This document shows, one piece after another, positions 1 through 64,000 of a stretch of 64,000 nucleotides of DNA. A program made the position numbers and the translations under genes. The notes beneath the pieces are model-generated. The model was given only the letters and a program-made list of their open reading frames with translations. It ran no database searches and was not told the origin of the DNA. The DNA is from an uncultured Christensenella sp. (GTDB lineage Bacteria > Bacillota > Clostridia > Christensenellales > UBA3700). Location of the stretch: the NCBI GenBank assembly GCA_950079155.1, contig CATMWH010000008.1, positions 20,779 through 84,778 of the forward strand, read 5' to 3'. Each line of letters opens with the position of its first letter. Within the stretch, counting starts at the first letter, position 1.

Positions 1-1
1 A

Positions 2-337
2 GAATTACAAAAAACAAAAAACGACAAGTCAATCTGTGAGTTTGACATTGCCGCAACAAATCGAGGTAACGATGACCAAGTCAACTATTTGGCGGTGGTA
101 GTATCGGGCGTTATGGCTGAGAACGTGGTCAAGTATCTTGACAAGGGCAGTAAGGTTGCTGTATCTGGCGACTTGCTCATAGAAAGGTATGAACGTCAAG
201 ATAAGAGCAAGGGAACAAGTGTAAAAATTCAATTCCCTGAGAACGTTGAATTTTTGGACGGAAAGAAAGGTGCAGCAAATGACGCAGCAGATTCCGCCGA
301 CGACGGTGCAACAGCCGATGAATCGTTGCCGTATTAG
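2..337 (+). CDS. ssb: single-stranded DNA-binding protein, 5' end cut by window edge
   Basis: The frame is open from nt 2. An OB-fold-like core (KVAVSGDLLIERYE) is followed by a Gly/Asp/Ala-rich tail ending DESLPY, the acidic-aromatic tip typical of bacterial and plasmid SSBs. Confidence 0.8.
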   Translation, partial: ELQKTKNDKSICEFDIAATNRGNDDQVNYLAVVVSGVMAENVVKYLDKGSKVAVSGDLLIERYERQDKSKGTSVKIQFPENVEFLDGKKGAANDAADSADDGATADESLPY

Positions 338-346
338 GAGGTTGAA

Positions 347-457
347 ATGAACGTTATAAAAATAAACCTTGAGTCTGACAACGAAATATCCGTTGAAGTA
401 CCGCAAGGAACAGTAAATATTGCCGACGTTCTATCGGATGAAAAAACGGAGGCTTAA
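347..457 (+). CDS. hypothetical 36-aa protein
   Basis: ATG at 347 lies 5 nt after AGGAGG (336-341). It translates to MNVIKINLESDNEISVEVPQGTVNIADVLSDEKTEA, and its stop is 4 nt before the next start. It is too short for the ORF track. Confidence 0.3.
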   Translation: MNVIKINLESDNEISVEVPQGTVNIADVLSDEKTEA

Positions 458-461
458 CGAT

Positions 462-3400
462 ATGAGTACAAGAAGTTATATATGCGCTAAGCAACCAGAT
501 GGAACGTATAAAGGGGTATATTGTCATTATGACGGATATCTCGAATACAACGGAGCAATGTTGCTTGATTTTTATCCAACGAAAGAAGATGCAGATAAAA
601 TCTTGCAACTTGGCAGTTTATCAACGTTAAAAGAAAAATTGGAGCCGGATCCGGGAACGGAACACTCGTTTGAAAATAGACAATCAGACGTAACCGTTGC
701 CTATGGCCGAGATAGAGGTGAAACTGACGTTGAGGCAGTAACAGTAGATTTCAAGGAGTTAAATAAGCCAGAAAGTTGGATTGATTATATCTATATTCAC
801 GATGGTGAAAAGTGGAAATATTTTGAGAATGGCAAATTTGACAACGGCTTTAGAGACGTTGACGAGGATCTTCAGCATATTTGGCAGGATCACGGTTTTG
901 ATGAGCGCCACAAAGGCTTCTACGGTGCAGTAACCGATGACGAGTATGATTCAGTTAGAAGGACGTTAGCACAAGAAAAAATAGAAGAGAGGAAGGTGGA
1001 CGAAGCCAAGAAGGAAGAACCGAAGAAAGTAGACAAGAAAGAAACAACGTCGAGTTGGCAAAAAGTTCAAGAGAATAGACAAAAACTCATAGACCAAATT
1101 CGTGCCGAAATATCCAAAGGCAATTTGGAGTGGCATCACTATTTAAGTGGAAAAGCATTACCCCATAACGGTGAGACGTCGAGACCTTATCAAGGTGCTA
1201 ATCGACTTTATTTGGCATTGAGCGCAGCCGTGCAAGGCTTCGATGATCCAAGATGGTATACATTTAATCAAGTCGAGAAAATGGGATTGAAGATTGAAAA
1301 GGGTCAAAAGGGAACACGCATCGAAAAGTTTACCGTGTGGGATAAACTTGCAAAAAAGGAAATCCGCACAAGAAAAGACCTTGACGAGATAACGGCGGGC
1401 TTGAGCGAAGAAGAACGTAAGCAATACGAGAAAGATAACTTGACCGTTTACATAAATCAATACGTTGTATTTAACGGACAACAAGTCAAAGGACTTGAAA
1501 AGTTTGTTGCGCCGACGTTGGATGAGAGCCAAAAAGACGAACGTTGCGAGAGAATATTGGAGCAAAGTTTTGTGCCGATTGAATATTCTCAATCGAGAAC
1601 AACCGCATCGTATGATTTAATCGAAGATAAAATCAATATGCCATTGAGGGATAAATTCATCTCAACGGACGAATTGTACGGCACGGCCTTCCACGAAATG
1701 TCGCACGCGACCGGGGCAAAGACCAGATTAAACCGTAACTTTGAAAACTTTGACGGTTTCGGTTCGGAGTCTTATGCAAGAGAAGAAGTCGTAGCCGAAT
1801 TGAGTTCATTGTTTTTGCAACAGGATTTAGGCGTAGACCTAAAGAGAGCAGCAATCCAGAATAGCGCAGCGTATATCCAAGCGTGGGAAAAAGTATTGGC
1901 AAAGCCAGACGAATTTTTTAGAGCCATTGCCGCAGCGGACAAGGCGTCTAAATATATTATAGAAAATTGCTCTCAAGCGCAAAAACAAGAACAAGAAACT
2001 TCTCAGATTCAAGGCTCCGATAAAGACTTGCATAAGAATACGCTCGTCGTAAATTTCTACGCCGGTCCCGGAGCCGGGAAAACTACGGCCGCACTAGAAG
2101 TTACGGCGGCGCTTAAAAAAGCCGGCTACGACGTAGAGTACGTTCCGGAGTATGCAAAGGAACTTGTAAGAGAAGGAAAGTTGGATATGCTCGACGATCA
2201 AAAAATTGTAATCGACGAGCAGTATAAACGTCTTCATAATATGGCAGTCAGTGGCGTTCAAATAGTAGTCACCGATTCACCGGTGTTACTTGGCCAAGTA
2301 TATGGACAAGGTAAAATCGACGAAGCATACCATAACAAAATACGTGAGTATTACGACAGTTTTGACAACTTTAATCTCCGTGTTGTCCGGGCGGAAGGTC
2401 CGTATCAACAAGAGGGCAGAGTTGAGAACGAAGCGCAAGCCAAAGAACTTGACGATCGTATCAAAGCAATGCTCAAAGAAAACAAAGTTTTCTATGGCAA
2501 TTATCAAAGAGATGAGATAGAGAAGACTGTAGAACGTATCTCGCAAACGTACAATCGTCTGTATGGTGAACACAAAGAAAAAAAAGAAGAAGACACAAAA
2601 GCCTTTAATAGAGATGAACATATAGACGAAGCAGTTGCAGGCTATATGTTGGAGAATCCTAATAAATCTTTACGAGATAGTATGTACGACGTGGTACAAA
2701 TGTCTGACGACACCGTTGAAGAATATGCGGACAAATATCGTGCTGAGAAACAGCCGATAATGGTCCCCAGTCAACTCGAAGGTTGGTCAGATTGGTCAAC
2801 CGAGGAAATAAAAAATAAGGAGGCGAGAGAAGCGGCTGAATGGCTTTTAAAGAACCATTTAGAGAATGAAAAAGACGTTAAGAATGCATTTTATTGTAGG
2901 CAAACGTCATCTATGTCCGACGACCCGAGAGCCGAAGAAAATGACGAACAAACAATCTTAAGAGTGGCTAACTATTACAAAGGCAAAATCGGTGGAGCCC
3001 AAGAGCAAGTTTCAAAGCAGGCAAATCAAACTGAAAAGTCCAATAAAGAAAACCTTTTATCGCCACGTGAATATTACGCACAGAAGAACGCAAAACGTCT
3101 TGATGACCTTAATGCTAACGTTCCTCAAGAGATGAAGGATCTCAAAAATTGGTGCGCTTTCAAAACTTACTATGACGGAGCCACTGGCAAGAAGAAAAAA
3201 ATTATCCTTTCGCCAGAAACGGGCGAGTGGGCGAAATGCAACGAGCCGGCAACGTGGTCAACTTACGAGAAGGCAATGCAGTTCGCAAAGGAGCGGAACT
3301 GTGAAGGACTTAGTTTTGCTTTGGATCTACAAAACCGTATTGCGTGCGTTGACTTAGATCATTGCATTGGAGACAAGGGAATGCGTTCGAATCTTTGTTG

Positions 3401-4034
3401 GAATATTTTGAATGCAGCGCCGAATACTTACGCTGAGAAAAGTGTGTCCGGCAAAGGCGTACACGTATTTTTTAAGGCAGATAACGTCACGCTTGGTTGC
3501 AATATTAAAGACGACGTGAAGGGACTTGAATGTTACGACAGGAGCAAGTTTATATCGATGACCGGCAATGTCATAAGTAAGACCACCGCCATCGAAGACA
3601 AGCCACAAAAACTCATAGACCTTGTACGTGAGGAATTGGGACCAAGTCAACGTAGCGAAACGTCGGATAATCAAACAGTACGAAAATCAAGCGGCACGCC
3701 GTTTATGTTTGATTCTGAAGTTGTTGAGGCAATAAAGAGAAGTAAAGCAGGCCCCGACTTTGAAAGATTGTATCGAGGCGAGGATCTTTGCGGAGATAAA
3801 TCTAAGAGCGATGCCAAGTTAATGAGTATGCTTGCGTTCTTTACCGATTGCAATCCAAGTCAGATGAAATCTATATTTGAATCGTCCGGCTTGTATCGAG
3901 AAAGCAAGGGCGAGAAGTACGTAGATCGTACAATTGATTTTGCTATAAGGTCGTTAAAGACCCGTCCTTCGAATTTGGGGAAAAGCAATACAAAGCAGCA
4001 ACAAAAGGCAAGTGGCAGTCAAAAAACAAAATAA
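462..4034 (+). CDS. multidomain conjugative-element protein: N-terminal unknown domain, ArdC-like ssDNA-binding N-domain, HExxH zincin, P-loop NTPase, AEP-type primase-polymerase with PriCT-like C-terminus
   Basis: The likely start is ATG 462 after GGAGG (449-453); the track ORF starts at TTG 420. Motifs: ArdC-N-like RPYQGANRLYL...RWYTFNQV; HEMSH (1692-1706); Walker A GPGAGKTT (2064-2087); AEP motifs VDLDHC (about 3347-3364) and GKGVHVFF (3450-3473). The C-terminal tail is K/Q/S-rich. Confidence 0.85.
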   Translation: MSTRSYICAKQPDGTYKGVYCHYDGYLEYNGAMLLDFYPTKEDADKILQLGSLSTLKEKLEPDPGTEHSFENRQSDVTVAYGRDRGETDVEAVTVDFKELNKPESWIDYIYIHDGEKWKYFENGKFDNGFRDVDEDLQHIWQDHGFDERHKGFYGAVTDDEYDSVRRTLAQEKIEERKVDEAKKEEPKKVDKKETTSSWQKVQENRQKLIDQIRAEISKGNLEWHHYLSGKALPHNGETSRPYQGANRLYLALSAAVQGFDDPRWYTFNQVEKMGLKIEKGQKGTRIEKFTVWDKLAKKEIRTRKDLDEITAGLSEEERKQYEKDNLTVYINQYVVFNGQQVKGLEKFVAPTLDESQKDERCERILEQSFVPIEYSQSRTTASYDLIEDKINMPLRDKFISTDELYGTAFHEMSHATGAKTRLNRNFENFDGFGSESYAREEVVAELSSLFLQQDLGVDLKRAAIQNSAAYIQAWEKVLAKPDEFFRAIAAADKASKYIIENCSQAQKQEQETSQIQGSDKDLHKNTLVVNFYAGPGAGKTTAALEVTAALKKAGYDVEYVPEYAKELVREGKLDMLDDQKIVIDEQYKRLHNMAVSGVQIVVTDSPVLLGQVYGQGKIDEAYHNKIREYYDSFDNFNLRVVRAEGPYQQEGRVENEAQAKELDDRIKAMLKENKVFYGNYQRDEIEKTVERISQTYNRLYGEHKEKKEEDTKAFNRDEHIDEAVAGYMLENPNKSLRDSMYDVVQMSDDTVEEYADKYRAEKQPIMVPSQLEGWSDWSTEEIKNKEAREAAEWLLKNHLENEKDVKNAFYCRQTSSMSDDPRAEENDEQTILRVANYYKGKIGGAQEQVSKQANQTEKSNKENLLSPREYYAQKNAKRLDDLNANVPQEMKDLKNWCAFKTYYDGATGKKKKIILSPETGEWAKCNEPATWSTYEKAMQFAKERNCEGLSFALDLQNRIACVDLDHCIGDKGMRSNLCWNILNAAPNTYAEKSVSGKGVHVFFKADNVTLGCNIKDDVKGLECYDRSKFISMTGNVISKTTAIEDKPQKLIDLVREELGPSQRSETSDNQTVRKSSGTPFMFDSEVVEAIKRSKAGPDFERLYRGEDLCGDKSKSDAKLMSMLAFFTDCNPSQMKSIFESSGLYRESKGEKYVDRTIDFAIRSLKTRPSNLGKSNTKQQQKASGSQKTK

Positions 4035-4142
4035 CCCCAAGTTTTTCTTGTGCTCACTTGCCCGCATAGCGGGCCAACCGCCGTCACTCGGTTATTGCCG
4101 TGTGACGGCGCGGCCGGGTGGACACAGGTAAGAAGGAGAAGG

Positions 4143-4367
4143 ATGATGAAAAGAGGAGTATTAGTATTCGACAAGGAATCGAATAGGTACGATATCCGCT
4201 TTGGCTTTGAAGACTATTATGGCGGATTGCATTGTGGTGATAGTTTTGAAGTATTTGTAAATGGGAAGTGGATACCCACTCGTATTGAAATGAATTGTGT
4301 AAGCAATGGTTGGTACTTAGTGGATATCTATGTTATCGATCTTAGCGGATTGGCAGTAAGGATATAG
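4143..4367 (+). CDS. DUF5348-like small protein
   Basis: ATG 4143 follows AAGGAGAAGG. The pattern MMKRGVLVFDKESNRYDI...LHCGDSFEVFVNGKWIPTRIEM...GWYLVD...LSGLAVRI matches, from memory, the DUF5348 family common in Firmicutes conjugative elements. The longer track ORF (from 4050) runs through a GC-rich hairpin region. Confidence 0.7.
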   Translation: MMKRGVLVFDKESNRYDIRFGFEDYYGGLHCGDSFEVFVNGKWIPTRIEMNCVSNGWYLVDIYVIDLSGLAVRI

Positions 4368-4369
4368 CA

Positions 4370-4600
4370 AGGAACGGATAAAGCGCCAAACGGCGCAACT
4401 GAATGAATGTAAACACAGGTACACCTCAAGCGAGGTGTAAAAAAAGGCTGTAAACACAGGAAGCAGGATAAGCGGGTGTGACACTTTTGCGAATTTTCGC
4501 CACATTATTACACAGTAATAAAAAGGTGTCACAGCCCTTGAAGAAACTGTCACTACGAGTGACAGTAAAAAAACAACTTGGAAACCAAGTTTTTTAGGGA
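4370..4600. promoter_or_regulatory. candidate oriT / mob-operon control region
   Basis: Non-coding gap directly upstream of the accessory and relaxase genes. It holds direct repeats TGTAAACACAGG (4408-4419, 4449-4460), four TGTCAC/GTGACA boxes including the inverted repeat CTGTCAC-n5-GTGACAG (4547-4565), and hairpins at 4382-4395 and 4421-4438. AACTTGG-aaa-CCAAGTT plus a T-run lies at about 4574-4596. Confidence 0.4.
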
Positions 4601-4609
4601 GTGAACACA

Positions 4610-5059
4610 ATGGAAAATAGGACTGTCCAAAAGCGAATTAGAATTTACGAAGAAAGTCTTTGGCAGTATATAGACAAACTGCTTAGGGTAGAGCCTTTCG
4701 ATGGAAATTTTAACGAAGTGATAAATCAAGCATTAAAAATTGGACTTCCAAGGCTTTACGAATTGACGTTCGACCCGAAGGAATACTACAAGCGGTTAAG
4801 CCAAGAAGAAGTCGAAACCGAGGTAACTAGGGAAATAAAAGATTTGTCTTTAACTGTTGACGAGGTGAGTGTCCAAGTTGGAATCATAAAATATTTGCTC
4901 TCGATTTTATTCAACATAGAGGGACACAAACTAGAGGGCAAGGTCTTGACCGTGGATATGCTTGAGAGCGGAATATTCGCCTCGTTACCAAAGAACTTGC
5001 AAGAGATTGAAAACACGATGATAGAGAACACAAGGAAAAATAGGAGTAGTAAGAAATGA
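4610..5059 (+). CDS. putative relaxosome accessory protein (RHH-like N-terminus)
   Basis: ATG 4610 lies 8 nt after GGGAG. The N-terminus KRIRIYEESLWQYIDKLL looks like an RHH strand-helix. The stop overlaps the relaxase start (ATGA at 5056). Confidence 0.45.
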   Translation: MENRTVQKRIRIYEESLWQYIDKLLRVEPFDGNFNEVINQALKIGLPRLYELTFDPKEYYKRLSQEEVETEVTREIKDLSLTVDEVSVQVGIIKYLLSILFNIEGHKLEGKVLTVDMLESGIFASLPKNLQEIENTMIENTRKNRSSKK

Positions 5060-6336
5060 GCGTAGTTTTTAATATATCATACACACCAGCACAACCGAAG
5101 AAAAATGCGACGGAGTTCCAGGCGGTAGAGTGGAAGAACGAAAGGGCTTTTTATGACCTATCGGCTGACTATAACTACGTTACCTATTCTCTCAATGGTC
5201 AAAAGACGGCAAAACACAAGGATTATTTGGACTATATGGAGAAGGATACTGGGGCGTTTAATCTTGATAGACCGTTGACGCCAGAGAACGTTAAGGATAT
5301 CAAAGAACGTCTCAAGAAGTCGAAGTCGATAATTTGGCACGGTTTTATATCTTTTGACAAAGAGACAAGCGCTGCATTTACTACGCCGGAACAAGCACGT
5401 AAATTTTTAAAACAAACGATGGGCGCTTTGTTCGAAAATTCGCATCTTGACAAAGACAACATAGAAATAATGGCGAGTTTGCACGTTGACCGTTCCCATC
5501 ATCACCATATACACTTTGAGTTTTGGGAAAAGGATCCAAAGCGTCTTGATAAGAAGAACGGTGAGAAAAAATTCACGCAAAAGGGGTGTTTTAATCAAAG
5601 GTGCATAGATAATTACTTGATAGCGTCAAGTTTGGCGCTCGAGGACAACAAGAATGATTTTCACATTGCTCGAGACAATGCATTGGCAAGGCTCAAGGAA
5701 CTTATGCCACAGCATAAGAATAAGCAAAGTGAAATTGGCGCTAAATTGGCAGAAGTTGCAAGCATTTTGCCACGTAGCGGAAGGCTTGGATATAATAGCG
5801 ATAATATGTCAGCCTTGAGAGAGCAGGTAGACAAGGCAGTAGATTATATAGTTGCTAGAGACGATAAATTGAAACAATTTGTACGTGAAACGTATGGAGA
5901 GATAATAAAGAGAGAGAATCGAGCGCAAGAATTGGCGAAAGCAAACAAGATACTTTGGACTCAAGGTGGAAGATTTAAGCCAGAGGAAATCGAAGGCAAG
6001 TTGACTGAAGAGCAAATGAAGAAGTTTGCATTGAGTAATAAATTTGCTTGCGTAGATAAACTGCGTCCAGAGTTTAGGGCAAGGCTTGGACAGATTGTAA
6101 TAAACGCTGCAAAATGGATTAAAGAGAAGAAAGTAGCAAATGCGAAGAATTGCCGAAACGCTGGCAAGAATGCTATGAGAATTGCCGCTAGAAGAGATGC
6201 AATGATGATAAAGCGAGATGTCAAAAAATTCATTTATGGACTTGAGCAAACGCTGTGTAATATCCGTACTGATTTTACACCGTTGTTGCATCAAGCAGAA
6301 TTTGAGATAGCGCAATCACAAAGAAAATACAAATAG
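5056..6336 (+). CDS. putative conjugative relaxase (His-triad nuclease type)
   Basis: His cluster LHVDRSHHHHIHFEFWE resembles the HxDxxxHxHxH metal site of MOBP/MOBQ-type relaxases. It sits next to the repeat-rich gap and upstream of the coupling protein. The family assignment was not verified. Confidence 0.6.
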   Translation: MSVVFNISYTPAQPKKNATEFQAVEWKNERAFYDLSADYNYVTYSLNGQKTAKHKDYLDYMEKDTGAFNLDRPLTPENVKDIKERLKKSKSIIWHGFISFDKETSAAFTTPEQARKFLKQTMGALFENSHLDKDNIEIMASLHVDRSHHHHIHFEFWEKDPKRLDKKNGEKKFTQKGCFNQRCIDNYLIASSLALEDNKNDFHIARDNALARLKELMPQHKNKQSEIGAKLAEVASILPRSGRLGYNSDNMSALREQVDKAVDYIVARDDKLKQFVRETYGEIIKRENRAQELAKANKILWTQGGRFKPEEIEGKLTEEQMKKFALSNKFACVDKLRPEFRARLGQIVINAAKWIKEKKVANAKNCRNAGKNAMRIAARRDAMMIKRDVKKFIYGLEQTLCNIRTDFTPLLHQAEFEIAQSQRKYK

Positions 6337-6351
6337 GGAGTATATAAAGCA

Positions 6352-6528
6352 ATGGGTGAGTATAAGAGAATAACAAAGCAAGACTGTGATGGAGATTGGT
6401 ATGTAGAGTATGAGAATGGTGACATCACACTAGCACCAAGTAGAGCTTCGCAAGACGTATTTAAATATCTTGCTGAACTAGAGAACAAGATTGAGATGCT
6501 ATGGCGATATTTTAAAGTATCCAGATAA
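6352..6528 (+). CDS. hypothetical 58-aa protein
   Basis: ATG 6352 follows GGGAG (6336-6340). It translates to MGEYKRITKQDCDGDWYVEYENGDITLAPSRASQDVFKYLAELENKIEMLWRYFKVSR and fills the gap between the relaxase and coupling-protein genes. Confidence 0.4.
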   Translation: MGEYKRITKQDCDGDWYVEYENGDITLAPSRASQDVFKYLAELENKIEMLWRYFKVSR

Positions 6529-6554
6529 ATGATGAATAATTAGGAGAATAAATT

Positions 6555-8693
6555 ATGAAGAATGTAAATTGGAAATTTAAATTGACTTTTGCGGCAGTCC
6601 TTGGAACAATGGTAGCCGTTATTGTCGGGGTCATAATGACCTTAATAAGGTTTAAAGGAAAGATTTCTATGCAAGCGTATTTTTCGACGCTCGGCAAAGG
6701 AAGTTATTGGCTTTTGTTGTTTGTAGTATTTGTTGCTATTGGAACTTGGTTTTTGGCGGAGCACCGCATAAGAGCCGATAAAGATGTTGTGAAAGATAAC
6801 GAAGGCGAAACCAGTGAACTTATGAGCATTAGTGATATAAAGAAAAGTAAGGATTTTGTTGTCGCAGATTTTTCCGATCTTCCAAATATCAAGGATGGGA
6901 TTGTGCTACAAGCTAGAAAGGCTAAAAATAATATAAAGGTTGTTATGTCGAGCAAGCCTAATCACGTTCTAGTAATAGGAACAACCGGTGCAGGTAAGAC
7001 GCAAGGCTTTATAAATCCTACGATTCAAGTATTGATGCAGACAAAGACAAAACCGTCAGTCGTCATTACTGATCCAAAAGGAGAGTTGTTTGATACACAC
7101 GCTGCAGCATTTCTACAAAAAGGCTATAAGGTTTTGGAGTTAGACTTGGATCAACCATATTATTCAAGCAAGTGGAATCCGTTTGACGTGCTTAGGGAGA
7201 GAATAGATAAAATCAATAAATTAAACGTTGACGGAGATTCAGAAGAAACGAAGGTCAAAATTCAAATTTTGCGTGATGAAATATACGAGTTGGCAAAAGA
7301 CTTGACGGATGCAATCTGTCCGCTTGAGAAATCTTCAGATATGGGATGGCAGTTAGGCGCTAGGTCTTTAGTCAACGCTATTGTCCTTGCATTGTGTGAA
7401 GACTATGAGGATGGATTGTTTGAGAGCAAGCAATTTGGCTTTGCGACATTGTATCACATAGTATTTGATTATCTTTCTGCGGATGACACTGTGTTGAAAG
7501 ATTACTTATATGAGAGTAGAGATCTAAACTCAAAAGTTAAGGGATTGGCGAAACAAGTATTGGAGACACAAGAAAAGACTTTGACAAGTTATCTATCTGA
7601 AGTATATAAGCACGTTGAATGGTTGAGTGACTCTGGCATTTTGTCAATGACATCAGGCTCAGATATAGATTTATATTCAATGGACGAGCAACCAACAGCG
7701 CTATTCTTAAAAATACCGGACGAGAAGAAAACTCGACATAGACTTGTAACGCTTTTGATCACTCAAATGTACAAGACTCTTGTAGATAAGACCAAGCGCA
7801 ATAAGGCGAGTGGTGAGACTGAAGAATTGGAGTTGAAGAGGACAGTATATTTCTTGTTGGACGAATTTGGCAATTTGCCGGCATTTAATGACCTTGCCGG
7901 AATGATTACTGTCGGTCGTAGTAGAAGGATGTTCTTTGAGATGGTAGTACAGAATTATGCGCAGTTGGCAAATAAATACGGCAAAGAAGTAGCAGATATA
8001 GTCAAGTCGCAGTGTGGTACTAAAATCTTTCTTGGCTCTGACGATGCCAATACTATCAATGAGTTTAGTTCAATTTGCGGTAAAAAGATTGTCGCGAATT
8101 CTAATATTACAACGTCGTATCAGCAAAATTCGGCGTCGACAGGCACAGGCGTAAAAGAAATACCGCTTATTTATCCAACGGAATTAAAAAATCTTAATTC
8201 AGGAGATAGTTTTGGTAACGCAGTCGTTTTGCCGTTTGGGCATTTTGCGTTCAAGAGTAAATATACACCGTCGTATCAGTGTTCAAAAATTTATATAATG
8301 AAAGCGCCACCGCAGAGTTTAAAGCAAGCGCACTATTATGATGAGATGGATCACGTCTTTGACATCACAAGCAAAATAGCAAGAGACAATGCTATTCGTG
8401 AAGAGATGAAGAAAATGGAAGATGAGTTGAGGGCAATGCAAGAACAGCAACAAGCCAAGAAACCTAGCGCGATGTCGTCAGCAAACAAGTCCGACATTTT
8501 GCTTGAGCAGGTCAATGTGTTAAAGCAATTCTTGCCGGAAGAGATGGCGGACTTTGAGACATTGGATTTGGACACTCAATTGGCAAAATTAGCTGAATTA
8601 AAAAGTAAGGCAGGGAGTATGGAATTGATTTTTAAAATAACTGATTTAGAAATAAGACTTAAAAATAGTGAGGTGAAGACAAATGACAAATAG
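6555..8693 (+). CDS. type IV coupling protein (VirD4/TraG family)
   Basis: N-terminal TM segments, Walker A VIGTTGAGKTQG and Walker B-like VYFLLDEFGNLP. Size and architecture are typical of T4CPs. Confidence 0.9.
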   Translation: MKNVNWKFKLTFAAVLGTMVAVIVGVIMTLIRFKGKISMQAYFSTLGKGSYWLLLFVVFVAIGTWFLAEHRIRADKDVVKDNEGETSELMSISDIKKSKDFVVADFSDLPNIKDGIVLQARKAKNNIKVVMSSKPNHVLVIGTTGAGKTQGFINPTIQVLMQTKTKPSVVITDPKGELFDTHAAAFLQKGYKVLELDLDQPYYSSKWNPFDVLRERIDKINKLNVDGDSEETKVKIQILRDEIYELAKDLTDAICPLEKSSDMGWQLGARSLVNAIVLALCEDYEDGLFESKQFGFATLYHIVFDYLSADDTVLKDYLYESRDLNSKVKGLAKQVLETQEKTLTSYLSEVYKHVEWLSDSGILSMTSGSDIDLYSMDEQPTALFLKIPDEKKTRHRLVTLLITQMYKTLVDKTKRNKASGETEELELKRTVYFLLDEFGNLPAFNDLAGMITVGRSRRMFFEMVVQNYAQLANKYGKEVADIVKSQCGTKIFLGSDDANTINEFSSICGKKIVANSNITTSYQQNSASTGTGVKEIPLIYPTELKNLNSGDSFGNAVVLPFGHFAFKSKYTPSYQCSKIYIMKAPPQSLKQAHYYDEMDHVFDITSKIARDNAIREEMKKMEDELRAMQEQQQAKKPSAMSSANKSDILLEQVNVLKQFLPEEMADFETLDLDTQLAKLAELKSKAGSMELIFKITDLEIRLKNSEVKTNDK

Positions 8694-11600
8694 AAAAATT
8701 AAAGTAGTTATTGGTATGGCGTTACTGTGTGTGGTGCTTTGTCTGGTGGGAGTTATTTCTCAGCAGTTCGGGCAACTGCAGATTGCCTTTGCTGAACAAA
8801 CAAAATCAATGAATATTACAACTACGCTGACAGGAATAAACTCGTCTTCATATTTTAAATTCAATGATCGTTATAATGCAAACGGTTACAATAACGTAGG
8901 AAACTATTTCAGCGGAAGTTTAGTTCAAAAAAATTCAGGAGTGTTTATAGATTATACTTTGACGATTACGTGCAGTGACACGAAGGCTATCTCAAGCGCC
9001 AACAATGGAGATTATTATTACAGTTCTGACTATAAAGTATCCGCAGATTCTAAGGATGAAAAAGCGTTGATCTTAGTCTTTGGCAGTAACAAAGAAAGCG
9101 ATTATCAAGGTTTATTGTCATATGCAAATAAATCTTCAACGGAGTTAAAGGGCACAGTTATTAAATCGGATAAGACTATTACAAGAGACGGCAAGTCGTC
9201 GGTCACATTAGAATTTAATACCGGATTTGACTATATATGGTATCAAATTGTATATCAGTGGACTCCAACGTTACAGCATAATAACTCATATCTCGTTGCA
9301 GGACAAAGTGAGATAATTGCTGCAGACAGAACTGCCCCGACTGGTACTCTTATAGGAGTGAATGATGGTGGTATAACAAACTCTGACGTAAGATTTACAT
9401 GGAGCGAAGAAAATTGCAGTGCTACTTTAAATGGCAATTCGTATTCTTCAAATAGCAACATAAGTGCCGAAGGACGTCATACGATAGAATTAACTGACGC
9501 TGTCGGGAATGCTAATAGATATTATTTTACTATAGATAAGACTAAGCCTACGCTGTCTTGCTCTGATGGTGTAGCATTGTCGTCTTATACAAATAAGTTG
9601 GCAACGGTATCGGCAAGCGACACGTACTTTTCCAAATTGTATTATAAACAACCTGATTGGACAGGATGGAGTTCTGTAACGTCGAAAAGTTTTAAAATCA
9701 GTGCAGTGAATGGTTTATGGCAGTTTTATGCAACTGACACTGCGGGCAACCAATCGGACATTTTTTCATTTACATACGATAACGTGGCGCCAGAAGTAGG
9801 TATGCGAAAAGCGGATGGAACGGCGTTCGCCGACGGAGCGTGGGTAAACCAGGGCGTATATTTTGACGTTAAAGACAGTGTTGGGATGAAGTCGACTAAA
9901 CTCTATGAGCAAATTGGCGGTAATTGGCAGGTCATCAACGGCGATTACATTAGCGGATCGATATATTTTGACAACAGAAATCCTGGCGTCTTATATGGAA
10001 GCCGCCAATCGGCGCTTAACGCTATAATCGACGTTGAGAACAATCGCTTGAAGTCAAAGTCGAATTGGGAAACGATAGCGAATGATAATAGGATAATTGC
10101 GCCGGGACAAATTGATTACGTAATGAACGGAGCCGACTATTGGGAGTATGCAACAAGTAACGGCGAAATTTATGTATTTTTTATTCAGTCAGATATAAAT
10201 GAGTTTATCAGATCACGAGCTACAAATTATTTAGGTAGTTCAGCGAGAGATATGTTTCAAAAGGAAGGATATTTTAAAATCGAAGGTGAGGATATTGCGG
10301 GAAATGTAACGAGCAAGACGTTTAGAATAAAGTTGACGGCGCCGACGTTGGAAATCGAGCCGTCGGGGTATGCGAACAAAATCCGTTATAAAGTAACGGA
10401 TGAAAGCGGTTTGACCACTTACGTTAAAGTCGACAACGGAGAATGGATCCGTCAGGACGGTAATGATTTGACGTTTGGACCAGAACATTCAGATGGCACG
10501 TATTATTTTAAGACTATTGATGCGGCAGGAAACACTGTGACGGCGTCAGTAGTATTAGATACGACTGCGCCGACATTGATGCTTAAGAAAAACGGCAATA
10601 TCGTGATATCCGATTTATATGTTAATGCACGCGACATAGTTGTATTTGCAATCGAGGATAAAAATAGTGCCGGCCGAGTAGAACTGGACGGCGTCGAGTA
10701 TTCATCGTTGCCAGCAGTATCAACGCTTTCCGATGGATTGCACGAAATTTTCGCTTTGGATAAAGCCGGGAACAAAAGTACAGCGTTTAGATTTATAGTA
10801 GACAACGTCGCGCCGACATTGAGTATAGAAGAGTTGGATGGTACTGCAATTTTGCAGGATGAAACAAGTCTTGGATATTACACGAACGAAGCAGTCAGAT
10901 TTGCATCGGAAGATCCGAACTTCGCTTTTCTTTGTGTTTACCTTAATGATTCGCTTATTTATAAAGAAAATGCTGTCAGTATTGATTTTCCTGCGATTGA
11001 GACAAATTTCGGTACATATAGAATTTATGCCGAAGATCTTGCTGGTAATCGTTCGGAAGAAAAGTTGTTGATCATGCAAGTAATTTCCGATTTTGGTAAC
11101 TTACAAAATGCATATAAGAGTTTTAAGATAAATGCTTGGTATGAAGTTACGTTGCCGGCATACATCTTTGGGACAAGCCCAACGGAGGCGGATATATCCG
11201 GAAGATATTCGTTTGAAAGATATGACGATGCTTATTCTTGGAGTTTAGCGATGGAAGAGCGCTATCGTGTTCAAAAGGTATCTAATGGTTGGATATATGT
11301 ATCGGCAACAAATGAAAGCGTATCGCAAGTATATACTGCGCGTGAAGATTTAAATAAAGTATTGATTAAATATGCAAGTCGATATGTAAGCGCAAGAAAA
11401 GTGGCATCATCGTCCGGAAACGACAACTATTATACGATCAAAGATGAGGACGGCCGCAATGATGAGTATGCATTTGTGCGACAGTCCTTGACGTTGCCTG
11501 GATATATGTTTGAGTATAAAGATTATGAATTGTTGCAGATTCGCAGTGCTTTTGCGTATAAGCGCACTGCAGCTGCATTAGCCCCTACATTCACGACGTT

Positions 11601-14049
11601 AACATATTTAGCGGATGATTTTGCATTGCAAGAAAATAAGACTATTAGGATTTATCCTGGAACGTCAATTAAAGAAGCCTTGGAAAGCAATAATATGTAT
11701 AAACAAGGTTATTATTTGGTAAACGAACAGGACTTATGCGGAAACTCTCAGAAGTATGTCGTTTACATTGATATTGAATCGCCGAAGATCCGCGCAGAGA
11801 TTGAGCAAGGTGACAGCACAAAGAAAGAAGTGATATTCGATAAAGATTTTGCGGAAGATAACGCCAATGTCTTTTATTACTTATCTTTTAGATTTGACGT
11901 GGTATTAGACAATGTTGATAAGTTTACTACTGTAAAAATTGAAGGAAGAGGCTTGACAAATGCAATATTCGTACAGGGCGATGAATTGCCGGTGTTAGAC
12001 GCGGCGCTTGGCGGCGGACAGTATACTATTACAGTTTATGATCGCTCTTGCAACGTATTCCAATTTAAAGTCAATATAGCAAATAAAGAGCCGACGATGG
12101 AATACAACAGTTTGAGACCCACAAATCGTCAGTTGACGTTATATTTTGCAACAAATGATAATCTCAATCAGATTGTCCGTCTTGAGATATACAAAATAAA
12201 CGGAGCGGGCGAGCGTATCTTGATAGAGCAAGACGATTTGGGCAAACAGATAGATTTTACGTCATTGGAGTATAACTTTACAACCGGTGGAAAGTTCTTT
12301 GCAGTGATTACGGACCGATATGGAAGAGTAATTGAGACTGAGCCGATATTCTACGAACGCGGTTTGCCGAACGGCAATCTTACTACTACGGCAGGCAGCA
12401 TAACAAACAAAGACGTGTATTTTACTTATGCTGTTGGCAATGGCGTAGTTGTATATACATACGACGAGACAGGAAAAGAAGTTATTTATACTGATTACCT
12501 TATTGAGTACGACAATCTGAATAAAGAGTATTCTTTGGGATTCTTAGCAGGCGAAGGCGTTGAACGACAGTTTATGATCCACCTTTACAACGAATCTGAC
12601 GATAATCTTTATATGGAATATAAATTTGGCATTGATACTGTGATTGCAGTTGTCAACGTTGTGGATTCCAACAATGTTGCCGTAGAGAAAGGCGGATATA
12701 CAAATCAATCATTCTCACTGAACTGGACGGAGGCAAATGTAAGAGTTAAATATACTATTGGATCAAGTGCGATCAGCGCTACCTATGCTCGAGGTGATGC
12801 GCTTAGTGGCAACGGTATGTATACGTTTACGGTAACAGACAGAGTTGGCAATACAGAGACATTTACGATATATCTTGACAATGTGGTAGATTATACGCTT
12901 GACGGCGGTAAGATCGTCAACGTAGGAGGAAGGTATTTGACGAATTCGCCAGTTGCGCTGACGATCAATGAGATGATCTCTGAATGGAAAGTCGCAGACG
13001 GCAAAGAGGTTATCAACGGTGTTCCAATAACCGAAGAGGGGATTTATTCCGTTACCGTGTCCGATAGATACGGTAATACAATAACTATTGTGATTGAGTT
13101 GGATATTACACCGCCAGAAATGGTGTTGAATGGCGTTATAGAAAGCGGAGCAACAAAGGACGAGGTAATTGTAACATTTGAAGATGGGGCTAAAGGATAT
13201 CTAATGAAAGGCAATACCGTTATTAGAGAAATTAAAAGCGGAGAGATATTTACTGATCACGGCAATTATGCTGTTCGCGCAGAGGATCTCGCTGGCAATA
13301 TTGTCAATATGAAATTTACTATTGACCGCAAAGTCGACTTTGCGTCTAATATTATCAACCGGCAGATAACGACAGAAAGCGTTGTTTTTGCGCTATCAGA
13401 AGAAGGAAGTATTGAGATTATAAAAGACGGACAAGCCGCCGACATCGCAAAAAATTATTCAGAGTCGGGAAGATATGTTCTTACTGCAACGGATGCTGTT
13501 GGCAACGCTCTTGTATTTACATTTACAATCTTGCCTAAGAACGCACAATCTTTGAATATAGAGTTAGATGCCAAGCAAATTGTATCCTTATCGAAGTTTA
13601 ACGGTGAGGACGTGAAACTTGATTATTCTGATGACACAAAGAAAAATATAGTTTTGGATAAGACTGGCAGATATACTTTGACTATTAGCGACATTGAGCA
13701 AAATCAAAGTTATACAGTTTATTTGAATATTGATAACGTCGCGCCGAACGTGGAGTTGATTTGGTCGAAGAACACTGTATCGTTCTCAAGATTGAACAAA
13801 GACGGAGTAACTGCTAAATTTACAAAAGATGGAGAAGAAATTGCTTGGTCGCAATCAAGCGTCGCGAAAGATCCAGGTCACTACGTACTTGAACTTTCGG
13901 ACGAGTTTGGCAATGTCAATGTCATTGAGTGGGATATTAAATATAAACTCAATGGGCTGTCCATTGCATTGATAGTCGTAGGTTGCATTGCCGTCATAGG
14001 TGTAGTTGTACTGATAATTGCTAAGCGTTTAAAGGTAAAAGTCAGTTAA
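8683..14049 (+). CDS. giant surface repeat protein (putative mating adhesin), N-terminal signal/TM and C-terminal TM anchor
   Basis: About 15 repeats end in a D-x-[AV]GN...(F/Y)x(F/I)xxD(N)xxP(T/E) motif, e.g. TDAVGNANRYYFTIDKTKPT and LDKAGNKSTAFRFIVDNVAPT, which looks Ig-like or HYR-like. The C-terminus LSIALIVVGCIAVIGVVVLIIAKRLK is a TM anchor, not LPXTG. Confidence 0.8.
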   Translation: MTNRKIKVVIGMALLCVVLCLVGVISQQFGQLQIAFAEQTKSMNITTTLTGINSSSYFKFNDRYNANGYNNVGNYFSGSLVQKNSGVFIDYTLTITCSDTKAISSANNGDYYYSSDYKVSADSKDEKALILVFGSNKESDYQGLLSYANKSSTELKGTVIKSDKTITRDGKSSVTLEFNTGFDYIWYQIVYQWTPTLQHNNSYLVAGQSEIIAADRTAPTGTLIGVNDGGITNSDVRFTWSEENCSATLNGNSYSSNSNISAEGRHTIELTDAVGNANRYYFTIDKTKPTLSCSDGVALSSYTNKLATVSASDTYFSKLYYKQPDWTGWSSVTSKSFKISAVNGLWQFYATDTAGNQSDIFSFTYDNVAPEVGMRKADGTAFADGAWVNQGVYFDVKDSVGMKSTKLYEQIGGNWQVINGDYISGSIYFDNRNPGVLYGSRQSALNAIIDVENNRLKSKSNWETIANDNRIIAPGQIDYVMNGADYWEYATSNGEIYVFFIQSDINEFIRSRATNYLGSSARDMFQKEGYFKIEGEDIAGNVTSKTFRIKLTAPTLEIEPSGYANKIRYKVTDESGLTTYVKVDNGEWIRQDGNDLTFGPEHSDGTYYFKTIDAAGNTVTASVVLDTTAPTLMLKKNGNIVISDLYVNARDIVVFAIEDKNSAGRVELDGVEYSSLPAVSTLSDGLHEIFALDKAGNKSTAFRFIVDNVAPTLSIEELDGTAILQDETSLGYYTNEAVRFASEDPNFAFLCVYLNDSLIYKENAVSIDFPAIETNFGTYRIYAEDLAGNRSEEKLLIMQVISDFGNLQNAYKSFKINAWYEVTLPAYIFGTSPTEADISGRYSFERYDDAYSWSLAMEERYRVQKVSNGWIYVSATNESVSQVYTAREDLNKVLIKYASRYVSARKVASSSGNDNYYTIKDEDGRNDEYAFVRQSLTLPGYMFEYKDYELLQIRSAFAYKRTAAALAPTFTTLTYLADDFALQENKTIRIYPGTSIKEALESNNMYKQGYYLVNEQDLCGNSQKYVVYIDIESPKIRAEIEQGDSTKKEVIFDKDFAEDNANVFYYLSFRFDVVLDNVDKFTTVKIEGRGLTNAIFVQGDELPVLDAALGGGQYTITVYDRSCNVFQFKVNIANKEPTMEYNSLRPTNRQLTLYFATNDNLNQIVRLEIYKINGAGERILIEQDDLGKQIDFTSLEYNFTTGGKFFAVITDRYGRVIETEPIFYERGLPNGNLTTTAGSITNKDVYFTYAVGNGVVVYTYDETGKEVIYTDYLIEYDNLNKEYSLGFLAGEGVERQFMIHLYNESDDNLYMEYKFGIDTVIAVVNVVDSNNVAVEKGGYTNQSFSLNWTEANVRVKYTIGSSAISATYARGDALSGNGMYTFTVTDRVGNTETFTIYLDNVVDYTLDGGKIVNVGGRYLTNSPVALTINEMISEWKVADGKEVINGVPITEEGIYSVTVSDRYGNTITIVIELDITPPEMVLNGVIESGATKDEVIVTFEDGAKGYLMKGNTVIREIKSGEIFTDHGNYAVRAEDLAGNIVNMKFTIDRKVDFASNIINRQITTESVVFALSEEGSIEIIKDGQAADIAKNYSESGRYVLTATDAVGNALVFTFTILPKNAQSLNIELDAKQIVSLSKFNGEDVKLDYSDDTKKNIVLDKTGRYTLTISDIEQNQSYTVYLNIDNVAPNVELIWSKNTVSFSRLNKDGVTAKFTKDGEEIAWSQSSVAKDPGHYVLELSDEFGNVNVIEWDIKYKLNGLSIALIVVGCIAVIGVVVLIIAKRLKVKVS

Positions 14050-14103
14050 ACAATAATGCGGGAAACCGCTGAATATAAAAAATAAAATTAGGAGGATATA
14101 CAT

Positions 14104-14448
14104 ATGAAAATGAAAGTTTTTTCAATGTTTTCAATGCTCGCTGCTGCGGGCGACACCGGAACGCTAGAGAATAATCTCACAGATTTCGGCTCACAACTAA
14201 ATAGCCTTATTGGAGTTATTTGGCCGTGGCTTCTTGGTCTTGGTTTAGTGTTTATAGGCTTATGGGGTGCCTTTATAGGAGTAAAGATAATCAAGGCAAA
14301 AAAAGCGGAAGAAAAACAAGAGGCCAAAGCGTATATAAAGCAACTTATTTTGGGTATCTTAGTTATTTTTATAATAGCGGCAGGACTGCCTTTGGTTGTT
14401 TCAGGCATTGCGGCTTGGGCAGGTACGCCTATAACCAAACTTGGATGA
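14104..14448 (+). CDS. VirB2/TrbC-like pilin-type small membrane protein
   Basis: 114 aa with a signal-like N-terminus and two hydrophobic helices flanking a K/E-rich loop (KIIKAKKAEEKQEAKAYIK). It sits between the adhesin and VirB6-like genes. I recall resemblance to pilin-like conjugal transfer proteins of Mollicutes/Firmicutes ICEs. Confidence 0.55.
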   Translation: MKMKVFSMFSMLAAAGDTGTLENNLTDFGSQLNSLIGVIWPWLLGLGLVFIGLWGAFIGVKIIKAKKAEEKQEAKAYIKQLILGILVIFIIAAGLPLVVSGIAAWAGTPITKLG

Positions 14449-14462
14449 GCATTCAGTAGTTA

Positions 14463-14693
14463 TTGGGCGTCCTTATAATAGGACGCTCAAGATACTGCGC
14501 TAAAGACGAAAGAAAGGGTAAGCGATTGGTTTTTGACATAACGTTTGTTAAAGAAGATGTTCTTGAGAGGTATCAAGCGCTACATCAAAGTACCAAACAT
14601 ATACTTGGCGAAATAAGATATGAGTACATTGATGAATATTTGGAAGTGTGTGCGATATTAGACGATATAGCACAGAAGTATTTGAGTAAGTAA
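14463..14693 (+). CDS. hypothetical protein (start uncertain; no ATG in frame)
   Basis: Only TTG starts are available (14463, or 14526 after AAGGG). The stop is embedded in the first GTAAAGAC motif pair. It may not be a real gene. Confidence 0.25.
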   Translation: MGVLIIGRSRYCAKDERKGKRLVFDITFVKEDVLERYQALHQSTKHILGEIRYEYIDEYLEVCAILDDIAQKYLSK

Positions 14694-14710
14694 AGACAAA
14701 TGGTAAAGAC
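14690..14710 (+). repeat. GTAAAGAC motif pair 1 (direct, 13-nt register)
   Basis: GTAAAGAC at 14690 and 14703. Confidence 0.9.
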
Positions 14711-14735
14711 AATTTTATTTTTTCTTGTGCTCACG

Positions 14736-14768
14736 ACAAAGAAAAAGCCGTCCCTAGGTAGGAACGGC
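14736..14768 (-). terminator. rho-independent terminator of lipoprotein gene 1
   Basis: GCCGTCCC/GGAACGGC stem (14747-14768) is followed on the minus strand by a T-run. Confidence 0.6.
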
Positions 14769-14786
14769 GAAAATCGAATAAGACAC

Positions 14787-15185
14787 TTAGTTCTTAGGGA
14801 TATAGTCAGGCCATTCGGAATCTGGAATACGTTTGTATCCTGATGACGTATAATCTGGGTTAGCAAATTTAAGATTGCCATCGACCAATATTCTTTTATC
14901 GGAGCCACTGCTTCCAGGGGAAAGGTCAATGAAAGTATAGATTTGGGTTTCTTTATCAAAAGTCCAAGAATGTTCGTCTCTACGTTTCAATTCAGATGTA
15001 TCTTTTGTAAAAACAAATCTAGTTGCTGTTCCGTTAGAATGAACTTCAAAAAATACATCAATATCAGATCTAACTTCAACATATTTACCTACAACAGGAT
15101 CGATAGGATCGGAGCAAGCGACGAAAGAGAAAACACAAGAAAGAATTAAGATAAGTAGCAAACAAACAACGCAAGTTTTTTTCAT
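14787..15185 (-). CDS. lipoprotein (paralog 1)
   Basis: Signal peptide with lipobox: MKKTCVVCLLLILILSCVFSFVAC|SDP. RBS AGGAGG lies upstream on the minus strand. Confidence 0.8.
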   Translation of the reverse strand: MKKTCVVCLLLILILSCVFSFVACSDPIDPVVGKYVEVRSDIDVFFEVHSNGTATRFVFTKDTSELKRRDEHSWTFDKETQIYTFIDLSPGSSGSDKRILVDGNLKFANPDYTSSGYKRIPDSEWPDYIPKN

Positions 15186-15256
15186 AAAACAAACCTCCTA
15201 AGATATAATTATTCTAACACGCTTGGGAGCAAAAATCAAGAGGAGAGAATTAAATG

Positions 15257-15277
15257 GTAAAGATGATTTGTAAAGAC
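15257..15277 (+). repeat. GTAAAGAC motif pair 2 (direct, 13-nt register)
   Basis: GTAAAGAT at 15257 and GTAAAGAC at 15270. Confidence 0.85.
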
Positions 15278-15353
15278 GCTTATACTTTTTCTTGTGCTCA
15301 CGACAAAGAAACAGCCGCCCCCGATTAGGGAACGGCGAAAGATTTGGTGATTA

Positions 15354-15740
15354 TTATTTGAGCCAGTCTTCATTTGATATCTTTATGTATTGATATTCTT
15401 TTTCGTCATTAGGATATTTTAAAGAATCTGCAGACAAAATAAATTCACTTAGTCTTGGTGATACATAATAAGGTGCGGTAAAAATGTAAGTATTTCTTTC
15501 TTTATTAAATTCCCAAGTGTAGTCTTCTCTATCATTTAGTGTGCCAGTATCTTTATAAACAGTATATCTAATTGCGGTGCCATCAGCAAATATTTCTAGA
15601 TAGGCATTATATGTATTAGAAAACTGATAACTTTTATATTTACCGACAATGGGATCGACAGGATCGGAGCAAGCGACGAAAGAGAAAACACAAGAAAGAA
15701 TTAAAATAAGTAGCAAACAAGTAGCAATAGTTTTTTTCAT
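15354..15740 (-). CDS. lipoprotein (paralog 2)
   Basis: MKKTIATCLLLILILSCVFSFVAC|SDP. The first ~35 aa are nearly identical to paralog 1, while the mature part is strongly diverged. Confidence 0.8.
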   Translation of the reverse strand: MKKTIATCLLLILILSCVFSFVACSDPVDPIVGKYKSYQFSNTYNAYLEIFADGTAIRYTVYKDTGTLNDREDYTWEFNKERNTYIFTAPYYVSPRLSEFILSADSLKYPNDEKEYQYIKISNEDWLK

Positions 15741-15809
15741 AAAACAAACCTCCTAAGATATAATTATTTTAACACGCTTGGGAGCAAAAATCAAGAGGAG
15801 AGAGGATAT

Positions 15810-17252
15810 ATGAAAATATTTTTTCTAAAAATTTTAATGTGGTTGCAAATTGGTTTATCTCGGCTTGTGGATATGGTGATGCAACTTTTTTCGGTATTCT
15901 CGGGTATCGAAACAATAAAAGTCGATGGTAAAGAAGAGTCGTTGTTGCTCTATTTTCTAGGTAACAAGACTGTAACGAGCGTTTTCTGGGCTATATTGGT
16001 CATTGGCGTATTTTGTTTGTTCATCTTTACTACTATTGCAATAATCAAGAATATGGTAGTGATCAAAAAGACAGTCGCGCAGATTGTTGGCAAGATGTTC
16101 ATTTCAATGTTATCTATGATAATTGTAGTCATCTGCCTATTTGGCTTTATATTCGGCGCAAACTGTGTGCTTGCGGAAGTCAACGTCGCCTTTAATCAAG
16201 GCTCCAATTTAACTATTGGACAACAACTTTTTGCGGCGTCTATTCCGGATGATGCTTGGTCAAAGAATACCGATTATGCGCACGAAGACGAAGACGGCGT
16301 AATGAGAGGAATGAAAGCAATTTTTGGTACAAATGAAGATGGTAGTATAAAAAACAGTTGGAACGGTGTGACACCAGATAAAGTTTTTGGAGTTAAAGAC
16401 ACATCGTGGATGTTTGAAGATGATTTGAAGAAATTTAAAGAAGGAAAATATGAAATTGTGCAAATTTATAAATACGATTTCTTTATCGGCTTACCGGCGG
16501 CAGTAATTATTACCATCACAATGTTTATGGCGATAATGGGACTTGTTACTAGACTATATGACCTTGTGTTTATCTTCCTGACGTCTCCACTTATAATGTC
16601 CACGTTACCGCTTGATGACGGCGCCAAATTTAAGTTATGGCGAGAGACGGCGATATCTAAGACGTTAGTCGCATACGGTTCGGTATTTGCTGTCAATATA
16701 TACGTTATCCTATTGCCGCATATAAGTAAGTTGAGCATACCGGGCAATGCTTTCTTAACAGCATTGATGCAAGTATTACTCATAATCTGCGGCGCGTTGA
16801 CCATATCCAATGGACAGGTATTCTTTGCCAGATTGCTTGGAACGGATGCGCAAGAGAGTAGACAGGCAGCGCACGGATTTAGGACGATGTTTGCCGGTAT
16901 TATGGGAACTAGCAGAGCCGTCAAAGGCGCGGCGCGTATGACTTTTGGACAATACAATGCTTATACCGGGAAAAGGGAACGCGGACTTATTCAAGGTGCA
17001 GGAAAACTAGGCGGAGCAGTGGGAACGATGCTTACTGGCGGATTCAAGGATAAGGATGGCAATGCGATTGGATTTGGTAAAGGCGTAAGCAACAAAATGG
17101 GCGCTATGAAAGATAAGTTAAGGACAAGTTGGCAAAATAACAAGGGCTTGGCCGGCACTAGTGTCAAAACCGCAAAAGCAGGCGGCAAAGCCTTAAAAGG
17201 GTTGCGTAACTTGCGAAATATAAAAAAACACGGATTTGATATGGATCTGTAA
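15810..17252 (+). CDS. polytopic membrane protein, VirB6/TrbL-like position
   Basis: Multiple hydrophobic helices and a Gly/Lys-rich C-terminal tail. It lies between the pilin-like and VirB4-like genes. The call rests on topology and synteny only. Confidence 0.6.
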   Translation: MKIFFLKILMWLQIGLSRLVDMVMQLFSVFSGIETIKVDGKEESLLLYFLGNKTVTSVFWAILVIGVFCLFIFTTIAIIKNMVVIKKTVAQIVGKMFISMLSMIIVVICLFGFIFGANCVLAEVNVAFNQGSNLTIGQQLFAASIPDDAWSKNTDYAHEDEDGVMRGMKAIFGTNEDGSIKNSWNGVTPDKVFGVKDTSWMFEDDLKKFKEGKYEIVQIYKYDFFIGLPAAVIITITMFMAIMGLVTRLYDLVFIFLTSPLIMSTLPLDDGAKFKLWRETAISKTLVAYGSVFAVNIYVILLPHISKLSIPGNAFLTALMQVLLIICGALTISNGQVFFARLLGTDAQESRQAAHGFRTMFAGIMGTSRAVKGAARMTFGQYNAYTGKRERGLIQGAGKLGGAVGTMLTGGFKDKDGNAIGFGKGVSNKMGAMKDKLRTSWQNNKGLAGTSVKTAKAGGKALKGLRNLRNIKKHGFDMDL

Positions 17253-17263
17253 AGGAGTGAGAT

Positions 17264-20098
17264 ATGTTGAAATACATACCTAAAAAGACAAAGATAAAAA
17301 GTACGATATGGAAATCATATTCATTAAAAGACGTGCTTATAGTAGGTATAATGTTTGCAGTTGTAGTTGCGTTGTTAATGAGCAATTTAAAAGGTAAGTG
17401 GTTTATAGGGATAGGAACGGCAATCGTTTGTATGTTTGTAATGTTGCCATCGTCTAAGGATACTTTAATATATGAAGAAATATTAAATCTTATAAAGTAT
17501 ATTTTTAGTAAAAAAAAGTACGTTGGCGCGCAAGTGGACAAACTAGTACCATATATGGGCTTTGAAGAAGATGGAACTATTAGATACCCAGACTATTACG
17601 GACGAGTTATCCGTATAGGCTGTAAGACGTTTGCGCTTGAGACTGAGTATGCGCAAGAGAGAGATATAGAGAGCCTTGCTAAAGCGCTTTCTTGTCTTGA
17701 TACAGGCAAGGTAATGGATATTGTAAAGATAGATAGACCAATAATATTTGATAGTTATATAAAAGAACTAGAAGATAAGTTGAGTTTACTTGGCAAATCA
17801 AGAACCAAGGCAACTAGAATTCGACGTGCAATACTTGAATCAAGAATTGCTCAACTCAAATATATGAACTCACAGGATCCTGTATATAAGTCCGAATACT
17901 ATATCGTGATCTATGACGGAATACTCAAAGAACTCAATCGCGTTGCAGATCAAATAAGCGCATATTTGAGGGGAGCAGAGTTGGATTGCGAAATATTGAA
18001 CAATGCTAAAGACGTTGCTATCTTTTTAAAATATTGCAATGTGCGCAACTTCGATGAGCGCGAGTCAGAAGGCAAGACACCTCAAGAGTTGCTTGCTTGG
18101 GTAAAACCGACTGAAATTAAATTCCATAGTAGCGGATATACGATAAATGGTGTAAAGGCATTTAATTATGCGATCGCTGATTATCCGTTGACTGTTGATG
18201 CGGCGTGGGGCGCTGAGTTGTTTGATATGGATAAGACTAAGGTTGTAATGCACCTTGTTCCTGTGGATCAGAACAAGGCAATATCAAGAGTGGATAAGGT
18301 TTGTCGAGAACTTTTAGCAAGAGAAGAAGCATACAAGGCTAGTGAGGTTCTTGAGCAAGAAACTCACTTAGATAGTATGTCTGCGCTGTTGACGTCGTTG
18401 CAGAATGGCGGAGAAAACCTTTACGACGTAACTACCGTCGTGACAGGCTTTTGCTATGAAGACAACGAAAGAGCCTTTAAGAAAAGTATCAATAGCCGTA
18501 TCCGAGTACGTGGCTTTTCTACAGATAATTTATACGTTCGTCAATTGAACGGATTTGTGACGTCGAATATCTCAAGACGTTCGTCGTTGAGGAATATAGA
18601 GCGTGGCATCAATGGCGGAAGTATCGCATCTGTTTTTCCATTTGTGCATACAACTATGCTAGAGTCAGGTGGCGTACTTTACGGCACCGGCGCATACCCA
18701 GTCATTTGGAATATGTGGAAGAAAGATGGCACGCACCGTAACGCAAATACGATTATATTCGGTCGTCCTGGTTCAGGTAAAAGTTATTTCTTGAAATCAC
18801 TTTTGTCGCAATCACTTGGAGACGGTTGTTTATGTTTTATCATAGATCCGGAGAATGAGTATGGAGATCTTGTCCGCAACGTAGGCGGAGAAATGATTGA
18901 CGTTGGATCGGCAAGCAAAGGTTGTCTAAATCCGTTCCATATCTATCAGATATTGACAGAAGATGGCAATGTTGCGCCGCCGAGCCAAGTCTACTATTCG
19001 CATCTAAAGACGCTTGAAAGTTTCTTTAAAGTCATACTCGAAGGCTGTGATGCAGATACTCTTGAGTTAATAAACAATGTCGTCAATGACGTTTATGAAG
19101 CAAAAGGAATTAAGCCTGAAACTGATGTGTCTCAATATACTGCTGAGCAATTTCCGGTTTTTGATGATTTGTTTACAATGTTGACACAAAAAGAACAAGA
19201 CCAAATTAGTGATAAAGTAATCGATACTTACATAAAGGCTCAAAACTATGTCAAGAAGTTTACCACAGGCGGACGATACAGTGACCTTTGGGGCAAGCCA
19301 TCTACGTTGACGTCTGATAACGTAATGACGGTATTCAACTTCCAAAGCCTTTTTGCCAACAAGAATAACCTTGTTGCAAATGCTCAAATGCTTTTGGTAT
19401 TTAGATTTTTGGAGCAACAAGTAATCAATATAAGAGAGAAAAATCGTAGCGCGAAGAAACCGCATAGAATTGTAATCGTTGCTGACGAGGCTCACTTGTT
19501 TATTGATCCAAAATATCCTATAGCAGTTGATTTCTTCTACCAAATGACTAAACGTATTCGTAAATATGACGGAACGTTTATTCCGGCAACTCAAAACGTC
19601 GCAGACTGGTTGGCAAATGATGAACTTAAATCCAAGACGTCGGCTGTAATAAAAAATACGCAATACACGTTCGTATTTGCGCTTAATCCGTCCGACGTAG
19701 AGGATTTAGCGGAGTTATACAAAAATAATCCTATCAATGAAGAAGAGCAGAATCTAATAATATCTGCAGGTATGGGAGATTGCTTCTATATTGGTGCGTA
19801 CAATGAAAGATTTACGTTTAGCATAGTCACAAACGAACTTGTCGAGGCAGTATTTAGTGATAAGAATTTTGTGCGTAATTGGCTTGATAAAAAGGTCATA
19901 GCGCAAAACGGCAACGGCGCAACTGCACAAGAGGCAGAGAACGCCGACGCCGAGACGCCTCAAGAAGAAGTGCCGCAAAATGTAGATGTGCAGCCACAAA
20001 ACGTGGAGGCACAACCGCAAGGTGCAGAAGATAATCAACAATCACAAGAACGAGAATATGAGGAGGGAAACGACAATGAGAGTAATAGGATTGGTTAA
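17264..20098 (+). CDS. VirB4/TraE/TrsE-family conjugation ATPase with N-terminal TM (VirB3-like) segment
   Basis: Walker A FGRPGSGKSYF and Walker B RIVIVADEAHLF in a 944-aa protein. The C-terminus is a low-complexity P/Q/E tail. Confidence 0.9.
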   Translation: MLKYIPKKTKIKSTIWKSYSLKDVLIVGIMFAVVVALLMSNLKGKWFIGIGTAIVCMFVMLPSSKDTLIYEEILNLIKYIFSKKKYVGAQVDKLVPYMGFEEDGTIRYPDYYGRVIRIGCKTFALETEYAQERDIESLAKALSCLDTGKVMDIVKIDRPIIFDSYIKELEDKLSLLGKSRTKATRIRRAILESRIAQLKYMNSQDPVYKSEYYIVIYDGILKELNRVADQISAYLRGAELDCEILNNAKDVAIFLKYCNVRNFDERESEGKTPQELLAWVKPTEIKFHSSGYTINGVKAFNYAIADYPLTVDAAWGAELFDMDKTKVVMHLVPVDQNKAISRVDKVCRELLAREEAYKASEVLEQETHLDSMSALLTSLQNGGENLYDVTTVVTGFCYEDNERAFKKSINSRIRVRGFSTDNLYVRQLNGFVTSNISRRSSLRNIERGINGGSIASVFPFVHTTMLESGGVLYGTGAYPVIWNMWKKDGTHRNANTIIFGRPGSGKSYFLKSLLSQSLGDGCLCFIIDPENEYGDLVRNVGGEMIDVGSASKGCLNPFHIYQILTEDGNVAPPSQVYYSHLKTLESFFKVILEGCDADTLELINNVVNDVYEAKGIKPETDVSQYTAEQFPVFDDLFTMLTQKEQDQISDKVIDTYIKAQNYVKKFTTGGRYSDLWGKPSTLTSDNVMTVFNFQSLFANKNNLVANAQMLLVFRFLEQQVINIREKNRSAKKPHRIVIVADEAHLFIDPKYPIAVDFFYQMTKRIRKYDGTFIPATQNVADWLANDELKSKTSAVIKNTQYTFVFALNPSDVEDLAELYKNNPINEEEQNLIISAGMGDCFYIGAYNERFTFSIVTNELVEAVFSDKNFVRNWLDKKVIAQNGNGATAQEAENADAETPQEEVPQNVDVQPQNVEAQPQGAEDNQQSQEREYEEGNDNESNRIG

Positions 20099-20855
20099 TC
20101 AAAAAGGCGGAGTGGCAAAGACCACTACCGCCAGCGCCCTAGCGTATGGTTTGGCGCGAAACGGCAAAAGGACACTTTTAGTGGACTTTGACCCACAAGG
20201 CAATTTGACAGTTGCGTGCGGCATTGTTACCAATGAAGGTAATCCACCAGCGCTTAAATTGATAGATTTAAAGACAAGCGCTGAGATTGAGAATTTAGAG
20301 CCGGGTTTGGACTTTGTTGCGTCTGGTATTGGTCTCGAGACCGCGAATATGATACTTGCCGGTAAGCCGTGCCGGGAATTGTATCTCAAGCGAGCACTCA
20401 AGAAGTTTGAAAACGAATACGACTACGTAGTCATTGATAGCAATCCGTCTTTGTCAATTATAACGTTGAACGTGCTTTCGGCTTGTGATGAGATAATCGT
20501 GCCTTTCAAGCCGGAATTTAATTCAGAGAAAGGTGTAAATCTCTTGATTGAGACTGTTGAAGAGATTCGCCAAATCAATGAGAATTTAAGAATTAGAGGA
20601 TTTCTTGTGACAATGGCGGATCGTCGTCGACGTTCAACAAATGAGAGCGTAGAGTATGTCAAGGAGCAAGCGCAAGGTTGCCAAAGTAAAGTCTACACGA
20701 GTTGGATCCGTCAATCGGTCGTTGCTGCAGATGCGCCAAAAATCGGCAAGAGTGTCTATGACTACCGCCCGGGCAGTCCGCTTGTTGCAGACTATGAGGC
20801 GTTCGTTCAAGAATTTTTAAAGGAGGAAGAAGATGCAGACACAAGAAAAAAATAG
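20076..20855 (+). CDS. parA: ParA/Soj-family partition ATPase
   Basis: ATG 20076 follows GAGGAGGG. Deviant Walker A in MRVIGLVNQKGGVAKTTTA, then LVDFDPQGN. The track ORF start at 19986 lies inside the VirB4 gene. Confidence 0.9.
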   Translation: MRVIGLVNQKGGVAKTTTASALAYGLARNGKRTLLVDFDPQGNLTVACGIVTNEGNPPALKLIDLKTSAEIENLEPGLDFVASGIGLETANMILAGKPCRELYLKRALKKFENEYDYVVIDSNPSLSIITLNVLSACDEIIVPFKPEFNSEKGVNLLIETVEEIRQINENLRIRGFLVTMADRRRRSTNESVEYVKEQAQGCQSKVYTSWIRQSVVAADAPKIGKSVYDYRPGSPLVADYEAFVQEFLKEEEDADTRKK

Positions 20856-21051
20856 CAGCAGTAGTGGAACTGTATTGAGTTTACTTTCTATACATAGAGT
20901 GGTAGACATCCCGCAAAAAGATAAGATGAAAATGGTTAATTTTAGGATGAAAGAGAGCGAAATTGAAGCATTTGATTTATATTGCGAGGCAAACGGTATT
21001 AAAAATAAGAGTGAACTAATACGCGCGTTAATTTGCAACCTAATTAAGTAA
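20833..21051 (+). CDS. ribbon-helix-helix (CopG/ParG-like) DNA-binding protein
   Basis: ATG follows AAGGAGG and overlaps the parA 3' end. The C-terminal segment KMVNFRMKESEIEAFDLYCEANGIKNKSELIRALI shows the RHH pattern, and the N-terminus looks flexible. Confidence 0.6.
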   Translation: MQTQEKNSSSSGTVLSLLSIHRVVDIPQKDKMKMVNFRMKESEIEAFDLYCEANGIKNKSELIRALICNLIK

Positions 21052-21072
21052 GTAAAGACAATTTGTCTTTAC
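21052..21072. repeat. GTAAAGAC motif pair 3 (inverted; perfect 10+1+10 palindrome)
   Basis: GTAAAGACAA-T-TTGTCTTTAC starts immediately after the RHH gene stop codon. Confidence 0.9.
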
Positions 21073-21106
21073 AAATGTAAAATCATAGTTATTTTGTTAA
21101 AACGTA

Positions 21107-21135
21107 TTGACAAGATAAATAGATAGGCGTATAAT
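21107..21135 (+). promoter_or_regulatory. sigma-70-type promoter
   Basis: TTGACA (21107-21112), 17 nt, TATAAT (21130-21135). Confidence 0.7.
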
Positions 21136-21141
21136 AACAAT

Positions 21142-21264
21142 ATACAAGTCAGCGATGCCCCGCTAGAGAGGGCCTTTGATAATCGGTGATGCCCAACCAA
21201 CTTAATAGGGCCTAGACTTGTAGAGTACAGACGCCATAAAACAGATGCCGTCTGTTTTTATTTT
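21142..21264 (+). ncRNA. candidate structured small RNA / leader (ToxI-like position)
   Basis: It lies between a consensus promoter and a hairpin plus T-run (21227-21264). Closing stem TACAAGTC/GACTTGTA (21143-21150 / 21215-21222). Two degenerate units each carry GATGCCC (21154, 21188) and AGGGCCT (21169, 21207). Confidence 0.35.
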
Positions 21265-21278
21265 AGGAGAACTTTAAG

Positions 21279-22124
21279 ATGAAAGAAAAAATGAATATAT
21301 ATTATCTTGATAAGGCATATCAAGATTACATAAAACCGCAGACAAGAAACAGTCAAGCAGCAGAAAAAGAAGAAAGCAAAAGACGCACGTCGGGAGTGGT
21401 GTTGTTTGGCTTTGGCGGAACAAAGAACTATTTTGTGCCATTGAGAGTTGGCGAACAGGAACAGAAGAAGTCTGAAATGGGATTGACGCACGGTCTCAAT
21501 AAAGGCAAGAATGGTTATCTAGATTTTAGTGAGATGGTTCCGGTACAAAATAAAGATCTTCAATTGTTGGACATTTCTAACTTGCCAACGTGCAATCTCA
21601 AGAGGAACTTGCAACGACAAGCAAGGTATATACAGAGAGAACAAAAGAAGATAATGGAATGCGCAGCGGAAGTATACTTGAATTGCGTCCATTATCCAGA
21701 GAGTAAGATTGCATCAGAATGTAACGACATTCTTATGCTCGAAGAGAAAGAACGCTTGTGGAGAGAAGGAAAAGTCCAAAAGGTCGAGAAAAAAGTGGTA
21801 AAGCCAGCCGAAGAAAAAAAGACTGAAGAACCGGCGGACAAGCCAACGAAAAAGACTTACAAAGAGACAAACACCTATAAATTAGCCGTAGAAAAATACG
21901 GACAAAAAGTAGCGGATAAGATGATCGCTGACGCTCTTAAGCAAGCGATGACACAAGAGAAAGAAGACAAGAAGACGGAGAAAAAACAAACTACATCAAC
22001 TTCATCGACAAGCAAAAAGACAGTAAAGAAAGTAGTTGCATCGTCTTCAAAGAAATCGACGTCGGCTGAAAAAGGAATGGTTACAACCGTAACAATCCAA
22101 AGTTCGCCTGCAAAAGGAAAGTAA
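21279..22124 (+). CDS. ToxN/AbiQ-like domain protein with K/E/S/T-rich C-terminal extension
   Basis: The N-terminal ~165 aa follow the ToxN/AbiQ pattern as I recall it: IYYLDKAYQDYI; SGVVLFGFGGTKNYFVPL; GYLDFSEMVPV...LQLLDISNLP; LKRNLQRQARYIQ; CNDILMLEEKERLW. The family PL[ST]SPK motif reads PLRVGE here. Confidence 0.6.
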   Translation: MKEKMNIYYLDKAYQDYIKPQTRNSQAAEKEESKRRTSGVVLFGFGGTKNYFVPLRVGEQEQKKSEMGLTHGLNKGKNGYLDFSEMVPVQNKDLQLLDISNLPTCNLKRNLQRQARYIQREQKKIMECAAEVYLNCVHYPESKIASECNDILMLEEKERLWREGKVQKVEKKVVKPAEEKKTEEPADKPTKKTYKETNTYKLAVEKYGQKVADKMIADALKQAMTQEKEDKKTEKKQTTSTSSTSKKTVKKVVASSSKKSTSAEKGMVTTVTIQSSPAKGK

Positions 22125-22128
22125 ATAT

Positions 22129-22149
22129 GTAAAGACGATTTGTCTTTAC
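22129..22149. repeat. GTAAAGAC motif pair 4 (inverted)
   Basis: GTAAAGAC-GATTT-GTCTTTAC starts 4 nt after the stop of the ToxN-like gene. Confidence 0.9.
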
Positions 22150-22183
22150 AAACAAAATAAATCATATAGAATTGGAGAAAAAT

Positions 22184-22519
22184 ATGCAAAAAATGCTAAT
22201 TCAATTAGATGTAGAAAAAATTGAGAGAGATAATAAGTACGACATTAAAGATATGTGGAAAGCCATAGATGAGATCTTTGCTAAACAAAAATGTGTAAAA
22301 GAAGTCAATGAAGACGGCTCGGCAATGTATTTGGGTAATCCAAATACTGATAATTATTTGGCAGACTTTGGAATAGCTTATATTACATTAAAGTCTAGTT
22401 CTTGGTTTCTTGAGTATGCATTAAAATGGATATGGTATGATAACGATGAAGATGAAAATGGCTCCTTTGAAGAAAGTGACACTCTATATAGAGTTAAGAA
22501 AAAATTAGGAATGATTTAG
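22184..22519 (+). CDS. hypothetical acidic protein
   Basis: ATG 22184 follows GGAG. 111 aa with no motif I recognise. It sits directly upstream of the VapD-like gene. Confidence 0.6.
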   Translation: MQKMLIQLDVEKIERDNKYDIKDMWKAIDEIFAKQKCVKEVNEDGSAMYLGNPNTDNYLADFGIAYITLKSSSWFLEYALKWIWYDNDEDENGSFEESDTLYRVKKKLGMI

Positions 22520-22531
22520 GCGAATTTTATT

Positions 22532-23077
22532 ATGGAAAAGGGAAAGATAAAAGCATTAAATTTTGATTTAGATACAAATGTTATGAAATCATTAGGAGTG
22601 TATCCAGATGGATATAGACAATTAGGCAAGGCTCTTCACGAGGCAGGTTTTTTGCATAGACAAGGCTCTGGATATGTATCAAAGGGAAAACTTCTGAACG
22701 ATGACGTCAATGATATAGTTGAGAGTTTAACAGTAAAAAATCCGTGGCTGGTTAAATGTGTAAACAAGTTAGACGTTACAGACGTTGGAAAACAACACGA
22801 CTTAACAAAAGTAGTTCTTGCAGCATTGTCATCAAAAGCAGGTGTAAAACTCAAAGAAAAAGATGATAACTCTTTAGTTCAACAGTACAAGCAAACTTCT
22901 GCGTATAAATCTAACGTTGAGAAGTTCGGACAGAAAACCGCAGATAAGATGCTTGCCGAGTCAATTAAGAATTTGACAGCACAAGAGAAAAAAGGAAGAT
23001 GGACGTCGCCTAAAAAACAAACAATTAAAGCCCCTCAAGGCAAAACGGAGAAGAATAATTCTGGAAAAGGAAAGTGA
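22532..23077 (+). CDS. VapD-like (Cas2-superfamily) protein with K-rich C-terminal extension
   Basis: KALNFDLDT...GYRQLGKALHEAGFLHRQGSGY...NPWLVKCVNKLDVTDVGKQHDLT parallels VapD (YAIAFDL...AYTDIGAVLAKFGFVRTQGSLY...), recalled from memory. The C-terminal module is shared with the 21279 gene. Confidence 0.65.
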   Translation: MEKGKIKALNFDLDTNVMKSLGVYPDGYRQLGKALHEAGFLHRQGSGYVSKGKLLNDDVNDIVESLTVKNPWLVKCVNKLDVTDVGKQHDLTKVVLAALSSKAGVKLKEKDDNSLVQQYKQTSAYKSNVEKFGQKTADKMLAESIKNLTAQEKKGRWTSPKKQTIKAPQGKTEKNNSGKGK

Positions 23078-23078
23078 A

Positions 23079-23114
23079 CTGTCTTTACAAATCGTCTTTA
23101 CAATTTGCCTTTAC
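23079..23114 (-). repeat. GTAAAGAC motif cluster 5 (three units on minus strand)
   Basis: GTCTTTAC at 23081 and 23094, GCCTTTAC at 23107, in a 13-nt register. It starts 3 nt after the VapD-like gene stop. Confidence 0.9.
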
Positions 23115-23130
23115 CAACAGAAAATTTTTT

Positions 23131-23162
23131 ACGTCATATTGAAGAGATATGGCGTTTTTTAT
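23131..23162 (+). terminator. rho-independent terminator
   Basis: ACGTCATAT/ATATGGCGT 9-bp stem followed by TTTTTTAT. Confidence 0.65.
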
Positions 23163-23236
23163 TGAAAAATTTTTACTAATTATGCTAAAATCTACTAAAA
23201 CTAATTAGGCATTTATAGGCCATAAGGGAGATAATC

Positions 23237-24601
23237 TTGAATACACAAGAAAAATTAAAAGATTTAGTAGAGCAATGCGTAAGTTCAATCATTTCAATGT
23301 TTAGCGAGGCGATAAGCAAAGGCTCGTTTACATTGGCCGTACAAGAGACAAAATCTTTGACGGACAATCTAGGTGTCAATATTTTAGAAACACTATGTAG
23401 AAAAGCCGACAAGATTTATAATGACACTCGAGATAAGCATCAAGTGACGATAAAGGATAAATCCAAGACAAGACATCTAATAACAGAGTTAGGAGAAGTT
23501 ACGCTTGAGCGCATTTGTTATTTTGACAAACGAAGTGGCAAGCGCTTTTTTGCTGTTGACGAAATGTTGGGACTAGAGAAGCGCAGTCGAGTTGAGCAAG
23601 GATTGCAAGCCAAACTTATTGAGCAGGCTACGCTTACGAGTTTTGGAAAGTCTAGTGCAGCGGTAAATAATGCAGTATCTCGACAGACCGTTTATAATCT
23701 CACAAAGAAGTTGAAGACAATAGAGGCCAAAATGCCTGCAGAACGTCGGGATGTCAGCGATATTTATATTGAGGCAGACGAGGATCATATCCATCTGCAG
23801 AACGGTAAGAGCGCCGAAGTCAAGTTGGTCTATGTCCACGATGGGGTAAAGACGATTTGTAAAGACAGAACGCAACTTCAAAATGTTCGATACTTCGTAT
23901 CGGTTGATGACGACCCTGACAAGATATGGAACGACGTTGCGCATTATGTTTATCGGAAGTATTCTATGCTCAATGCTAAGGCGCATATATCTGGTGACGG
24001 TGCGTATTGGATTAAATATGGTCAACATATTTTTCACAAAGCGCAGTATCACATAGACAAATTCCATATTCAAAAATCCGCAACGGCCGTTGCAAAGGGC
24101 AATCGACAAGTACGTAGCAAAATATTGGCCGCAATGAGAAAGAGAGATTACAAAAGTCTGAAGACGGTTTTTCAAGAACAGTATCTCAAGTATACTGAGC
24201 GTACGGAACGTCGCACCATCGCAGAGCAATATTTTTATTTGCTAAATAATATGGAGACGTACGGAATCAAAAACCGGTGCAGCGCAGAGGGGCACGTCTC
24301 TCACGTTCTGTCTGATCGTATGAGTTCTCGGCCAATGGGTTGGTCAAGGGCTGGAGCAGAGCAAATGGCGAAGCTTCGCGCATTTTACTTTAATGGCGGC
24401 AATTTCTTAGATTTAATCCGATATGGAAAAATAGCAGAGGATGATATGCAAGAAATTTATACGACTAGATACAATTCGCACGTCAACGCTGTCAAACTTG
24501 GCGTCGCGCCAACACCAGCAAAAGTATACTCAGTAGCCAGCATTGCGGGGCAAAATACACGAATTTCAAAGCTTTTACGCAGTTTAATAAAAATAAAATA
24601 A
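23237..24601 (+). CDS. DDE transposase, ISLre2/UPF0236-like
   Basis: TTG start after GGGAG. Motifs IYIEADEDHIHLQ, GDGAYWIK and HIDKFHIQK match the ISLre2/UPF0236 pattern as I recall it. 454 aa. Confidence 0.75.
   Translation: MNTQEKLKDLVEQCVSSIISMFSEAISKGSFTLAVQETKSLTDNLGVNILETLCRKADKIYNDTRDKHQVTIKDKSKTRHLITELGEVTLERICYFDKRSGKRFFAVDEMLGLEKRSRVEQGLQAKLIEQATLTSFGKSSAAVNNAVSRQTVYNLTKKLKTIEAKMPAERRDVSDIYIEADEDHIHLQNGKSAEVKLVYVHDGVKTICKDRTQLQNVRYFVSVDDDPDKIWNDVAHYVYRKYSMLNAKAHISGDGAYWIKYGQHIFHKAQYHIDKFHIQKSATAVAKGNRQVRSKILAAMRKRDYKSLKTVFQEQYLKYTERTERRTIAEQYFYLLNNMETYGIKNRCSAEGHVSHVLSDRMSSRPMGWSRAGAEQMAKLRAFYFNGGNFLDLIRYGKIAEDDMQEIYTTRYNSHVNAVKLGVAPTPAKVYSVASIAGQNTRISKLLRSLIKIK
23846..23868 (+). 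repeat. GTAAAGAC motif pair 6 (direct, inside the transposase ORF)
   Basis: GTAAAGACGATTTGTAAAGACAG is the exact reverse complement of 23079-23101. Confidence 0.9.
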
Positions 24602-24646
24602 AAAATATGCCTAAAAAACTTGACACCGTCGAGCGGAATTATTGCG

Positions 24647-24675
24647 TTGACTTAATTCTAGAACTGTGCTAAACT
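24647..24675 (+). promoter_or_regulatory. promoter of the FTR-like gene
   Basis: TTGACT (24647-24652), 17 nt, TAAACT (24670-24675), with TG at -15/-14. Confidence 0.5.
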
Positions 24676-24701
24676 AAAAAAAATTATATCAAAGAGGTAA
24701 T

Positions 24702-24899
24702 ATGGTAAGACTTAACGAAAATAAAGAAATTGTAGACGCAATCAAAGAAGGTCTCAAGGCGCGCGGAGGCTATTGCCCTTGTCGAGTTCAAATGACGGAA
24801 GAGAACAAATGCGTTTGCAAAGAATTTAGAGAACAGATAGCCGATCCAAATTTTGAGGGATATTGCCACTGCGGATTGTATTATAAGTCAAAAGATTGA
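24702..24899 (+). CDS. ferredoxin-thioredoxin reductase catalytic-subunit-like protein
   Basis: 65 aa with the CPC...CVC...CHC cysteine pattern (GGYCPCRV, KCVCKEF, GYCHCGLY). Confidence 0.7.
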   Translation: MVRLNENKEIVDAIKEGLKARGGYCPCRVQMTEENKCVCKEFREQIADPNFEGYCHCGLYYKSKD

Positions 24900-24945
24900 T
24901 TTGCATAAATCCCAAAAATTTGAAATACTATTTTAAATATAAATC

Positions 24946-24974
24946 TTGACAAAACTTCAATTTATACATATAAT
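24946..24974 (+). promoter_or_regulatory. promoter upstream of ssrA
   Basis: TTGACA (24946-24951), 17 nt, TATAAT (24969-24974). A second TTGAGC-17-TATAAT lies closer to the gene. Confidence 0.55.
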
Positions 24975-25086
24975 ACTTATGATTGATACGCTAAATAGTC
25001 ATTTTAGTTGAGCGTTTATGTCTATAGGAGTATAATCATAATGATGTCGTTTAGAACGAAATCGAGAAATCTCACCAAGCAAATAT

Positions 25087-25434
25087 GGGGCTGTACCGGA
25101 TTCGATGGGGAAGCAGGTACGATATAAGCACGCCGAAGGCTCGTCTTCGTAAAAACGGAAAATTAAATTTAAACGCAAATAATAACAAAGAATTGGCTTT
25201 CGCTGCCTAATCGGCCGTAGCCTGTCGCCCCAAGAATCCACGGCTTGGGAGTCGGCATCAATCAGTGGAACAGGGTCGGGCGCATATGCCTTTAACGTCT
25301 GATAATATCAAAGGCTTGCCGAAGCGTTACTCCGTGAATAGAGAACGTCAGGGACTAATATATGTTCAATAAGCGTGTAGAAAGTGTCGTATGAACTTTT
25401 TCAGACAGGGGTTCAACTCCCCTCAGTTCCACCA
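25087..25434 (+). ncRNA. ssrA: tmRNA
   Basis: 5' GGGGCUG pairs with 3' CAGUUCC-ACCA, including the G3:U pair. T-arm GGUUCAACUCCCC. The tag reading frame ends ...ANNNKELAFAA-TAA and may begin GKLNLN. Confidence 0.9.
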
Positions 25435-25640
25435 ATTTAAAACCATATGTTTTACGATTAAATTTCACTGACGGTGAGAAATATATAGGTTTATAATTAT
25501 TTTTAAATTTTTTGTGAAAAATAAAAAATCTATTAAAAATTTGTATTGACTTATATTATATATAGATTATATAATAATTACAGCAATTTTAAATTAGGGG
25601 TAATTATGAAACAGTTATTTATCATCGGGGAGAGGGGATA

Positions 25641-27341
25641 ATGAGTAAAAAGCCTGCTTCCGATAAGAAATTTGCAAAAAGAGCGGCAGCGCTCGGCAAC
25701 AATCTCAAAAGGTTTTGGAAAGAACCGCCTAAAGGTAGATTCCTTAATCTGCAAGAGATATTACGATTTGGAGTATCCAGTCTAGGTATTAGTTTTATTG
25801 CAAATCTGGTATCAATTTATGTCACAGTCGGTTATATCCCGCTTCTTTATAATTTAGGTGAAAGCGGTACTTTGCACGCAACTATAATGTATTTGGTTGC
25901 CAGTGTACTTGCGCTCATCATTACGCCATTTTACGGCAGAATGATACAGCGTACGAAGACCAAGTTTGGAAGATATAAGCCATACATACTTTTCTTGGCG
26001 CCCATTGTCGCTATTTTAGGTGCGGCAGCGGTATGGTCTCCGCAAGATTTAAATCAAACTCAAAGAATTATTTACGTGTATATGTTGTGTACTCCCACTT
26101 TGTTATTGTGGAATTTGTGGTACAATACTTTTAATATGTTCCCGGGTGTAATAACGCCAAATCAACAGGAGAGAACCGATATATGGGCTCCGGTAGGGCT
26201 TATCATTGGTTTTGCGCCTACGATAATGAATGCACTTAAGGGCGTTTTCGTAAAATGGGGCGGCAACGGAGATGTAGGCGCTGCTAGAATATACGGAGTA
26301 TTTTGCGCAGTCGTCGGAATAGCGCTTACAGTCGCGCTGATCGGCGTAAAAGAAAGAGTATACGTCACTCCCGAAGAGGAAAAGAAAGAAAAGGTATCAA
26401 CAATTGAAGGCTTGAAGATGATAGTCAAAAACAAACCTCTTATGATCTTCACGTTGGCGCTTTGTTTGGGCTGTCTTAAGGGTACGATAGATTTGAGTTG
26501 GGAAGTAATTGCCAGAGTCAAATATGCCACCGATATGGCGTCAGCGGCGGCACTCTTTGGCGGACTTTCGCTTGTTGTGGGATTTGCCGCAACTCCCAAT
26601 ATGATATTGCTCCCTTGGTTGACGCGCAAGTTCAACAACCGCACTATATTGATTTTCTGGCAAGCGTGCAATTTAAGCGCCAACTTAGTGTGCGCTTTGA
26701 TCGGCTTGCAGAATTTCCCGCAAGGCAGTTGGTCTCCATATGTCATTACGATAATAAGATTCGTATCTTTGTTTAACTGTCTTGGAAGTTTGCAACCGTT
26801 GATTCTATCAGAGATAGGAGATCTTCAGCAAGCAAAGAGCGGATATAGACTTGAGGGATTTATCCAGACTTTTGCATATCAATTGCCATTGGTTGTGTCG
26901 CAAGCAGCGGCGTTGATACCTGCGGCAATTCAATCCAAGATGGGCTTTAATCCATACAATTATCAAGTTACAGACACTGTTACCACCGCGACGCCGGAAC
27001 TAATTGCGATAGCGGAGAATTACGGCAACGTAGCGTTGTGGATGTCGGCAATATCCAGCGGACTTATGTTGATATGTTTGCTTTTCTATAATTTGGATAA
27101 GAAAAAGCACGCCGAAATAGTCACTCAACTCAAAGCGACTGCAGTCAACGCCGAGGAGATACAGCAAGAGGAGGGCGATTTGAATATCTTGGAAGACGTG
27201 GTAGGCGACGTAAAAGAAAACCAAGAAGAAACAAACTCGACTGCCGACGTCGCAGAGCCGCAAGAAGAGGCTGACGACATTACTCCTCAAGAGCAAGACG
27301 ACGACCCTACCAAAAACGACTTTACGGACGACTCTCAATAA
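25641..27341 (+). CDS. MFS transporter, glycoside-pentoside-hexuronide (GPH) symporter-like, with acidic C-terminal tail
   Basis: About 12 hydrophobic segments and a GPH-like loop YGRMIQRTKTKFGRYKPYILF. The tail is D/E/Q-rich. Confidence 0.8.
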   Translation: MSKKPASDKKFAKRAAALGNNLKRFWKEPPKGRFLNLQEILRFGVSSLGISFIANLVSIYVTVGYIPLLYNLGESGTLHATIMYLVASVLALIITPFYGRMIQRTKTKFGRYKPYILFLAPIVAILGAAAVWSPQDLNQTQRIIYVYMLCTPTLLLWNLWYNTFNMFPGVITPNQQERTDIWAPVGLIIGFAPTIMNALKGVFVKWGGNGDVGAARIYGVFCAVVGIALTVALIGVKERVYVTPEEEKKEKVSTIEGLKMIVKNKPLMIFTLALCLGCLKGTIDLSWEVIARVKYATDMASAAALFGGLSLVVGFAATPNMILLPWLTRKFNNRTILIFWQACNLSANLVCALIGLQNFPQGSWSPYVITIIRFVSLFNCLGSLQPLILSEIGDLQQAKSGYRLEGFIQTFAYQLPLVVSQAAALIPAAIQSKMGFNPYNYQVTDTVTTATPELIAIAENYGNVALWMSAISSGLMLICLLFYNLDKKKHAEIVTQLKATAVNAEEIQQEEGDLNILEDVVGDVKENQEETNSTADVAEPQEEADDITPQEQDDDPTKNDFTDDSQ

Positions 27342-27360
27342 TAATATGTAAATAATTTAA

Positions 27361-27402
27361 AATCCCGATGTCGACTTTAACAGCAGGTATTGGGATTTTT
27401 TA
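27361..27402 (+). terminator. rho-independent terminator
   Basis: AATCCCGAT/ATTGGGATT stem plus TTTTT. Confidence 0.7.
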
Positions 27403-27422
27403 TGTTGGCAGGATAGACAAAT

Positions 27423-28100
27423 ATGAACGCGATAATAGGAGAGATTTTCAAGAAAAAAGTAATTGATTATGACAAACTATTGCAATATGGCTTTGTCCTA
27501 AACAAAGAGAATTACGAATTTAATACGGATATCTTTGACGGACAGATGTCTTTGTCAGTATATGTCGACAGTCAGGGAAATATAAAAACGCAAGTAGTTG
27601 AATTGGAAACGCAGGAACAATATACGTTGTTTTTAGCAGAAGACGCAGTAGGCAGTTTTGTCGGCGGAGTGAGACGGGAATACCTAAGAGTATTGCGCGA
27701 TATTGCGGATAAGTGTTGCGTTACTCAAGTTTTCAAAAGTAAGCATTCACAAGACGTGATAGAATACGTCAGAACAAAATATGGCGACGAGTTGGAGTTT
27801 TTGTGGAAGAAGTTTGACGACAATGCGATTTGGCGCAGAAAAGACAACGGCAAGTGGTACGGATTGATTTTGATTGTACCCAAAAGCAAACTTGGAATAG
27901 ATAGCGAAGAAAAAATCGAAATCATTGGTTTGAGAATAAGTCCGCAAGAGGTGGAAAGCCTTATCGACAACAAAAGATATTATCCTGCATACCATATGAA
28001 TAAGAAGTCTTGGATTACGATTTGTCTTGACGGCTCAATGGAGATAGAGGAAATATACAGGCGCATAGACGACAGTTATGTATTGGCTTTAAAAAAATGA
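27423..28100 (+). CDS. MmcQ/YjbR-family protein with N-terminal extension
   Basis: The C-terminal half, WRRKDNGKWYGLILIVPKSKLG...YYPAYHMNKKSWITICLDG, matches the MmcQ/YjbR pattern. Confidence 0.7.
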   Translation: MNAIIGEIFKKKVIDYDKLLQYGFVLNKENYEFNTDIFDGQMSLSVYVDSQGNIKTQVVELETQEQYTLFLAEDAVGSFVGGVRREYLRVLRDIADKCCVTQVFKSKHSQDVIEYVRTKYGDELEFLWKKFDDNAIWRRKDNGKWYGLILIVPKSKLGIDSEEKIEIIGLRISPQEVESLIDNKRYYPAYHMNKKSWITICLDGSMEIEEIYRRIDDSYVLALKK

Positions 28101-28281
28101 TAACGCTATTCAAAAGTATTTTTAAACGTGGCTGACGTTATTGCGTATTAGGTTTACTATGCTAGATATTATCATATAAACTATGATTTATCAAATGTAA
28201 AAGAATGCGTTTTAAGTCAAAAAGGACTTGCAAAATTATGTCGGATTGTGTATAATATGAAAAAATATTTTTGGAGGTTTT

Positions 28282-31200
28282 ATGAAATCTTTAACAACAA
28301 AGCGCATAGGCGTTTTGGCGACGGTAATTGCCATAGCAATTTTAATGATTGTCGGATCGTGTTTGACGTTCGGCGATTATGCTTTGGCTGATACCGATAC
28401 TGATTATGCCTATAAATATTTTTATAATCAAATTTCTATTGATCCAATTGCCGAAAGATTCTATAAGGCATTTGAAACCCTTACAAATAACGGCGAATTC
28501 AAAAAGGGCAAACTTCAATATGATTTGATAGCAAACAATGTGGCTACCATAGACGAGGTCAAGGCTTACGTAAATGGGGCGGATGACAACAGACTTGCAA
28601 AGTCCTATGGTATCGGACGCGACGCATTTTATATGGATCATCCTGACTTGTTTTATATTGACTTATTTTCGACGTCTATTACTGCCGGAATGCAGGGCGG
28701 AGAATACGTTGCGTATCTCGATTCGAGCAGAGTTTTGTCGTTGTATAGAGGCGCAAGTATCAGCAGTGAATCGTCGGTCAACGAGGCTATACAAAAGTAT
28801 GAAAGCGCTATATCGCAAATTGTTGACGCAGCAAAAAGTTTGAGCAGCGTTAAAGAGAAGATAGAGTATGTCAACAATTACATTGGCGAACACAATAAAT
28901 ATGGATTCGGCACGGTGCTCGAGGGAAATCGCAATGTTGACACTCCAAAAGCAGATTTTATTTTTACGTCTTACGGCGCATTGGTAAACGGAGAGTCTGT
29001 CTGTGAGGGATATGCAAAGAGTTTTAAAGCTGTTATGGACAGACTTGGTATTCCTTGCGTATGCGTATCGGGGTATTCTGCTTCAAGCAAAGACGAAAGT
29101 TCTCAACCGCATATGTGGAATTATGTGCAAGTTGACGGTATGTGGTATGGCGTAGACGTGACATATAATTCGACGTCTTTGCAAAATTCTTGGATATTAA
29201 AAGGCAGTCAGGCTATGTTCGAATCTCATCTCGAAGACGGCTCGGTATCTTCGTCGGGGTATGAATTACGCTATCCCGCATTGAAGCCTTACGATTACGG
29301 AGTGGACGTTGACGATAACGGAATGACCGTAATAGGTATATATAATACTACAGAAAATCAAGGTACGACCTTGGAGTTGACAGTTTCTTTTGACGGTTTG
29401 GGCGCTCTTTTGCTTCAAGATCAAGGTATGTATTTAGCGTATAGTTACGGTTACAGCAATGCAGGCGATGAGACTACTTGGGGACCTTGGTCTAACGTAA
29501 CAGCAATCAACAACGCTACAAAAGAGTTGCTTGGAGTTGAAATATATTCCATTACCGACAGTGAAACGGTATTGAAAAATATCGGTACAGCCATCAAGTA
29601 TATCAGGTTCGCGTTGATAAAACGTGCTCCGGACGCAAAGGGAGATTTTCTTACGGGCGATTATTTAGTGTCTTACGATGCGGAAAAACTCACGGATGAA
29701 GATTTTTGGTTTGAGCCGACTACGCCTTATCTAAACGAAGGTTTTGGAACTTATACCCCTGCGCCGGGCGCTATATCAATTACTCCCTCTAATACCGGAG
29801 ATTTGCCTGTCAACGGTACTTATGACATAAAAATCGAATACAGTGAAACGCTTGAACTTAATGCAGGTGTTACGTTGGATGATATCGGAATTGACTTTTA
29901 TACTTTGCGCGGTAATGATAGCATTAAGGATCACGCTATAATCGAAAACTTCAATTGGGACGGCGATAAGACAATTTCATTTACGTTGACACCAAGTAAG
30001 ATGTATATTCACAACTCAACTCCGTATTATTTCACTCCTTTGGGACTTGTCGGCGCTTATTCCAAAAAAGATCCCAATCCAGTGAGATTTGCATTTAAAG
30101 GCAAGACCGTGGTATGTAGTAAGATATTCAATGACGGCAGACTTTATATGAGTTTGTACGGCGAGCCGAATCTTCTGGATAACTCAGACGTATCAGTCAC
30201 CGATTTTAAAGATGAGAACGGCAATTATTATGCGGCAAGCCAACGCAGTCAGCTTTTGCTAGTGGCGACAAAACCTTCCGCGCAGAAAGAGCAGGAAATG
30301 GACGATGTCTTAAAGAGCGAAGTCGACGTAAAGGACGATGAAATTTTGGCTTCGTCTTCTTACGAAATAAATCTTAATCTCTGCGGATGTGTGCAAACGG
30401 TGCCCAACGGCAGTTATATGCAAGTGGCTTTCGGCTTTCCTGACGGCTATGACCCCAATGACGCAGATACGACGTTCAAAATATATCACTATAAGCACGA
30501 CAACGCAGGCAAAATAATTGGCGTTGAGGAAATTCCAGTCATTATCAATCAGTACGGAATTATCGCAAAGGTTACGAGTTTTAGTCCGTTTACCGTAGTG
30601 CAGATCAAGAACAGCAGCGCGGCTGTCACCGAGAGCGCAACTGCCAATGTCTATGCGTATGTCAACGGCGGCGTTGGCGGAAAAGTCACGGCGGACGGCA
30701 AGAGCGGTATCAGTCAGGTAAGCGATTCTATCACTTACGATATCACTCCTGACAGCGGATTCGCAATTGCTTGCGTACAACTCAACGGTAAGGTCGTCGA
30801 CGTTAAAAAGTATCAGAGCGGAAAACTTACGCTTACAAAGGCAGAACTTGAATCTAGCAATATGCTTGAGGTTAAGTTTATGTCTCAAGAACTGGCAAGC
30901 AATTATGCAAAAAAAGGCGTTTCAATTTCTTTCAACGGCGAAGTAACCGAATCTTTTGGCGTAATTCCGGGAGACAATGCAACTAACAATATAGTAGGCA
31001 TAATAATAGGTTGCGTAGTCGCAGTTGTTGCAGTAGTGGCCATCGCTCTTGCAGTATTCTTTATTATGAAGAAAAAGAAAGAGCAAAGCGCTGTTGCGGC
31101 AGTAAACTCCAGACCGCAGCCGAATTTGTCGACGCCGACGAGAACTACTGCTGCAAAGCAATCTCAAGAGACAATGGCTAAATCTGTTGTGGCAGGCGCA

Positions 31201-31434
31201 ACGGCAAGCAAGCCCAAAGCAACGGCTAGTAAGTCATCGACCGCGACTAAATCGACGTCTTCTAAGACAGCGTCGGCAAGTAAGTCTGCGACGACAAAGT
31301 CTACTTCAGCGGCAAAGAAGACGACTTCGTCTACGGCAGGCAAGTCAACGCAGGCAAAGAAGACTGCGGCGACAAAGACTTCTGCAAAGCCGGCTTCAAA
31401 GTCAACTGTCGACAAAGACGTAAAAACGAAATAA
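28282..31434 (+). CDS. transglutaminase-like surface protein with C-terminal TM anchor and K/S/T/A-rich tail
   Basis: Signal peptide, then transglutaminase core CEGYAKSF...HMWNYVQVDGMWYGVDVT. TM IVGIIIGCVVAVVAVVAIALAVFFI is followed by a low-complexity tail. Confidence 0.75.
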   Translation: MKSLTTKRIGVLATVIAIAILMIVGSCLTFGDYALADTDTDYAYKYFYNQISIDPIAERFYKAFETLTNNGEFKKGKLQYDLIANNVATIDEVKAYVNGADDNRLAKSYGIGRDAFYMDHPDLFYIDLFSTSITAGMQGGEYVAYLDSSRVLSLYRGASISSESSVNEAIQKYESAISQIVDAAKSLSSVKEKIEYVNNYIGEHNKYGFGTVLEGNRNVDTPKADFIFTSYGALVNGESVCEGYAKSFKAVMDRLGIPCVCVSGYSASSKDESSQPHMWNYVQVDGMWYGVDVTYNSTSLQNSWILKGSQAMFESHLEDGSVSSSGYELRYPALKPYDYGVDVDDNGMTVIGIYNTTENQGTTLELTVSFDGLGALLLQDQGMYLAYSYGYSNAGDETTWGPWSNVTAINNATKELLGVEIYSITDSETVLKNIGTAIKYIRFALIKRAPDAKGDFLTGDYLVSYDAEKLTDEDFWFEPTTPYLNEGFGTYTPAPGAISITPSNTGDLPVNGTYDIKIEYSETLELNAGVTLDDIGIDFYTLRGNDSIKDHAIIENFNWDGDKTISFTLTPSKMYIHNSTPYYFTPLGLVGAYSKKDPNPVRFAFKGKTVVCSKIFNDGRLYMSLYGEPNLLDNSDVSVTDFKDENGNYYAASQRSQLLLVATKPSAQKEQEMDDVLKSEVDVKDDEILASSSYEINLNLCGCVQTVPNGSYMQVAFGFPDGYDPNDADTTFKIYHYKHDNAGKIIGVEEIPVIINQYGIIAKVTSFSPFTVVQIKNSSAAVTESATANVYAYVNGGVGGKVTADGKSGISQVSDSITYDITPDSGFAIACVQLNGKVVDVKKYQSGKLTLTKAELESSNMLEVKFMSQELASNYAKKGVSISFNGEVTESFGVIPGDNATNNIVGIIIGCVVAVVAVVAIALAVFFIMKKKKEQSAVAAVNSRPQPNLSTPTRTTAAKQSQETMAKSVVAGATASKPKATASKSSTATKSTSSKTASASKSATTKSTSAAKKTTSSTAGKSTQAKKTAATKTSAKPASKSTVDKDVKTK

Positions 31435-31462
31435 CAAAATTCTTTTAAAGTAGTTAGACAAA

Positions 31463-31496
31463 ATAGACCGATAGGAGAGTAATTCTATCGGTCTAT
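31463..31496. terminator. bidirectional terminator hairpin between convergent genes
   Basis: ATAGACCGATAG/CTATCGGTCTAT 12-bp stem. Confidence 0.6.
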
Positions 31497-32056
31497 TAAA
31501 TTTCTCGTTTTGCAAGTTGAGTATATTTGCTTACAAATTTTGTTTTTGAATTTGTATAAGTGTCTCTGTTATACTCGTACTTTTTCCAAAGTTGCAATTT
31601 TAACTCTTCATATTCTTTCGCAACTTCCGCGTGAGCGTTTAGATAGTCTCTGAAGTATATCTCGTCCGTATCGCCTTTAAGCCTTATATGCAAATGGAAT
31701 ACTTTTTCGGCAAAGCCGTGTTCTGTATAGCCTTTATTTAGCGATATGCGGTTTTTACTTGATGACATAATTATATAGCCATTAGTATTCAGTAAATCAG
31801 CGATTTCTCTCAATTGCGATTGAGTATTTGTAGCAATAATAATATCTATTATGGGTTTTGCCATAATGCCTTTGATAGCCGTACTGCCAATATGGCAATA
31901 TTCCGTATCTTTGGGCAAAATGCACTTGAGGCTATTGACTTCTTCATTATACCAATCTGCCCAATATGACTTATGCTCAGTCAAAAAGATGGGGAAAAGT
32001 TTCCAAAGTTCTTCAAGCGTCATTTGCGATAGTTTTGAATGTTTTTTTATTTCCAT
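31496..32056 (-). CDS. GrpB-family protein
   Basis: HIGSTAIKGIMAKPIIDIII and HLHIR motifs in a 186-aa protein. Confidence 0.8.
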   Translation of the reverse strand: MEIKKHSKLSQMTLEELWKLFPIFLTEHKSYWADWYNEEVNSLKCILPKDTEYCHIGSTAIKGIMAKPIIDIIIATNTQSQLREIADLLNTNGYIIMSSSKNRISLNKGYTEHGFAEKVFHLHIRLKGDTDEIYFRDYLNAHAEVAKEYEELKLQLWKKYEYNRDTYTNSKTKFVSKYTQLAKREI

Positions 32057-32114
32057 AATGACTTATTTTATCGTGTTTGTTCTGATAAGTCAATGGATTA
32101 AAGTATAATGACGT

Positions 32115-32720
32115 TCAATTCAATCGCTTTTTGCAATAACTCTTTTTTCTGCATTTTGGACATCTTAATTTTCTTTTTGTAAAAGTATGCGCTCCAAAAA
32201 TAAAATCTTTCATAGACGGCACGAATTTTTCTCCGCAATTGGGACACTCATAGACGCCTGCGTCGATTGTAAGCACGCAACAAACGCTAATGCCAAGAAC
32301 AATTATTACAGCCGACAATGCTATGCAAATTATTCTCAACCAAATAGGCGCCGAGAGCAGAGCAGGCAAAAGAATTATTGCCGTACCGGCAAGAATTGTC
32401 ATACAAGCAACAATAATAGAAATAATCAAACGCTTTTTTGCCGCTTTGCTTTTTTTCATTAAATCGACAGCGATATATTCTTCTGCCTTTTCTTTATAGC
32501 GCTCGTCATTCAATCGTGCGCCAGATAGCAATTCGTTGATGCTTACGTCATATAATCTGCTCAACAGTTGCAACATTTCAACTGGTGGCAAATAATTTCC
32601 GTTTTCCCAACGAGAAACGGTTTTGTTAGTTACTCCAAGTCGTTCGCCCAACTCGTCTTGGGTGAGATTGTTGCCTTTGCGTAATTCGGCTAAGAATTTG
32701 CCTATTTTCTGCATATCCAT
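32115..32720 (-). CDS. XRE-family HTH regulator with TM segments and C-terminal zinc ribbon
   Basis: LRKGNNLTQDELGERLGVTNKTVSRWENG is an XRE HTH. Two hydrophobic helices follow, then CPNCG...CPKCRKK. Confidence 0.8.
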   Translation of the reverse strand: MDMQKIGKFLAELRKGNNLTQDELGERLGVTNKTVSRWENGNYLPPVEMLQLLSRLYDVSINELLSGARLNDERYKEKAEEYIAVDLMKKSKAAKKRLIISIIVACMTILAGTAIILLPALLSAPIWLRIICIALSAVIIVLGISVCCVLTIDAGVYECPNCGEKFVPSMKDFIFGAHTFTKRKLRCPKCRKKSYCKKRLN

Positions 32721-32903
32721 AGATAAATACCTCCGTGTATTGATATTGATATTATACCATACGCTTGATCAAAAGTATTACCCATAAACAGCGAATCAAC
32801 CCAACACGCATCAAAATAAATTGCCACAAATGGAGAATCAACATAAAAAAAGTACGAACTCACTTTGACGTGTGTCCGTACAGTTGCTTTTGTTGAAGAG
32901 GTC

Positions 32904-33149
32904 TTAGACCTCGTATCGGTCAAGGTTGGCGCGAATTGCTTCGATAAGGCGTTTTTCTGCCGCAATCTTTTTGTCTTTTGCAACCTTTGTGCAAACCGAC
33001 GTGCCATAAAGTTTTGAAAGGTCGTCTACTAGGTTTTTAAGGTGAACGGTGTCAAGTATGTTTTCTGAGCCGCAAAGTTCCTCGCCCATATTTGCCGCTG
33101 TTACAGGCGCCTCCGCAATCGCTATTGTGTTCTTGATGTTCTCTTCCAT
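32904..33149 (-). CDS. hypothetical protein
   Basis: 81-aa ORF with RBS GGAGAT and a terminator hairpin plus T-run downstream. No recognisable motif. Confidence 0.5.
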   Translation of the reverse strand: MEENIKNTIAIAEAPVTAANMGEELCGSENILDTVHLKNLVDDLSKLYGTSVCTKVAKDKKIAAEKRLIEAIRANLDRYEV

Positions 33150-33416
33150 ATAAAATATCTCCTATATTATATATTATTTGTCTCTGATTGCATAAAGTTG
33201 CCGCGAATAGCCTTATGCAACGTAGCCCCTGCAGGAGGGGGAGACGTGCTACCTTGAAGTCAAATCGTTACCGCGACAGATTATGAATATATACTATATT
33301 AGTCAACGGTATCAATTGGGTCACTATATAATACGTCTGAAATATCTTAAAAATGCATAAATACTATACAAAAATATTGATAGAAAAGTCATTAAAATAT
33401 TTATATTTATTTCTAA

Positions 33417-33647
33417 TTATAAATATCTATTAACAGTTCCTGATCCACTACAAGCGGAACAGCGAATTATACCAGTTCCGTTGCAATTAGAGCAATGACA
33501 ATAATTTTTTCCATTGGTCATTTGGTCAGAATAATCTAAATAGTGAATTTTAAGAATATAGATTCTACCTGATCCCTCACAATCGGGAAAAGGATTTGTT
33601 CCGGTTCCGCTACAAGTATCACAAGTTACCTTCGTTAGAGTACACAT
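33417..33647 (-). CDS. small Cys-rich protein with DnaJ-type CXXCXGXG zinc-finger repeats
   Basis: CDTCSGTG, CEGSG, CSNCNGTG and CSACSGSG motifs within 76 aa. Confidence 0.6.
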   Translation of the reverse strand: MCTLTKVTCDTCSGTGTNPFPDCEGSGRIYILKIHYLDYSDQMTNGKNYCHCSNCNGTGIIRCSACSGSGTVNRYL

Positions 33648-33762
33648 AAAATTATCCTACTTTATTAAATTGAATTCTATCATTAAAAACTTTATATGTC
33701 AACATCTTATGTTTAATATTAGAGAAGCAACGGTTTCTTTCCGTTGTTTTTTCTTTGTTGGA

Positions 33763-34165
33763 AAACCGCGGCGTTAGACGCGAAAGTCATTCTACGGTCA
33801 AAAAAGATTAGAGATAGGAGCAATTCTACGAGAATTGTGCAAATGGAAAGGTGTAAATATACTAGAAGCAGAAGTATGCCCAGACCACGTGCATATGCTT
33901 TTAGAAATCCCACCTAAAATAAGCGTAGTGAGTTTTATGGGATTTCTAAAAGGAAAGAGTAGTTTGTTAATATATGAGAAATGGGCAAATATGAAATACA
34001 AATACCGAAGCAGAAAATTTTGAGTAAGGGGTATTATGTAGACACGATAGGGAAGAATACCGAGAGAATTAAAGAATATATAAAAATCAATTAGAAGAAG
34101 ATAAAACAATAGAACAGCTGTGCATAGCAGAAGCGTTCGATCCGTTTGAGAAGCACGGCAAATAA
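33763..34165 (+). pseudogene. IS200/IS605-family tnpA (Y1 transposase) remnant
   Basis: ILRELCKWKGVNILEAEVCPDHVHMLLEIPPKISVVSFMGFLKGKSS...GYYVDTIGKN...NQLEEDKTIEQL...DPFE is typical of IS200 TnpA. The N-terminus is missing, with TAG at 33775, TGA where the family has Trp (34021), and at least two frameshifts (about 34030 and about 34085). Confidence 0.75.
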
Positions 34166-34436
34166 ATCGCAGGTGGCAGATATATATACGCCATTTAGGC
34201 GTGGCTAGTAACAAAGAGTTTTACTCGATATTGTGAAATACCACCCGTTTGACGGGTGGATGGTTATTTCTCGCCAAGAAACAATTTCTTAACTGTGGCG
34301 GAGTGTTCGTTTGTACAAACAAAAAACGTTGTTTTGCCGTTTACTTTTGCGAGAACTGTGCTACAACAGCCACCACGAAAGTCAAAATCACGGAGACTCT
34401 CGAACTGCAAAAGCAGTCGCTTGGTAAGTATGGTAA

Positions 34437-35135
34437 TTAAAACAAGTTTTGTACCCACTCATTTACTATATTTTTATCTTTATCTGCAAGAAAAGCGTGT
34501 TCGCTATTTTGTGATACAGTAAGATAACCGCCATACTTTTCTATAAAATTTTTCATAATTCTTTCGGTTTGCATACTGTCTTTGCTGCCGAAAAGAATTT
34601 GCGTAGGTGTTTTCCATTGTTCAATAGGGTTTTCTTTTACATATCGGTAATAATCCCAAGACAGCGTTTCAATCGGCGTAGAGATTTTTCGTTGCTCTCT
34701 TAATTGTTGTTCGCTTATATTAAACCACACAAACATTTTATTTATTAAATATTCCATATCAATTATAGGCGAGTGAAATATACATTTTTCAAACGCAATG
34801 TTTTTATAAGCGTGTAGAGCGAAATATGCCCCGATGCTACAACCGAATAAAGCAATCTTTTCCCAATTATCTATCGCATATGAATAAATCTTTTGCAAAT
34901 CTTCTATGCCGTGCCATATATCGCAAGGTGCGGTTTCTATTTTTCTATCGCCGTGTTCGGGCAAATCAAAACTCAATGTTTGGTAGCCTTTTTGTTCAGC
35001 AATAAAAGCAAAACTCTTGGCATAGTCTTTACTTTGGCATTTGCCGTGAACATAAATGAAAACCTTTTTGGACGGTTTTCCCCAAACAATAGTAGGTATA
35101 TTTTCGATTTTTAATAACTGTTTTTCCATAAGCAA
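34437..35135 (-). CDS. alpha/beta hydrolase
   Basis: Nucleophile elbow GCSIG, an HG oxyanion motif (YVHGK) and a C-terminal His (SEHAF). Confidence 0.8.
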   Translation of the reverse strand: MLMEKQLLKIENIPTIVWGKPSKKVFIYVHGKCQSKDYAKSFAFIAEQKGYQTLSFDLPEHGDRKIETAPCDIWHGIEDLQKIYSYAIDNWEKIALFGCSIGAYFALHAYKNIAFEKCIFHSPIIDMEYLINKMFVWFNISEQQLREQRKISTPIETLSWDYYRYVKENPIEQWKTPTQILFGSKDSMQTERIMKNFIEKYGGYLTVSQNSEHAFLADKDKNIVNEWVQNLF

Positions 35136-35435
35136 ATTATATTATAATTTTGAGATTTATTCAAGTAAATAAAAACGGCACTCCAAGATTTCTCTTAAAG
35201 TGCCTTGTAGGTCATTTGGTAAGATTGCCGTTTTCATCACGCTTTTGTGTTTGCCACGCCGAAACACTCATATAAAAAGAAAAGTACGAATTCGCTTTGG
35301 CGTGTGTTCGTACAATTCCCTTCTGGCGGAAAGCGTGGGGAACGATAAAAACACATAGATTTTAGTTCAATAATATATACATAGTATATATTAAATATTC
35401 GCAAATTCTAAATTTCAGATGAAAATTTAAGATAT

Positions 35436-36989
35436 CTATGGGATAATTTTAAGAGATATTAGAATTGAAAAGAATGTAGCCAAAAGTGTAATAGCGGTAA
35501 TAATTAATGTTAATCTTACCAATCTTATGTTAGTTGAACTTTCAACTGCTTCTAAATCTTCATCATAGAATTTGTATAATGATTCTATTTGTGATTGAAA
35601 ATCTTCACATTTTTGTTTCGTAATATATAGTTGCAATGAAAATGCATTTGAAAAATCTTTATAATAATTAGTGTCATTAAAGATATTTTCAAATGAATTA
35701 TTGTACCAGTTATTATAAGGGTTTTCAAGTTGTTTTTGATTAGTAGCAATAAGACGTTTATAAATATTTAATGATTTTAAAGTCTTAATTTTTTCTTTTA
35801 ATAACTTACTTGCAGAAAAGTTGTGTCTCATTAGTTTATTAAGTTTTTGTTGATTTTCAATTATAAGTTTTTCAATTATAGGGTTTAATGTTTGGAAAAT
35901 CAAATATTCAGCAAATGGTGAAAAGTAATTATCTAGAGTTGATAATGCGTATGTGTCTTTAATAAAGTTTCGATTGACTACGCATGAGGGAGTGTTGGGT
36001 TTATTCCTATATTTTAAATTGACAATAATATTATGATCTTTGCTTATATCGTAACAATTAGTATAAAAATCTAGTAAAGACAAAACACCTTCACTTTCTA
36101 TTAATAATTTATCTATGTTGTCAAAGATGTATACTCCTAAAGAAGGGGGAGTAATGTTATGTCTATGAAGAAAACATGGAACATATTTGTTGATTTCGTG
36201 AATAAAGTTAAACTTGATTTCTAAAATCAAATCATTTAAAGCTTTCTGTCTATTTAAAGCTGGCATATGATTTTCACTAGCAGACAAAGGTTTATTGTTA
36301 CTTTTTCTATGAAATAATGGTTCATATAGAACTAACGAATTCATAATTGTTTTTAATTCGTTGGTTACATTTTCTTTAAGTTTTAGGCGGTAAGTAATAA
36401 AATAAAATGATTCGCCATATTCTTCAATAATAATATAAACATCTTCTATCCATTTATAAGATAACATTTTATCACTAATGACAAAATATCGCAAATTATG
36501 AGCAGAGTATTTATAGTTGTGATTAGCCATATCATCAAAACAGTTTTTTATTGTAAACTCATCAGCAACACTAAGTAAATGTTGGCATATTTCACTATAT
36601 TCAATCAGCCCTTCACGAAATTTATATATATCCTCTTTTGGAAGTATATCATATACATAAAGATACTTAAACTCTATATCAGATTTTAAATTATCTTTTT
36701 CTAAATATATAGATCTTTCAAATTCATGAGAAAAACACAATTCGCAAAACTCATATCTAACTTTTTTCTTATATTTTTCCAATGATGAGAAAATTGGGTT
36801 TTTTATTTTTCCAAATTGCTTGGTAGTAAATAATTTATGGTTTTCTAATTTTTTAATACGATTATATTGCTTAGTTTTTTTCTTTGTAAAAATCAAATCT
36901 TTTTTTTCATATTGTCGTAATACATAAGGGTTATTATAAGGTGATCTATATTCATTATGTATTGCTTTGTTTTCCATAATTGTCTCCAA
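35436..36989 (-). CDS. hypothetical 517-aa protein with a single C-terminal TM helix
   Basis: Long ORF in visibly AT-richer DNA. The C-terminus is LVRLTLIITAITLLATFFSILISLKII. No motif recognised. Confidence 0.7.
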   Translation of the reverse strand: METIMENKAIHNEYRSPYNNPYVLRQYEKKDLIFTKKKTKQYNRIKKLENHKLFTTKQFGKIKNPIFSSLEKYKKKVRYEFCELCFSHEFERSIYLEKDNLKSDIEFKYLYVYDILPKEDIYKFREGLIEYSEICQHLLSVADEFTIKNCFDDMANHNYKYSAHNLRYFVISDKMLSYKWIEDVYIIIEEYGESFYFITYRLKLKENVTNELKTIMNSLVLYEPLFHRKSNNKPLSASENHMPALNRQKALNDLILEIKFNFIHEINKYVPCFLHRHNITPPSLGVYIFDNIDKLLIESEGVLSLLDFYTNCYDISKDHNIIVNLKYRNKPNTPSCVVNRNFIKDTYALSTLDNYFSPFAEYLIFQTLNPIIEKLIIENQQKLNKLMRHNFSASKLLKEKIKTLKSLNIYKRLIATNQKQLENPYNNWYNNSFENIFNDTNYYKDFSNAFSLQLYITKQKCEDFQSQIESLYKFYDEDLEAVESSTNIRLVRLTLIITAITLLATFFSILISLKIIP

Positions 36990-37044
36990 ATTTCATATTT
37001 AATAAATTATAGCATTTATAACAACATTTAGCAATAGATTATCT

Positions 37045-37094
37045 TAATTATAAAAAAATATAAAACACCCCATAAGCAATCAAACTTATGGGGT
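37045..37094 (-). terminator. rho-independent terminator of the recombinase gene
   Basis: 10-bp stem (37067-37076 / 37085-37094) is followed by a T-run on the minus strand. Confidence 0.7.
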
Positions 37095-37112
37095 ATTTAT
37101 GGAAGAGTAGTA

Positions 37113-38612
37113 CTAAACCTTGACGACGAGATCAACATCTAGCATATTTATAATAAAATCTTTGTCGGCGGTCATAGGAAGTTGGACTTTATCATTATAG
37201 ATAGGCAAATTGAGTTCAGCATCATTTTTGTGTTGAGTGTAGTTACATTTTATTTCAACTTTATCGTCGTATAGTACTATTTGTTTGACAAGCAAGTCAA
37301 TTACGCGTTCGGCTTTATTGTTGAGGGCTTTCTTTACAAAGCCTATAATATCATTACGATCTATCGTCATTCTTTCTTTGGTTTGCTCAAGCAATATCTT
37401 TTCAGACATTTCTTCTTCTTTCTTTTCCAACTCTTGCAAACGGTCTTTGGTAGACGGAGTAAATATTCCCATTTCTATTGCGGACAGTATATTATTTTTT
37501 GCCTTTACAATTTTAGATTGCTCTTGTTTAAGCAAGTTTAATATAGATTGGTCTTGTAGGCGTTTCTCATTTGTTTCAATTATTTTGTCGGCTATTTTAG
37601 CGACAAATTTCTCATCTTGAAAGACTTGCATAATTGCTTGGAAAACAATATCTTCGAGTGGCTCTTTGCGAGTGGATTTTTTCTTGCAATTCTTTTTACC
37701 GCTGTATCTGCCGGAGCAAGCGTAATATCTTTTAACGTTACCCGATTTGGAAGTGCCGGTAATGCCGTTTATAGTACGACCGCAATATCCGCATACTATT
37801 TTCTTATGTAACAAATATACTACGTAGGGGCTACGACTGCCGTACTGATTATTTTTGTTTTTGGCTTGTACTAAATTGAACAGTTCGTCGGGAACGATTT
37901 TGGGATACATATTGGTAAACACTTCGTCGTCGTGCCTATAAATGCCGGCGTACTTTTCATTTTGCAATATGCGGTGCAGAGTATTTTTAGCAAACGGCTT
38001 GCCCCTATTCAAGATACCTTTTTCAGTAAGGTCTTTAATAATATCTTTTACGTAAACGTTTTTAGCGTATTGGTCATAGATATATCTAACGACTTCGGCT
38101 TTATCTTCGTCGATAGCAACTTTCTTACCGTCTTTCTTAAATCCGTATGGAAGGAAGCCACCTGTAAAGTTACCTTTAAGACGAGTTTCATTCATACCGC
38201 GACGTACCTTTTGAGAGAGTTCAGCGGAGTAGTATTCAGCCATACCTTCAAGAAGGCTCTCCAAAATTATACCTTCGGGAGTATCCGGAATGTTTTCCAT
38301 AGCGGAAATAAGTTTGATTCCATTGACTTTCAATGTATGCTTGTTCATAGCAAGTTCGTATTTATTTCTACCGAATCTATCTATCTTGTAAACTAATACA
38401 TAGTCCCACGCTCTTTTGCTACTATCTCTAAGCATACGCTGGAAATCAGTACGTTTATCGTTAGTACCGGTCATTGCTCTGTCAATATAAGTGTCGACAA
38501 TGACGATATTGTTTTGTTCAGCGTATTCATTACACTTTCTTAATTGACCTTCAATGGATTGTTCGGTCTGTCTATCGCTCGAATAACGAGCGTAAATTAC
38601 TGCTGTTTTCAT
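37113..38612 (-). CDS. large serine recombinase (integrase)
   Basis: Resolvase catalytic N-terminus AVIYARYSSDRQ, a recombinase domain, a zinc ribbon CGYCG...YYACSGR and a coiled-coil C-terminus. 499 aa. Confidence 0.9.
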   Translation of the reverse strand: MKTAVIYARYSSDRQTEQSIEGQLRKCNEYAEQNNIVIVDTYIDRAMTGTNDKRTDFQRMLRDSSKRAWDYVLVYKIDRFGRNKYELAMNKHTLKVNGIKLISAMENIPDTPEGIILESLLEGMAEYYSAELSQKVRRGMNETRLKGNFTGGFLPYGFKKDGKKVAIDEDKAEVVRYIYDQYAKNVYVKDIIKDLTEKGILNRGKPFAKNTLHRILQNEKYAGIYRHDDEVFTNMYPKIVPDELFNLVQAKNKNNQYGSRSPYVVYLLHKKIVCGYCGRTINGITGTSKSGNVKRYYACSGRYSGKKNCKKKSTRKEPLEDIVFQAIMQVFQDEKFVAKIADKIIETNEKRLQDQSILNLLKQEQSKIVKAKNNILSAIEMGIFTPSTKDRLQELEKKEEEMSEKILLEQTKERMTIDRNDIIGFVKKALNNKAERVIDLLVKQIVLYDDKVEIKCNYTQHKNDAELNLPIYNDKVQLPMTADKDFIINMLDVDLVVKV

Positions 38613-38797
38613 ATTCTTCTCCTTAAATAGTTAATAACGATTTGAGCATATAATGCTGTTTGCGAATTTGGAATGAACAAATTCGCGAAATGCGGGTAGC
38701 AAGTCCGTATAAAAATTAAACGGACTTGATTTAGATGGACACGAGATGCCAAATGACGGATAATTGTGGATACGGTTTCAACTTGTCTAAACACCAT
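38609..38797 (-). CDS. possible 62-aa ORF coupled to the recombinase gene (doubtful)
   Basis: AAGGAGA RBS, and its stop overlaps the recombinase ATG (ATGA). However, the sequence is full of palindromes and the protein looks unnatural. Confidence 0.3.
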   Translation of the reverse strand: MVFRQVETVSTIIRHLASRVHLNQVRLIFIRTCYPHFANLFIPNSQTALYAQIVINYLRRRI

Positions 38798-39003
38798 AGT
38801 TTCTCCTTTTTTATATTTTTTCGACAAGGGGAAAACATCAGAGAAAGTGGTGGCTGTCAAAGACAAGGAAAAAATATTGTATTGAAATTTATTCGTTGAT
38901 AATCTAAAACGATATTTTTACCCTTTGACAGACAAAACTTGCTCTGATAGCATAGAAAAACGAAAAAAAAAGGGACAAGGAACAACAATAAAAAAACTAC
39001 AAA

Positions 39004-39066
39004 TTGCAAGTCAGTTTAAGTTTTGCATAGATTAAGTACGGAGAAAACGCGGAGTAGTTCATTCAC
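39004..39066 (+). repeat. about 63-nt conserved element, copy 1
   Basis: TTGCAAGTCAGTT...AGTACGG.AAAAC.GC.GA.TAGTTCATTCAC has about three-quarters identity to copy 2. Confidence 0.8.
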
Positions 39067-39119
39067 ATTTGAATAGTTGGCGGATATAGTGTAGATAGTA
39101 AAATAAAGGAGAGAAAGAG

Positions 39120-39299
39120 ATGCAAGAAGTGAAAATAAAAAACAATGCTTTGGGACTAGCAGTGTATATTGAAGAATACCCGGATTTATCTTTAATACCG
39201 AGCGCAGAATTGAATTTGCTTATTACTGACTTGGAGAAGGATGTGGTAGAGTATATGGAAAAGCGAGTTAAACGCAAGAAATACACTAAAAGACAATAG
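39120..39299 (+). CDS. hypothetical 59-aa protein
   Basis: ATG follows AAAGGAGAG. It translates to MQEVKIKNNALGLAVYIEEYPDLSLIPSAELNLLITDLEKDVVEYMEKRVKRKKYTKRQ. I prefer it over the antisense track ORF 39059-39286. Confidence 0.45.
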   Translation: MQEVKIKNNALGLAVYIEEYPDLSLIPSAELNLLITDLEKDVVEYMEKRVKRKKYTKRQ

Positions 39300-39509
39300 A
39301 AATAGGCAAGAAAAAAGATTTAGAATATTTGAAAAACTTATTGATAAATGCGAACAAATGTTCTATAATCTTCGTACGCATAACAAATTAAAGTTGTTTT
39401 ATGGAGTAGAGTACATAGGCTGATTTACTGTGGTATAGGAGTTCCCGACCTAGTCAATGCGGTGAATTAAATCTAAACCGAATGTGCATAAGGGAAGAAG
39501 GAGCATAGT

Positions 39510-39695
39510 TTGGAAATGTTAAGTACAAAATGTGTATGTGCTAAACGTATCAAATGTCCTGAATGCTTGAATTATATGAATATGGACGAGCAAGCGAACG
39601 GCAGTGCAATAGGTAGATGTTCGAATTGTCAATCGCTCATTATATTCAAGCAACATTCGGAGAAAGAGCGACGAATACGAATAGTAAAAAAATAA
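39510..39695 (+). CDS. zinc-ribbon small protein
   Basis: CPEC...CSNC pattern with a basic C-terminus. RBS GAAGGAG lies 6 nt before TTG 39510; ATG 39516 is an alternative start. Confidence 0.55.
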   Translation: MEMLSTKCVCAKRIKCPECLNYMNMDEQANGSAIGRCSNCQSLIIFKQHSEKERRIRIVKK

Positions 39696-39818
39696 GAGTA
39701 ACAAGCAATTAAATATGACGTTTATGTTGCACAATTAAGGTCGGGCTGAAACAGTGTCTTAATAAAACCTTGTTCAATACAGCATAGATAAGGTTCGTGT
39801 CAAAGGTATGAGAAATTT

Positions 39819-39877
39819 ATAGCCTCTACGGACAGGTAAACCACATAGGGTTTCTGTCGGTAGTGGCTATTTTTATT
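39819..39877 (+). terminator. rho-independent terminator
   Basis: ATAGCCTCTACGGACAG/CTGTCGGTAGTGGCTAT long stem followed by TTTTTATT. Confidence 0.7.
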
Positions 39878-39912
39878 GACGGAAATCCAAAGCAGTAAAA
39901 AGGAGATTTATT

Positions 39913-40212
39913 ATGATAACGTTAAATGAAATAAGAGCAGATTTGAGAGATATAAAGTATTACTATGCAAGGAGAAAAATGTTTGACCAAACGTCAAATG
40001 TAGTTGGTAGGAACATAATAATGGAGAAGGTGGAATTATACAATGCTTGCGTATGTTCAGCGCCACCGAGATTATATGACATATATGTATCATTGTATCT
40101 AAATAATCATACGCAAGAGTCTTTATCAGAGAATATAGGATACACGGTAGAATATATATCCAAGTTGAACGGACAGTTAATAAGGTTTTTGCAAAAGAAT
40201 TTGAATAAGTAA
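39913..40212 (+). CDS. sigma-70 region-4-like HTH regulator
   Basis: LYDIYVSLYLNNHTQESLSENIGYTVEYISKLNGQLIRFL resembles the region-4 HTH of small phage and ICE sigma-like regulators. Confidence 0.55.
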   Translation: MITLNEIRADLRDIKYYYARRKMFDQTSNVVGRNIIMEKVELYNACVCSAPPRLYDIYVSLYLNNHTQESLSENIGYTVEYISKLNGQLIRFLQKNLNK

Positions 40213-40278
40213 GAGCAAATGGGATCGACAATAGTCGGTCCTATTTTTAATTAACTTTTAGTAAGTAAGAGTTGTTTA

Positions 40279-40342
40279 TTTGCAAGTCAGTTCAAATTTA
40301 TTGCGAAATGAGTACGGCAAAACCGCAGGATAGTTCATTCAC
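40279..40342 (+). repeat. about 63-nt conserved element, copy 2
   Basis: See copy 1 at 39004-39066. Confidence 0.8.
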
Positions 40343-40574
40343 TTTTGCAAAATTCAAACCTATAATCAAGTCGTAATCGAGAGCAAGAGAAAGCAAAGCG
40401 AGATAAATGCGTGAGAAAATCGTAAAGGTGGCCGCCTACGCAAAATCGCAGGGAACAGAGTGTCCAAATAAGAGTTGTCAGTGATTACAAAATACAACTT
40501 AATATCAAACCTAAACGCTGGGTCAACGGCAGTACGGACAAACAAGACAAATAAAAATCAAAAGGAGAGACGTA

Positions 40575-40871
40575 ATGGCAGATTACAACAAAGAAAGAAG
40601 ATGGTTTATGCCAAACAAGCGCGCGGCGAATTATGCCGAAGAGAGAAAAGCAAAAGTGCATACGCACGGAAGCAAGGAAGGAAAAGAACTTACCGAATAT
40701 GAGAAGGGATTGAGGTCGGGCTACTTGCAGTGTCAAAGCGACCACGCGGGACTTTTCCGTTTTAAGCAAGCAATGGATGCTTTTGGGGATAAAGATTACG
40801 CAAGGCAATTCTCAAGAGAGAAAGGCACAAAACTTAAAAAGAAAGATAAGAAAGACAACAAGGGGGCATAA
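40575..40871 (+). CDS. hypothetical basic protein
   Basis: ATG follows AAAGGAGAG. 98 aa with a K-rich C-terminus. Confidence 0.6.
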   Translation: MADYNKERRWFMPNKRAANYAEERKAKVHTHGSKEGKELTEYEKGLRSGYLQCQSDHAGLFRFKQAMDAFGDKDYARQFSREKGTKLKKKDKKDNKGA

Positions 40872-40876
40872 GAAAA

Positions 40877-41236
40877 ATGGCAGAGAAAGAAAAAGCAATC
40901 AAGGTAGAAAGAGAGACTTTCGAGTACAAGGGCAAATCGTGTTATGAGTATTACATAAGCGGCGTAGTAAGAGGCAGAGAAGTGAAGATAAAACTTGCTC
41001 CGCCCAACGCAAACGACAGAGGCGGATATACGGTCTTGGATATCGTGTTTGGCAACGAGTCGCAAGCAGATTTCGTAGTTGAGCCATACGAGTTTGAGGA
41101 CGCAAGCGGAAAGAAGATTTCTGGCAACAGATTTCTTGTTCGCACAGTGGATGAAGAAAGCGGAGAGACCTTTGAGAGCGCAATAAAGCCGGCGCGTAAT
41201 TCGGACAAGACCTTGCTTGCAATGCTTATGCGTTAA
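40877..41236 (+). CDS. hypothetical protein (possible phage ssDNA-binding protein, by position only)
   Basis: 119 aa, beta-rich in appearance. It precedes the small hydrophobic ORF, as gene V precedes the coat genes in inoviruses. Confidence 0.55.
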   Translation: MAEKEKAIKVERETFEYKGKSCYEYYISGVVRGREVKIKLAPPNANDRGGYTVLDIVFGNESQADFVVEPYEFEDASGKKISGNRFLVRTVDEESGETFESAIKPARNSDKTLLAMLMR

Positions 41237-41251
41237 AGGAGAGACGTTCCT

Positions 41252-41413
41252 ATGAAGAAGATAGTTTTAATAATACTTGTAATAGCAACGGTAATTTTGG
41301 TCGGGACGTGGCCGTTATCTATACTCGCAAAATTGATGGATTGGATAGCATACGGCTTACGCTTCCTTGCCAAAACGTTAGATTTCTTCGGGTGGAACGG
41401 CTTGCTGAAATAA
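41252..41413 (+). CDS. 53-aa hydrophobic protein, candidate filamentous-phage coat protein
   Basis: ATG follows AAAGGAGAG. It translates to MKKIVLIILVIATVILVGTWPLSILAKLMDWIAYGLRFLAKTLDFFGWNGLLK. It is too short for the ORF track. Confidence 0.5.
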   Translation: MKKIVLIILVIATVILVGTWPLSILAKLMDWIAYGLRFLAKTLDFFGWNGLLK

Positions 41414-41466
41414 CAATGGGGCGTCGTTTATACGGCGCCCTTAATTTATGCAAAAAGGAGAACTAT

Positions 41467-42768
41467 ATGAAAGTATTAAAAACAATAGGTAACTGTTGCT
41501 TGGTGTTTTTAACGGTGTTGAGTATATGCGTAATCATTGCTTTCGTGTACTACCATTTCTTCGTAAAAGATACAACTATTGGGGTAAACAACGTCAATGA
41601 TCAACTTGCGTTAGACGTAAAGAAAGCCGATGAGTTGACGGAAGAAGAGAAGGACGAATTTGAAGAGCGGTGGTTTATGGAAGCGAGTTACTACTCAAAC
41701 GCCAAGAACAACGGAGTGCAGTTGCAAGAACTGAAATACAACTATTTCACCGGCTACAATCTGACGAGCGATCAATACCGCTCAACAGGAATGCAGTATA
41801 TGGGAGATTTCAATACGTATAGTAGTGAAGTCAATAGCAAAGACGAAGCGCAGAACAGAGTTTTGAGCGAATTCTATTACTACGATACGACCAACGGCAT
41901 AACGTGGAGCGGATTCAAAGGACAGTACGGAAGCGTATCTACGACTCTCAATAGAGAACAGCAGTTCATTATAAAGATAGACGACAGACCGTTTTCAATT
42001 CAACTTACAGGCAAGTATGACGTACACGGCAAGTTCTTGTTTATAAAGTACAAGAAAGGCACAGTTTACTTTGATTACGGTGACGTGTTTGATTGCGTGT
42101 TTACGGCAATTAAGTCCAACGACAAAGGCTACGGAGATTACTATATAACGCTTGATCTATCTCAGTATTTCACAATAAAGGAGTATGACACAGCGACAAA
42201 GAAATTCAAGGCAGACGACGTAACGGACGTTATAAAGAACTACGCCGTATTGAAATTCCATTATGACGAGAACGGAGCAAGAAACAGTACGCAATCTTTG
42301 TTTGGCTCAATTGCTTGCAATCCAAGTTACGATACTGAGCAAGACAAGATAGACACGACGTATTGGCAAGAGCGTATGACTTACAATCTTGACGAGAACA
42401 GCAAGTTGAACGGCAAGGAATTGTTTGCTTACAGATACAGCGAAGTATACGGTGGATATTTCCTTTCGCTTACTATGGACGCTAAAAAACTGTTTGCGGA
42501 AATGCCGAGAGTAAAGGTCAACGTAATGCTGGACTTGGATTCAGAGTATTTTTCTACAAACGGAATCAATGTAGTCGGTTTGGACTACAACGCTTTTGAG
42601 GGAGTGGAGTTAGACACCTTTACTGTTAAGGGCAAAGATAAGACTTTGTATCTTTTGGAGAAGTCTATGAGCGATACAAATCTTCAAGTATTAAAGCGGA
42701 ATTTCAGTATTAAGTTGGAGATTGCAAACGGCGCATTAAACAGCGAATATCGGGAGGTGTTTATATGA
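41467..42768 (+). CDS. membrane-anchored hypothetical protein
   Basis: ATG 41467 follows AAGGAGAA. N-terminal TM GNCCLVFLTVLSICVIIAFVYY. The track start at 41308 overlaps the coat-like ORF. Confidence 0.7.
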   Translation: MKVLKTIGNCCLVFLTVLSICVIIAFVYYHFFVKDTTIGVNNVNDQLALDVKKADELTEEEKDEFEERWFMEASYYSNAKNNGVQLQELKYNYFTGYNLTSDQYRSTGMQYMGDFNTYSSEVNSKDEAQNRVLSEFYYYDTTNGITWSGFKGQYGSVSTTLNREQQFIIKIDDRPFSIQLTGKYDVHGKFLFIKYKKGTVYFDYGDVFDCVFTAIKSNDKGYGDYYITLDLSQYFTIKEYDTATKKFKADDVTDVIKNYAVLKFHYDENGARNSTQSLFGSIACNPSYDTEQDKIDTTYWQERMTYNLDENSKLNGKELFAYRYSEVYGGYFLSLTMDAKKLFAEMPRVKVNVMLDLDSEYFSTNGINVVGLDYNAFEGVELDTFTVKGKDKTLYLLEKSMSDTNLQVLKRNFSIKLEIANGALNSEYREVFI

Positions 42769-43292
42769 AAAATACAGTAACGTTAATCGTATTCTATCTG
42801 TTGTGTTTCGTAATAATCGTCGGCGGAGTATTTTGCGGTATAAGGCTATACAAAGAGGTCAAGGCGGAGAGTTATATAAACGGAAGCATAGACATAAGCA
42901 ACCGTTTCTCGCAAGAGAGTTTCAATTATTCGTCAACGAGCGTAGTGTTTTACCACGATTTATACGACGATACACAGACGTATACGTTTGAGAAAGAATT
43001 GTTGAAAGTAGACGACTTTGACGGCAATAAAAAGAGTTACCAAGTGGTGCTGAACGACTATGTATTGCTTAATTGCGAAATAAACGCAGGCTCGGTATTT
43101 GCGATGGTGGATATGGACTTTTACAATACCGAAGGCAAGGTAGTGAACAGCGCGAGTATGAAAATATCCGTCAAATTTTTGAGCGGAAATACGCAATTAA
43201 CGCTCGCAACAACCGGAAAGGAAAACGCGTCATTCTTAGAGCAATATTTTAAGGATAACGGAATTCGGTTGCAGATAATAGAAATCTTATAA
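42765..43292 (+). CDS. membrane-anchored hypothetical protein
   Basis: ATGA overlap with the upstream gene, and an N-terminal TM. Confidence 0.7.
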   Translation: MKNTVTLIVFYLLCFVIIVGGVFCGIRLYKEVKAESYINGSIDISNRFSQESFNYSSTSVVFYHDLYDDTQTYTFEKELLKVDDFDGNKKSYQVVLNDYVLLNCEINAGSVFAMVDMDFYNTEGKVVNSASMKISVKFLSGNTQLTLATTGKENASFLEQYFKDNGIRLQIIEIL

Positions 43293-43302
43293 GGAGAGAA
43301 AA

Positions 43303-53600: not shown

Positions 53601-54905
53601 AATTTATCGCTAGTAGACCAACTAATTGAGGTTGCATTAAGTTACAATTATTCAGGAAGCGGCAATCAGACGAGTTATAGTGGCGATCAAGGTAATATTA
53701 CTCTTAAGCCAGCATACGTTAGATCTTATAAATTTAACTATTGGACTGTGGAGAATGATTCTAATGTTGCGGTGCGTATAGATGTGCTCAATTACGTTAA
53801 TTTAGGTATTAATGAGTATTATAGTAATGCGGGTGGTGTTACATTGTCAAAGGCTATAAAAGGTAACTTCTCAAGAAGTAGTATAAAGCCGACTTCTGGT
53901 GTCAAATATACCATATCAGATGCAGCTACTTATGTTGACTTATCAAGATTTTCATTGATGGTAGGAATGACGTTTACGATTGCATCTAGCGCTGAAGAAG
54001 TTACTTTTGTCAACGGCACATGCAGTGACACAAAAATTGTTGTGTCGCCAAGAAGTTCAAAATTGACACTTAATTTCGACGATGTAAATATGCAAGCAAA
54101 AAGCAATTGTAGTGTAATAGATGCATATTACTGTTCCGAATTAGAGATATACTCATATAATAGCGTAACGCTTTCTGCGGGAGAAGTAAATGCGGACGAG
54201 GCCAATGCCGCAATATTGTGCCAAAATCTTACATTATCAGGGAAGAAAATATATATTAATGGCGGAAATCAAGTGGCGGGATTGGGAATATATGGTAATA
54301 AAATTCATTTCAGTGCAGCTACGGCAGGTATAAAGTGTGTTCATGAGACAAAAACATTACTTGTAAGCGCAGAGTATGTAAAGGTGCAAGGTGGCAATGG
54401 CAAGGAAGCTGTTGTGAATGTTAAGATAGAAGAGCAAACAGAAATAGGCGCAAAAGGCATAGATGTTACATTTGGTAATAATGGTGGAGCAGGTGCAGTT
54501 GCAATCTATTTTCCTGGTGCCGTTATTCTGTCGTTTGGAAGTAAGTTGGAATGTAAAGGTGGAGCAGGTGCCAATGGCAGTGATGGTTTGAAAGGTGGCA
54601 AAGGCGGACCAGGGCGAAATGGTTCTTTAGGCGTAACGTTTATTACTCCAGGCGACGGCGGTAAAGGCGGGCTTGGCGGAGATGGCGGCGACGGCGGAAA
54701 ATCTATAGTATACAATAGTTTCAGCGGTGATATTAATAATTTGATTCTTAAGGACGGCAAGGGTGGTGACGCTGGCAAAGGTGGAGAAGGTGGCGATCCA
54801 GGAGACCCTGTTACTTCAATATGGGGTAACGAAAAAACTGGTTCAAAAGGTGCGCCTGGTGAAGATGGTAAGGCTGGAAAAACTGGAGGCAGCACTCTTG
54901 CGTAA
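50610..54905 (+). CDS. main body of the giant secreted protein (List-Bact-type repeats, Gly-rich C-terminus)
   Basis: 1,431-aa ORF with no signal peptide of its own. It contains FNGWRISNTEILITDNNG-type repeats and a C-terminal GGxGG/GxxG-rich region. Confidence 0.8.
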   Translation: MQDHLTILHYQNHIALSDIKFDNVILDSDINNSIVYENYNSNFDTGPYYTQVRYENQFSYYDGRLAGDTALAVISAAADVYGFIADKLDSKGHKLVADGIGATCTIISDGLLLYDILQTDNYWVERSTFDTDIDFPLTRQGQLEKYGSLKKDVRIDVQADKNEYLSGDNGGGFARAIYRVMNENRKNYCINNRISFEICRYNGAQRHKVDDGSIESVYSVTGTDCDSYGEISEENDAFKYSYYQRITPMVNFNAFTFNPKEVGKYSIYVPSSYYLTVDGIAQSSNVVDIDANGCKIGMAPRLDINIGDMVYSRLLPQDFYNGKVAFTNISIQKHQQMELYETTQVEDLAYIVERSNKTHNDLYSLYVGNKVDLVDLYITDEDLNVLAKATKEYDTLIVNFPMKANNVYGIVCVNRSGETLDLFFNKETNIMTVEKYLFPNHYGLYYSFKPKYNQFYNIMGAALYDEDMNLYPSEGAFLQTNQTYYLYSLVEENVAINLSEKTAFAYNKFGEEIATENIFNEMFRFTAIITASYCFADGTYDVYKDNTLIAENVSWCDLYKDSTYLFIKRQLGGKIKVYIDGETLQYGDNNVVSSYLSVYVLNLEEMIRLDITSIGRGDIEVYDAALNKVELDHGYLLKAGRHYIILSVPGNSIITVKEYLQEVNITFYVDGNIYNDATGTKYYYGKKAMLPVPIKDRYDFNGWRISNTEILITDNNGIMSDELLVDEITLVADWTLRSAVMEINFDDGTSKWWTGDCIVSQNPGNLQIEGTMIQVLVNMKDNFIQLEEGKKQGYFLSTFDHVKISSEGNVDYYKFTPVWEIEKYYIEFILPYGGIISSSRAVYYGEEITNTLFPSEAFKFDKNQELYSLVGWRLSKTSSIIKFTLGSSIIDLTPGYGSEFNHPSKGYGKDDSTLIRLSAELEYVDYNVIINSKSYKVGQDGYSVGTLGSYGYTESKFYGHNVLLTTPLKDKLFSFDGIITVNDLTPYWREGSKAVTVNLSLVDQLIEVALSYNYSGSGNQTSYSGDQGNITLKPAYVRSYKFNYWTVENDSNVAVRIDVLNYVNLGINEYYSNAGGVTLSKAIKGNFSRSSIKPTSGVKYTISDAATYVDLSRFSLMVGMTFTIASSAEEVTFVNGTCSDTKIVVSPRSSKLTLNFDDVNMQAKSNCSVIDAYYCSELEIYSYNSVTLSAGEVNADEANAAILCQNLTLSGKKIYINGGNQVAGLGIYGNKIHFSAATAGIKCVHETKTLLVSAEYVKVQGGNGKEAVVNVKIEEQTEIGAKGIDVTFGNNGGAGAVAIYFPGAVILSFGSKLECKGGAGANGSDGLKGGKGGPGRNGSLGVTFITPGDGGKGGLGGDGGDGGKSIVYNSFSGDINNLILKDGKGGDAGKGGEGGDPGDPVTSIWGNEKTGSKGAPGEDGKAGKTGGSTLA
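50625..50662 (+). repeat. perfect 19-bp tandem duplication
   Basis: ACCATATTGCATTATCAGA occurs twice, at 50625-50643 and 50644-50662. Confidence 0.95.
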
Positions 54906-55078
54906 TATAGTATAAAAATCGGACAAATGCGTTGATATTGCTAAACTTATGTGTTATAGTAATACTAACAACATTAAGGCAAAGTTTTTCATAAATAGAG
55001 TTGGTTTTCTCTAAATTACCAACTCTATCAATTGCTACTTTCTGGTAGCAGTTGGTGTCTTTACAATAGGAGCATTTT

Positions 55079-58054
55079 ATGTTGGAACTCAAGAATATTA
55101 GTAAGATGTATAAGCCCAAGAAGGGAGTACCCGTGAAAGCGCTTAAAGATTTATCTTTGTCATTTGACGCTAAAGGTATGGTCTTCGTGCTTGGTAAGTC
55201 GGGCAGTGGTAAGTCAACGCTTCTCAATTTGATTGGCGGATTAGACTTTGCCGACAGCGGAGAAATAATCATAGACGGCAAGTCGTCCAAAGATTTTAAA
55301 CCATCTGATTATGACAGTTATCGCAATACTTATATCGGTTTTGTGTTCCAAGAGTACAATATACTCAATGAGTTTACCGTCGGAGAGAACGTATCTCTTG
55401 CATTAGAGTTGCAGAACTTAAAAGATAATAAGCAAAGAGTTGAAGACATACTTAAAGAAGTTGACTTAGAAGGTTATGCGGACAGAAAATCCAACGAGTT
55501 GTCGGGAGGACAAAAGCAAAGAGTAGCCATAGCGAGAGCAATAGTCAAAGCTCCCAAGATAATAATGGCGGACGAACCTACGGGCGCATTGGACAGCGAA
55601 ACGGGCAAGGCGATATTTGAAACGCTTAAAAAGTTGTCGCAAGATAGACTTGTCATAGTGGTGTCGCACGATAGAGAATTTGCCGAGATATATGGGGATA
55701 GAATAATTGAACTTGCCGACGGAGAAGTAATAAACGACGAAATAAAGAACACTCAAAATCAAGATAGTACGCAAAGTACTACAAACGATTTAAGCAGTAC
55801 CGCAACGCAACAATTTAAGAATTCTCATTTGCCATATAATCGCGCTTTGGCGATGGGCGCAAAGACTTTGAGACACAAGAGGTTCAGACTTGCGGTTGCG
55901 ATAATATTATGTTTTTTCAGTTTTACGGTATTTGGGCTTGCCGCAACTGCGCTTGATTATTCGGTAGTGGATAGCGCAAGCGATTATTTGGCTGATATGT
56001 ATCAAGACTGCATTATAGTAAAACCGGGGCTGTTATATGAAGAAAAGTATAAAAGGCCCATCAATAGCGCTTCCTATAATGATCTTCAAAAATTACGTGA
56101 GCAGACGGGTATTGATTTTCAAGGCGTAATACAGACGAATTGCGCTAGGTATTATTCTTATTATGACGAAGATTTGCTAGGTGGCAAATATTATTCACAA
56201 GATATTGGCGGTGCGCTACCGGCAATGAATGAACTTTTTGATACGTTGGGCTATACGCTATACGGCGAATTACCCGAGAATGAAAAAGAAATCGTCATTA
56301 CCAAGTACATCTTCGACAAGATGTCTATTGCCGGACTTGTAATTGATGACAAAGATACGAGAGAAGAGACGATAATCTATCCGGGAGAAATTAAGAGTAT
56401 TCAATCTTTTTTGGATAGAAAGATATATTTGGTTTCAAGACTTACGGGAGAAAAGGCGCTTATCGTGGGAATCGTGGATACCAAGTTTGATCCTGACGGT
56501 AGATACAATATATTTAAAGAATATGCTGAGTTGGACACCAAAGATGGAAAAATGAAAAAGTTAAGTCAAGAATTTGAGGATTATTTGAAATACGGATATT
56601 TCAACGTGGAATTTGTTAATCCGCAATCCTATCAACAATTGGTGGATTCTGCAAAAACTCAAATTTACTTTAAATACGCAAGAGAAACGGACGGGCGATT
56701 GTATTTGGACGGTCAAAACTATATGGCGAGATTTGCGGGCGTTGCAAGCGACGAATTTATTCGTAATGCGGGAAATATATTGTGGATTGACGGAAAAGGC
56801 GAAAGAAGAGAACTTGCCAACAATGAGATAATTTTGGGAGTCGATATAGCGTTGGATGCGCTTTATCCACCAAATGAATATAGCAACAAAAATTTCACTC
56901 ATTCCAAGACATATTTTGATGATTTAGTTTCATTAAATCAAGATGTTAAAGATTATAATATGCGAAATGGCGGGGCGGGAGAAGTCGCTTTGCTTGAAGA
57001 AGCGGAAAATATATCTTTGCAAGAACTTGAGAAGTATAAAGATTATTGCAAACAAATAAATTACGTATTTGATGGAATGAGTTATTTTATGCGCGATGGA
57101 GAAGGAAATCTTGATATCAATTCGATGCAAGAGAAACATTGGCGTTGGTCATATGCGTGTTATTTAGATACTAGTACGTTGATGCAAGGTAATACTGAAC
57201 GCATAGGCGGATATTATGACAACGTTACGGGCAGACAAAGCGGTCAGTATATCTTTAAGACTTTGGGAGATAGGTGGTATCTTAATTACAAACTCACTAC
57301 TTCGCCGGCAAGCGCAAAGAAAATTAATCCGCAAAAGTTTGATATAAGTTATGATAGTTTGATTTATGATTTGTCACAAATTGAGTTTGTCAATGACCCC
57401 GTGATAGTTGGCGTATACTTTCCAAGCGAAGATATGCCCGGCAATTTCGTTGTCAACAACAAGATGTACGAAGAATCCGAGTATTTGGAAAAGAATACTT
57501 TCACTTATTTGATTGCGCCAAAGACTGCCAATAAGGTTGCGCTGAAGAAGTTGGCAGGAATGGATTACGATATTTCACAACCCAGAAGTTTTATGGTGCT
57601 TAATTGCCGCTATGATGATGTTACGTCATTCAATAACGTATTCGCCGTTCTTACGCCTATACTCTTGGTGGGAGCGGGCGTATTGGGATTGTTCTCAATC
57701 TTGCTTATGGGTAATTATATCGCTGCGTCAATAACGGCGCAAAAGAAGCAAATCGGTATATTGCGAGCGTTAGGCGCAACGAAGAAAGATATCTTTGCAA
57801 TATTCGCCAACGAGAGCGCAATAATTGCAGGCATTACGCTCGTCCTGTCGGCGATAGGAACTTTAATTTTGTGTCTCGTTTTCAACGCCGTAGTTTCGGC
57901 TTTAAATATGATTACTCTCAACGTATTGCATTTTGGCATCTTGCAGTTATTCTTGCTTGCTTTAATTAGCGTTGGCGTTGCTGTGATCGCAAGTGCGATA
58001 CCTTTGTATAAACTGTCCAGGAAAAAGCCCGTCGACAGCATACAGGATAGATAG
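55079..58054 (+). CDS. fused ABC ATPase / FtsX-type permease (MacB-like) with very large extracytoplasmic domain, paralog 1
   Basis: Walker A GKSGSGKST, signature LSGGQKQR and Walker B IIMADEPTGALD. TM1 is followed by a loop of several hundred aa and three C-terminal TMs. Confidence 0.85.
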   Translation: MLELKNISKMYKPKKGVPVKALKDLSLSFDAKGMVFVLGKSGSGKSTLLNLIGGLDFADSGEIIIDGKSSKDFKPSDYDSYRNTYIGFVFQEYNILNEFTVGENVSLALELQNLKDNKQRVEDILKEVDLEGYADRKSNELSGGQKQRVAIARAIVKAPKIIMADEPTGALDSETGKAIFETLKKLSQDRLVIVVSHDREFAEIYGDRIIELADGEVINDEIKNTQNQDSTQSTTNDLSSTATQQFKNSHLPYNRALAMGAKTLRHKRFRLAVAIILCFFSFTVFGLAATALDYSVVDSASDYLADMYQDCIIVKPGLLYEEKYKRPINSASYNDLQKLREQTGIDFQGVIQTNCARYYSYYDEDLLGGKYYSQDIGGALPAMNELFDTLGYTLYGELPENEKEIVITKYIFDKMSIAGLVIDDKDTREETIIYPGEIKSIQSFLDRKIYLVSRLTGEKALIVGIVDTKFDPDGRYNIFKEYAELDTKDGKMKKLSQEFEDYLKYGYFNVEFVNPQSYQQLVDSAKTQIYFKYARETDGRLYLDGQNYMARFAGVASDEFIRNAGNILWIDGKGERRELANNEIILGVDIALDALYPPNEYSNKNFTHSKTYFDDLVSLNQDVKDYNMRNGGAGEVALLEEAENISLQELEKYKDYCKQINYVFDGMSYFMRDGEGNLDINSMQEKHWRWSYACYLDTSTLMQGNTERIGGYYDNVTGRQSGQYIFKTLGDRWYLNYKLTTSPASAKKINPQKFDISYDSLIYDLSQIEFVNDPVIVGVYFPSEDMPGNFVVNNKMYEESEYLEKNTFTYLIAPKTANKVALKKLAGMDYDISQPRSFMVLNCRYDDVTSFNNVFAVLTPILLVGAGVLGLFSILLMGNYIAASITAQKKQIGILRALGATKKDIFAIFANESAIIAGITLVLSAIGTLILCLVFNAVVSALNMITLNVLHFGILQLFLLALISVGVAVIASAIPLYKLSRKKPVDSIQDR

Positions 58055-58063
58055 GTAGAGAGT

Positions 58064-61063
58064 ATGTTGGAACTCAAGAATATTAGTAAGACGTATAAAA
58101 CCAAGAAGGGCGTTCCCGTACAGGCGCTCAAGGATATATCTACGTCTTTTGACGACAAGGGTATGGTATTTGTGCTTGGTAAGTCGGGTAGTGGTAAGTC
58201 AACGCTTCTCAATCTAATCGGCGGAATTGACTTTGCAGATAGCGGAGAGATAGTCATAAACGGCAAATCGTCCAAAGATTTTAAGATGGCGGACTATGAT
58301 AGTTATCGCAATACATATATAGGCTTCATATTTCAAGAGTACAATATACTCAATGATTTTACGGTAGGCGAAAACATGTCTCTTGCCTTAGAGATTCAAA
58401 GTCAAAAGGTCAACAAACAAAGGGTAGAAGAAATACTCAAAGAAGTTGATTTAGAAGGTTATGCGGACAGAAAACCCAACGAGTTGTCGGGTGGGCAAAA
58501 GCAAAGAGTAGCCATAGCGAGAGCAATAGTCAAAGCTCCCAAGATAATAATGGCGGACGAACCTACGGGCGCATTGGACAGCGAAACGGGCAAGGCGATA
58601 TTTGAAACGCTTAAAAAGTTGTCGCAAGATAGACTTGTCATAGTGGTGTCGCACGATAGAGAATTTGCCGAGATATATGGGGATAGAATAATTGAACTTG
58701 CCGACGGAGAAGTAATAAACGACGAAATAAAGAATACTCAAAGTCAAGATAATATGACGAGTGAGACTGGAGATTTAAGTAATGCTGCAAATACTCAACA
58801 GCTCAAGAAGTCCCGTTTGCCATATAATCGGGCATTGGCAATGGGTGTCAAGAGTATGCGTACTAATCCTATAAGGCTTGCTATAACCATAATTTTGTGT
58901 GTGATAAGCTTTGCATTTTTTGGGCTTGCCGATACCGTTGCGTCTTACAATACTCACAAGGCGACAGTCAAATCTATTTTGAATAACCATTACGACGCAT
59001 TGCCGATTGTATCTGATGGTGGCGGAGCAATGAGTAGCGATATTAAGTATCTCAAGGATAAGACGGATATAGAGTTTAACGGAGTAGTATCTTATGGGGG
59101 TAGTTCGCAAAATCTGTCGTTTGTTTACAATCGCAAAGTCAAGGGAACAAATGGTGACGATGTCTATTACAATGCGGCATTGACTGGATATCTGCCTGCA
59201 GATAAGATTATCAACGGCAAGAAATATAGACTCATTGCAGGTACAATGCCAAGTAATTCTTCGGAGATAGTGTTGAGCAAATATACTTATGAGCAATTTG
59301 CGTTGGGCGGAATAAGTTTGACAGACGGAGATAAAACCACTTATATTGAGCCGGAAGATATTGCAACTTTGCAAAGCTTTGTGGAGAATGCTCGTTTTCA
59401 AGTCGACTCTCCAAGAGGCGTCAAGGAGTGGAAGGTTGTTGGCGTGGTCGATACCATTGCCGATCCAGATGGTAGGTACGAGCAACTCAAACCAAACGCC
59501 AAGCGAATAATAAAGTCGAAATCGAATTACAAAATGCTTTGCGCAGAGTGCGTTCAATATTTCAATTATTCATATCATTCAGTAGGCTACGTTGCCCAAG
59601 AGACTTATAGAGATATGTTTGTCGAATGTAATAACAAGGATTTGTTGGGAGTTTATGCTGGCGGAAGCGTGACTTTTAAGAACGAAGAGCGCAGATATAC
59701 GAATGCGTTTAACAACGTTCTTAACGATGCAAGCCTTGGTAGTCTTGATATTTTTTGGGCGGACGGGACTGCGCGCACCCAACTTGATGACGACGAATTT
59801 GTCATTGGCTCAAATGCACTGGCGGCGTTGAGCAATGCCGTAGACTTAAATAAGAGCATTGATTTGCATTACACTTTCTTTGACGGAATTGTGGATTTGT
59901 CGTATCAAGTTTCGTTGAATAGCGTAAAATATAAAGGCGCTGTAAGTTTGCATATCGGCGCTTGCGAGTACGCTCAAAACGTTGACGATGAGCAGATTGA
60001 CGACTTTAAGAAGTTTATCAATTCGACGATTGGAGAAGAGCAAGACGAAGATACTCGGCAAATGCTCCGTGCGCTTGCTTTGATGACCTGTTTGGACAAC
60101 GTCCCCAACTTGCCGAGCGACTTTGAAATCGATTATTACGCAAAAGATTATAGTCCATTGCAGTGGCGAATACTTTATGCAGGATACTTGATGACGACGA
60201 TATTCAACTTTCAAGGATTTATTGACAATATAGACGGCGGTTACGTCGCAAACGTTGTCCAAGATGGACAAAGCGGAAGTCTAATTGAGGATAAACTAAG
60301 CGAACAGTTATACGACGATATTCTCGTAAAGTTGGTATGTGAAAATGCTTTTATGGGAGTTGAGATAGAATTTGAATACGGCGAAAAGACGGAACTTGCA
60401 AATTCGGTAAGAATTGTCGGCATATATCTTGATTCTAACGCAAGTAAAGTGGATAGTTATGTAATCAACAACGTTGTCTACGAGCGCGCTCAAGATGCTT
60501 TGACTCCCGAGTACGCCTTTTTGATTGCGCAAATGACGGATGATAAGCAAGTCCTTGAAGCTTTGGTAGATTTACATTACGGCAATGAAGATGAACGGTA
60601 TAATATGATAAATTCCGTCACGTTTGCTATGGCGCAAAAAAGCGATACCTTTGCAATGCTCGGCGACGTATTCCTTTACGTAGGTTTGGGCTTGGCAATT
60701 TTCTCAATGGTGTTGATGAGCAATTATATCGCAGTGTCCATTTCGTCGCAAAAGAAACAAATAGGTATTCTGAGAGCGTTGGGAGCAAGAAGTGTGGACG
60801 TCTTTGCAATATTCTATAGTGAAAGTTTGATAATAGCATTTGTTAATTTTGTTGTAGCGACAGTTTCGGCATTGATAGCAAACCTTGCGATAAATGCTCA
60901 AATTGCAAGCGGCTTTGGATTACAAATCACGTTTATGCTTTTCGGTATTCGTCAAATTGCATTAATTTTTGTGTTGAGTATGGGCGTGTCTTTGATTGCA
61001 AGTTTGGTGTCAATTTATAGCATTACCACGCATAAACCAATAGATTGCATATTGAATAGATAA
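58064..61063 (+). CDS. fused ABC ATPase / FtsX-type permease, paralog 2
   Basis: Same architecture as paralog 1. The ATPase domain is nearly identical and the loop domain is diverged. Confidence 0.85.
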   Translation: MLELKNISKTYKTKKGVPVQALKDISTSFDDKGMVFVLGKSGSGKSTLLNLIGGIDFADSGEIVINGKSSKDFKMADYDSYRNTYIGFIFQEYNILNDFTVGENMSLALEIQSQKVNKQRVEEILKEVDLEGYADRKPNELSGGQKQRVAIARAIVKAPKIIMADEPTGALDSETGKAIFETLKKLSQDRLVIVVSHDREFAEIYGDRIIELADGEVINDEIKNTQSQDNMTSETGDLSNAANTQQLKKSRLPYNRALAMGVKSMRTNPIRLAITIILCVISFAFFGLADTVASYNTHKATVKSILNNHYDALPIVSDGGGAMSSDIKYLKDKTDIEFNGVVSYGGSSQNLSFVYNRKVKGTNGDDVYYNAALTGYLPADKIINGKKYRLIAGTMPSNSSEIVLSKYTYEQFALGGISLTDGDKTTYIEPEDIATLQSFVENARFQVDSPRGVKEWKVVGVVDTIADPDGRYEQLKPNAKRIIKSKSNYKMLCAECVQYFNYSYHSVGYVAQETYRDMFVECNNKDLLGVYAGGSVTFKNEERRYTNAFNNVLNDASLGSLDIFWADGTARTQLDDDEFVIGSNALAALSNAVDLNKSIDLHYTFFDGIVDLSYQVSLNSVKYKGAVSLHIGACEYAQNVDDEQIDDFKKFINSTIGEEQDEDTRQMLRALALMTCLDNVPNLPSDFEIDYYAKDYSPLQWRILYAGYLMTTIFNFQGFIDNIDGGYVANVVQDGQSGSLIEDKLSEQLYDDILVKLVCENAFMGVEIEFEYGEKTELANSVRIVGIYLDSNASKVDSYVINNVVYERAQDALTPEYAFLIAQMTDDKQVLEALVDLHYGNEDERYNMINSVTFAMAQKSDTFAMLGDVFLYVGLGLAIFSMVLMSNYIAVSISSQKKQIGILRALGARSVDVFAIFYSESLIIAFVNFVVATVSALIANLAINAQIASGFGLQITFMLFGIRQIALIFVLSMGVSLIASLVSIYSITTHKPIDCILNR

Positions 61064-61288
61064 AGTTGTTGAAGTATAATGTTATGATTAAGAAAAACAA
61101 AGGAGAAGTTAAGAGTATTGCAAATTACAAGTAATGACATTATTATATTAATAGAAAATATATGTTAATCTAGCATAGTTATAGTGGAGGATTGATTTAA
61201 AATATAGCACTAAATTAAAATTTTTAAGAAAAAGCATTTTAAAATTGTTGTTTTTTATATAAAATAATATTATAATATATAAAACTGA

Positions 61289-61501
61289 TTGATTTTATTG
61301 GAGGATGCATTGAAAAGAATTAATGAGGAATTGTCAGCAAAACAATTTGTAGAAAAAATTAAAAAAGGTTATTATCATTTTGAGCGCTCTCAAAACACAG
61401 AGGTGGATTATAAAGATAATAAGGAAGAGAGAGATACAAAATATGTACATGATTTCACTAAGAGTGATATGTTTAAAGTAATTAAGGCAAATCTTAATTA
61501 A
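61289..61501 (+). CDS. hypothetical small protein (start uncertain, TTG)
   Basis: No ATG in frame near the 5' end. GGAGG at 61300-61304 favours TTG 61310. The region is very AT-rich. Confidence 0.4.
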   Translation: MILLEDALKRINEELSAKQFVEKIKKGYYHFERSQNTEVDYKDNKEERDTKYVHDFTKSDMFKVIKANLN

Positions 61502-61512
61502 ATGAGGGCAGT

Positions 61513-62031
61513 ATGACAGAGGAAGAAAAGCGCGAGTATCTAATTAGCCATTATCCAGTAGAAGATCGTTATAAAAATATTTTGATTCAGATTCAAGACG
61601 TATTAGAAGCACTTGAAGTAATGGATATAGTAGATATTAATACGGACTTATTAGGACAAGCCATTTTTGATTATTTCGAAGATATTGATAAACTGAAAAA
61701 ATTTGAGGATATAGATAAGATAAATGTTGATAAAATTTATTCTTATCTAACATTTTGGTTACTTAGAAGAAAACCTGTACAGTTAGTTAAAGATAATATG
61801 AGTGTAGAATATTTGTACATAAATGAAAAAGTATTCACAATTATTTTTGTAACAAAAATGATGGCGGAGATTGATATAAAATATTCTGATACAAATCTTA
61901 AATTAGAATCATTTTTTGAATTGATTTATTACAATTTTAAGTATCGGATATTTACTCAAAAAACTTTAGAAACTGTAGTTTCGGCATTTTTTTGTGGCAG
62001 TAGTTTTAATTATGGTGGTAGGGCAAAGTGA
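61513..62031 (+). CDS. hypothetical protein, candidate partner of the RelA/SpoT-domain gene
   Basis: 172 aa. The stop overlaps the downstream start (GTGATG). No motif recognised. Confidence 0.7.
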   Translation: MTEEEKREYLISHYPVEDRYKNILIQIQDVLEALEVMDIVDINTDLLGQAIFDYFEDIDKLKKFEDIDKINVDKIYSYLTFWLLRRKPVQLVKDNMSVEYLYINEKVFTIIFVTKMMAEIDIKYSDTNLKLESFFELIYYNFKYRIFTQKTLETVVSAFFCGSSFNYGGRAK

Positions 62032-62825
62032 TGCTAAATAAAAAGATGACTTTTGATGAAATAAAAAGTAATAAAGACTTGTTTTTAGAAACATATAATA
62101 TTGCAAAAGAATTTGAAAAGAGTGGTTATAAATGGGAAGATTTGATGATGATTGGCTACGATTATGAGCAAAGATATGATTCTTTTTTCTCAACAATTCA
62201 AAAGTTTATTGCAGAAATTTCAAAATTTAAAGATGTGCATTCATATAGATATCGTATAAAAAGCACTGATAGTCTGTTAGTTAAGATAATAAAAAAGTAT
62301 AGTGGCGTAACCAAAGATAATTATATAGAAAAAATAACGGATTTATTAGGAATTAGAATTCTTTATATATTTAAAAGTGATTATTTTTCCATACATAAAC
62401 AAATAATGCAGAATTATGGAAATCAAAAAACAGAAAATATTCATTTAAAACTAAAAGAAGGTGATGATGAAAGTACATATAAAGATATGCTTGAAAAGGA
62501 AGATGTAAAAATTGAAAAAAACAATGCATATAGGTCGATTCATTATACATTTTTTTCAAGTACTAAAAATATAAATAACAGTCCTAAAATTGAGATACAA
62601 ACAAGAACAATATTTGAAGAAGGGTGGAGTGAAATAGATCATAAACTTGTTTATAAGCAAGATAAAGAAAGTCATTTGCAATTTGTATCGCATATATTAA
62701 GTGATATGGTTGGCACTTGTGATGCGTTGGGTAGTTTAATGCAATATTTAAGTAAAAGTCAAGATAATAGTGTCCCCAAAGAGGGAGAGATTGGAGAAAT
62801 TATAAAAAGATTTTTACATAAATAA
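62031..62825 (+). CDS. RelA/SpoT-homolog synthetase-domain protein (small alarmone synthetase / toxSAS-like)
   Basis: YRYRIKSTDSLLVKIIKK; ITDLLGIRILYIF; YRSIHYTF; IEIQTRTIFEEGWSEIDHKLVYK. These are the RelA_SpoT nucleotidyltransferase motifs, in the family order. Confidence 0.8.
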   Translation: MLNKKMTFDEIKSNKDLFLETYNIAKEFEKSGYKWEDLMMIGYDYEQRYDSFFSTIQKFIAEISKFKDVHSYRYRIKSTDSLLVKIIKKYSGVTKDNYIEKITDLLGIRILYIFKSDYFSIHKQIMQNYGNQKTENIHLKLKEGDDESTYKDMLEKEDVKIEKNNAYRSIHYTFFSSTKNINNSPKIEIQTRTIFEEGWSEIDHKLVYKQDKESHLQFVSHILSDMVGTCDALGSLMQYLSKSQDNSVPKEGEIGEIIKRFLHK

Positions 62826-62863
62826 ATATTAGTTAATGGTTTTATTAGTTATATTAATAGGAA

Positions 62864-63861
62864 TGCACCCCAAAAGTTAGACAAAACTCATGGAGGTGCA
62901 TTTTTAGTGGCAAAAAAGGGGACAAACACAAAAAAATATAGAGCATAATTTATGATTTCTGTTATACTGGAGGATATGCGAGAACAAGAATTAGGCTATC
63001 GAGAAAAGCAAGGAAATACAATCTTGGCAGTTCAGACTGTCAAGGCAAGAATCTTATTCGAGATTGGGAAAAAAGCGCTAATTTTATCCAAGTAAGGCAA
63101 AGATTTCCGCTCAATAATTTAATTGAATTGTCTAAATTATTTTGGAGTACATATTACTATCACTGTAAAGAAAGGCAAGATAAATATGAAATAGAGAAGC
63201 AAGAGATAGAAAAGATATACAATGAGAACAGCGGTAGATATGGGTATAGACGAATACTAGTGGTATTACGTTAAAGTGGATAAAGATAAACCATAAAACT
63301 GTACAAAAACTAATGAAAAGTATGGGATTGTACGTTAAAAGACGAAGAAGTAGGTATAAGTCGTATAAAGAGAAGTTGGAAAAATTGCTTTAAATATACT
63401 TAATAGAGAGTTTAATACAGATAAACCGTATAGCAAATTAGTAACAGATGTAACAGAGTTTTCGGTATGTGATGACAGGGTATATCTGTCTCCAATATTG
63501 GACTTGTATAATAACGAAATAGTAAGTTACTCAATATCTCAAAGTCCAAATTTCGAGCAAACAAAGTAAATGTTAAAATGTTTATTTGAAAGACTGCCAA
63601 AGACGGCAAGACCAATATTTCACTCCAACCAAGGGTGGCAGTACCAAATGAGAACTTCTTCGGCAGACTAAAAGTAGAAATGTTTTATGGCGAAAAGTTC
63701 CAGACAGTGGACGAATTCGTCCACTGTCTGGAAAGGTATATAGAGTATTGGAACAACGATAGAAAAAGTCTAACGTTAAAAGGAATGAGCCCGATACAAT
63801 ATCGAACTCATAATCAAATAAATTAACTAATTAAATTTTATTGTCCAACTTTTGTGGGTCA
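62864..63861 (+). mobile_element. decayed IS3-family (IS150-like) insertion sequence
   Basis: Terminal inverted repeats TGCACCCCAAAAGTTAGACAA (62864-62884) and TTGTCCAACTTTTGTGGGTCA (63841-63861). Internal orfB-like frames (YGYRRI, KPY.KLVTDVTEF, YLSPILDLYNNEIVSY, QGWQYQM, ENFFGRLKVEMFYGEKF...YIEYWNNDRK) are riddled with stops, and there is an internal deletion. Confidence 0.75.
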
Positions 63862-63880
63862 TAGCATTAGGAATTTCGGC

Positions 63881-64000
63881 TTAAATGGTTTGAGTTTTTT
63901 CAGGCACATAGATTATGTTGTCTACTTTAATTGCTTTGTATGTAACGCCGTTTGCGTTATGAGTTGTGTATTCAGGTTTACCTTTATGTACGGCTCTCAA
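63881..64000 (-). CDS. 3' end of an unidentified gene running off the window
   Basis: The minus strand is open from the window edge: ...LRAVHKGKPEYTTHNANGVTYKAIKVDNIIYVPEKTQTI-TAA. Confidence 0.3.
   Translation of the reverse strand: MRAVHKGKPEYTTHNANGVTYKAIKVDNIIYVPEKTQTI

Follow-up and report, generated by a model that had tools for sequence, protein, structure and literature searches.

Paired 8-bp repeats in a TnGBS-like conjugative element as probable centromere/operator sites of a ParA/ribbon-helix-helix system

Introduction

What reads the 8-mer GTAAAGAC, which recurs in groups with a fixed 13-nt register in one part of the 64-kb stretch of DNA analysed here (the window)? The original prediction offered three answers, namely centromere or operator sites of a ParG-like ribbon-helix-helix (RHH) protein, binding sites of a DDE transposase, and cassette-boundary recombination sites. 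Comparative evidence, consisting of covariation and of the position of the arrays, supports the first. With a probability of roughly 0.7, we read the arrays as dispersed centromere/operator sites of a type Ib ParA/RHH system, which is most likely a plasmid-style partition/repressor system of a known type rather than a new mechanism.

Results

Our analysis confirmed the paired GTAAAGAC repeats and showed that they are conserved. The window holds 14 exact matches to GTAAAGAC/GTCTTTAC on both strands, against 2.12 on average and at most 6 in 100 dinucleotide-preserving shuffles of the window, in agreement with the earlier estimate of about two chance copies per 64 kb. Our computational count reproduced the predicted 11 exact and two one-mismatch copies (GTAAAGAT at 15257 and GCCTTTAC at 23107), which form six groups between 14690 and 23866 with a start-to-start distance of exactly 13 nt throughout (14690/14703, 15257/15270, 21052/21065, 22129/22142, 23081/23094/23107 and 23846/23859). 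Three copies are isolated, a number expected by chance; those at 35025 and 55057 had been listed before, whereas the one at 36074 had been overlooked. In a control of 79 generic ParA loci (713 kb), there were zero same-core GTAnnnAC pairs at 12-14 nt.

The label of conjugative element was correct and can now be sharpened, since sequence comparisons identify the host as a TnGBS-like, DDE-transposase-driven ICE. Its T4SS proteins match Mycoplasma-ICE families, and the predicted integration enzyme of the element is an ISLre2-family (p-MULT3, TnGBS-type) DDE transposase encoded at 23237-24601 on the plus strand (Pfam UPF0236, 2.6e-66; NCBIfam transpos_ISLre2, 259 bits, cutoff 200). Comparison with other insertions places the right terminal sequence of the ICE, ATGCCTAAAAAACTTGACACCGTC, at 24607-24630 (plus strand). 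Homology to those insertions ends at 24630, 16 nt before the -35 box TTGACT (24647), and at seven independent sites the insertion lies 15-17 nt upstream of sigma-70 -35 boxes.

A small Walker-type ParA ATPase of 259 aa, lacking an N-terminal HTH, is encoded at 20073-20855 (plus strand; Pfam AAA_31 2.9e-46, CbiA, ParA) by a gene that overlaps the 3′ end of VirB4 and the 5′ end of the RHH gene; 104 homologues of this ParA were found. The 72-aa RHH protein (20833-21051, plus strand; Pfam RHH_1, AF2, Foldseek) is our candidate iteron-binding centromere-binding protein/repressor. Its beta-strand is MVNFRMK, and a GTVxxLLS motif is invariant in its disordered N-tail in family alignments. In the AF2 model the N-tail is disordered, residues 34-40 are extended and two helices are present, which indicates an RHH architecture of the ParG/omega type. 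The top Foldseek matches of the model were all RHH proteins, at E-values that are not significant (about 1), and a search for sequence homologues in the PDB found none.

The first array (14690-14710, plus strand, from the motif count), GTAAAGAC-aaatg-GTAAAGAC with its two units in direct orientation, is on the 3′ side of the lipoprotein-1 terminator. The stop codon of ORF 14463-14693 falls within the first unit, and L001-L008 keep the array at the same junction (position 4413). The group at 15257-15277 (plus strand; repeat families D1/D2), also of two direct units with GTAAAGAT as the first, is not independent of it because the lipoprotein cassette is duplicated in tandem and each copy includes one of the two arrays (14690-14754 and 15257-15321, 85% identical); relatives such as L001 have a single cassette and a single array. 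Immediately past the RHH stop (0 nt), two convergent units at 21052-21072 form the perfect 10+1+10 palindrome described earlier, which is invariant in all relatives while its flanks diverge. A consensus sigma-70 promoter, TTGACA-17-TATAAT (21107-21135, plus strand), lies 34 nt downstream of the palindrome, is conserved in the alignment of relatives and is predicted to drive a conserved structured leader of about 120 nt and the ToxN-like gene. Two more convergent units (22129-22149) lie 4 nt past the ToxN-like stop and overlap the -35 of a predicted promoter, TTTACA-16-TAGAAT (22145-22172). Three direct units on the minus strand (23081-23114), the third being GCCTTTAC, lie 3 nt past the VapD-like stop, so that the predicted distances of 0-4 nt after stops hold for all three genes. 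This array is 123 nt upstream of the transposase start, and its junction reads >< in L001, <<<< in L009 and >>>>>< in L021. The last array, of two direct units at 23846-23866 (plus strand; motif count, repeat I4), does fall within the transposase ORF, and together with 23079-23101 it makes up a perfect inverted repeat of 23 nt. Its units are in different reading frames, and the pair is therefore imposed at the DNA level; it is conserved in L001, L009, L012, L022, L024 and L030, with another arrangement in L170.

Related elements from Christensenellales/Clostridia metagenomes retain the 8-mer and the register while the flanks diverge. Our set from these elements comprises 28 distinct arrays with 100 units, and the spacing is 13 nt at 72/72 of their unit junctions. 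Over about 20 related loci the 8-mer is 97-100% conserved per position and the spacers only as R-A-W-T-N. The arrays have 2-9 units, whose number and orientation can change from element to element at a given gene junction (L032 and L033 differ by one unit, 9 vs 8), and they are therefore best read as double-stranded protein-binding iterons, not hairpins. Such flips between elements bear out the original argument that an orientation-independent register points to protein recognition. By type, the junctions are 54 direct, 17 convergent and 1 divergent, a bias as expected for cooperative protein contacts. ParA and RHH are the only genes common to all array-bearing loci; arrays persist without the ToxN-like gene (L020/L021), without orf115 and the VapD domain (L032), without T4SS genes, transposase or lysine-rich C-terminal domain (L084), and where a tyrosine integrase replaces the DDE transposase (L167).

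Across five ParA-RHH lineages, which fall into four specificity groups with only one or two loci each outside the main group, iteron core and register covary with the RHH beta-strand, and we regard this covariation as the decisive evidence for the assignment to the RHH protein. The beta-strand xVNF[KR]x[KR] goes with GTAAAGAC at 13 nt down to an RHH identity of 39% (L032, L170), VNLRIR with GTACGTAC in a 13-nt register (L166/L167), VDLRVN with GTACGGAC in a 12-nt register (L084) and IQLRIP with GTAATGAC in a 14-nt register (L168/L169). The Arg and the outer GTA..AC are both invariant, and positions 2 and 6 vary along with the centre. The pseudo-dyadic form of the GTAAAGAC 8-mer (GT....AC) fits a symmetric RHH dimer, and the L166 version is a perfect palindrome. 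In every array-bearing lineage an array overlaps the RHH stop or lies at most 13 nt from it. L032, L170, L166 and L084 have a further array directly upstream of parA, a position that is empty in the window subfamily. The RHH hypothesis thus gains support, since all five lineages have an array adjoining either the RHH stop or the start of parA. In the L164/L165 lineage (ParA 55%), where a related RHH with the beta-strand ANFRIS is displaced by 306 nt, no arrays were detectable in 14.8 kb.

Discussion

We propose that GTAAAGAC is an 8-bp iteron in a 13-bp register, and from the sequence evidence we infer that each unit would be bound, on double-stranded DNA, by one RHH dimer. Because array units are never found alone, adjacent dimers are suggested to bind cooperatively. 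The arrays, scattered over the T4SS/maintenance/transposase part of the ICE, would jointly form a multi-site centromere, which the RHH N-terminal tail would couple to ParA while the excised element replicates. Taking omega/delta of pSM19035 as a model, we infer a dual partition/repression role, in which the same RHH would act through the arrays as operators or roadblocks on downstream modules, namely the ToxN-like toxin-antitoxin, the orf115/VapD-like operon and the transposase gene. The operator function is putative because clear overlap with a predicted promoter is limited to a single window array (22145); the remaining ones either precede a -35 box by 34-48 nt or occupy stop-to-RBS gaps. 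A point against an omega-like reading is that the window arrays have mostly 2-3 units, whereas omega requires at least four contiguous repeats for full ParA activation (PMC9499535).

The ISLre2-type DDE transposase might instead bind the arrays, as subterminal or internal sites that help transpososome assembly, comparable to the multiple end-binding sites or the enhancer of Mu or Tn7. The two arrays before and inside the transposase gene, with their 23-nt inverted repeat, would suit such a role, as would the concentration of arrays within the 10 kb adjoining the right end and the presence of an array ahead of the UPF0236 gene in both L169 and L170. We consider it very unlikely, however, as GTAAAGAC is absent from the conserved terminal sequence 24607-24630, and arrays also occur with the tyrosine integrase of L167 and in loci that have no transposase (L166) or no recombinase (L084). 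Between lineages the iteron core follows the RHH, not the transposase: each of the L169 and L170 transposases shares about 42% identity with that of the window, and their iterons differ, while the L032 transposase is 45% identical, yet L032 has the same iteron as the window. Sites of a cargo-shuffling recombinase, or hot spots of repeat-mediated exchange, are just as improbable. The flanked modules do vary (the ToxN-like gene is present or absent, and orf115/VapD is replaced in L032), small ORFs of L021/L029 are each bracketed by arrays, and the lipoprotein cassette of the window is duplicated. However, invariant core genes are bracketed too (VirB6-like to RHH; VirB4, ParA), no dedicated recombinase co-occurs with the arrays, the number and orientation of units are unlike those of site-specific recombination sites, and the sole breakpoint examined (L001/L002) lies 33 nt beyond the array, in the loop of a terminator hairpin. 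Cassette exchange would also leave the RHH beta-strand covariation unexplained.

Action in RNA, as hairpin terminators or as processing sites, for example for the ToxN-like/VapD-like endoribonucleases, is the least probable of the alternatives. The two palindromic arrays fold at -9.7 and -10.2 kcal/mol (z-scores -3.8 and -4.9), arrays occupy operon stop-to-RBS gaps, and two endoribonuclease-like genes adjoin. The direct-repeat arrays, however, reach 0 to -2.8 kcal/mol, no better than shuffles, none of the arrays has a T-tract, as the original prediction had noted, and arrays remain in elements that lack the ToxN-like gene or the VapD domain. At one and the same junction, arrays of different elements can point either way with respect to transcription, and this independence of transcription direction speaks decisively against an RNA signal. 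Iterons of a replication initiator (Rep) at the origin of the excised element would be suggested by the up to nine direct tandem units of L032 (12432-12543), which resemble origin iterons, and by the transient replication proposed for DDE-type ICEs (PMC3942029). This too is a long shot, given many dispersed two-unit sites instead of one origin cluster, no Rep gene next to the window arrays, and covariation that is with the RHH; in L166 and L168, a second set of repeats, with a period of 17-22 nt and separate from the GTAnnnAC arrays, adjoins an HTH_36 (Rep-like) gene. Slightly less improbable, though still doubtful, is another element-encoded binder such as the lysine-rich C-terminal domain common to the ToxN-like, VapD-like and (in L032) 280-aa proteins. 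Its motif YKxxVEK[YF]GQKxADKM is joined to three N-terminal domains unrelated to one another, and an array lies 0-4 nt after each gene encoding it. Against this, the domain matches no known DNA-binding family and no homologue of it was found in L084 or L164-L170, four of which lineages bear arrays. It would not account for the arrays that lineages lacking it have after the RHH stop or before parA.

A literature search found no described system with the GTAAAGAC sequence. The original statement to that effect thus holds for the motif itself but not for the type of system, which is known from omega/delta of pSM19035 and ParG/ParF; ParA/RHH iteron arrays on an ICE would be a new example of it. 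In the omega-epsilon-zeta operon a toxin-antitoxin module (epsilon/zeta) lies directly downstream of the RHH gene, as does the type III-like (ToxN) module here. The delta/omega system of this inc18 plasmid likewise has a small Walker ParA followed by an RHH of about 71 aa with a disordered N-tail. The 7-bp repeats that omega binds may be direct or inverted and make up six dispersed parS sites overlapping promoters; the N-terminus of omega contacts ParA (PMC9499535). One repeat does not suffice for omega, and high-affinity binding takes at least two side by side (PMC9499535), a minimum that our arrays share as judged by sequence. Both systems thus have short non-palindromic repeats in direct and inverted orientation, in several replicon-dispersed arrays that double as operators (putatively so here). 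They differ in the unit (here an 8-bp core repeated every 12-14 bp, with degenerate spacers, and in pSM19035 contiguous 7-bp heptads), in array size (mostly 2-4 units against 7-10), in placement (many here in stop-to-RBS gaps or inside ORFs, there on promoters) and in replicon (a chromosomally integrated ICE against a plasmid), and sequence similarity is undetectable beyond the RHH fold.

ParF/ParG of plasmid TP228 is a type Ib system, with a ParA of about 200-260 aa without an HTH and an RHH centromere-binding protein, ParG, of about 76 aa whose flexible N-terminal tail acts on ParA. It shares with the present system the HTH-less ParA, the tailed RHH and a centromere/operator of short boxes in both orientations. 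Its parH, however, is a single locus of 4-bp boxes upstream of parFG, in contrast to the at least six dispersed arrays of 8-bp units here, none upstream of parA in the window subfamily. Partition-protein sites scattered over transfer and maintenance regions are also found in KorB/IncC of the IncP plasmid RK2, with 12 OB operators, where a single protein binds the centromere and also regulates conjugation genes globally. KorB is an HTH protein of the ParB family that binds single 13-bp palindromes, whereas here an RHH is proposed to bind iterated units. Among ICEs, the TnGBS/ISLre2 (p-MULT3) elements of streptococci have the same terminal ISLre2-family transposase gene and a conjugation module with a parA gene; our literature search found no iteron system described for TnGBS. 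They insert, as here, 15-17 nt upstream of sigma-70 -35 boxes (PMC3942029). TnGBS ICEs have been stated to be restricted to Streptococcus (PMC3942029), whereas the hosts here are Christensenellales/Clostridia.

Repeat arrays in the window and in related loci

The 8-mer GTAAAGAC (GTCTTTAC on the other strand), called here the iteron or unit, has 14 exact matches in the window, against 2.1 on average and at most 6 in 100 dinucleotide-preserving shuffles, in agreement with the original prediction that about two copies would be expected by chance in 64 kb. Thirteen copies with at most one mismatch make up six groups between 14690 and 23866 (arrays 14690-14710, 15257-15277, 21052-21072, 22129-22149, 23081-23114 and 23846-23866), and our re-count allowing one mismatch gave a start-to-start distance of exactly 13 nt within every group, as had been proposed. 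The perfect 10+1+10 palindrome claimed for 21052-21072 was also found in the sequence. Group coordinates and the positions of the neighbouring stop codons were as first described, except that the first unit at 14690 contains the stop codon of ORF 14463-14693. Isolated copies of GTAAAGAC number three, which is the chance expectation; those at 35025 and 55057 had been noticed as the only two, and a third, at 36074, had been overlooked.

The 15257 group is part of a tandem duplication of a lipoprotein cassette, which leaves five independent sites and one duplicate. The duplication itself (14690-15830, period 555-567 nt) repeats a minus-strand cassette of gene, terminator and iteron pair that is single in relatives such as L001, one of the metagenomic loci (L numbers) used for comparison. 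The pair at 23846/23859 lies inside the transposase ORF (23237-24601, plus strand) with its two units in different reading frames, and is thus a DNA-level feature rather than a peptide repeat. We also observed a perfect 23-nt inverted repeat built from iteron arrays (23079-23101 versus 23846-23868, with 744 nt between the arms), which flanks the transposase promoter region and the first ~200 codons; as speculation, a looping, roadblock or invertible-segment geometry is conceivable. Taken as a set, the arrays have several unusual traits, namely an 8-bp core, a 12-14-bp register, two-unit minimal sites in almost all intergenic gaps of more than 20 nt, one site within the transposase gene itself and a DDE-type ICE as host.

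The same 8-mer, in the same 13-nt register and at the same gene junctions, is present in all the relatives that we found through the RHH protein (72-aa ribbon-helix-helix, 20833-21051, plus strand) or through the DNA pattern, so that the motif is kept in related elements, where its absence had been named as refuting the original prediction. Across 28 distinct arrays with 100 units and 72 junctions, the 8-mer is 97-100% conserved per position, the 5-nt spacer is conserved only as R-A-W-T-N, and the flanks vary freely. Arrays contain from 2 to 9 units, and the number varies at one and the same junction: between the VapD-like and transposase genes the arrangement, with arrowheads for unit orientation and an asterisk for a one-mismatch unit, is <<<* in the window, >< in L001, <<<< in L009 and >>>>>< in L021. 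The long tandem array of L032 (9 units, 12432-12543) has 8 units in L033 (12432-12530), and since these two loci are otherwise near-identical and differ by one 13-bp unit, array length is still changing. The orientation of the units relative to transcription is not conserved and direct-repeat arrays cannot form hairpins, which together argue for a signal read on double-stranded DNA. The junctions are 54 direct, 17 convergent and 1 divergent, a strong bias that is expected if the proteins bound at neighbouring units touch. Iteron pairs also occur within coding sequence in L170 (3152-3172, in the last 40 nt of VirB4 and just upstream of parA) and in L166/L167 (11753-11772, inside the ArdC/primase ORF), and these embedded pairs, together with the one in the window transposase, show selection at the DNA level over coding constraints. 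In a genome-wide pattern scan the multi-copy palindrome was found only in Christensenellales, Christensenellaceae and Clostridia MAGs. Lone palindrome matches in Bacteroidia, Terrihalobacillus, Gemmataceae and Smithella genomes were isolated and were treated as chance, and scans of viral contigs for the pair patterns gave only single matches per contig, which we took to be at chance level.

Covariation of the iteron with the ParA-RHH module

The RHH ORF overlaps the 3′ end of parA (20073-20855, plus strand). ParA, a Walker-type ATPase of 259 aa, falls in the size class of type Ib partition systems (about 200-260 aa), lacks the N-terminal HTH found in type Ia ParA and matches AAA_31 over residues 2-174, with CbiA/ParA domains also present. 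The RHH protein scores 22 bits against RHH_1 (cutoff 20.5), and its AF2 model has a disordered N-terminal tail, a short helix at GTVxxLLS, an extended segment and two helices. The top Foldseek matches of the model were all RHH proteins, with E-values that were not significant, and the RHH profile found nothing meaningful among PDB sequences. The N-terminal GTVxxLLS, with basic residues in front of it, does not vary across the family, and its sequence is suggestive of a tail that would stimulate the ParA ATPase in a replicon-stabilising system.

Decisive for the question of which protein probably binds were the sister loci, ParA homologues at 52-65% identity, each followed by a homologous but diverged RHH that could be aligned. 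Each has its own iteron: L170 (ParA 65% identical) has VNFKLR with GTAAAGAC at 13 nt, L166/L167 (54%) VNLRIR with GTACGTAC at 13 nt, L084 (53%) VDLRVN with GTACGGAC at 12 nt, and L168/L169 (52%) IQLRIP with GTAATGAC at 14 nt. The iteron core and register thus covary with beta-strand residues across four specificity groups, which indirectly supports specific binding of the repeats by the RHH protein. Where the N-F-[KR] beta-strand is kept, GTAAAGAC is kept too, even in L032 and L170, with RHH identity as low as 39% overall. Two features stay the same throughout, the central beta-strand Arg and the outer GTA..AC of the iteron; the iteron centre varies together with beta-strand positions 2 and 6 (N36 and K40 in the window protein). 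In the window an array begins 0 nt after the RHH stop codon, in every one of the sister lineages just listed an array overlaps that codon or lies within 13 nt of it, and other arrays stand just upstream of parA in L032, L170, L166 and L084.

Most loci from our metagenome scan with the ParA profile were generic chromosomal Soj-like loci at 35-40% identity, and only L084 was informative. The remaining generic loci were reused as a negative control, and these 79 loci (713 kb) contained no same-core GTAnnnAC pair at 12-14 nt. Covariation could not be measured directly within the RHH family, which is too small (10 proteins), and P0010 proved to be a prophage gene with no relation to it. L164/L165 (ParA 55%) are an exception to the pattern: neither arrays nor other short-range repeats were detected in them. 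These loci have the same T4SS gene order, with the related RHH gene displaced, in the region 7771-8313, by a 306-nt GC-rich spacer.

Alternative explanations for the arrays

The original prediction offered three readings of the arrays, and the covariation across lineages makes centromere or operator sites for the RHH protein the one that the sequences appear to support best. Each rival explanation, in which we have low confidence, seems to account for less. If the arrays were binding sites of the transposase, the motif would be looked for in the terminal sequence of the element, where it is missing, and arrays persist in loci from which the transposase is absent. L167 has a tyrosine integrase instead of the DDE transposase, and an array precedes the integrase gene by 130 nt, whereas L084 has only the ParA-RHH module in common with the window element; these two cases show that the arrays go with ParA-RHH rather than with the transposase or the T4SS. 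The proposal that the arrays are cassette-boundary recombination sites fares little better, since they bracket core genes too and the sole breakpoint examined (L001/L002) falls outside an array.

An RNA hairpin or processing site is improbable given that unit orientation flips, and the direct arrays do not fold, on which ground a hairpin terminator was rejected. Rep iterons would be another possible identity for the units. In L166 and L168, however, separate repeats with a period of 17-22 nt adjoin an HTH_36 Rep-like gene. These second sets, direct repeats located immediately 3′ of that gene and beside ParA-RHH, consist of CTGGTTAA in L166 (8412-8491, 21-30-nt period) and of AGTCAAAA in L168 (8540-8603, 17-22-nt period), and they are probably a replication origin with Rep iterons of its own. 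Binding by other encoded proteins is limited by the gene content of array-bearing loci: the ToxN-like gene is absent in L020/L021, and orf115 and the VapD domain are absent in L032, which removes most candidate binding proteins. The same applies to the shared lysine-rich C-terminal domain, an unlikely ligand because it is absent from the sister lineages.

A model by analogy with pSM19035

The type Ib ParA/RHH partition module with repeats that double as dispersed operators is a well-known kind of system, so the original statement that no system with this motif had been described stands for the motif itself and not for the kind of system; our full-text literature search for the motif returned only unrelated subjects (yeast, vertebrate and viral-vector work). 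In the delta/omega system of pSM19035, the RHH ParB recognises short non-palindromic repeats, whether direct or inverted, with an affinity that is low for a single repeat and high for a pair, its N-terminus contacts ParA, and six dispersed parS arrays double as promoter operators (PMC9499535). By analogy, we propose that one RHH dimer would bind each pseudo-dyadic 8-mer and that neighbouring dimers would bind cooperatively, which would explain why units are never single. The dispersed arrays might jointly form the centromere of an excised, transiently replicating ICE and might also act as operators or roadblocks for downstream modules. A difference is that omega needs four contiguous repeats for full ParA activation (PMC9499535), whereas the window arrays are mostly shorter.

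The regulatory half of this model, operator or roadblock, finds partial support in the placement of the arrays. The array at 22129-22149 overlaps the -35 box of a predicted promoter (22145), and two others precede predicted -35 boxes, 21052-21072 by 34 nt and 23081-23114 by 48 nt (promoter at 23162). The first of these two predicted promoters has a perfect consensus (21107-21135) and stands ahead of the ToxN-like module. Stop-to-RBS gaps or an ORF hold the remaining window arrays. In four lineages, which represent three iteron types and two unrelated recombinase families, arrays lie 120-205 nt upstream of the recombinase gene.

A broader reading, which we regard as rather unlikely, is that an RHH-iteron code defines incompatibility or immunity groups of ICEs. 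The invariant Arg would read the outer GTA..AC, and beta-strand positions 2 and 6 would correspond to the central 3 bp and the 12-14-bp register, giving a small, evolvable recognition code that could separate ICEs residing together in gut Clostridia. With arrays in nearly all intergenic gaps and one within the transposase gene itself, roadblocks or loops would then span the whole element, and one partition protein would serve as a master switch that couples segregation, silencing of the T4SS operon, and expression of the toxin-antitoxin and transposase genes. 

On the main reading, the analysis gives a testable protein-DNA pair with predicted specificity residues, and the four natural specificity variants lend themselves well to experiment. 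A simple signature for finding and grouping such elements in metagenomes is the presence of same-core GTAnnnAC pairs at 12-14 nt. The RHH reading would also extend the omega/ParG-type centromere-and-repressor paradigm to a chromosomally integrated ICE.

The host element and its insertion site

The genes of the element are an ArdC/primase-like gene, a MobL relaxase, a coupling protein, a 1788-aa surface protein, a pilin-like protein, a VirB6-like protein, VirB4, the 259-aa ParA, the 72-aa RHH, the ToxN-like and VapD-like genes, and an ISLre2-family DDE transposase. A conjugation module is present, with the MobL relaxase, a T4SS-DNA_transf coupling protein and a VirB4-like TraG P-loop ATPase. 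The transposase, which is the terminal gene, matches NCBIfam transpos_ISLre2 at 259 bits (cutoff 200) and belongs to the p-MULT3/ISLre2-family DDE enzymes; it ends 29 nt before the end of the element, ...ATGCCTAAAAAACTTGACACCGTC, at 24630, where homology among independent copies stops. In seven independent insertions, with flanks located 3′ of the UPF0236 gene (24602-24675 of the window and those of L001, L003, L004, L005, L009 and L012), a sigma-70 TTGxxx -35 box follows the element end by 15-17 nt, and a -10 box comes next. TnGBS/ISLre2 p-MULT3 transposases insert in a fixed orientation, 15-17 bp ahead of the -35 boxes of sigma-A promoters (PMC3942029), and because the flanks obey this rule, the host element is a TnGBS-like ICE with promoter-targeted insertion. 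TnGBS ICEs have been described as confined to Streptococcus (PMC3942029), whereas the present element is in Christensenellales, and our literature search found no report of an ICE of this kind there. This extends the TnGBS-type, DDE-driven and promoter-targeting ICE beyond streptococci, and gives some interest of its own to a family of widespread, uncultured conjugative elements of Christensenellales and other gut Clostridia.

The window, outside which the left end of the element lies, contained no inverted copy of its right end, and a megablast search of plasmid and phage collections with 14000-24700 found nothing. The ICE is inserted ahead of the promoter that serves a small FeThRed_B-like gene (24702-24899), and ~450 nt beyond the right ICE end is a chromosomal tmRNA gene (25087-25434; Rfam RF00023, 153 bits). 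The VirB6-like membrane protein (15810-17252) matched the Mycoplasma ICE families MMCAP2_0566 and Mbov_0396 (1e-39), and the transposase gave a weak match to ICE_Mbov_0401; these similarities suggest common ancestry of the conjugation module and Mycoplasma ICEs.

Two observations concern the neighbouring ToxN-like and VapD-like genes. Region 21107-21278 contains, after the consensus promoter, a leader of ~120 nt that is highly conserved in relatives, with two ~36-nt repeats that match imperfectly (GATGCCC...AGGGCCT), changes that look compensatory (CAGCG..CGCTAG versus CAGTG..CACTAG) and, directly ahead of the ToxN-like gene, a hairpin resembling a terminator. TRF detected no tandem repeat in this leader, and Rfam at a permissive threshold over 14000-25700 reported only the chromosomal tmRNA and nothing at the arrays or the leader. 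From these features the leader is a candidate type III antitoxin RNA. The lysine-rich C-terminal module YKxxVEK[YF]GQKxADKM[IL]A is common to the ToxN-like protein (21279-22124, aa ~190-235), the VapD-like protein (22532-23077, aa ~115-150) and the C-terminus of an unrelated 280-aa protein of L032 (11586-12428). Searches of Pfam and NCBIfam with orf76, orf115 and this tail gave no match, and possible roles of the module are to signal T4SS translocation or, as a tail, to bind nucleic acid.

Follow-up and report, generated by a model that had tools for sequence, protein, structure and literature searches.

A putative divergent type III toxin-antitoxin module with a stem-closed two-unit RNA and a remodelled ToxN-like protein from conjugative elements of gut Clostridia

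Results

The window analysed here is a 64,000-nt stretch of DNA from an uncultured Christensenella sp. (assembly GCA_950079155.1, contig CATMWH010000008.1, positions 20,779 to 84,778 of the forward strand), and all coordinates are counted from its first letter. At the locus, a promoter is followed by a ~80-nt non-coding RNA, an intrinsic terminator and an open reading frame of 281 aa (Table 1). A first-pass annotation of the same DNA had likened this order to the one that type III toxin-antitoxin loci have; promoter, RNA, terminator and ToxN/AbiQ-like gene were all found, and every element that it named lies exactly where it was placed or 1-2 nt away. The promoter agrees with the sigma-70 consensus at 12 of 12 positions, as had been claimed, and is kept in all homologous loci; transcription is predicted to start at about 21142-21143. 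Such a -35/-10 promoter 5′ of the RNA is a preferred, though not strictly required, feature of type III loci (Blower et al. 2012, PMC3401426).

Table 1. Features of the module and its surroundings in the 64,000-nt window
Feature	Position	Strand	Evidence or remark
21-bp palindrome GTAAAGACAATTTGTCTTTAC, upstream copy	21052..21072	.	Directly 3′ of the RHH stop codon; overlaps a -35-like TTTACA
Sigma-70 consensus promoter, TTGACA-17-TATAAT	21107..21135	+	12/12 match; kept in all homologous loci
Structured non-coding RNA	21143..21222	+	Fold, covariation, conservation compared with 4-fold sites
Closing stem P1	21143/4-21150 / 21215-21221/2	+	Compensatory changes in 3/7 pairs
Unit 1, hairpin AGCG/CGCU	21151-21173	+	Loop GCCC can pair with downstream GGGC
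Inter-unit linker	21174-21184	+	
Unit 2, hairpin GGU/ACC	21185-21211	+	GCCC...GGGC pairing again possible
Intrinsic terminator, stem 21227-21237 / 21245-21255, U-run to 21264	21227..21264	+	Fold; present in homologs
Ribosome-binding site AGGAG	21265..21269	+	9 nt 5′ of the ATG; read from the sequence
ToxN-like ORF, 281 aa	21279-22124	+	
ToxN/AbiQ-fold domain, aa 1-165	21279..21773	+	Pfam PF13958, PADLOC, PDB, Foldseek, dN/dS
Remodelled catalytic loop P54-L-R-V-G-E-Q60	21438..21458	+	Replaces family P-L-[ST]-S-P-K-x
C-terminal tail, aa 166-281 and stop	21774..22124	+	Conserved in homologs
Tail helical module YKxTxxYKxAVEKYGQKVADKM	21846-21965	+	Conserved
Tail end EKGxVTTVTIxSSPAKGK	22068-22121	+	Conserved
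Palindrome, second copy GTAAAGACGATTTGTCTTTAC	22129..22149	.	Directly 3′ of the ORF stop; overlaps the -35 of a promoter-like site at 22145-22172
VapD-like ORF (Cas2-fold nuclease family)	22532..23077	+	NCBIfam VapD; tail module from ~22886

The ToxN/AbiQ likeness that had been proposed for the first ~165 aa of the protein holds. Pfam ToxN_toxin (PF13958) matches aa 5-159 over profile positions 1-157 of 159, with 74.2 bits (cutoff 25), and the PADLOC AbiQ model scores 58 bits; typical PF13958 members reach 145-180 bits compared with 74 here. A sequence search of the PDB found ToxN at E = 1e-5, and the matches at E ≤ 0.01 were all ToxN-family chains, none of them CptN. A profile search and a structural superposition were the two checks suggested for this part of the protein, and the second points to the same family as the first: with the AF2 model, which is of moderate quality (mean pLDDT 63; 70-87 in the N-terminal domain), Foldseek returned ToxN (7d8o, 2xd0, 4ato) and AbiQ (4glk) at TM 0.71-0.75 and probability 1.0. 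An exhaustive search with the subfamily profile matched 863 family members. The domain is under strong purifying selection, dN/dS being 0.05-0.17 within the window clade, where dS reaches saturation.

The catalytic loop of this domain is remodelled. In the alignment, APLTSPKK of ToxN stands opposite VPLRVGEQ, ToxN Thr52, Ser53, Pro54 and Lys55 corresponding to R56, V57, G58 and E59; the PLRVGE that had been read in place of PL(S/T)SPK is thus real, and it is unusual among ~145 family representatives. These have [ST]-S-P-K-x-K-H where the window protein has R-V-G-E-Q-E-Q, and Ser53 is nearly invariant among them, with Lys55 close to it; the window clade has V/I and E/G at these two positions and R-[VI]-G-[EG]-x-E-Q throughout. 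Sister clades carry T-S-[AS]-[ED]-R or T-N-D-A-R. The active site of ToxN consists of Lys33, Thr52, Ser53 and Lys55, and K33A, T52V and K55A each abolish toxicity (PMC5086642, PMC8860590); in AbiQ, S51L abolishes the RNase activity (PMC5086642). The catalytic set Lys33, Thr52, Ser53 and Lys55 of the ToxN/AbiQ family is absent from the window protein, in which the position of ToxN Lys33 is retained as R35 and that of Gln117 as Q114. Judging by the alignments, catalysis by ToxN chemistry has most likely been lost in the window clade, and substitute chemistry could come from R56 or from the NKGKNG loop, which includes K75 and K77 and is invariant in the subfamily.

Behind the domain, the ~115-aa K/E/S/T-rich extension that had been described is present and is conserved among homologs; a K/S/T-rich linker joins its helical module to its conserved end. 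When the tail motif was sought by regular expression and by an HMM scan of the six frames, it appeared in the window only in the ToxN-like and the VapD-like ORFs, and in relatives the tail also exists as a standalone ORF. Apart from the toxN-like genes themselves, a word-indexed tail search and a tail profile together turned up only the VapD-like ORF of the window and two ORFs that stand alone. The VapD-like ORF scores 85.4 bits (E = 2.6e-24) with NCBIfam VapD, below the cutoff of 100. At permissive thresholds, no Pfam family matched the ToxN-like tail or the VapD-like tail fragment (P0156), and no PHROG family matched the ToxN-like tail; the whole VapD-like ORF gave no Pfam match for its tail module and nothing in PHROGs. 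In the literature, we found no paper that describes ToxN proteins carrying tails of this kind from conjugative elements.

The leader RNA has a minimum free energy of -37.8 kcal/mol (z = -3.8). Its core, GATGCCC(N5-20)AGGGC, occurs twice in the 64-kb window (21154-21173 and 21188-21211) where 0.02 occurrences are expected by chance, and the two-unit description given by the first-pass annotation is upheld: the spacing is 34 nt between the GATGCCC starts and 38 nt between the GGGC starts. The unit spacing is 34 nt in the window clade versus 57-58 nt in other clades. Leader alignments comprised eight distinct homologous sequences, representing three or four clades only. In these alignments 96-98% of the cells pair, and compensatory changes are seen in six pairs, one of them in the unit-1 hairpin, two in the unit-2 hairpin and three in P1; the proposed closing stem, in which 21143/4-21150 pair with 21215-21221/2, has therefore changed in a compensatory manner in 3 of its 7 pairs. 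The covariation score is 0.24-0.28 compared with 0.10-0.11 in shuffles, and it falls to about 0 when the partners are slid. The G·U pairs of the leader fit the + strand only. Leader conservation exceeds that of 4-fold sites (87% versus 48% for L004, 65% versus 33% for L014), and the suggested covariance and fold analysis across homologs thus describes a conserved, structured and covarying RNA.

The pseudoknot pairs GCCC/GGGC are possible in all eight leaders, but they are invariant and so carry no covariation signal. A long-range helix joining two GGGCC segments, which is part of the minimum free energy structure, was rejected, since 5 of its 7 pairs break in a sister clade and none covaries; the pairing of GCCC with GGGC within each unit is retained in all leader sequences. 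Units 1 and 2 change in concert: both have A or both have C 5′ of UGCCC, and both have CU or both have GAUG 3′ of GGGC. The units had been called poorly conserved, which is correct when they are compared with each other; between homologs they are strongly conserved. Tandem Repeats Finder (TRF) reported no repeat array in the leader, even at a minimum score of 30, and the two units, which are copies that have diverged, do not make up what is usually called a tandem array. Covariance models of Rfam 15 gave no match over 21143-21264, and their four weak matches (E > 3) lay outside this region or on the opposite strand. A coding role for the leader was dismissed: its ATGs open only frames of 3 and 8 codons without a ribosome-binding site, and L006 and L007, which have GCTGCCC, lack them. 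A possible helix of the promoter spacer (GGCGT) with the 5′ arm of the terminator was also dropped: its apparent covariation rests on one event, and L014 lacks the pairing. The leader RNA is one stem-closed molecule with two units, not a ToxI-like array.

The segment between the units follows the state of the catalytic loop. Where T-S or T-N is kept, the clades show UGAAAAAGG and, ahead of unit 2, an insert of 24 nt; the window clade has UGAUAAUCGG there and has lost the A-rich linker between the units. As the eight RNA sequences stand for no more than three or four clades, the association between loss of the T-S motif and loss of the A-rich linker counts as a single evolutionary event.

The terminator folds with -11.4 kcal/mol (z = -3.6). 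A simple terminator scan missed this hairpin because of one internal mismatch, although its stem arms and T-run are found as the annotation had them. A terminator hairpin with a U-run lies at the same place in every homologous locus, with differing, unrelated sequences. Among the features by which Blower et al. 2012 (PMC3401426) recognise type III loci, the short palindromic terminator 5′ of the toxin gene is found here at 21227-21264, and the repeats are not, TRF finding nothing in the leader.

The order VirB4-like ATPase, ParA, RHH, leader and toxN-like gene is kept in every relative found. The module had been taken for cargo on a conjugative element; because of this conserved synteny, it looks like a fixed backbone block of a conjugative-element family in gut Clostridia, not variable cargo. 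The palindrome occurs only twice in the window, flanking the module, with 0 copies expected by chance, and its upstream copy is a possible operator or centromere-like site. The subfamily comprises nine protein clusters or representatives in two protein libraries (P0001-P0007, P0008, P0009), all of them from Clostridia assembled out of gut or animal metagenomes, P0008 being a frameshifted fragment. Across the homologous loci the ORF is intact and promoter, ribosome-binding site and terminator are maintained, and the leader RNA was never seen apart from this ToxN subfamily. Just outside the subfamily, the closest relative is P0010, whose promoter is followed by 2.9 tandem repeats of 28 nt, a terminator and a toxin gene; P0012 has 2.0 perfect 37-nt repeats, and TRF detects both arrays. 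Searches for further loci found none in JGI metagenome contigs by protein or by RNA pattern, none in IMG/VR by RNA pattern, and only generic ToxN/AbiQ genes of 34% identity in PLSDB plasmids.

Discussion

What could such a module be doing? On balance, we lean towards a divergent module that derives from type III (ToxIN/AbiQ-type) toxin-antitoxin systems, belongs to the backbone of gut-Clostridia conjugative elements and encodes a protein that most likely does not cut RNA by ToxN chemistry. As far as sequence comparison can tell, it would probably represent a rare variant of type III systems, with an unprocessed RNA and a non-canonical or lost RNase chemistry, in which a known defence or addiction system may be taking on a changed role. 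The arrays of P0010 and P0012 argue for descent from canonical type III loci.

In the mechanism that we propose, the consensus promoter would give rise to an abundant ~80-nt RNA that stops at the intrinsic terminator, and occasional read-through would supply the ToxN-fold protein at a low level, if the expression ratio resembles that of ToxIN. The RNA would present two diverged ToxI-like units, in each of which the GCCC loop and the downstream GGGC may form an H-type pseudoknot, an arrangement with which the data are consistent; the closing stem, which is borne out by covariation together with both hairpins, would join the units in one molecule. The concerted evolution of the units and the structures of ToxIN and CptIN suggest that each unit binds one ToxN-like protomer, in which case one uncut RNA would hold two proteins and the closed complex would restrain them. 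Because the catalytic loop is remodelled and the A-rich linker is lost, the window-clade protein most likely no longer cuts its own or any other RNA by ToxN chemistry. The output of the RNA-bound protein would then depend on the tail that it has in common with the VapD-like protein.

Alternatively, the locus might still act as a canonical type III system, whose toxic endoribonuclease relies on substitute residues (such as R35, R56, or K75/K77 in the NKGKNG loop), cuts the leader between its units and is held in check by the resulting fragments, the system stabilising the element after segregation or aborting phage infection. We regard this as possible rather than probable. It would account for the full layout of promoter, RNA, terminator and toxin gene and for the strong purifying selection on both protein and RNA; the equivalents of Lys33 (R35) and Gln117 (Q114) are kept, and the MazF/Kid-fold RNases, which are related to ToxN, use arginine in catalysis. 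Roles in abortive infection and plasmid maintenance are known for ToxIN (PMC5086642). However, the near-invariant Ser53 and Lys55 are replaced by V/I and E/G, and single changes (T52V or K55A in ToxN, S51L in AbiQ) suffice to abolish activity. Moreover, the window clade lacks the A-rich linker that ToxN-type cleavage sites typically have, and the closing stem would keep the halves joined after a cut. An unlikely variant at the other extreme is that the protein is no longer a toxin at all, but an RNA-binding domain without catalysis, assembled with the uncut two-unit RNA into a stable particle, its tail serving as an adaptor that links RNase-fold proteins to the conjugation or partition machinery encoded beside them; the tail could be, for example, a type IV secretion transfer signal or a tether to the element DNA.

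Still more doubtful is the idea that the leader is purely cis-regulatory, an attenuator or riboswitch that responds to a ligand or protein and controls terminator read-through, and not a trans-acting antitoxin. A promoter, a P1-closed aptamer-like domain, a terminator and a gene are the standard riboswitch layout too, and the core nucleotides (GCCC, GGGC) do not vary, as is seen in ligand pockets, but no Rfam family matches the leader, the terminator stem and the 3′ strand of P1 are separate, and no pairing that could act as an antiterminator is apparent. In addition, the RNA is found only with this ToxN subfamily, the corresponding place in relatives is taken by classic ToxI-like tandem repeats, and concerted evolution of the units is what one would expect if one protein reads both. 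That the locus is a decaying remnant, its toxin inactivated and its repeats eroding towards no present function, we find very hard to believe. Loss of the catalytic motif, divergence of the repeats beyond the reach of TRF and the frameshifted P0008 would fit decay; nevertheless, the dN/dS values across the window clade, with dS at saturation, speak against a pseudogene, conservation of the leader far exceeds that of synonymous sites and compensatory changes are present in it, and the ORF is intact in all loci, with promoter, ribosome-binding site and terminator maintained.

To our knowledge, in all characterised type III systems the toxin is an active endoribonuclease, and it cuts its partner RNA, an array of near-identical repeats, into units. 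The subfamily described here keeps the type III layout and fold and changes the form of the RNA, the catalytic loop, whose remodelling is complete only in the window clade, and the tail, which is common to an unrelated neighbour of nuclease fold. If the protein is inactive, it would be a ToxN-family member kept for RNA binding over cleavage, the first natural case that we know of, and would show how such systems get re-used. If it is active, the ToxN family would have found an alternative catalytic solution together with a 'single-chain' antitoxin. Because the family is rare (nine clusters or representatives), its practical importance is limited for now. With TRF as the filter, as in the screen of Blower et al. 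2012, loci such as that of the window are discarded, and the diversity of type III systems is therefore probably undercounted.

How does the module compare with known systems? ToxIN (Pectobacterium atrosepticum pECA1039, E. coli, Bacillus thuringiensis; 2xd0, 7d8o, 4ato) belongs to the same Pfam family, with the same fold, and has the same gene order of promoter, antitoxin RNA, intrinsic terminator and toxin gene, RNA units able to form small pseudoknots, and the Lys33 position that is kept as Arg here. ToxI consists of 2-5.5 near-identical tandem repeats of 34-37 nt that ToxN cuts into units, whereas here two diverged units, invisible to TRF, are locked by a closing stem; Thr52, Ser53 and Lys55 of ToxN are R, V and E, and a tail of 115 aa is added. 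AbiQ/antiQ of Lactococcus lactis (4glk; TM 0.71) also belongs to this family and is an abortive-infection system of type III from a Firmicute, and antiQ likewise has a small number of RNA repeats (2.8) followed by a terminator. The antiQ repeats, however, are near-identical, AbiQ has no C-terminal tail, and it depends on Ser51 (PMC5086642), whereas neither Ser nor Thr occurs in the corresponding region here. CptIN of Eubacterium rectale (4rmo) is a type III system of gut Clostridia that forms a closed assembly of 2 RNA : 2 protein, the stoichiometry proposed here for one two-unit RNA and two proteins. Its repeats are tandem and processed, it is of a different sequence family and its fold match is weak (Foldseek TM 0.33, E = 8.5e-3); neither the sequence nor the fold of the window protein is CptN-like. 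Finally, the VapD-like ORF is preceded by a small ORF, as in the type II system vapXD, but it scores below the curated cutoff and, in contrast to VapD, carries the tail module of the ToxN-like protein.

A remote ToxN-family protein with an altered catalytic loop

The toxN-like ORF encodes a remote member of the ToxN family whose affiliation and fold are clear. Over residues 5-159 the protein matches the Pfam model ToxN_toxin with 74.2 bits (cutoff 25; typical ToxN proteins reach 145-180 bits with the same model) and also the PADLOC AbiQ model, and a PDB sequence match was obtained with P. atrosepticum ToxN (E = 1e-5). The AF2 model, with a pLDDT of 70-87 in the N-terminal domain, superposes on ToxN (7d8o, 2xd0, 4ato) and AbiQ (4glk) with TM values of 0.71-0.75, and its match to CptN is weak. 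The ToxN/AbiQ-like gene proposed by the first-pass annotation thus came out positive in both the profile search and the structure superposition.

The active site of ToxN consists of Tyr29, Lys33, Thr52, Ser53 and Lys55; Lys33Ala, Thr52Val or substitution of Lys55 abolishes its toxicity, and Ser51Leu abolishes the RNase activity of AbiQ (PMC5086642, PMC8860590). In a pairwise alignment, V-P-L-R-V-G-E-Q of the window protein lies opposite A-P-L-T-S-P-K-K of ToxN. An exhaustive profile search of 1.84 billion representatives gave 863 hits, of which the best ~145 were aligned; nearly all of these carry [FY][FY][AV]-P-L-[ST]-S-P-K-x-K-H, with an almost invariant Ser, and this alignment bears out the altered motif noticed at first reading, PLRVGE in place of the family P-L-[ST]-S-P-K. 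The window protein and its closest relatives, P0001-P0004 (69-98% identical), share P-L-R-[VI]-G-[EG]-x-E-Q; the sister clade P0005-P0007 (43-45% identical) keeps T-S followed by [AS]-[ED]-R, and P0009, from a further clade, has T-N-D-A-R. Because the loop keeps an identical distance to NKGKNG, the invariant block that comes next, it changed by in-place substitution and not by an indel. Among the residues reported to hold the RNA in E. coli ToxN, only the equivalents of Lys33 (R35) and Gln117 (Q114) are retained.

The protein family is very rare, with seven clusters among 5.8 billion proteins and three loci among 185,579 species genomes (two Clostridia MAGs and one uncultured Christensenellaceae MAG). 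JGI metagenome contigs yielded no further locus of the subfamily, an RNA-pattern search of IMG/VR returned none, and PLSDB contained distant ToxN/AbiQ genes only.

Features of the locus and its surroundings
Feature	Position	Strand	Description
ArdC-N/zincin/primase-like ORF	420-4034		1204 aa
MobL relaxase	5056-6336		downstream of the 1204-aa ORF
Coupling protein	6555-8693		downstream of the 1204-aa ORF
ParA ORF, mechanical call	19986-20855		289 aa
21-bp palindrome, two copies	21052-21072, 22129-22149		GTAAAGACNATTTGTCTTTAC; only copies in the window, bracketing the module
Promoter	21107-21135	+	TTGACA-17-TATAAT, consensus match 12/12
Closing stem	21143/4-21150 with 21215-21221/2	+	7-8 pairs, encloses both units
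Unit cores	21154-21173, 21188-21211		GATGCCC(N5-20)AGGGC
Terminator	21227-37 / 21245-55	+	inverted repeat, 11-nt arms, 1 mismatch, then TTTTTATTTT
toxN-like ORF	21279-22124	+	281 aa; AGGAG 9 nt ahead of ATG
Tail of toxN-like protein	aa 166-281	+	helical module YKxTxxYKxAVEKYGQKVADKM (pLDDT ~72-75), K/S/T-rich linker, terminal EKGxVTTVTIxSSPAKGK
ORF preceding VapD-like ORF	22172-22519		115 aa
VapD-like ORF	22532-23077		tail module at C-terminus
UPF0236 transposase-like gene	23237-24601		after the block in most relatives

A structured leader RNA with two units

Reading of positions 20800-22400 together with mechanical scans confirmed each of the promoter, leader units, closing stem, terminator and ORF, and the transcript is expected to start at ~21142. 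The 64-kb window contains the unit core at two places only, with 0.02 copies expected by chance. Tandem Repeats Finder (TRF) reported no repeat in the leader, so that 'two units' describes it correctly and 'array' does not.

The loci fetched from relatives gave eight distinct leader sequences, and all eight show a consensus-like promoter, two units, a closing stem, a terminator hairpin with a U-run, and the ORF; the terminator hairpins are unrelated to one another in sequence. With a structure made of the closing stem, one hairpin per unit and a GCCC/GGGC pairing per unit, 96-98% of alignment cells pair. This covariance and fold analysis, suggested as a check beforehand, revealed compensatory changes at six pairs. 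The closing stem accounts for three of them; the unit-1 hairpin has one (AGCG/CGCU to AGUG/CACU) and the unit-2 hairpin has two (GGU/ACC to GGC/GCC to AGC/GCU). The covariation score is 0.24-0.28 versus 0.10-0.11 for shuffled alignments (0/500 reach it) and falls to ~0 when partners are slid by 1-3 columns, numbers that come from just three or four clades and are indicative, not proof. Several G.U pairs are compatible with the + strand only. The GCCC/GGGC pairs would make each unit an H-type pseudoknot, which is unproven because these pairs are invariant across leaders bar one G-C to G-U change. A helix between the two GGGCC segments, seen in a single-sequence fold, was dropped as it is not conserved in the homologs. 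The leader matched no family in Rfam.

The leader is clearly more conserved than the four-fold degenerate sites of the neighbouring gene (96 vs 80%, 87 vs 48%, ~70 vs 40-55% and 65 vs 33%). Furthermore, its units change in concert: the base preceding UGCCC is A in both or C in both, and GGGC is followed by CU in both units of the window clade and by GAUG in both units of the sister clade. Such a pattern is expected from a single partner that recognises both units, or from gene conversion between the two. The units are 34 nt apart in the window clade and 57-58 nt apart in the sister clade and the P0009 clade, whose linkers carry a 24-nt insert (a hairpin in locus L014) and an A-rich UGAAAAAGG right before unit 2; at that site the window clade has UGAUAAUCGG instead. 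ToxN-type enzymes cleave in A-rich single strands, e.g. GAAAU (PMC8860590). The joint loss of T-S and of the A-run in the window clade, a single event, is suggestive.

In the promoter spacer, GGCGT (21126-21130) is complementary to ACGCC in the 5' arm of the terminator (21231-21235). Both change jointly to GGTGT/ACACC in the sister clade, a single evolutionary event absent in L014, and the spacer is transcribed only if a weaker upstream promoter-like site (21068-21095) is used.

A tail module common to two proteins

The K/E/S/T-rich extension recognised earlier is conserved in all subfamily members, P0009 included. Its helical module and basic KGK end also terminate the next-but-one ORF, whose N-terminal 90 residues score 85 bits (E = 2.6e-24) with the NCBIfam VapD model, short of its curated cutoff of 100. 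Six-frame regex and HMM scans of the window located the module in these two ORFs only, and neither Pfam nor PHROG has a family matching it. In the sister-clade loci L006 (392-553) and L007 (2630-2785), a standalone ORF of 51-53 aa, flanked by the RHH gene and the promoter of the leader, consists of the tail module alone (MDTYKQTVEKYGKKGAEKMIDDAVKE...), so that the module is a mobile unit and not merely a linker. The 115-aa ORF, which has no family match, precedes the tailed VapD-like (Cas2-fold) ORF in the window as in loci L001 and L004, an arrangement absent in L009; the two may form a VapXD-like type II pair.

The module within its element

Upstream lie genes for an ArdC-N/zincin/primase-like giant protein, a MobL relaxase, a coupling protein, a VirB4-like ATPase, ParA and an RHH protein. 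The giant protein combines an ArdC N-terminal domain, a zincin-like metallopeptidase, an AAA domain and an NrS-1-type primase helix-bundle domain. The mechanical ParA ORF overlaps the end of the VirB4-like gene. Its homologs are annotated at lengths of 259-261 aa, and the true start is probably an internal Met near 20076 (MRVIGLVNQKGG...). The module had been regarded as cargo. However, every relative found shows the order VirB4-like, ParA, RHH, leader, toxN-like, so that the module behaves as element backbone. Past the UPF0236 gene the loci diverge (L001-L003 beyond ~4900), with Fe-ADH in L002 and DUF4420/AIPR abortive-infection-like genes in L003; it seems that the conserved element either stops there or has a variable region.

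The first palindrome copy comes immediately after the stop codon of the RHH gene and the second immediately after that of the toxN-like gene; each overlaps a -35-like TTTACA and sits in a 34-nt direct repeat, 88% identical, around the whole module. The palindrome is found in most relatives, a small ORF taking its place in L006 and L007, and it could be an operator or centromere-like site of the adjacent ParA/RHH pair.

Discussion

How might such a locus work? The layout, the fold, an RNA in the position of the relatives' canonical arrays and units that evolve in concert all speak for a type III-derived RNA-protein pair, and the overall interpretation as a type III-like ToxN/AbiQ locus with an altered motif stands. 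In the mechanism that we prefer, an abundant terminated RNA would bind the ToxN-like protein, itself made by read-through; a single uncut two-unit RNA would hold two protomers, ToxN-type cleavage would have been lost in the window clade, and the tail would supply output or localisation. The main rival is that the protein is still a toxic RNase acting through substitute residues, for which R56 and the invariant NKGKNG lysines are candidates. A leader acting purely in cis as an attenuator is less likely. So is a decaying remnant: dN/dS of the ToxN domain within the window clade is 0.05-0.17, with dS up to saturation, and the gene is therefore not decaying.

A covariation-supported single-molecule RNA, the clade-specific loss of a catalytic loop under purifying selection, a tail module common to two proteins and the backbone position of the module go beyond the first-pass annotation. 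The system is rare, is directly testable and should interest specialists in toxin-antitoxin systems and mobile elements.

A further ToxN-family relative, P0011 (L018 1239-1500), has an atypical loop, P-I-T-T-Q-H-D, and a stop codon interrupts the N-terminus of its ORF. As in the window, its locus has TTGACA-17-TATAAT and a terminator; the leader of ~110 nt is GC-rich, lacks a TRF-detectable repeat and is closed by a UAACCAA/UUGGUUA stem. Non-repeat leaders may be commoner among divergent ToxN loci.

The catalytic residues and a TRF-detectable tandem array, both of which define working type III systems, were looked for and are absent here, and membership is consequently split: the protein belongs to the ToxN family by profile and fold, yet the locus lacks both features. 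In the next relative outside the subfamily, P0010 (114 bits, loop P-I-T-S-A-S-K-K-Y), TTGACT-17-TATACT is followed by 2.9 tandem 28-nt repeats (TRF score 92), a terminator and the gene, and P0012, whose loop is the canonical S-P-K, comes with two perfect 37-nt repeats. Since the window RNA occupies the position of these ToxI-type arrays, it is best understood as a derived form of them with two units.

Follow-up and report, generated by a model that had tools for sequence, protein, structure and literature searches.

Two adjacent genes on a conjugative element of gut Clostridia encode a ToxN-like and a VapD-like protein, both of which end in one helical block followed by a lysine-rich tail. The window, which is the whole 64,000-nucleotide stretch analysed here, comes from an uncultured Christensenella sp. 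The sequence-only reading had suggested that the shared end is a delivery or nucleic-acid-binding tag; both ORFs (21279-22124 and 22532-23077) are present as it described, with the following parts.

21279..22124, + strand: ToxN/AbiQ-fold protein, 281 aa, with a 120-aa C-terminal extension (Pfam, PADLOC, Foldseek)
21291-21755, + strand: ToxN domain within the ToxN-like gene
21858..21965, + strand: shared block copy 1, Y194-E229, YKETNTYKLAVEKYGQKVADKMIADALKQAMTQEKE (BLASTP, HMM, structure model)
21966..22067, + strand: K/S/T-rich disordered linker of the ToxN-like protein, net charge +8 (pLDDT below 50)
22068..22121, + strand: conserved C-terminal peptide EKG(M/T)VTTVTIQSSPAKGK of the ToxN-like protein
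22532..23077, + strand: VapD toxin of the VapW-associated clade, 181 aa, with a C-terminal extension (NCBIfam, PDB)
22550-22813, + strand: VapD domain
22886..22993, + strand: shared block copy 2, Y119-K154, YKQTSAYKSNVEKFGQKTADKMLAESIKNLTAQEKK (BLASTP, HMM)
22994..23074, + strand: basic tail GRWTSPKKQTIKAPQGKTEKNNSGKGK of the VapD-like protein

A selected block and a basic tail

BLASTP aligned residues 181-239 of the ToxN-like protein with residues 106-164 of the VapD-like protein (26/59 identities, E 2e-11), bearing out the shared block claimed earlier. The block itself is about 37 aa long (about 35-40), and the basic disordered tail behind it ends KGK in both proteins (...AKGK and ...GKGK, as had been read). 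A block HMM run on the six-frame translation of the window recovered two copies only (E 5e-30 and 4e-24; next best 0.48), and none in the relaxase, the coupling protein, the ArdC protein or the remaining ORFs. A positive, unstructured C-terminus is present in both proteins (the last 50 residues carry a net +10 and +9; tail pLDDT below 50), yet it is not distinctive for this genome: the C-terminal 50 residues reach +8 or more in 4/13 element proteins and 3/25 chromosomal ORFs, in keeping with the earlier caveat that such tails may be a host habit, and the ArdC protein does end in the K/Q/S tail ...KQQQKASGSQKTK to which that reading had drawn attention. Net-positive tail composition by itself does not discriminate in this AT-rich genome.

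The whole C-terminus could be imagined as a lysine-rich low-complexity tail of an AT-rich host, devoid of specific function and copied between neighbours by recombination; K/S/T tails occur on chromosomal proteins of the window too, and the toxN-like and vapD genes are neighbours. However, the two window copies are just 44% identical at the protein level, copy 1 is predicted to fold into a small three-helix unit (pLDDT 82-91 over the first 30 residues), and the block turns up again on a third fold and in a solo ORF (see below). It is also better conserved than the catalytic domain, the clade-to-clade identities among ToxN orthologues being 67.5% for the block, 87.4% for the last 18 aa and 40.7% for the ToxN domain, and the C-terminal peptide EKG(M/T)VTTVTIQSSPAKGK has a pN of 0.02-0.15 against a pS of 0.43-0.73. 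In orthologous block copies, synonymous sites are saturated and non-synonymous change is low; because of this saturation the similarity of the blocks is attributed to selection, and recent gene conversion as its origin is ruled out by the pS/pN analysis. Host-habit composition accounts for the lysine richness and fails to account for the block, a selected and specific module that goes beyond composition; we regard a lack of specific function as very improbable.

The ToxN-like protein and its candidate upstream RNA

The claim that two unrelated RNase-type folds are joined to the block was upheld for both ToxN (Pfam, Foldseek) and VapD (NCBIfam, PDB). Residues 5-159 of the ToxN-like protein match Pfam ToxN_toxin PF13958 (E 1.7e-20), the protein matches PADLOC AbiQ (E 3e-16), and its AlphaFold model shares the ToxN fold of the type III ToxIN/AbiQ structures 7d8o, 2xd0, 4ato and 4glk (Foldseek, E 1e-7 to 5e-6, TM 0.71-0.75). 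The 120-aa extension is absent from these four structures, the matches to which cover the N-terminal domain only. The active-site residues of ToxN are Lys33, Thr52, Ser53 and Lys55 (PMC8860590), at whose positions the window protein has R35, R56, V57 and E59 (PLRVGE versus PLTSPK). The catalytic Thr52-Ser53 pair is thus Arg56-Val57 in the window's clade, in contrast to ToxIN/AbiQ, while clade B relatives retain PLTS. Since this pair is missing, the window copy is possibly no toxin at all, and from its residues it may best be classed as a ToxN-fold protein of uncertain RNase activity, its toxin status being in doubt. Two features lie immediately upstream.

21107..21135, + strand: perfect sigma-70 promoter TTGACA-17-TATAAT (consensus 12/12) for the toxI-like RNA and the toxN-like gene
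21150..21259, + strand: candidate type III antitoxin RNA, toxI-like (alignment, pairing)

The arrangement may resemble that of ToxIN/AbiQ, whose toxin gene is directly preceded by a strong promoter, by a short RNA built of structured repeats and by a terminator. The promoter is retained in 6 related loci. The candidate RNA contains two imperfect repeats (21150-21174 and 21184-21212), either of which could adopt an H-type pseudoknot with an AGCG/CGCT and a GCCC/GGGC stem, and an intrinsic terminator comes next (stem 21228-21254, T-run 21255-21259). Across 6 sequences, 89% of cells are paired, with two-sided changes at 4 pairs versus 1.4 in shuffles. It differs from ToxIN/AbiQ in having two imperfect repeats only, in which TRF detected no tandem array, and in matching no Rfam family. 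Metatranscriptome contigs cover the genes at low depth only, and RNA ends are not resolvable from them.

The VapW-VapD pair

Residues 7-94 of the VapD-like protein match NCBIfam VapD NF041506 (E 2.6e-24) with 85 bits, where the equivalog cut-off is 100; Pfam gave no match for the protein, and the PDB gave 9kan_A VapD (E 9.7e-14). Its Cas2-like domain keeps the N-terminal FDL aspartate. The gene preceding it encodes the presumptive antitoxin.

22184..22519, + strand: VapW-type antitoxin, 111 aa from ATG 22184 (PDB 9kan_B VapW, E 2.7e-7)

As called mechanically, this ORF begins at TTG 22172. At every locus examined vapW is directly upstream of the vapD-like gene. Both proteins match by sequence the type II VapD-VapW system of C. 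jejuni (PDB 9kan; PMC11980593), which has the same tightly coupled order, vapW then vapD, and on Campylobacter pTet plasmids vapWD also adjoins virB4 on a conjugative element. The window VapD differs in carrying the block and a basic tail, where its Campylobacter counterpart ends in no more than a short K/Q-rich stretch that is disordered in the crystal (PMC11980593).

The GTAAAGAC motif

The motif GTAAAGAC had been reported after both stop codons in association with the tails. Its position was confirmed; its assignment to the tails was not, as its placement most plausibly ties it to the ParA/ribbon-helix-helix (RHH) partition/operator system. The window has 14 occurrences of the motif versus 2.1 expected, and 14 was reached in 0/100 shuffles; the sites of interest are these.

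21052..21072, no strand: inverted pair GTAAAGAC-N5-GTCTTTAC immediately following the RHH gene, a probable operator/centromere site
22129..22149, no strand: inverted GTAAAGAC pair immediately following the toxN-like stop codon
23081..23114, + strand: 2.6 direct 13-bp repeats GTCTTTACAAATC, iteron-like, after the vapD stop codon

The pair after the RHH gene is conserved in position in L001, L003, L006, L008 and L010, the pair at 22129-22149 shares bases with the -35 of a promoter-like site (22145-22172) that precedes vapW, and L021 has 7 tandem 13-bp copies at the place equivalent to 23081-23114. The motif is absent from three sampled stretches of related elements without ParA/RHH (L011-L013). 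A role as part of the tail was rejected on account of the site after the RHH gene, this absence and the iterons in L021.

Distribution and partners of the block

A profile search for the block, proposed in the sequence-only reading, showed a very narrow distribution, which weighs against that reading by its own refuting condition of no occurrence beyond the two tails: 5 proteins matched among 1.84 billion representative proteins in a whole-library search seeded before the PBECR4 and solo block variants were known, and 3 loci were found among 185,579 species genomes. Related elements added a third fold (PBECR4) and a solo ORF. The block was not found in PLSDB, IMG/VR or JGI contigs, and megablast of the region against PLSDB gave no match. 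A word-indexed protein search with a 48-aa block profile, for which such an index is ill-suited because of the short query, returned a truncated window-protein copy as the sole candidate.

All block loci fall in one family of Clostridia/Christensenellaceae conjugative elements, and the block-bearing genes share one conjugative synteny (VirB4, ParA, RHH, toxN, next gene). In the window clade the block is on ToxN and VapD; in L021/L022 it is on ToxN and a PBECR4 RNase (PF18813, E 7.7e-15; block by hhalign, 92.5% probability, E 4.8e-7). It also exists as free-standing ORFs of 51-53 aa (L010 392-553, L008 7945-8100). VapDs in chromosomal-looking contexts include one of 107 aa that is tail-less and another of 154 aa. 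Taken together, these results make the block a portable tag at the C-terminus of three RNase folds, and a solo ORF besides; it is confined to conjugative elements, is under purifying selection and, inside a single element, is shared by RNases of different fold.

In most elements the block is present exactly twice, in neighbouring genes (ToxN+VapD, ToxN+PBECR4 or solo+ToxN), which would suit a protein-protein module whose blocks pair together or bind the ParA/RHH complex, coupling the toxins or regulating ToxN through the solo block. The solo ORF follows the RHH gene and precedes the toxI promoter, which is where the epsilon antitoxin stands in omega-epsilon-zeta operons, and as judged from the residues helix 2 bears a hydrophobic stripe (A22, M25, I26, A29, L30, A33, M34) extending beyond the cover of helix 1. 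L006/L007, however, carry one copy, and invariant surface lysines with a basic tail are atypical of a dimer interface, which leaves this interpretation an improbable one.

Other C-terminal modules

VapDs of sister elements carry other C-terminal modules in place of the block, namely a primase helix bundle (NrS-1 type, PF22763), an SSB domain (OB-fold, PF00436) and a third helical module. One VapD relative carries the SSB OB-fold and finishes in an SSB-like tip rather than a basic tail, and the C-terminus of some others is an NrS-1 helix bundle homologous to the one that closes the window ArdC protein (E 2e-12 and 5e-17).

420-4034, + strand: CDS of the ArdC-N/zincin/AAA polyvalent protein
3801..4031, + strand: NrS-1-type helix-bundle domain and K/Q/S tail of the ArdC polyvalent protein

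The label of ArdC-primase polyprotein given earlier has to be corrected: the protein consists of ArdC-N, a zincin peptidase and AAA, and only the C-terminal NrS-1 helix bundle is primase-like. L016 contains five tandem VapD paralogues; identity among them is 52% over the toxin domain and 74% over their C-terminal module, which is a different one and finishes KKSKGKSKA. The stronger conservation of these tails could be gene conversion.

A possible nucleic-acid tether

From the searches made, no known domain appears to correspond to the block. Pfam offered no family at E below 0.01 for any block copy, known signal domains (BID, XVIPCD) were unmatched, and Foldseek with a block-only model found no match against PDB folds (best E 7). 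Sub-threshold matches in Pfam, PHROGs and PDB sequences, to the T7 endonuclease I C-terminus (E 0.06-0.2), Mistic and TraG-D_C, were taken as chance.

It is possible, though we hold it rather doubtful, that the block and lysine tail bind RNA or ssDNA non-specifically and so localise the RNases, with the solo form acting as a small binding protein, a role in which it would be sensible. All three N-terminal partners are endoRNases; K11, K16, K20, K24, G18 and A22 of the block are invariant or nearly so; the faint likeness to T7 endonuclease I is to an end that is also basic-tailed; and the alternative VapD modules, the SSB OB-fold and the NrS-1 bundle, bind nucleic acid. The segment G-Q-K-x-A-D-K-M-h is moreover in register with the second half of the helix-hairpin-helix (HhH) motif (hhalign P 7.5e-4, probability 25%), a weak statistic from 11 reference motifs that serves as a lead only; Pfam HHH does not match the block and Foldseek finds no HhH fold. 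Against the tether, no nucleic-acid-binding family matches significantly in Pfam, PDB sequences or Foldseek, a generic binder is not expected to occur in one element family only or to be swapped for other modules in sister elements, and the near-invariant terminal peptide GTVTTVTIKSSPAKGK is left unexplained.

A proposed docking tag for export

We propose that the tag most likely docks RNase effectors to an element-encoded partner. [quoted passage not shown] Joined to the effector domains of unrelated endoribonucleases (ToxN, VapD and PBECR4), the tag would bind one partner through its three-helix unit and its lysine-rich disordered end together, and the favoured, putative partner is the conjugative coupling protein.

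6555..8693, + strand: VirD4/TraG-type coupling protein, candidate receptor should the tag serve as an export signal

The tagged RNases would then be recruited to the type IV channel and presumably co-transferred with DNA into recipients, and the antitoxins (the toxI-like RNA and VapW) would protect the donor and established transconjugants. The export model is favoured by the occurrence of one tag on three unrelated RNase folds and a solo ORF, by a constraint on the tag exceeding that on the enzyme in ToxN orthologues, by the conjugative synteny of all block genes, by the variation of the C-terminal module from element to element, and by the predicted layout of a compact helical unit followed by a low-pLDDT basic tail, which is BID-like in its two parts. 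Several observations weigh against it: the relaxase and the ArdC protein are without the block, whereas BID occurs on relaxases too; the solo ORF has no cargo; the three cargo domains are all RNases, which a nucleic-acid-binding accessory domain explains equally well; the SSB-tipped VapD relative has no basic tail and the window ToxN no Thr52-Ser53; and a positive C-terminus is not uncommon in this AT-rich genome.

The closest precedent is the fusion of toxins of different toxin-antitoxin (TA) families, FicT and PezT, to BID and a positive tail, described as substrates of conjugative T4SSs (Harms et al. 2017, PMC5675462). Secretion was shown experimentally for the FicT toxin VbhT, while transfer of PezT-BID, from alpha-proteobacterial plasmids, was proposed. 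These toxins too are encoded beside a conjugative T4SS, have one helical module in common with a basic unstructured end behind it, and have the antitoxin next door. Unlike them, the block is about 37 residues long (BID about 100) with no sequence or fold match to BID, its host is a Gram-positive Clostridia element whose relaxase lacks it, and export is here putative. C-terminal positively charged signals are also a recognised class of T4SS signal (PMC11288057). A second parallel is found in the polyvalent proteins, in which effector domains move between proteins believed to pass into the recipient along with DNA; ArdC and primase polyvalent proteins are transferred in conjugation, and PBECR domains are predicted to be delivered effectors (Iyer et al. 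2017, PMC5512222). The window's ArdC-N + zincin protein and the sister PBECR4 with its block are of this kind, but the tagged proteins are separate small RNases with their own antitoxins rather than parts of a giant polypeptide. As far as text searches show, the block is not described in that study (PMC5512222).

Implications

In Gram-positive conjugation, protein-export signals are essentially unknown, and the purpose of toxin transfer is open even in proteobacteria. We know of no T4SS signal for Clostridia systems. For the conjugative type IV system of a Gram-positive (Clostridia) host, the present tag might be the first protein-export tag to be recognised, with RNase effectors (VapD, PBECR4, ToxN-fold) injected together with DNA, a prospect that we rate as rather unlikely. 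If it held, the exported RNases would either punish recipients failing to establish the element or cleave RNAs of host defence. Were the tag an RNA/DNA tether, it would be a new small accessory domain for toxin RNases. Evolution has moved a small, sequence-defined tag among three RNase folds in one family of gut elements, which gives a direct experimental handle on export or binding, and on either reading two different TA systems of one element would be functionally linked.

A conjugative element with two predicted toxin-antitoxin modules

A conjugative element makes up the left ~24.6 kb of the window; its features are listed below.

420-4034: ArdC-N/zincin-peptidase/AAA polyvalent protein
5056-6336: MobL relaxase
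6555-8693: VirD4-type coupling protein
17264-20098: VirB4-like ATPase
19986-20855: ParA
20833-21051: ribbon-helix-helix (RHH) protein
21107-21259: promoter, candidate antitoxin RNA and terminator
21279-22124: ToxN-like protein
22184-22519: VapW antitoxin, with its likely start
22532-23077: VapD
23237-24601: UPF0236 transposase-like gene
21052-21072, 22129-22149, 23081-23114, 14690-14710 and 23846-23866: GTAAAGAC/GTCTTTAC 8-mers, 13 bp apart, at gene boundaries of the element

Window 15840-24630 shows 99% identity to one Clostridia MAG contig and the two diverge beyond it, so the shared segment ends just past the UPF0236 gene; relatives come from mouse-gut metagenomes and an uncultured Christensenellaceae MAG. 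In all clades of the element the conserved segment ends with the UPF0236 gene, which holds an internal GTAAAGAC pair, also found in the related loci L006 and L010; the gene thus seems to be a permanent component, not a chance insertion. By raw count, 9 of the 13 element proteins (420-24601) end in lysine versus 6 of the 25 chromosomal ORFs in the window, an excess that may be compositional.

Residues 5-159 of the ToxN-like protein constitute a ToxN/AbiQ domain (Pfam E 1.7e-20; PADLOC AbiQ match), and its predicted model resembles the ToxN and AbiQ crystal structures. Directly 5' of the gene lie a perfect promoter, two imperfect ~34-nt repeats, each pseudoknot-capable by predicted pairing, and a terminator. 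Six loci preserve this layout, and some of the changes among them are compensatory. The anatomy is that of a type III antitoxin RNA, and the region is a candidate for one with two repeats; neither TRF nor Rfam detects it. In clade B, one of two groups of ToxN-like homologues, a 24-nt insertion separates the repeats. The VapD protein (NCBIfam E 2.6e-24; PDB 9kan_A E 9.7e-14) is preceded by a VapW antitoxin (PDB 9kan_B E 2.7e-7), the pair described in PMC11980593. The mechanical VapW ORF is 22172-22519 (115 aa); ATG 22184, with GGAG 8 nt upstream and in agreement with the MQKMLIQ start of the homologues, is the likely start. These identifications indicate type III-like and type II toxin-antitoxin modules in tandem. 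Mouse-gut metatranscriptome assemblies include contigs covering the toxN-like gene, with its tail-coding part, and vapD, which because of the low depth count as presence only.

The active site of ToxN comprises Lys33, Thr52, Ser53 and Lys55 (PMC8860590). Its PL-T-S-P-K is replaced by PL-R-V-G-E in the window's clade, and PLTS is retained in clade B. The Thr52-Ser53 equivalent is Arg-Val or Arg-Ile in 5/5 members of the window's clade (R56-V57 in the window, 21444-21449); clade B loci have Thr-Ser and lack the VapWD pair. The ToxN-fold protein of the window is under purifying selection, but its residues leave some doubt that it is a canonical RNase, which calls for caution over the word "toxin". 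In this clade VapD may have taken over the RNase function from ToxN.

GTAAAGAC is enriched (14 copies versus 2.1 expected), and its 13-bp-spaced pairs, inverted or direct, follow the RHH, toxN and vapD genes and lie within the UPF0236 gene. It recurs at matching places in relatives, forms seven tandem iterons in locus L021 (12196-12281), and is absent from three sampled stretches (L011-L013) of related elements without the ParA/RHH pair. The copy at 22129-22149 overlaps a -35-like hexamer 5' of vapW. The sites are probably the operator/centromere of the ParA/RHH system, with its omega-like RHH protein, and do not belong to the protein tails.

A conserved C-terminal block with a basic tail

The sequence-only reading had proposed that a block and K-rich end common to the ToxN-like and VapD proteins form a delivery or nucleic-acid-binding tag. 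The two proteins share 26/59 identical residues (E 2e-11) with the core YKxTxxYKxxVEK[YF]GQKxADKMxAxxxK...QEK, and both end in S-x-[AG]-K-G-K; the window has no further copy. In the AlphaFold prediction the block forms three short helices (pLDDT up to 91), and the K/S/T-rich remainder, of low pLDDT, is taken as disordered. The extension is retained in 7/7 ToxN-like homologues (43-98% identity), with between-clade identities of 40.7% for the ToxN domain, 67.5% for the block and 87.4% for the last 18 residues (GTVTTVTIKSSPAKGK). In the block and terminal peptide, synonymous sites are saturated or nearly so and non-synonymous differences few; the conservation is thus a matter of protein-level constraint and not of recent copying. 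The block matched no known domain. Its residues 4-32 show a sub-threshold resemblance (YKGSPTSYGEFCEKHGIKFADKLIP; E 0.06-0.2), probably due to chance, to residues 91-121, in the C-terminal part of T7 endonuclease I, a protein that likewise has a basic tail at its end.

A 41-position block profile found five matches among 1.84 billion representative proteins, all ToxN-like or VapD-like, and a back-translated pattern scan of 185,579 species, with one genome per species, confirmed three block loci; the same type of scan found none in JGI metagenome contigs and IMG/VR, nor did tblastn in PLSDB. Every block-bearing locus has the gene order VirB4, ParA, RHH, toxN, next gene. Loci L010 and L008 carry a 51-53-aa ORF, flanked by the RHH gene and the toxI promoter, that is the block alone (MEENKIIGFVTMDTYKQTVEKYGKKGAEKMIDDAVKELLKKRDEEKKTEKKQT; HMM E 6e-21). 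The gene that follows toxN in L021/L022 codes for a PBECR4 RNase (PF18813 E 7.7e-15); at the C-terminus of this protein are the block (HMM E 3e-5; hhalign 92.5% probability, E 4.8e-7) and a basic end. With these additions to ToxN and VapD, homology places the tag on three unrelated endoRNase folds and in a free-standing form.

VapD homologues have several other architectures. Some consist of the bare domain, 107 aa long; one such protein has a chromosomal-looking context, as does a form of 154 aa, and in one homologue the added part is an SSB OB-fold that has an SSB-like tip. Those with an NrS-1-type helix bundle and K/R end adjoin VirB4. Their bundle and the final domain of the ArdC polyvalent protein in the window are homologous (E 2e-12 and 5e-17), by these matches a second case of a single C-terminal module on unrelated N-terminal domains. 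The bundle and basic tail at the ArdC end (3801-4031) recur, at 33-38% identity, as the C-terminal module of the sister-element VapD-like proteins P0007-P0012, P0021 and P0023. Locus L016 (1-5501) holds five tandem VapW-VapD pairs, then two extra VapW-like genes, beside ParA and VirB4; the toxin domains are 52% and the C-terminal parts, ending KKSKGKSKA, 74% identical. In PLSDB the window's VapD clade occurs on Campylobacter plasmids (197/212 matches on plasmids typed conjugative), with vapD adjoining virB4 in the single record inspected. As in the Clostridia elements, the same VapW-VapD clade on Campylobacter conjugative (pTet-like) plasmids lies beside virB4/virB2, directly so in C. jejuni plasmid pGB19 (L020 3672-4390), whose VapD, unlike that of the window with its block and basic tail, has merely a short K/Q-rich end.

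Possible roles of the tag

The nearest documented analogue is found in FicT and PezT toxins encoded on conjugative plasmids, which bear a BID domain with a positive tail; for the FicT toxin VbhT secretion via the conjugative T4SS has been demonstrated, and for the other BID-tailed toxins it is proposed (PMC5675462). Conjugation transfers ArdC and primase polyvalent proteins, and for PBECR domains a role as delivered effectors is predicted (PMC5512222). On this analogy and precedent we tentatively rank first a reading in which the tagged RNases would be exported via the coupling protein. Against it count the block-only ORF without cargo, the relaxase and ArdC proteins without the block, and the fact that every cargo domain is an RNase. 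These same facts would fit about equally well a nucleic-acid tether, likewise a tentative reading and ranked slightly lower. Further hints of a tether come from surface lysines that are invariant, from a weak resemblance, in register, of the block to helix-hairpin-helix motifs, and from the SSB and helix-bundle modules as alternative VapD tails. The recurring architecture is a variable effector domain, a helical module and a basic end predicted to be disordered. Individual elements have the block on more than one RNase fold, and the VapDs of other elements carry different C-terminal modules, a distribution that suggests a docking tag for a partner specific to the element.
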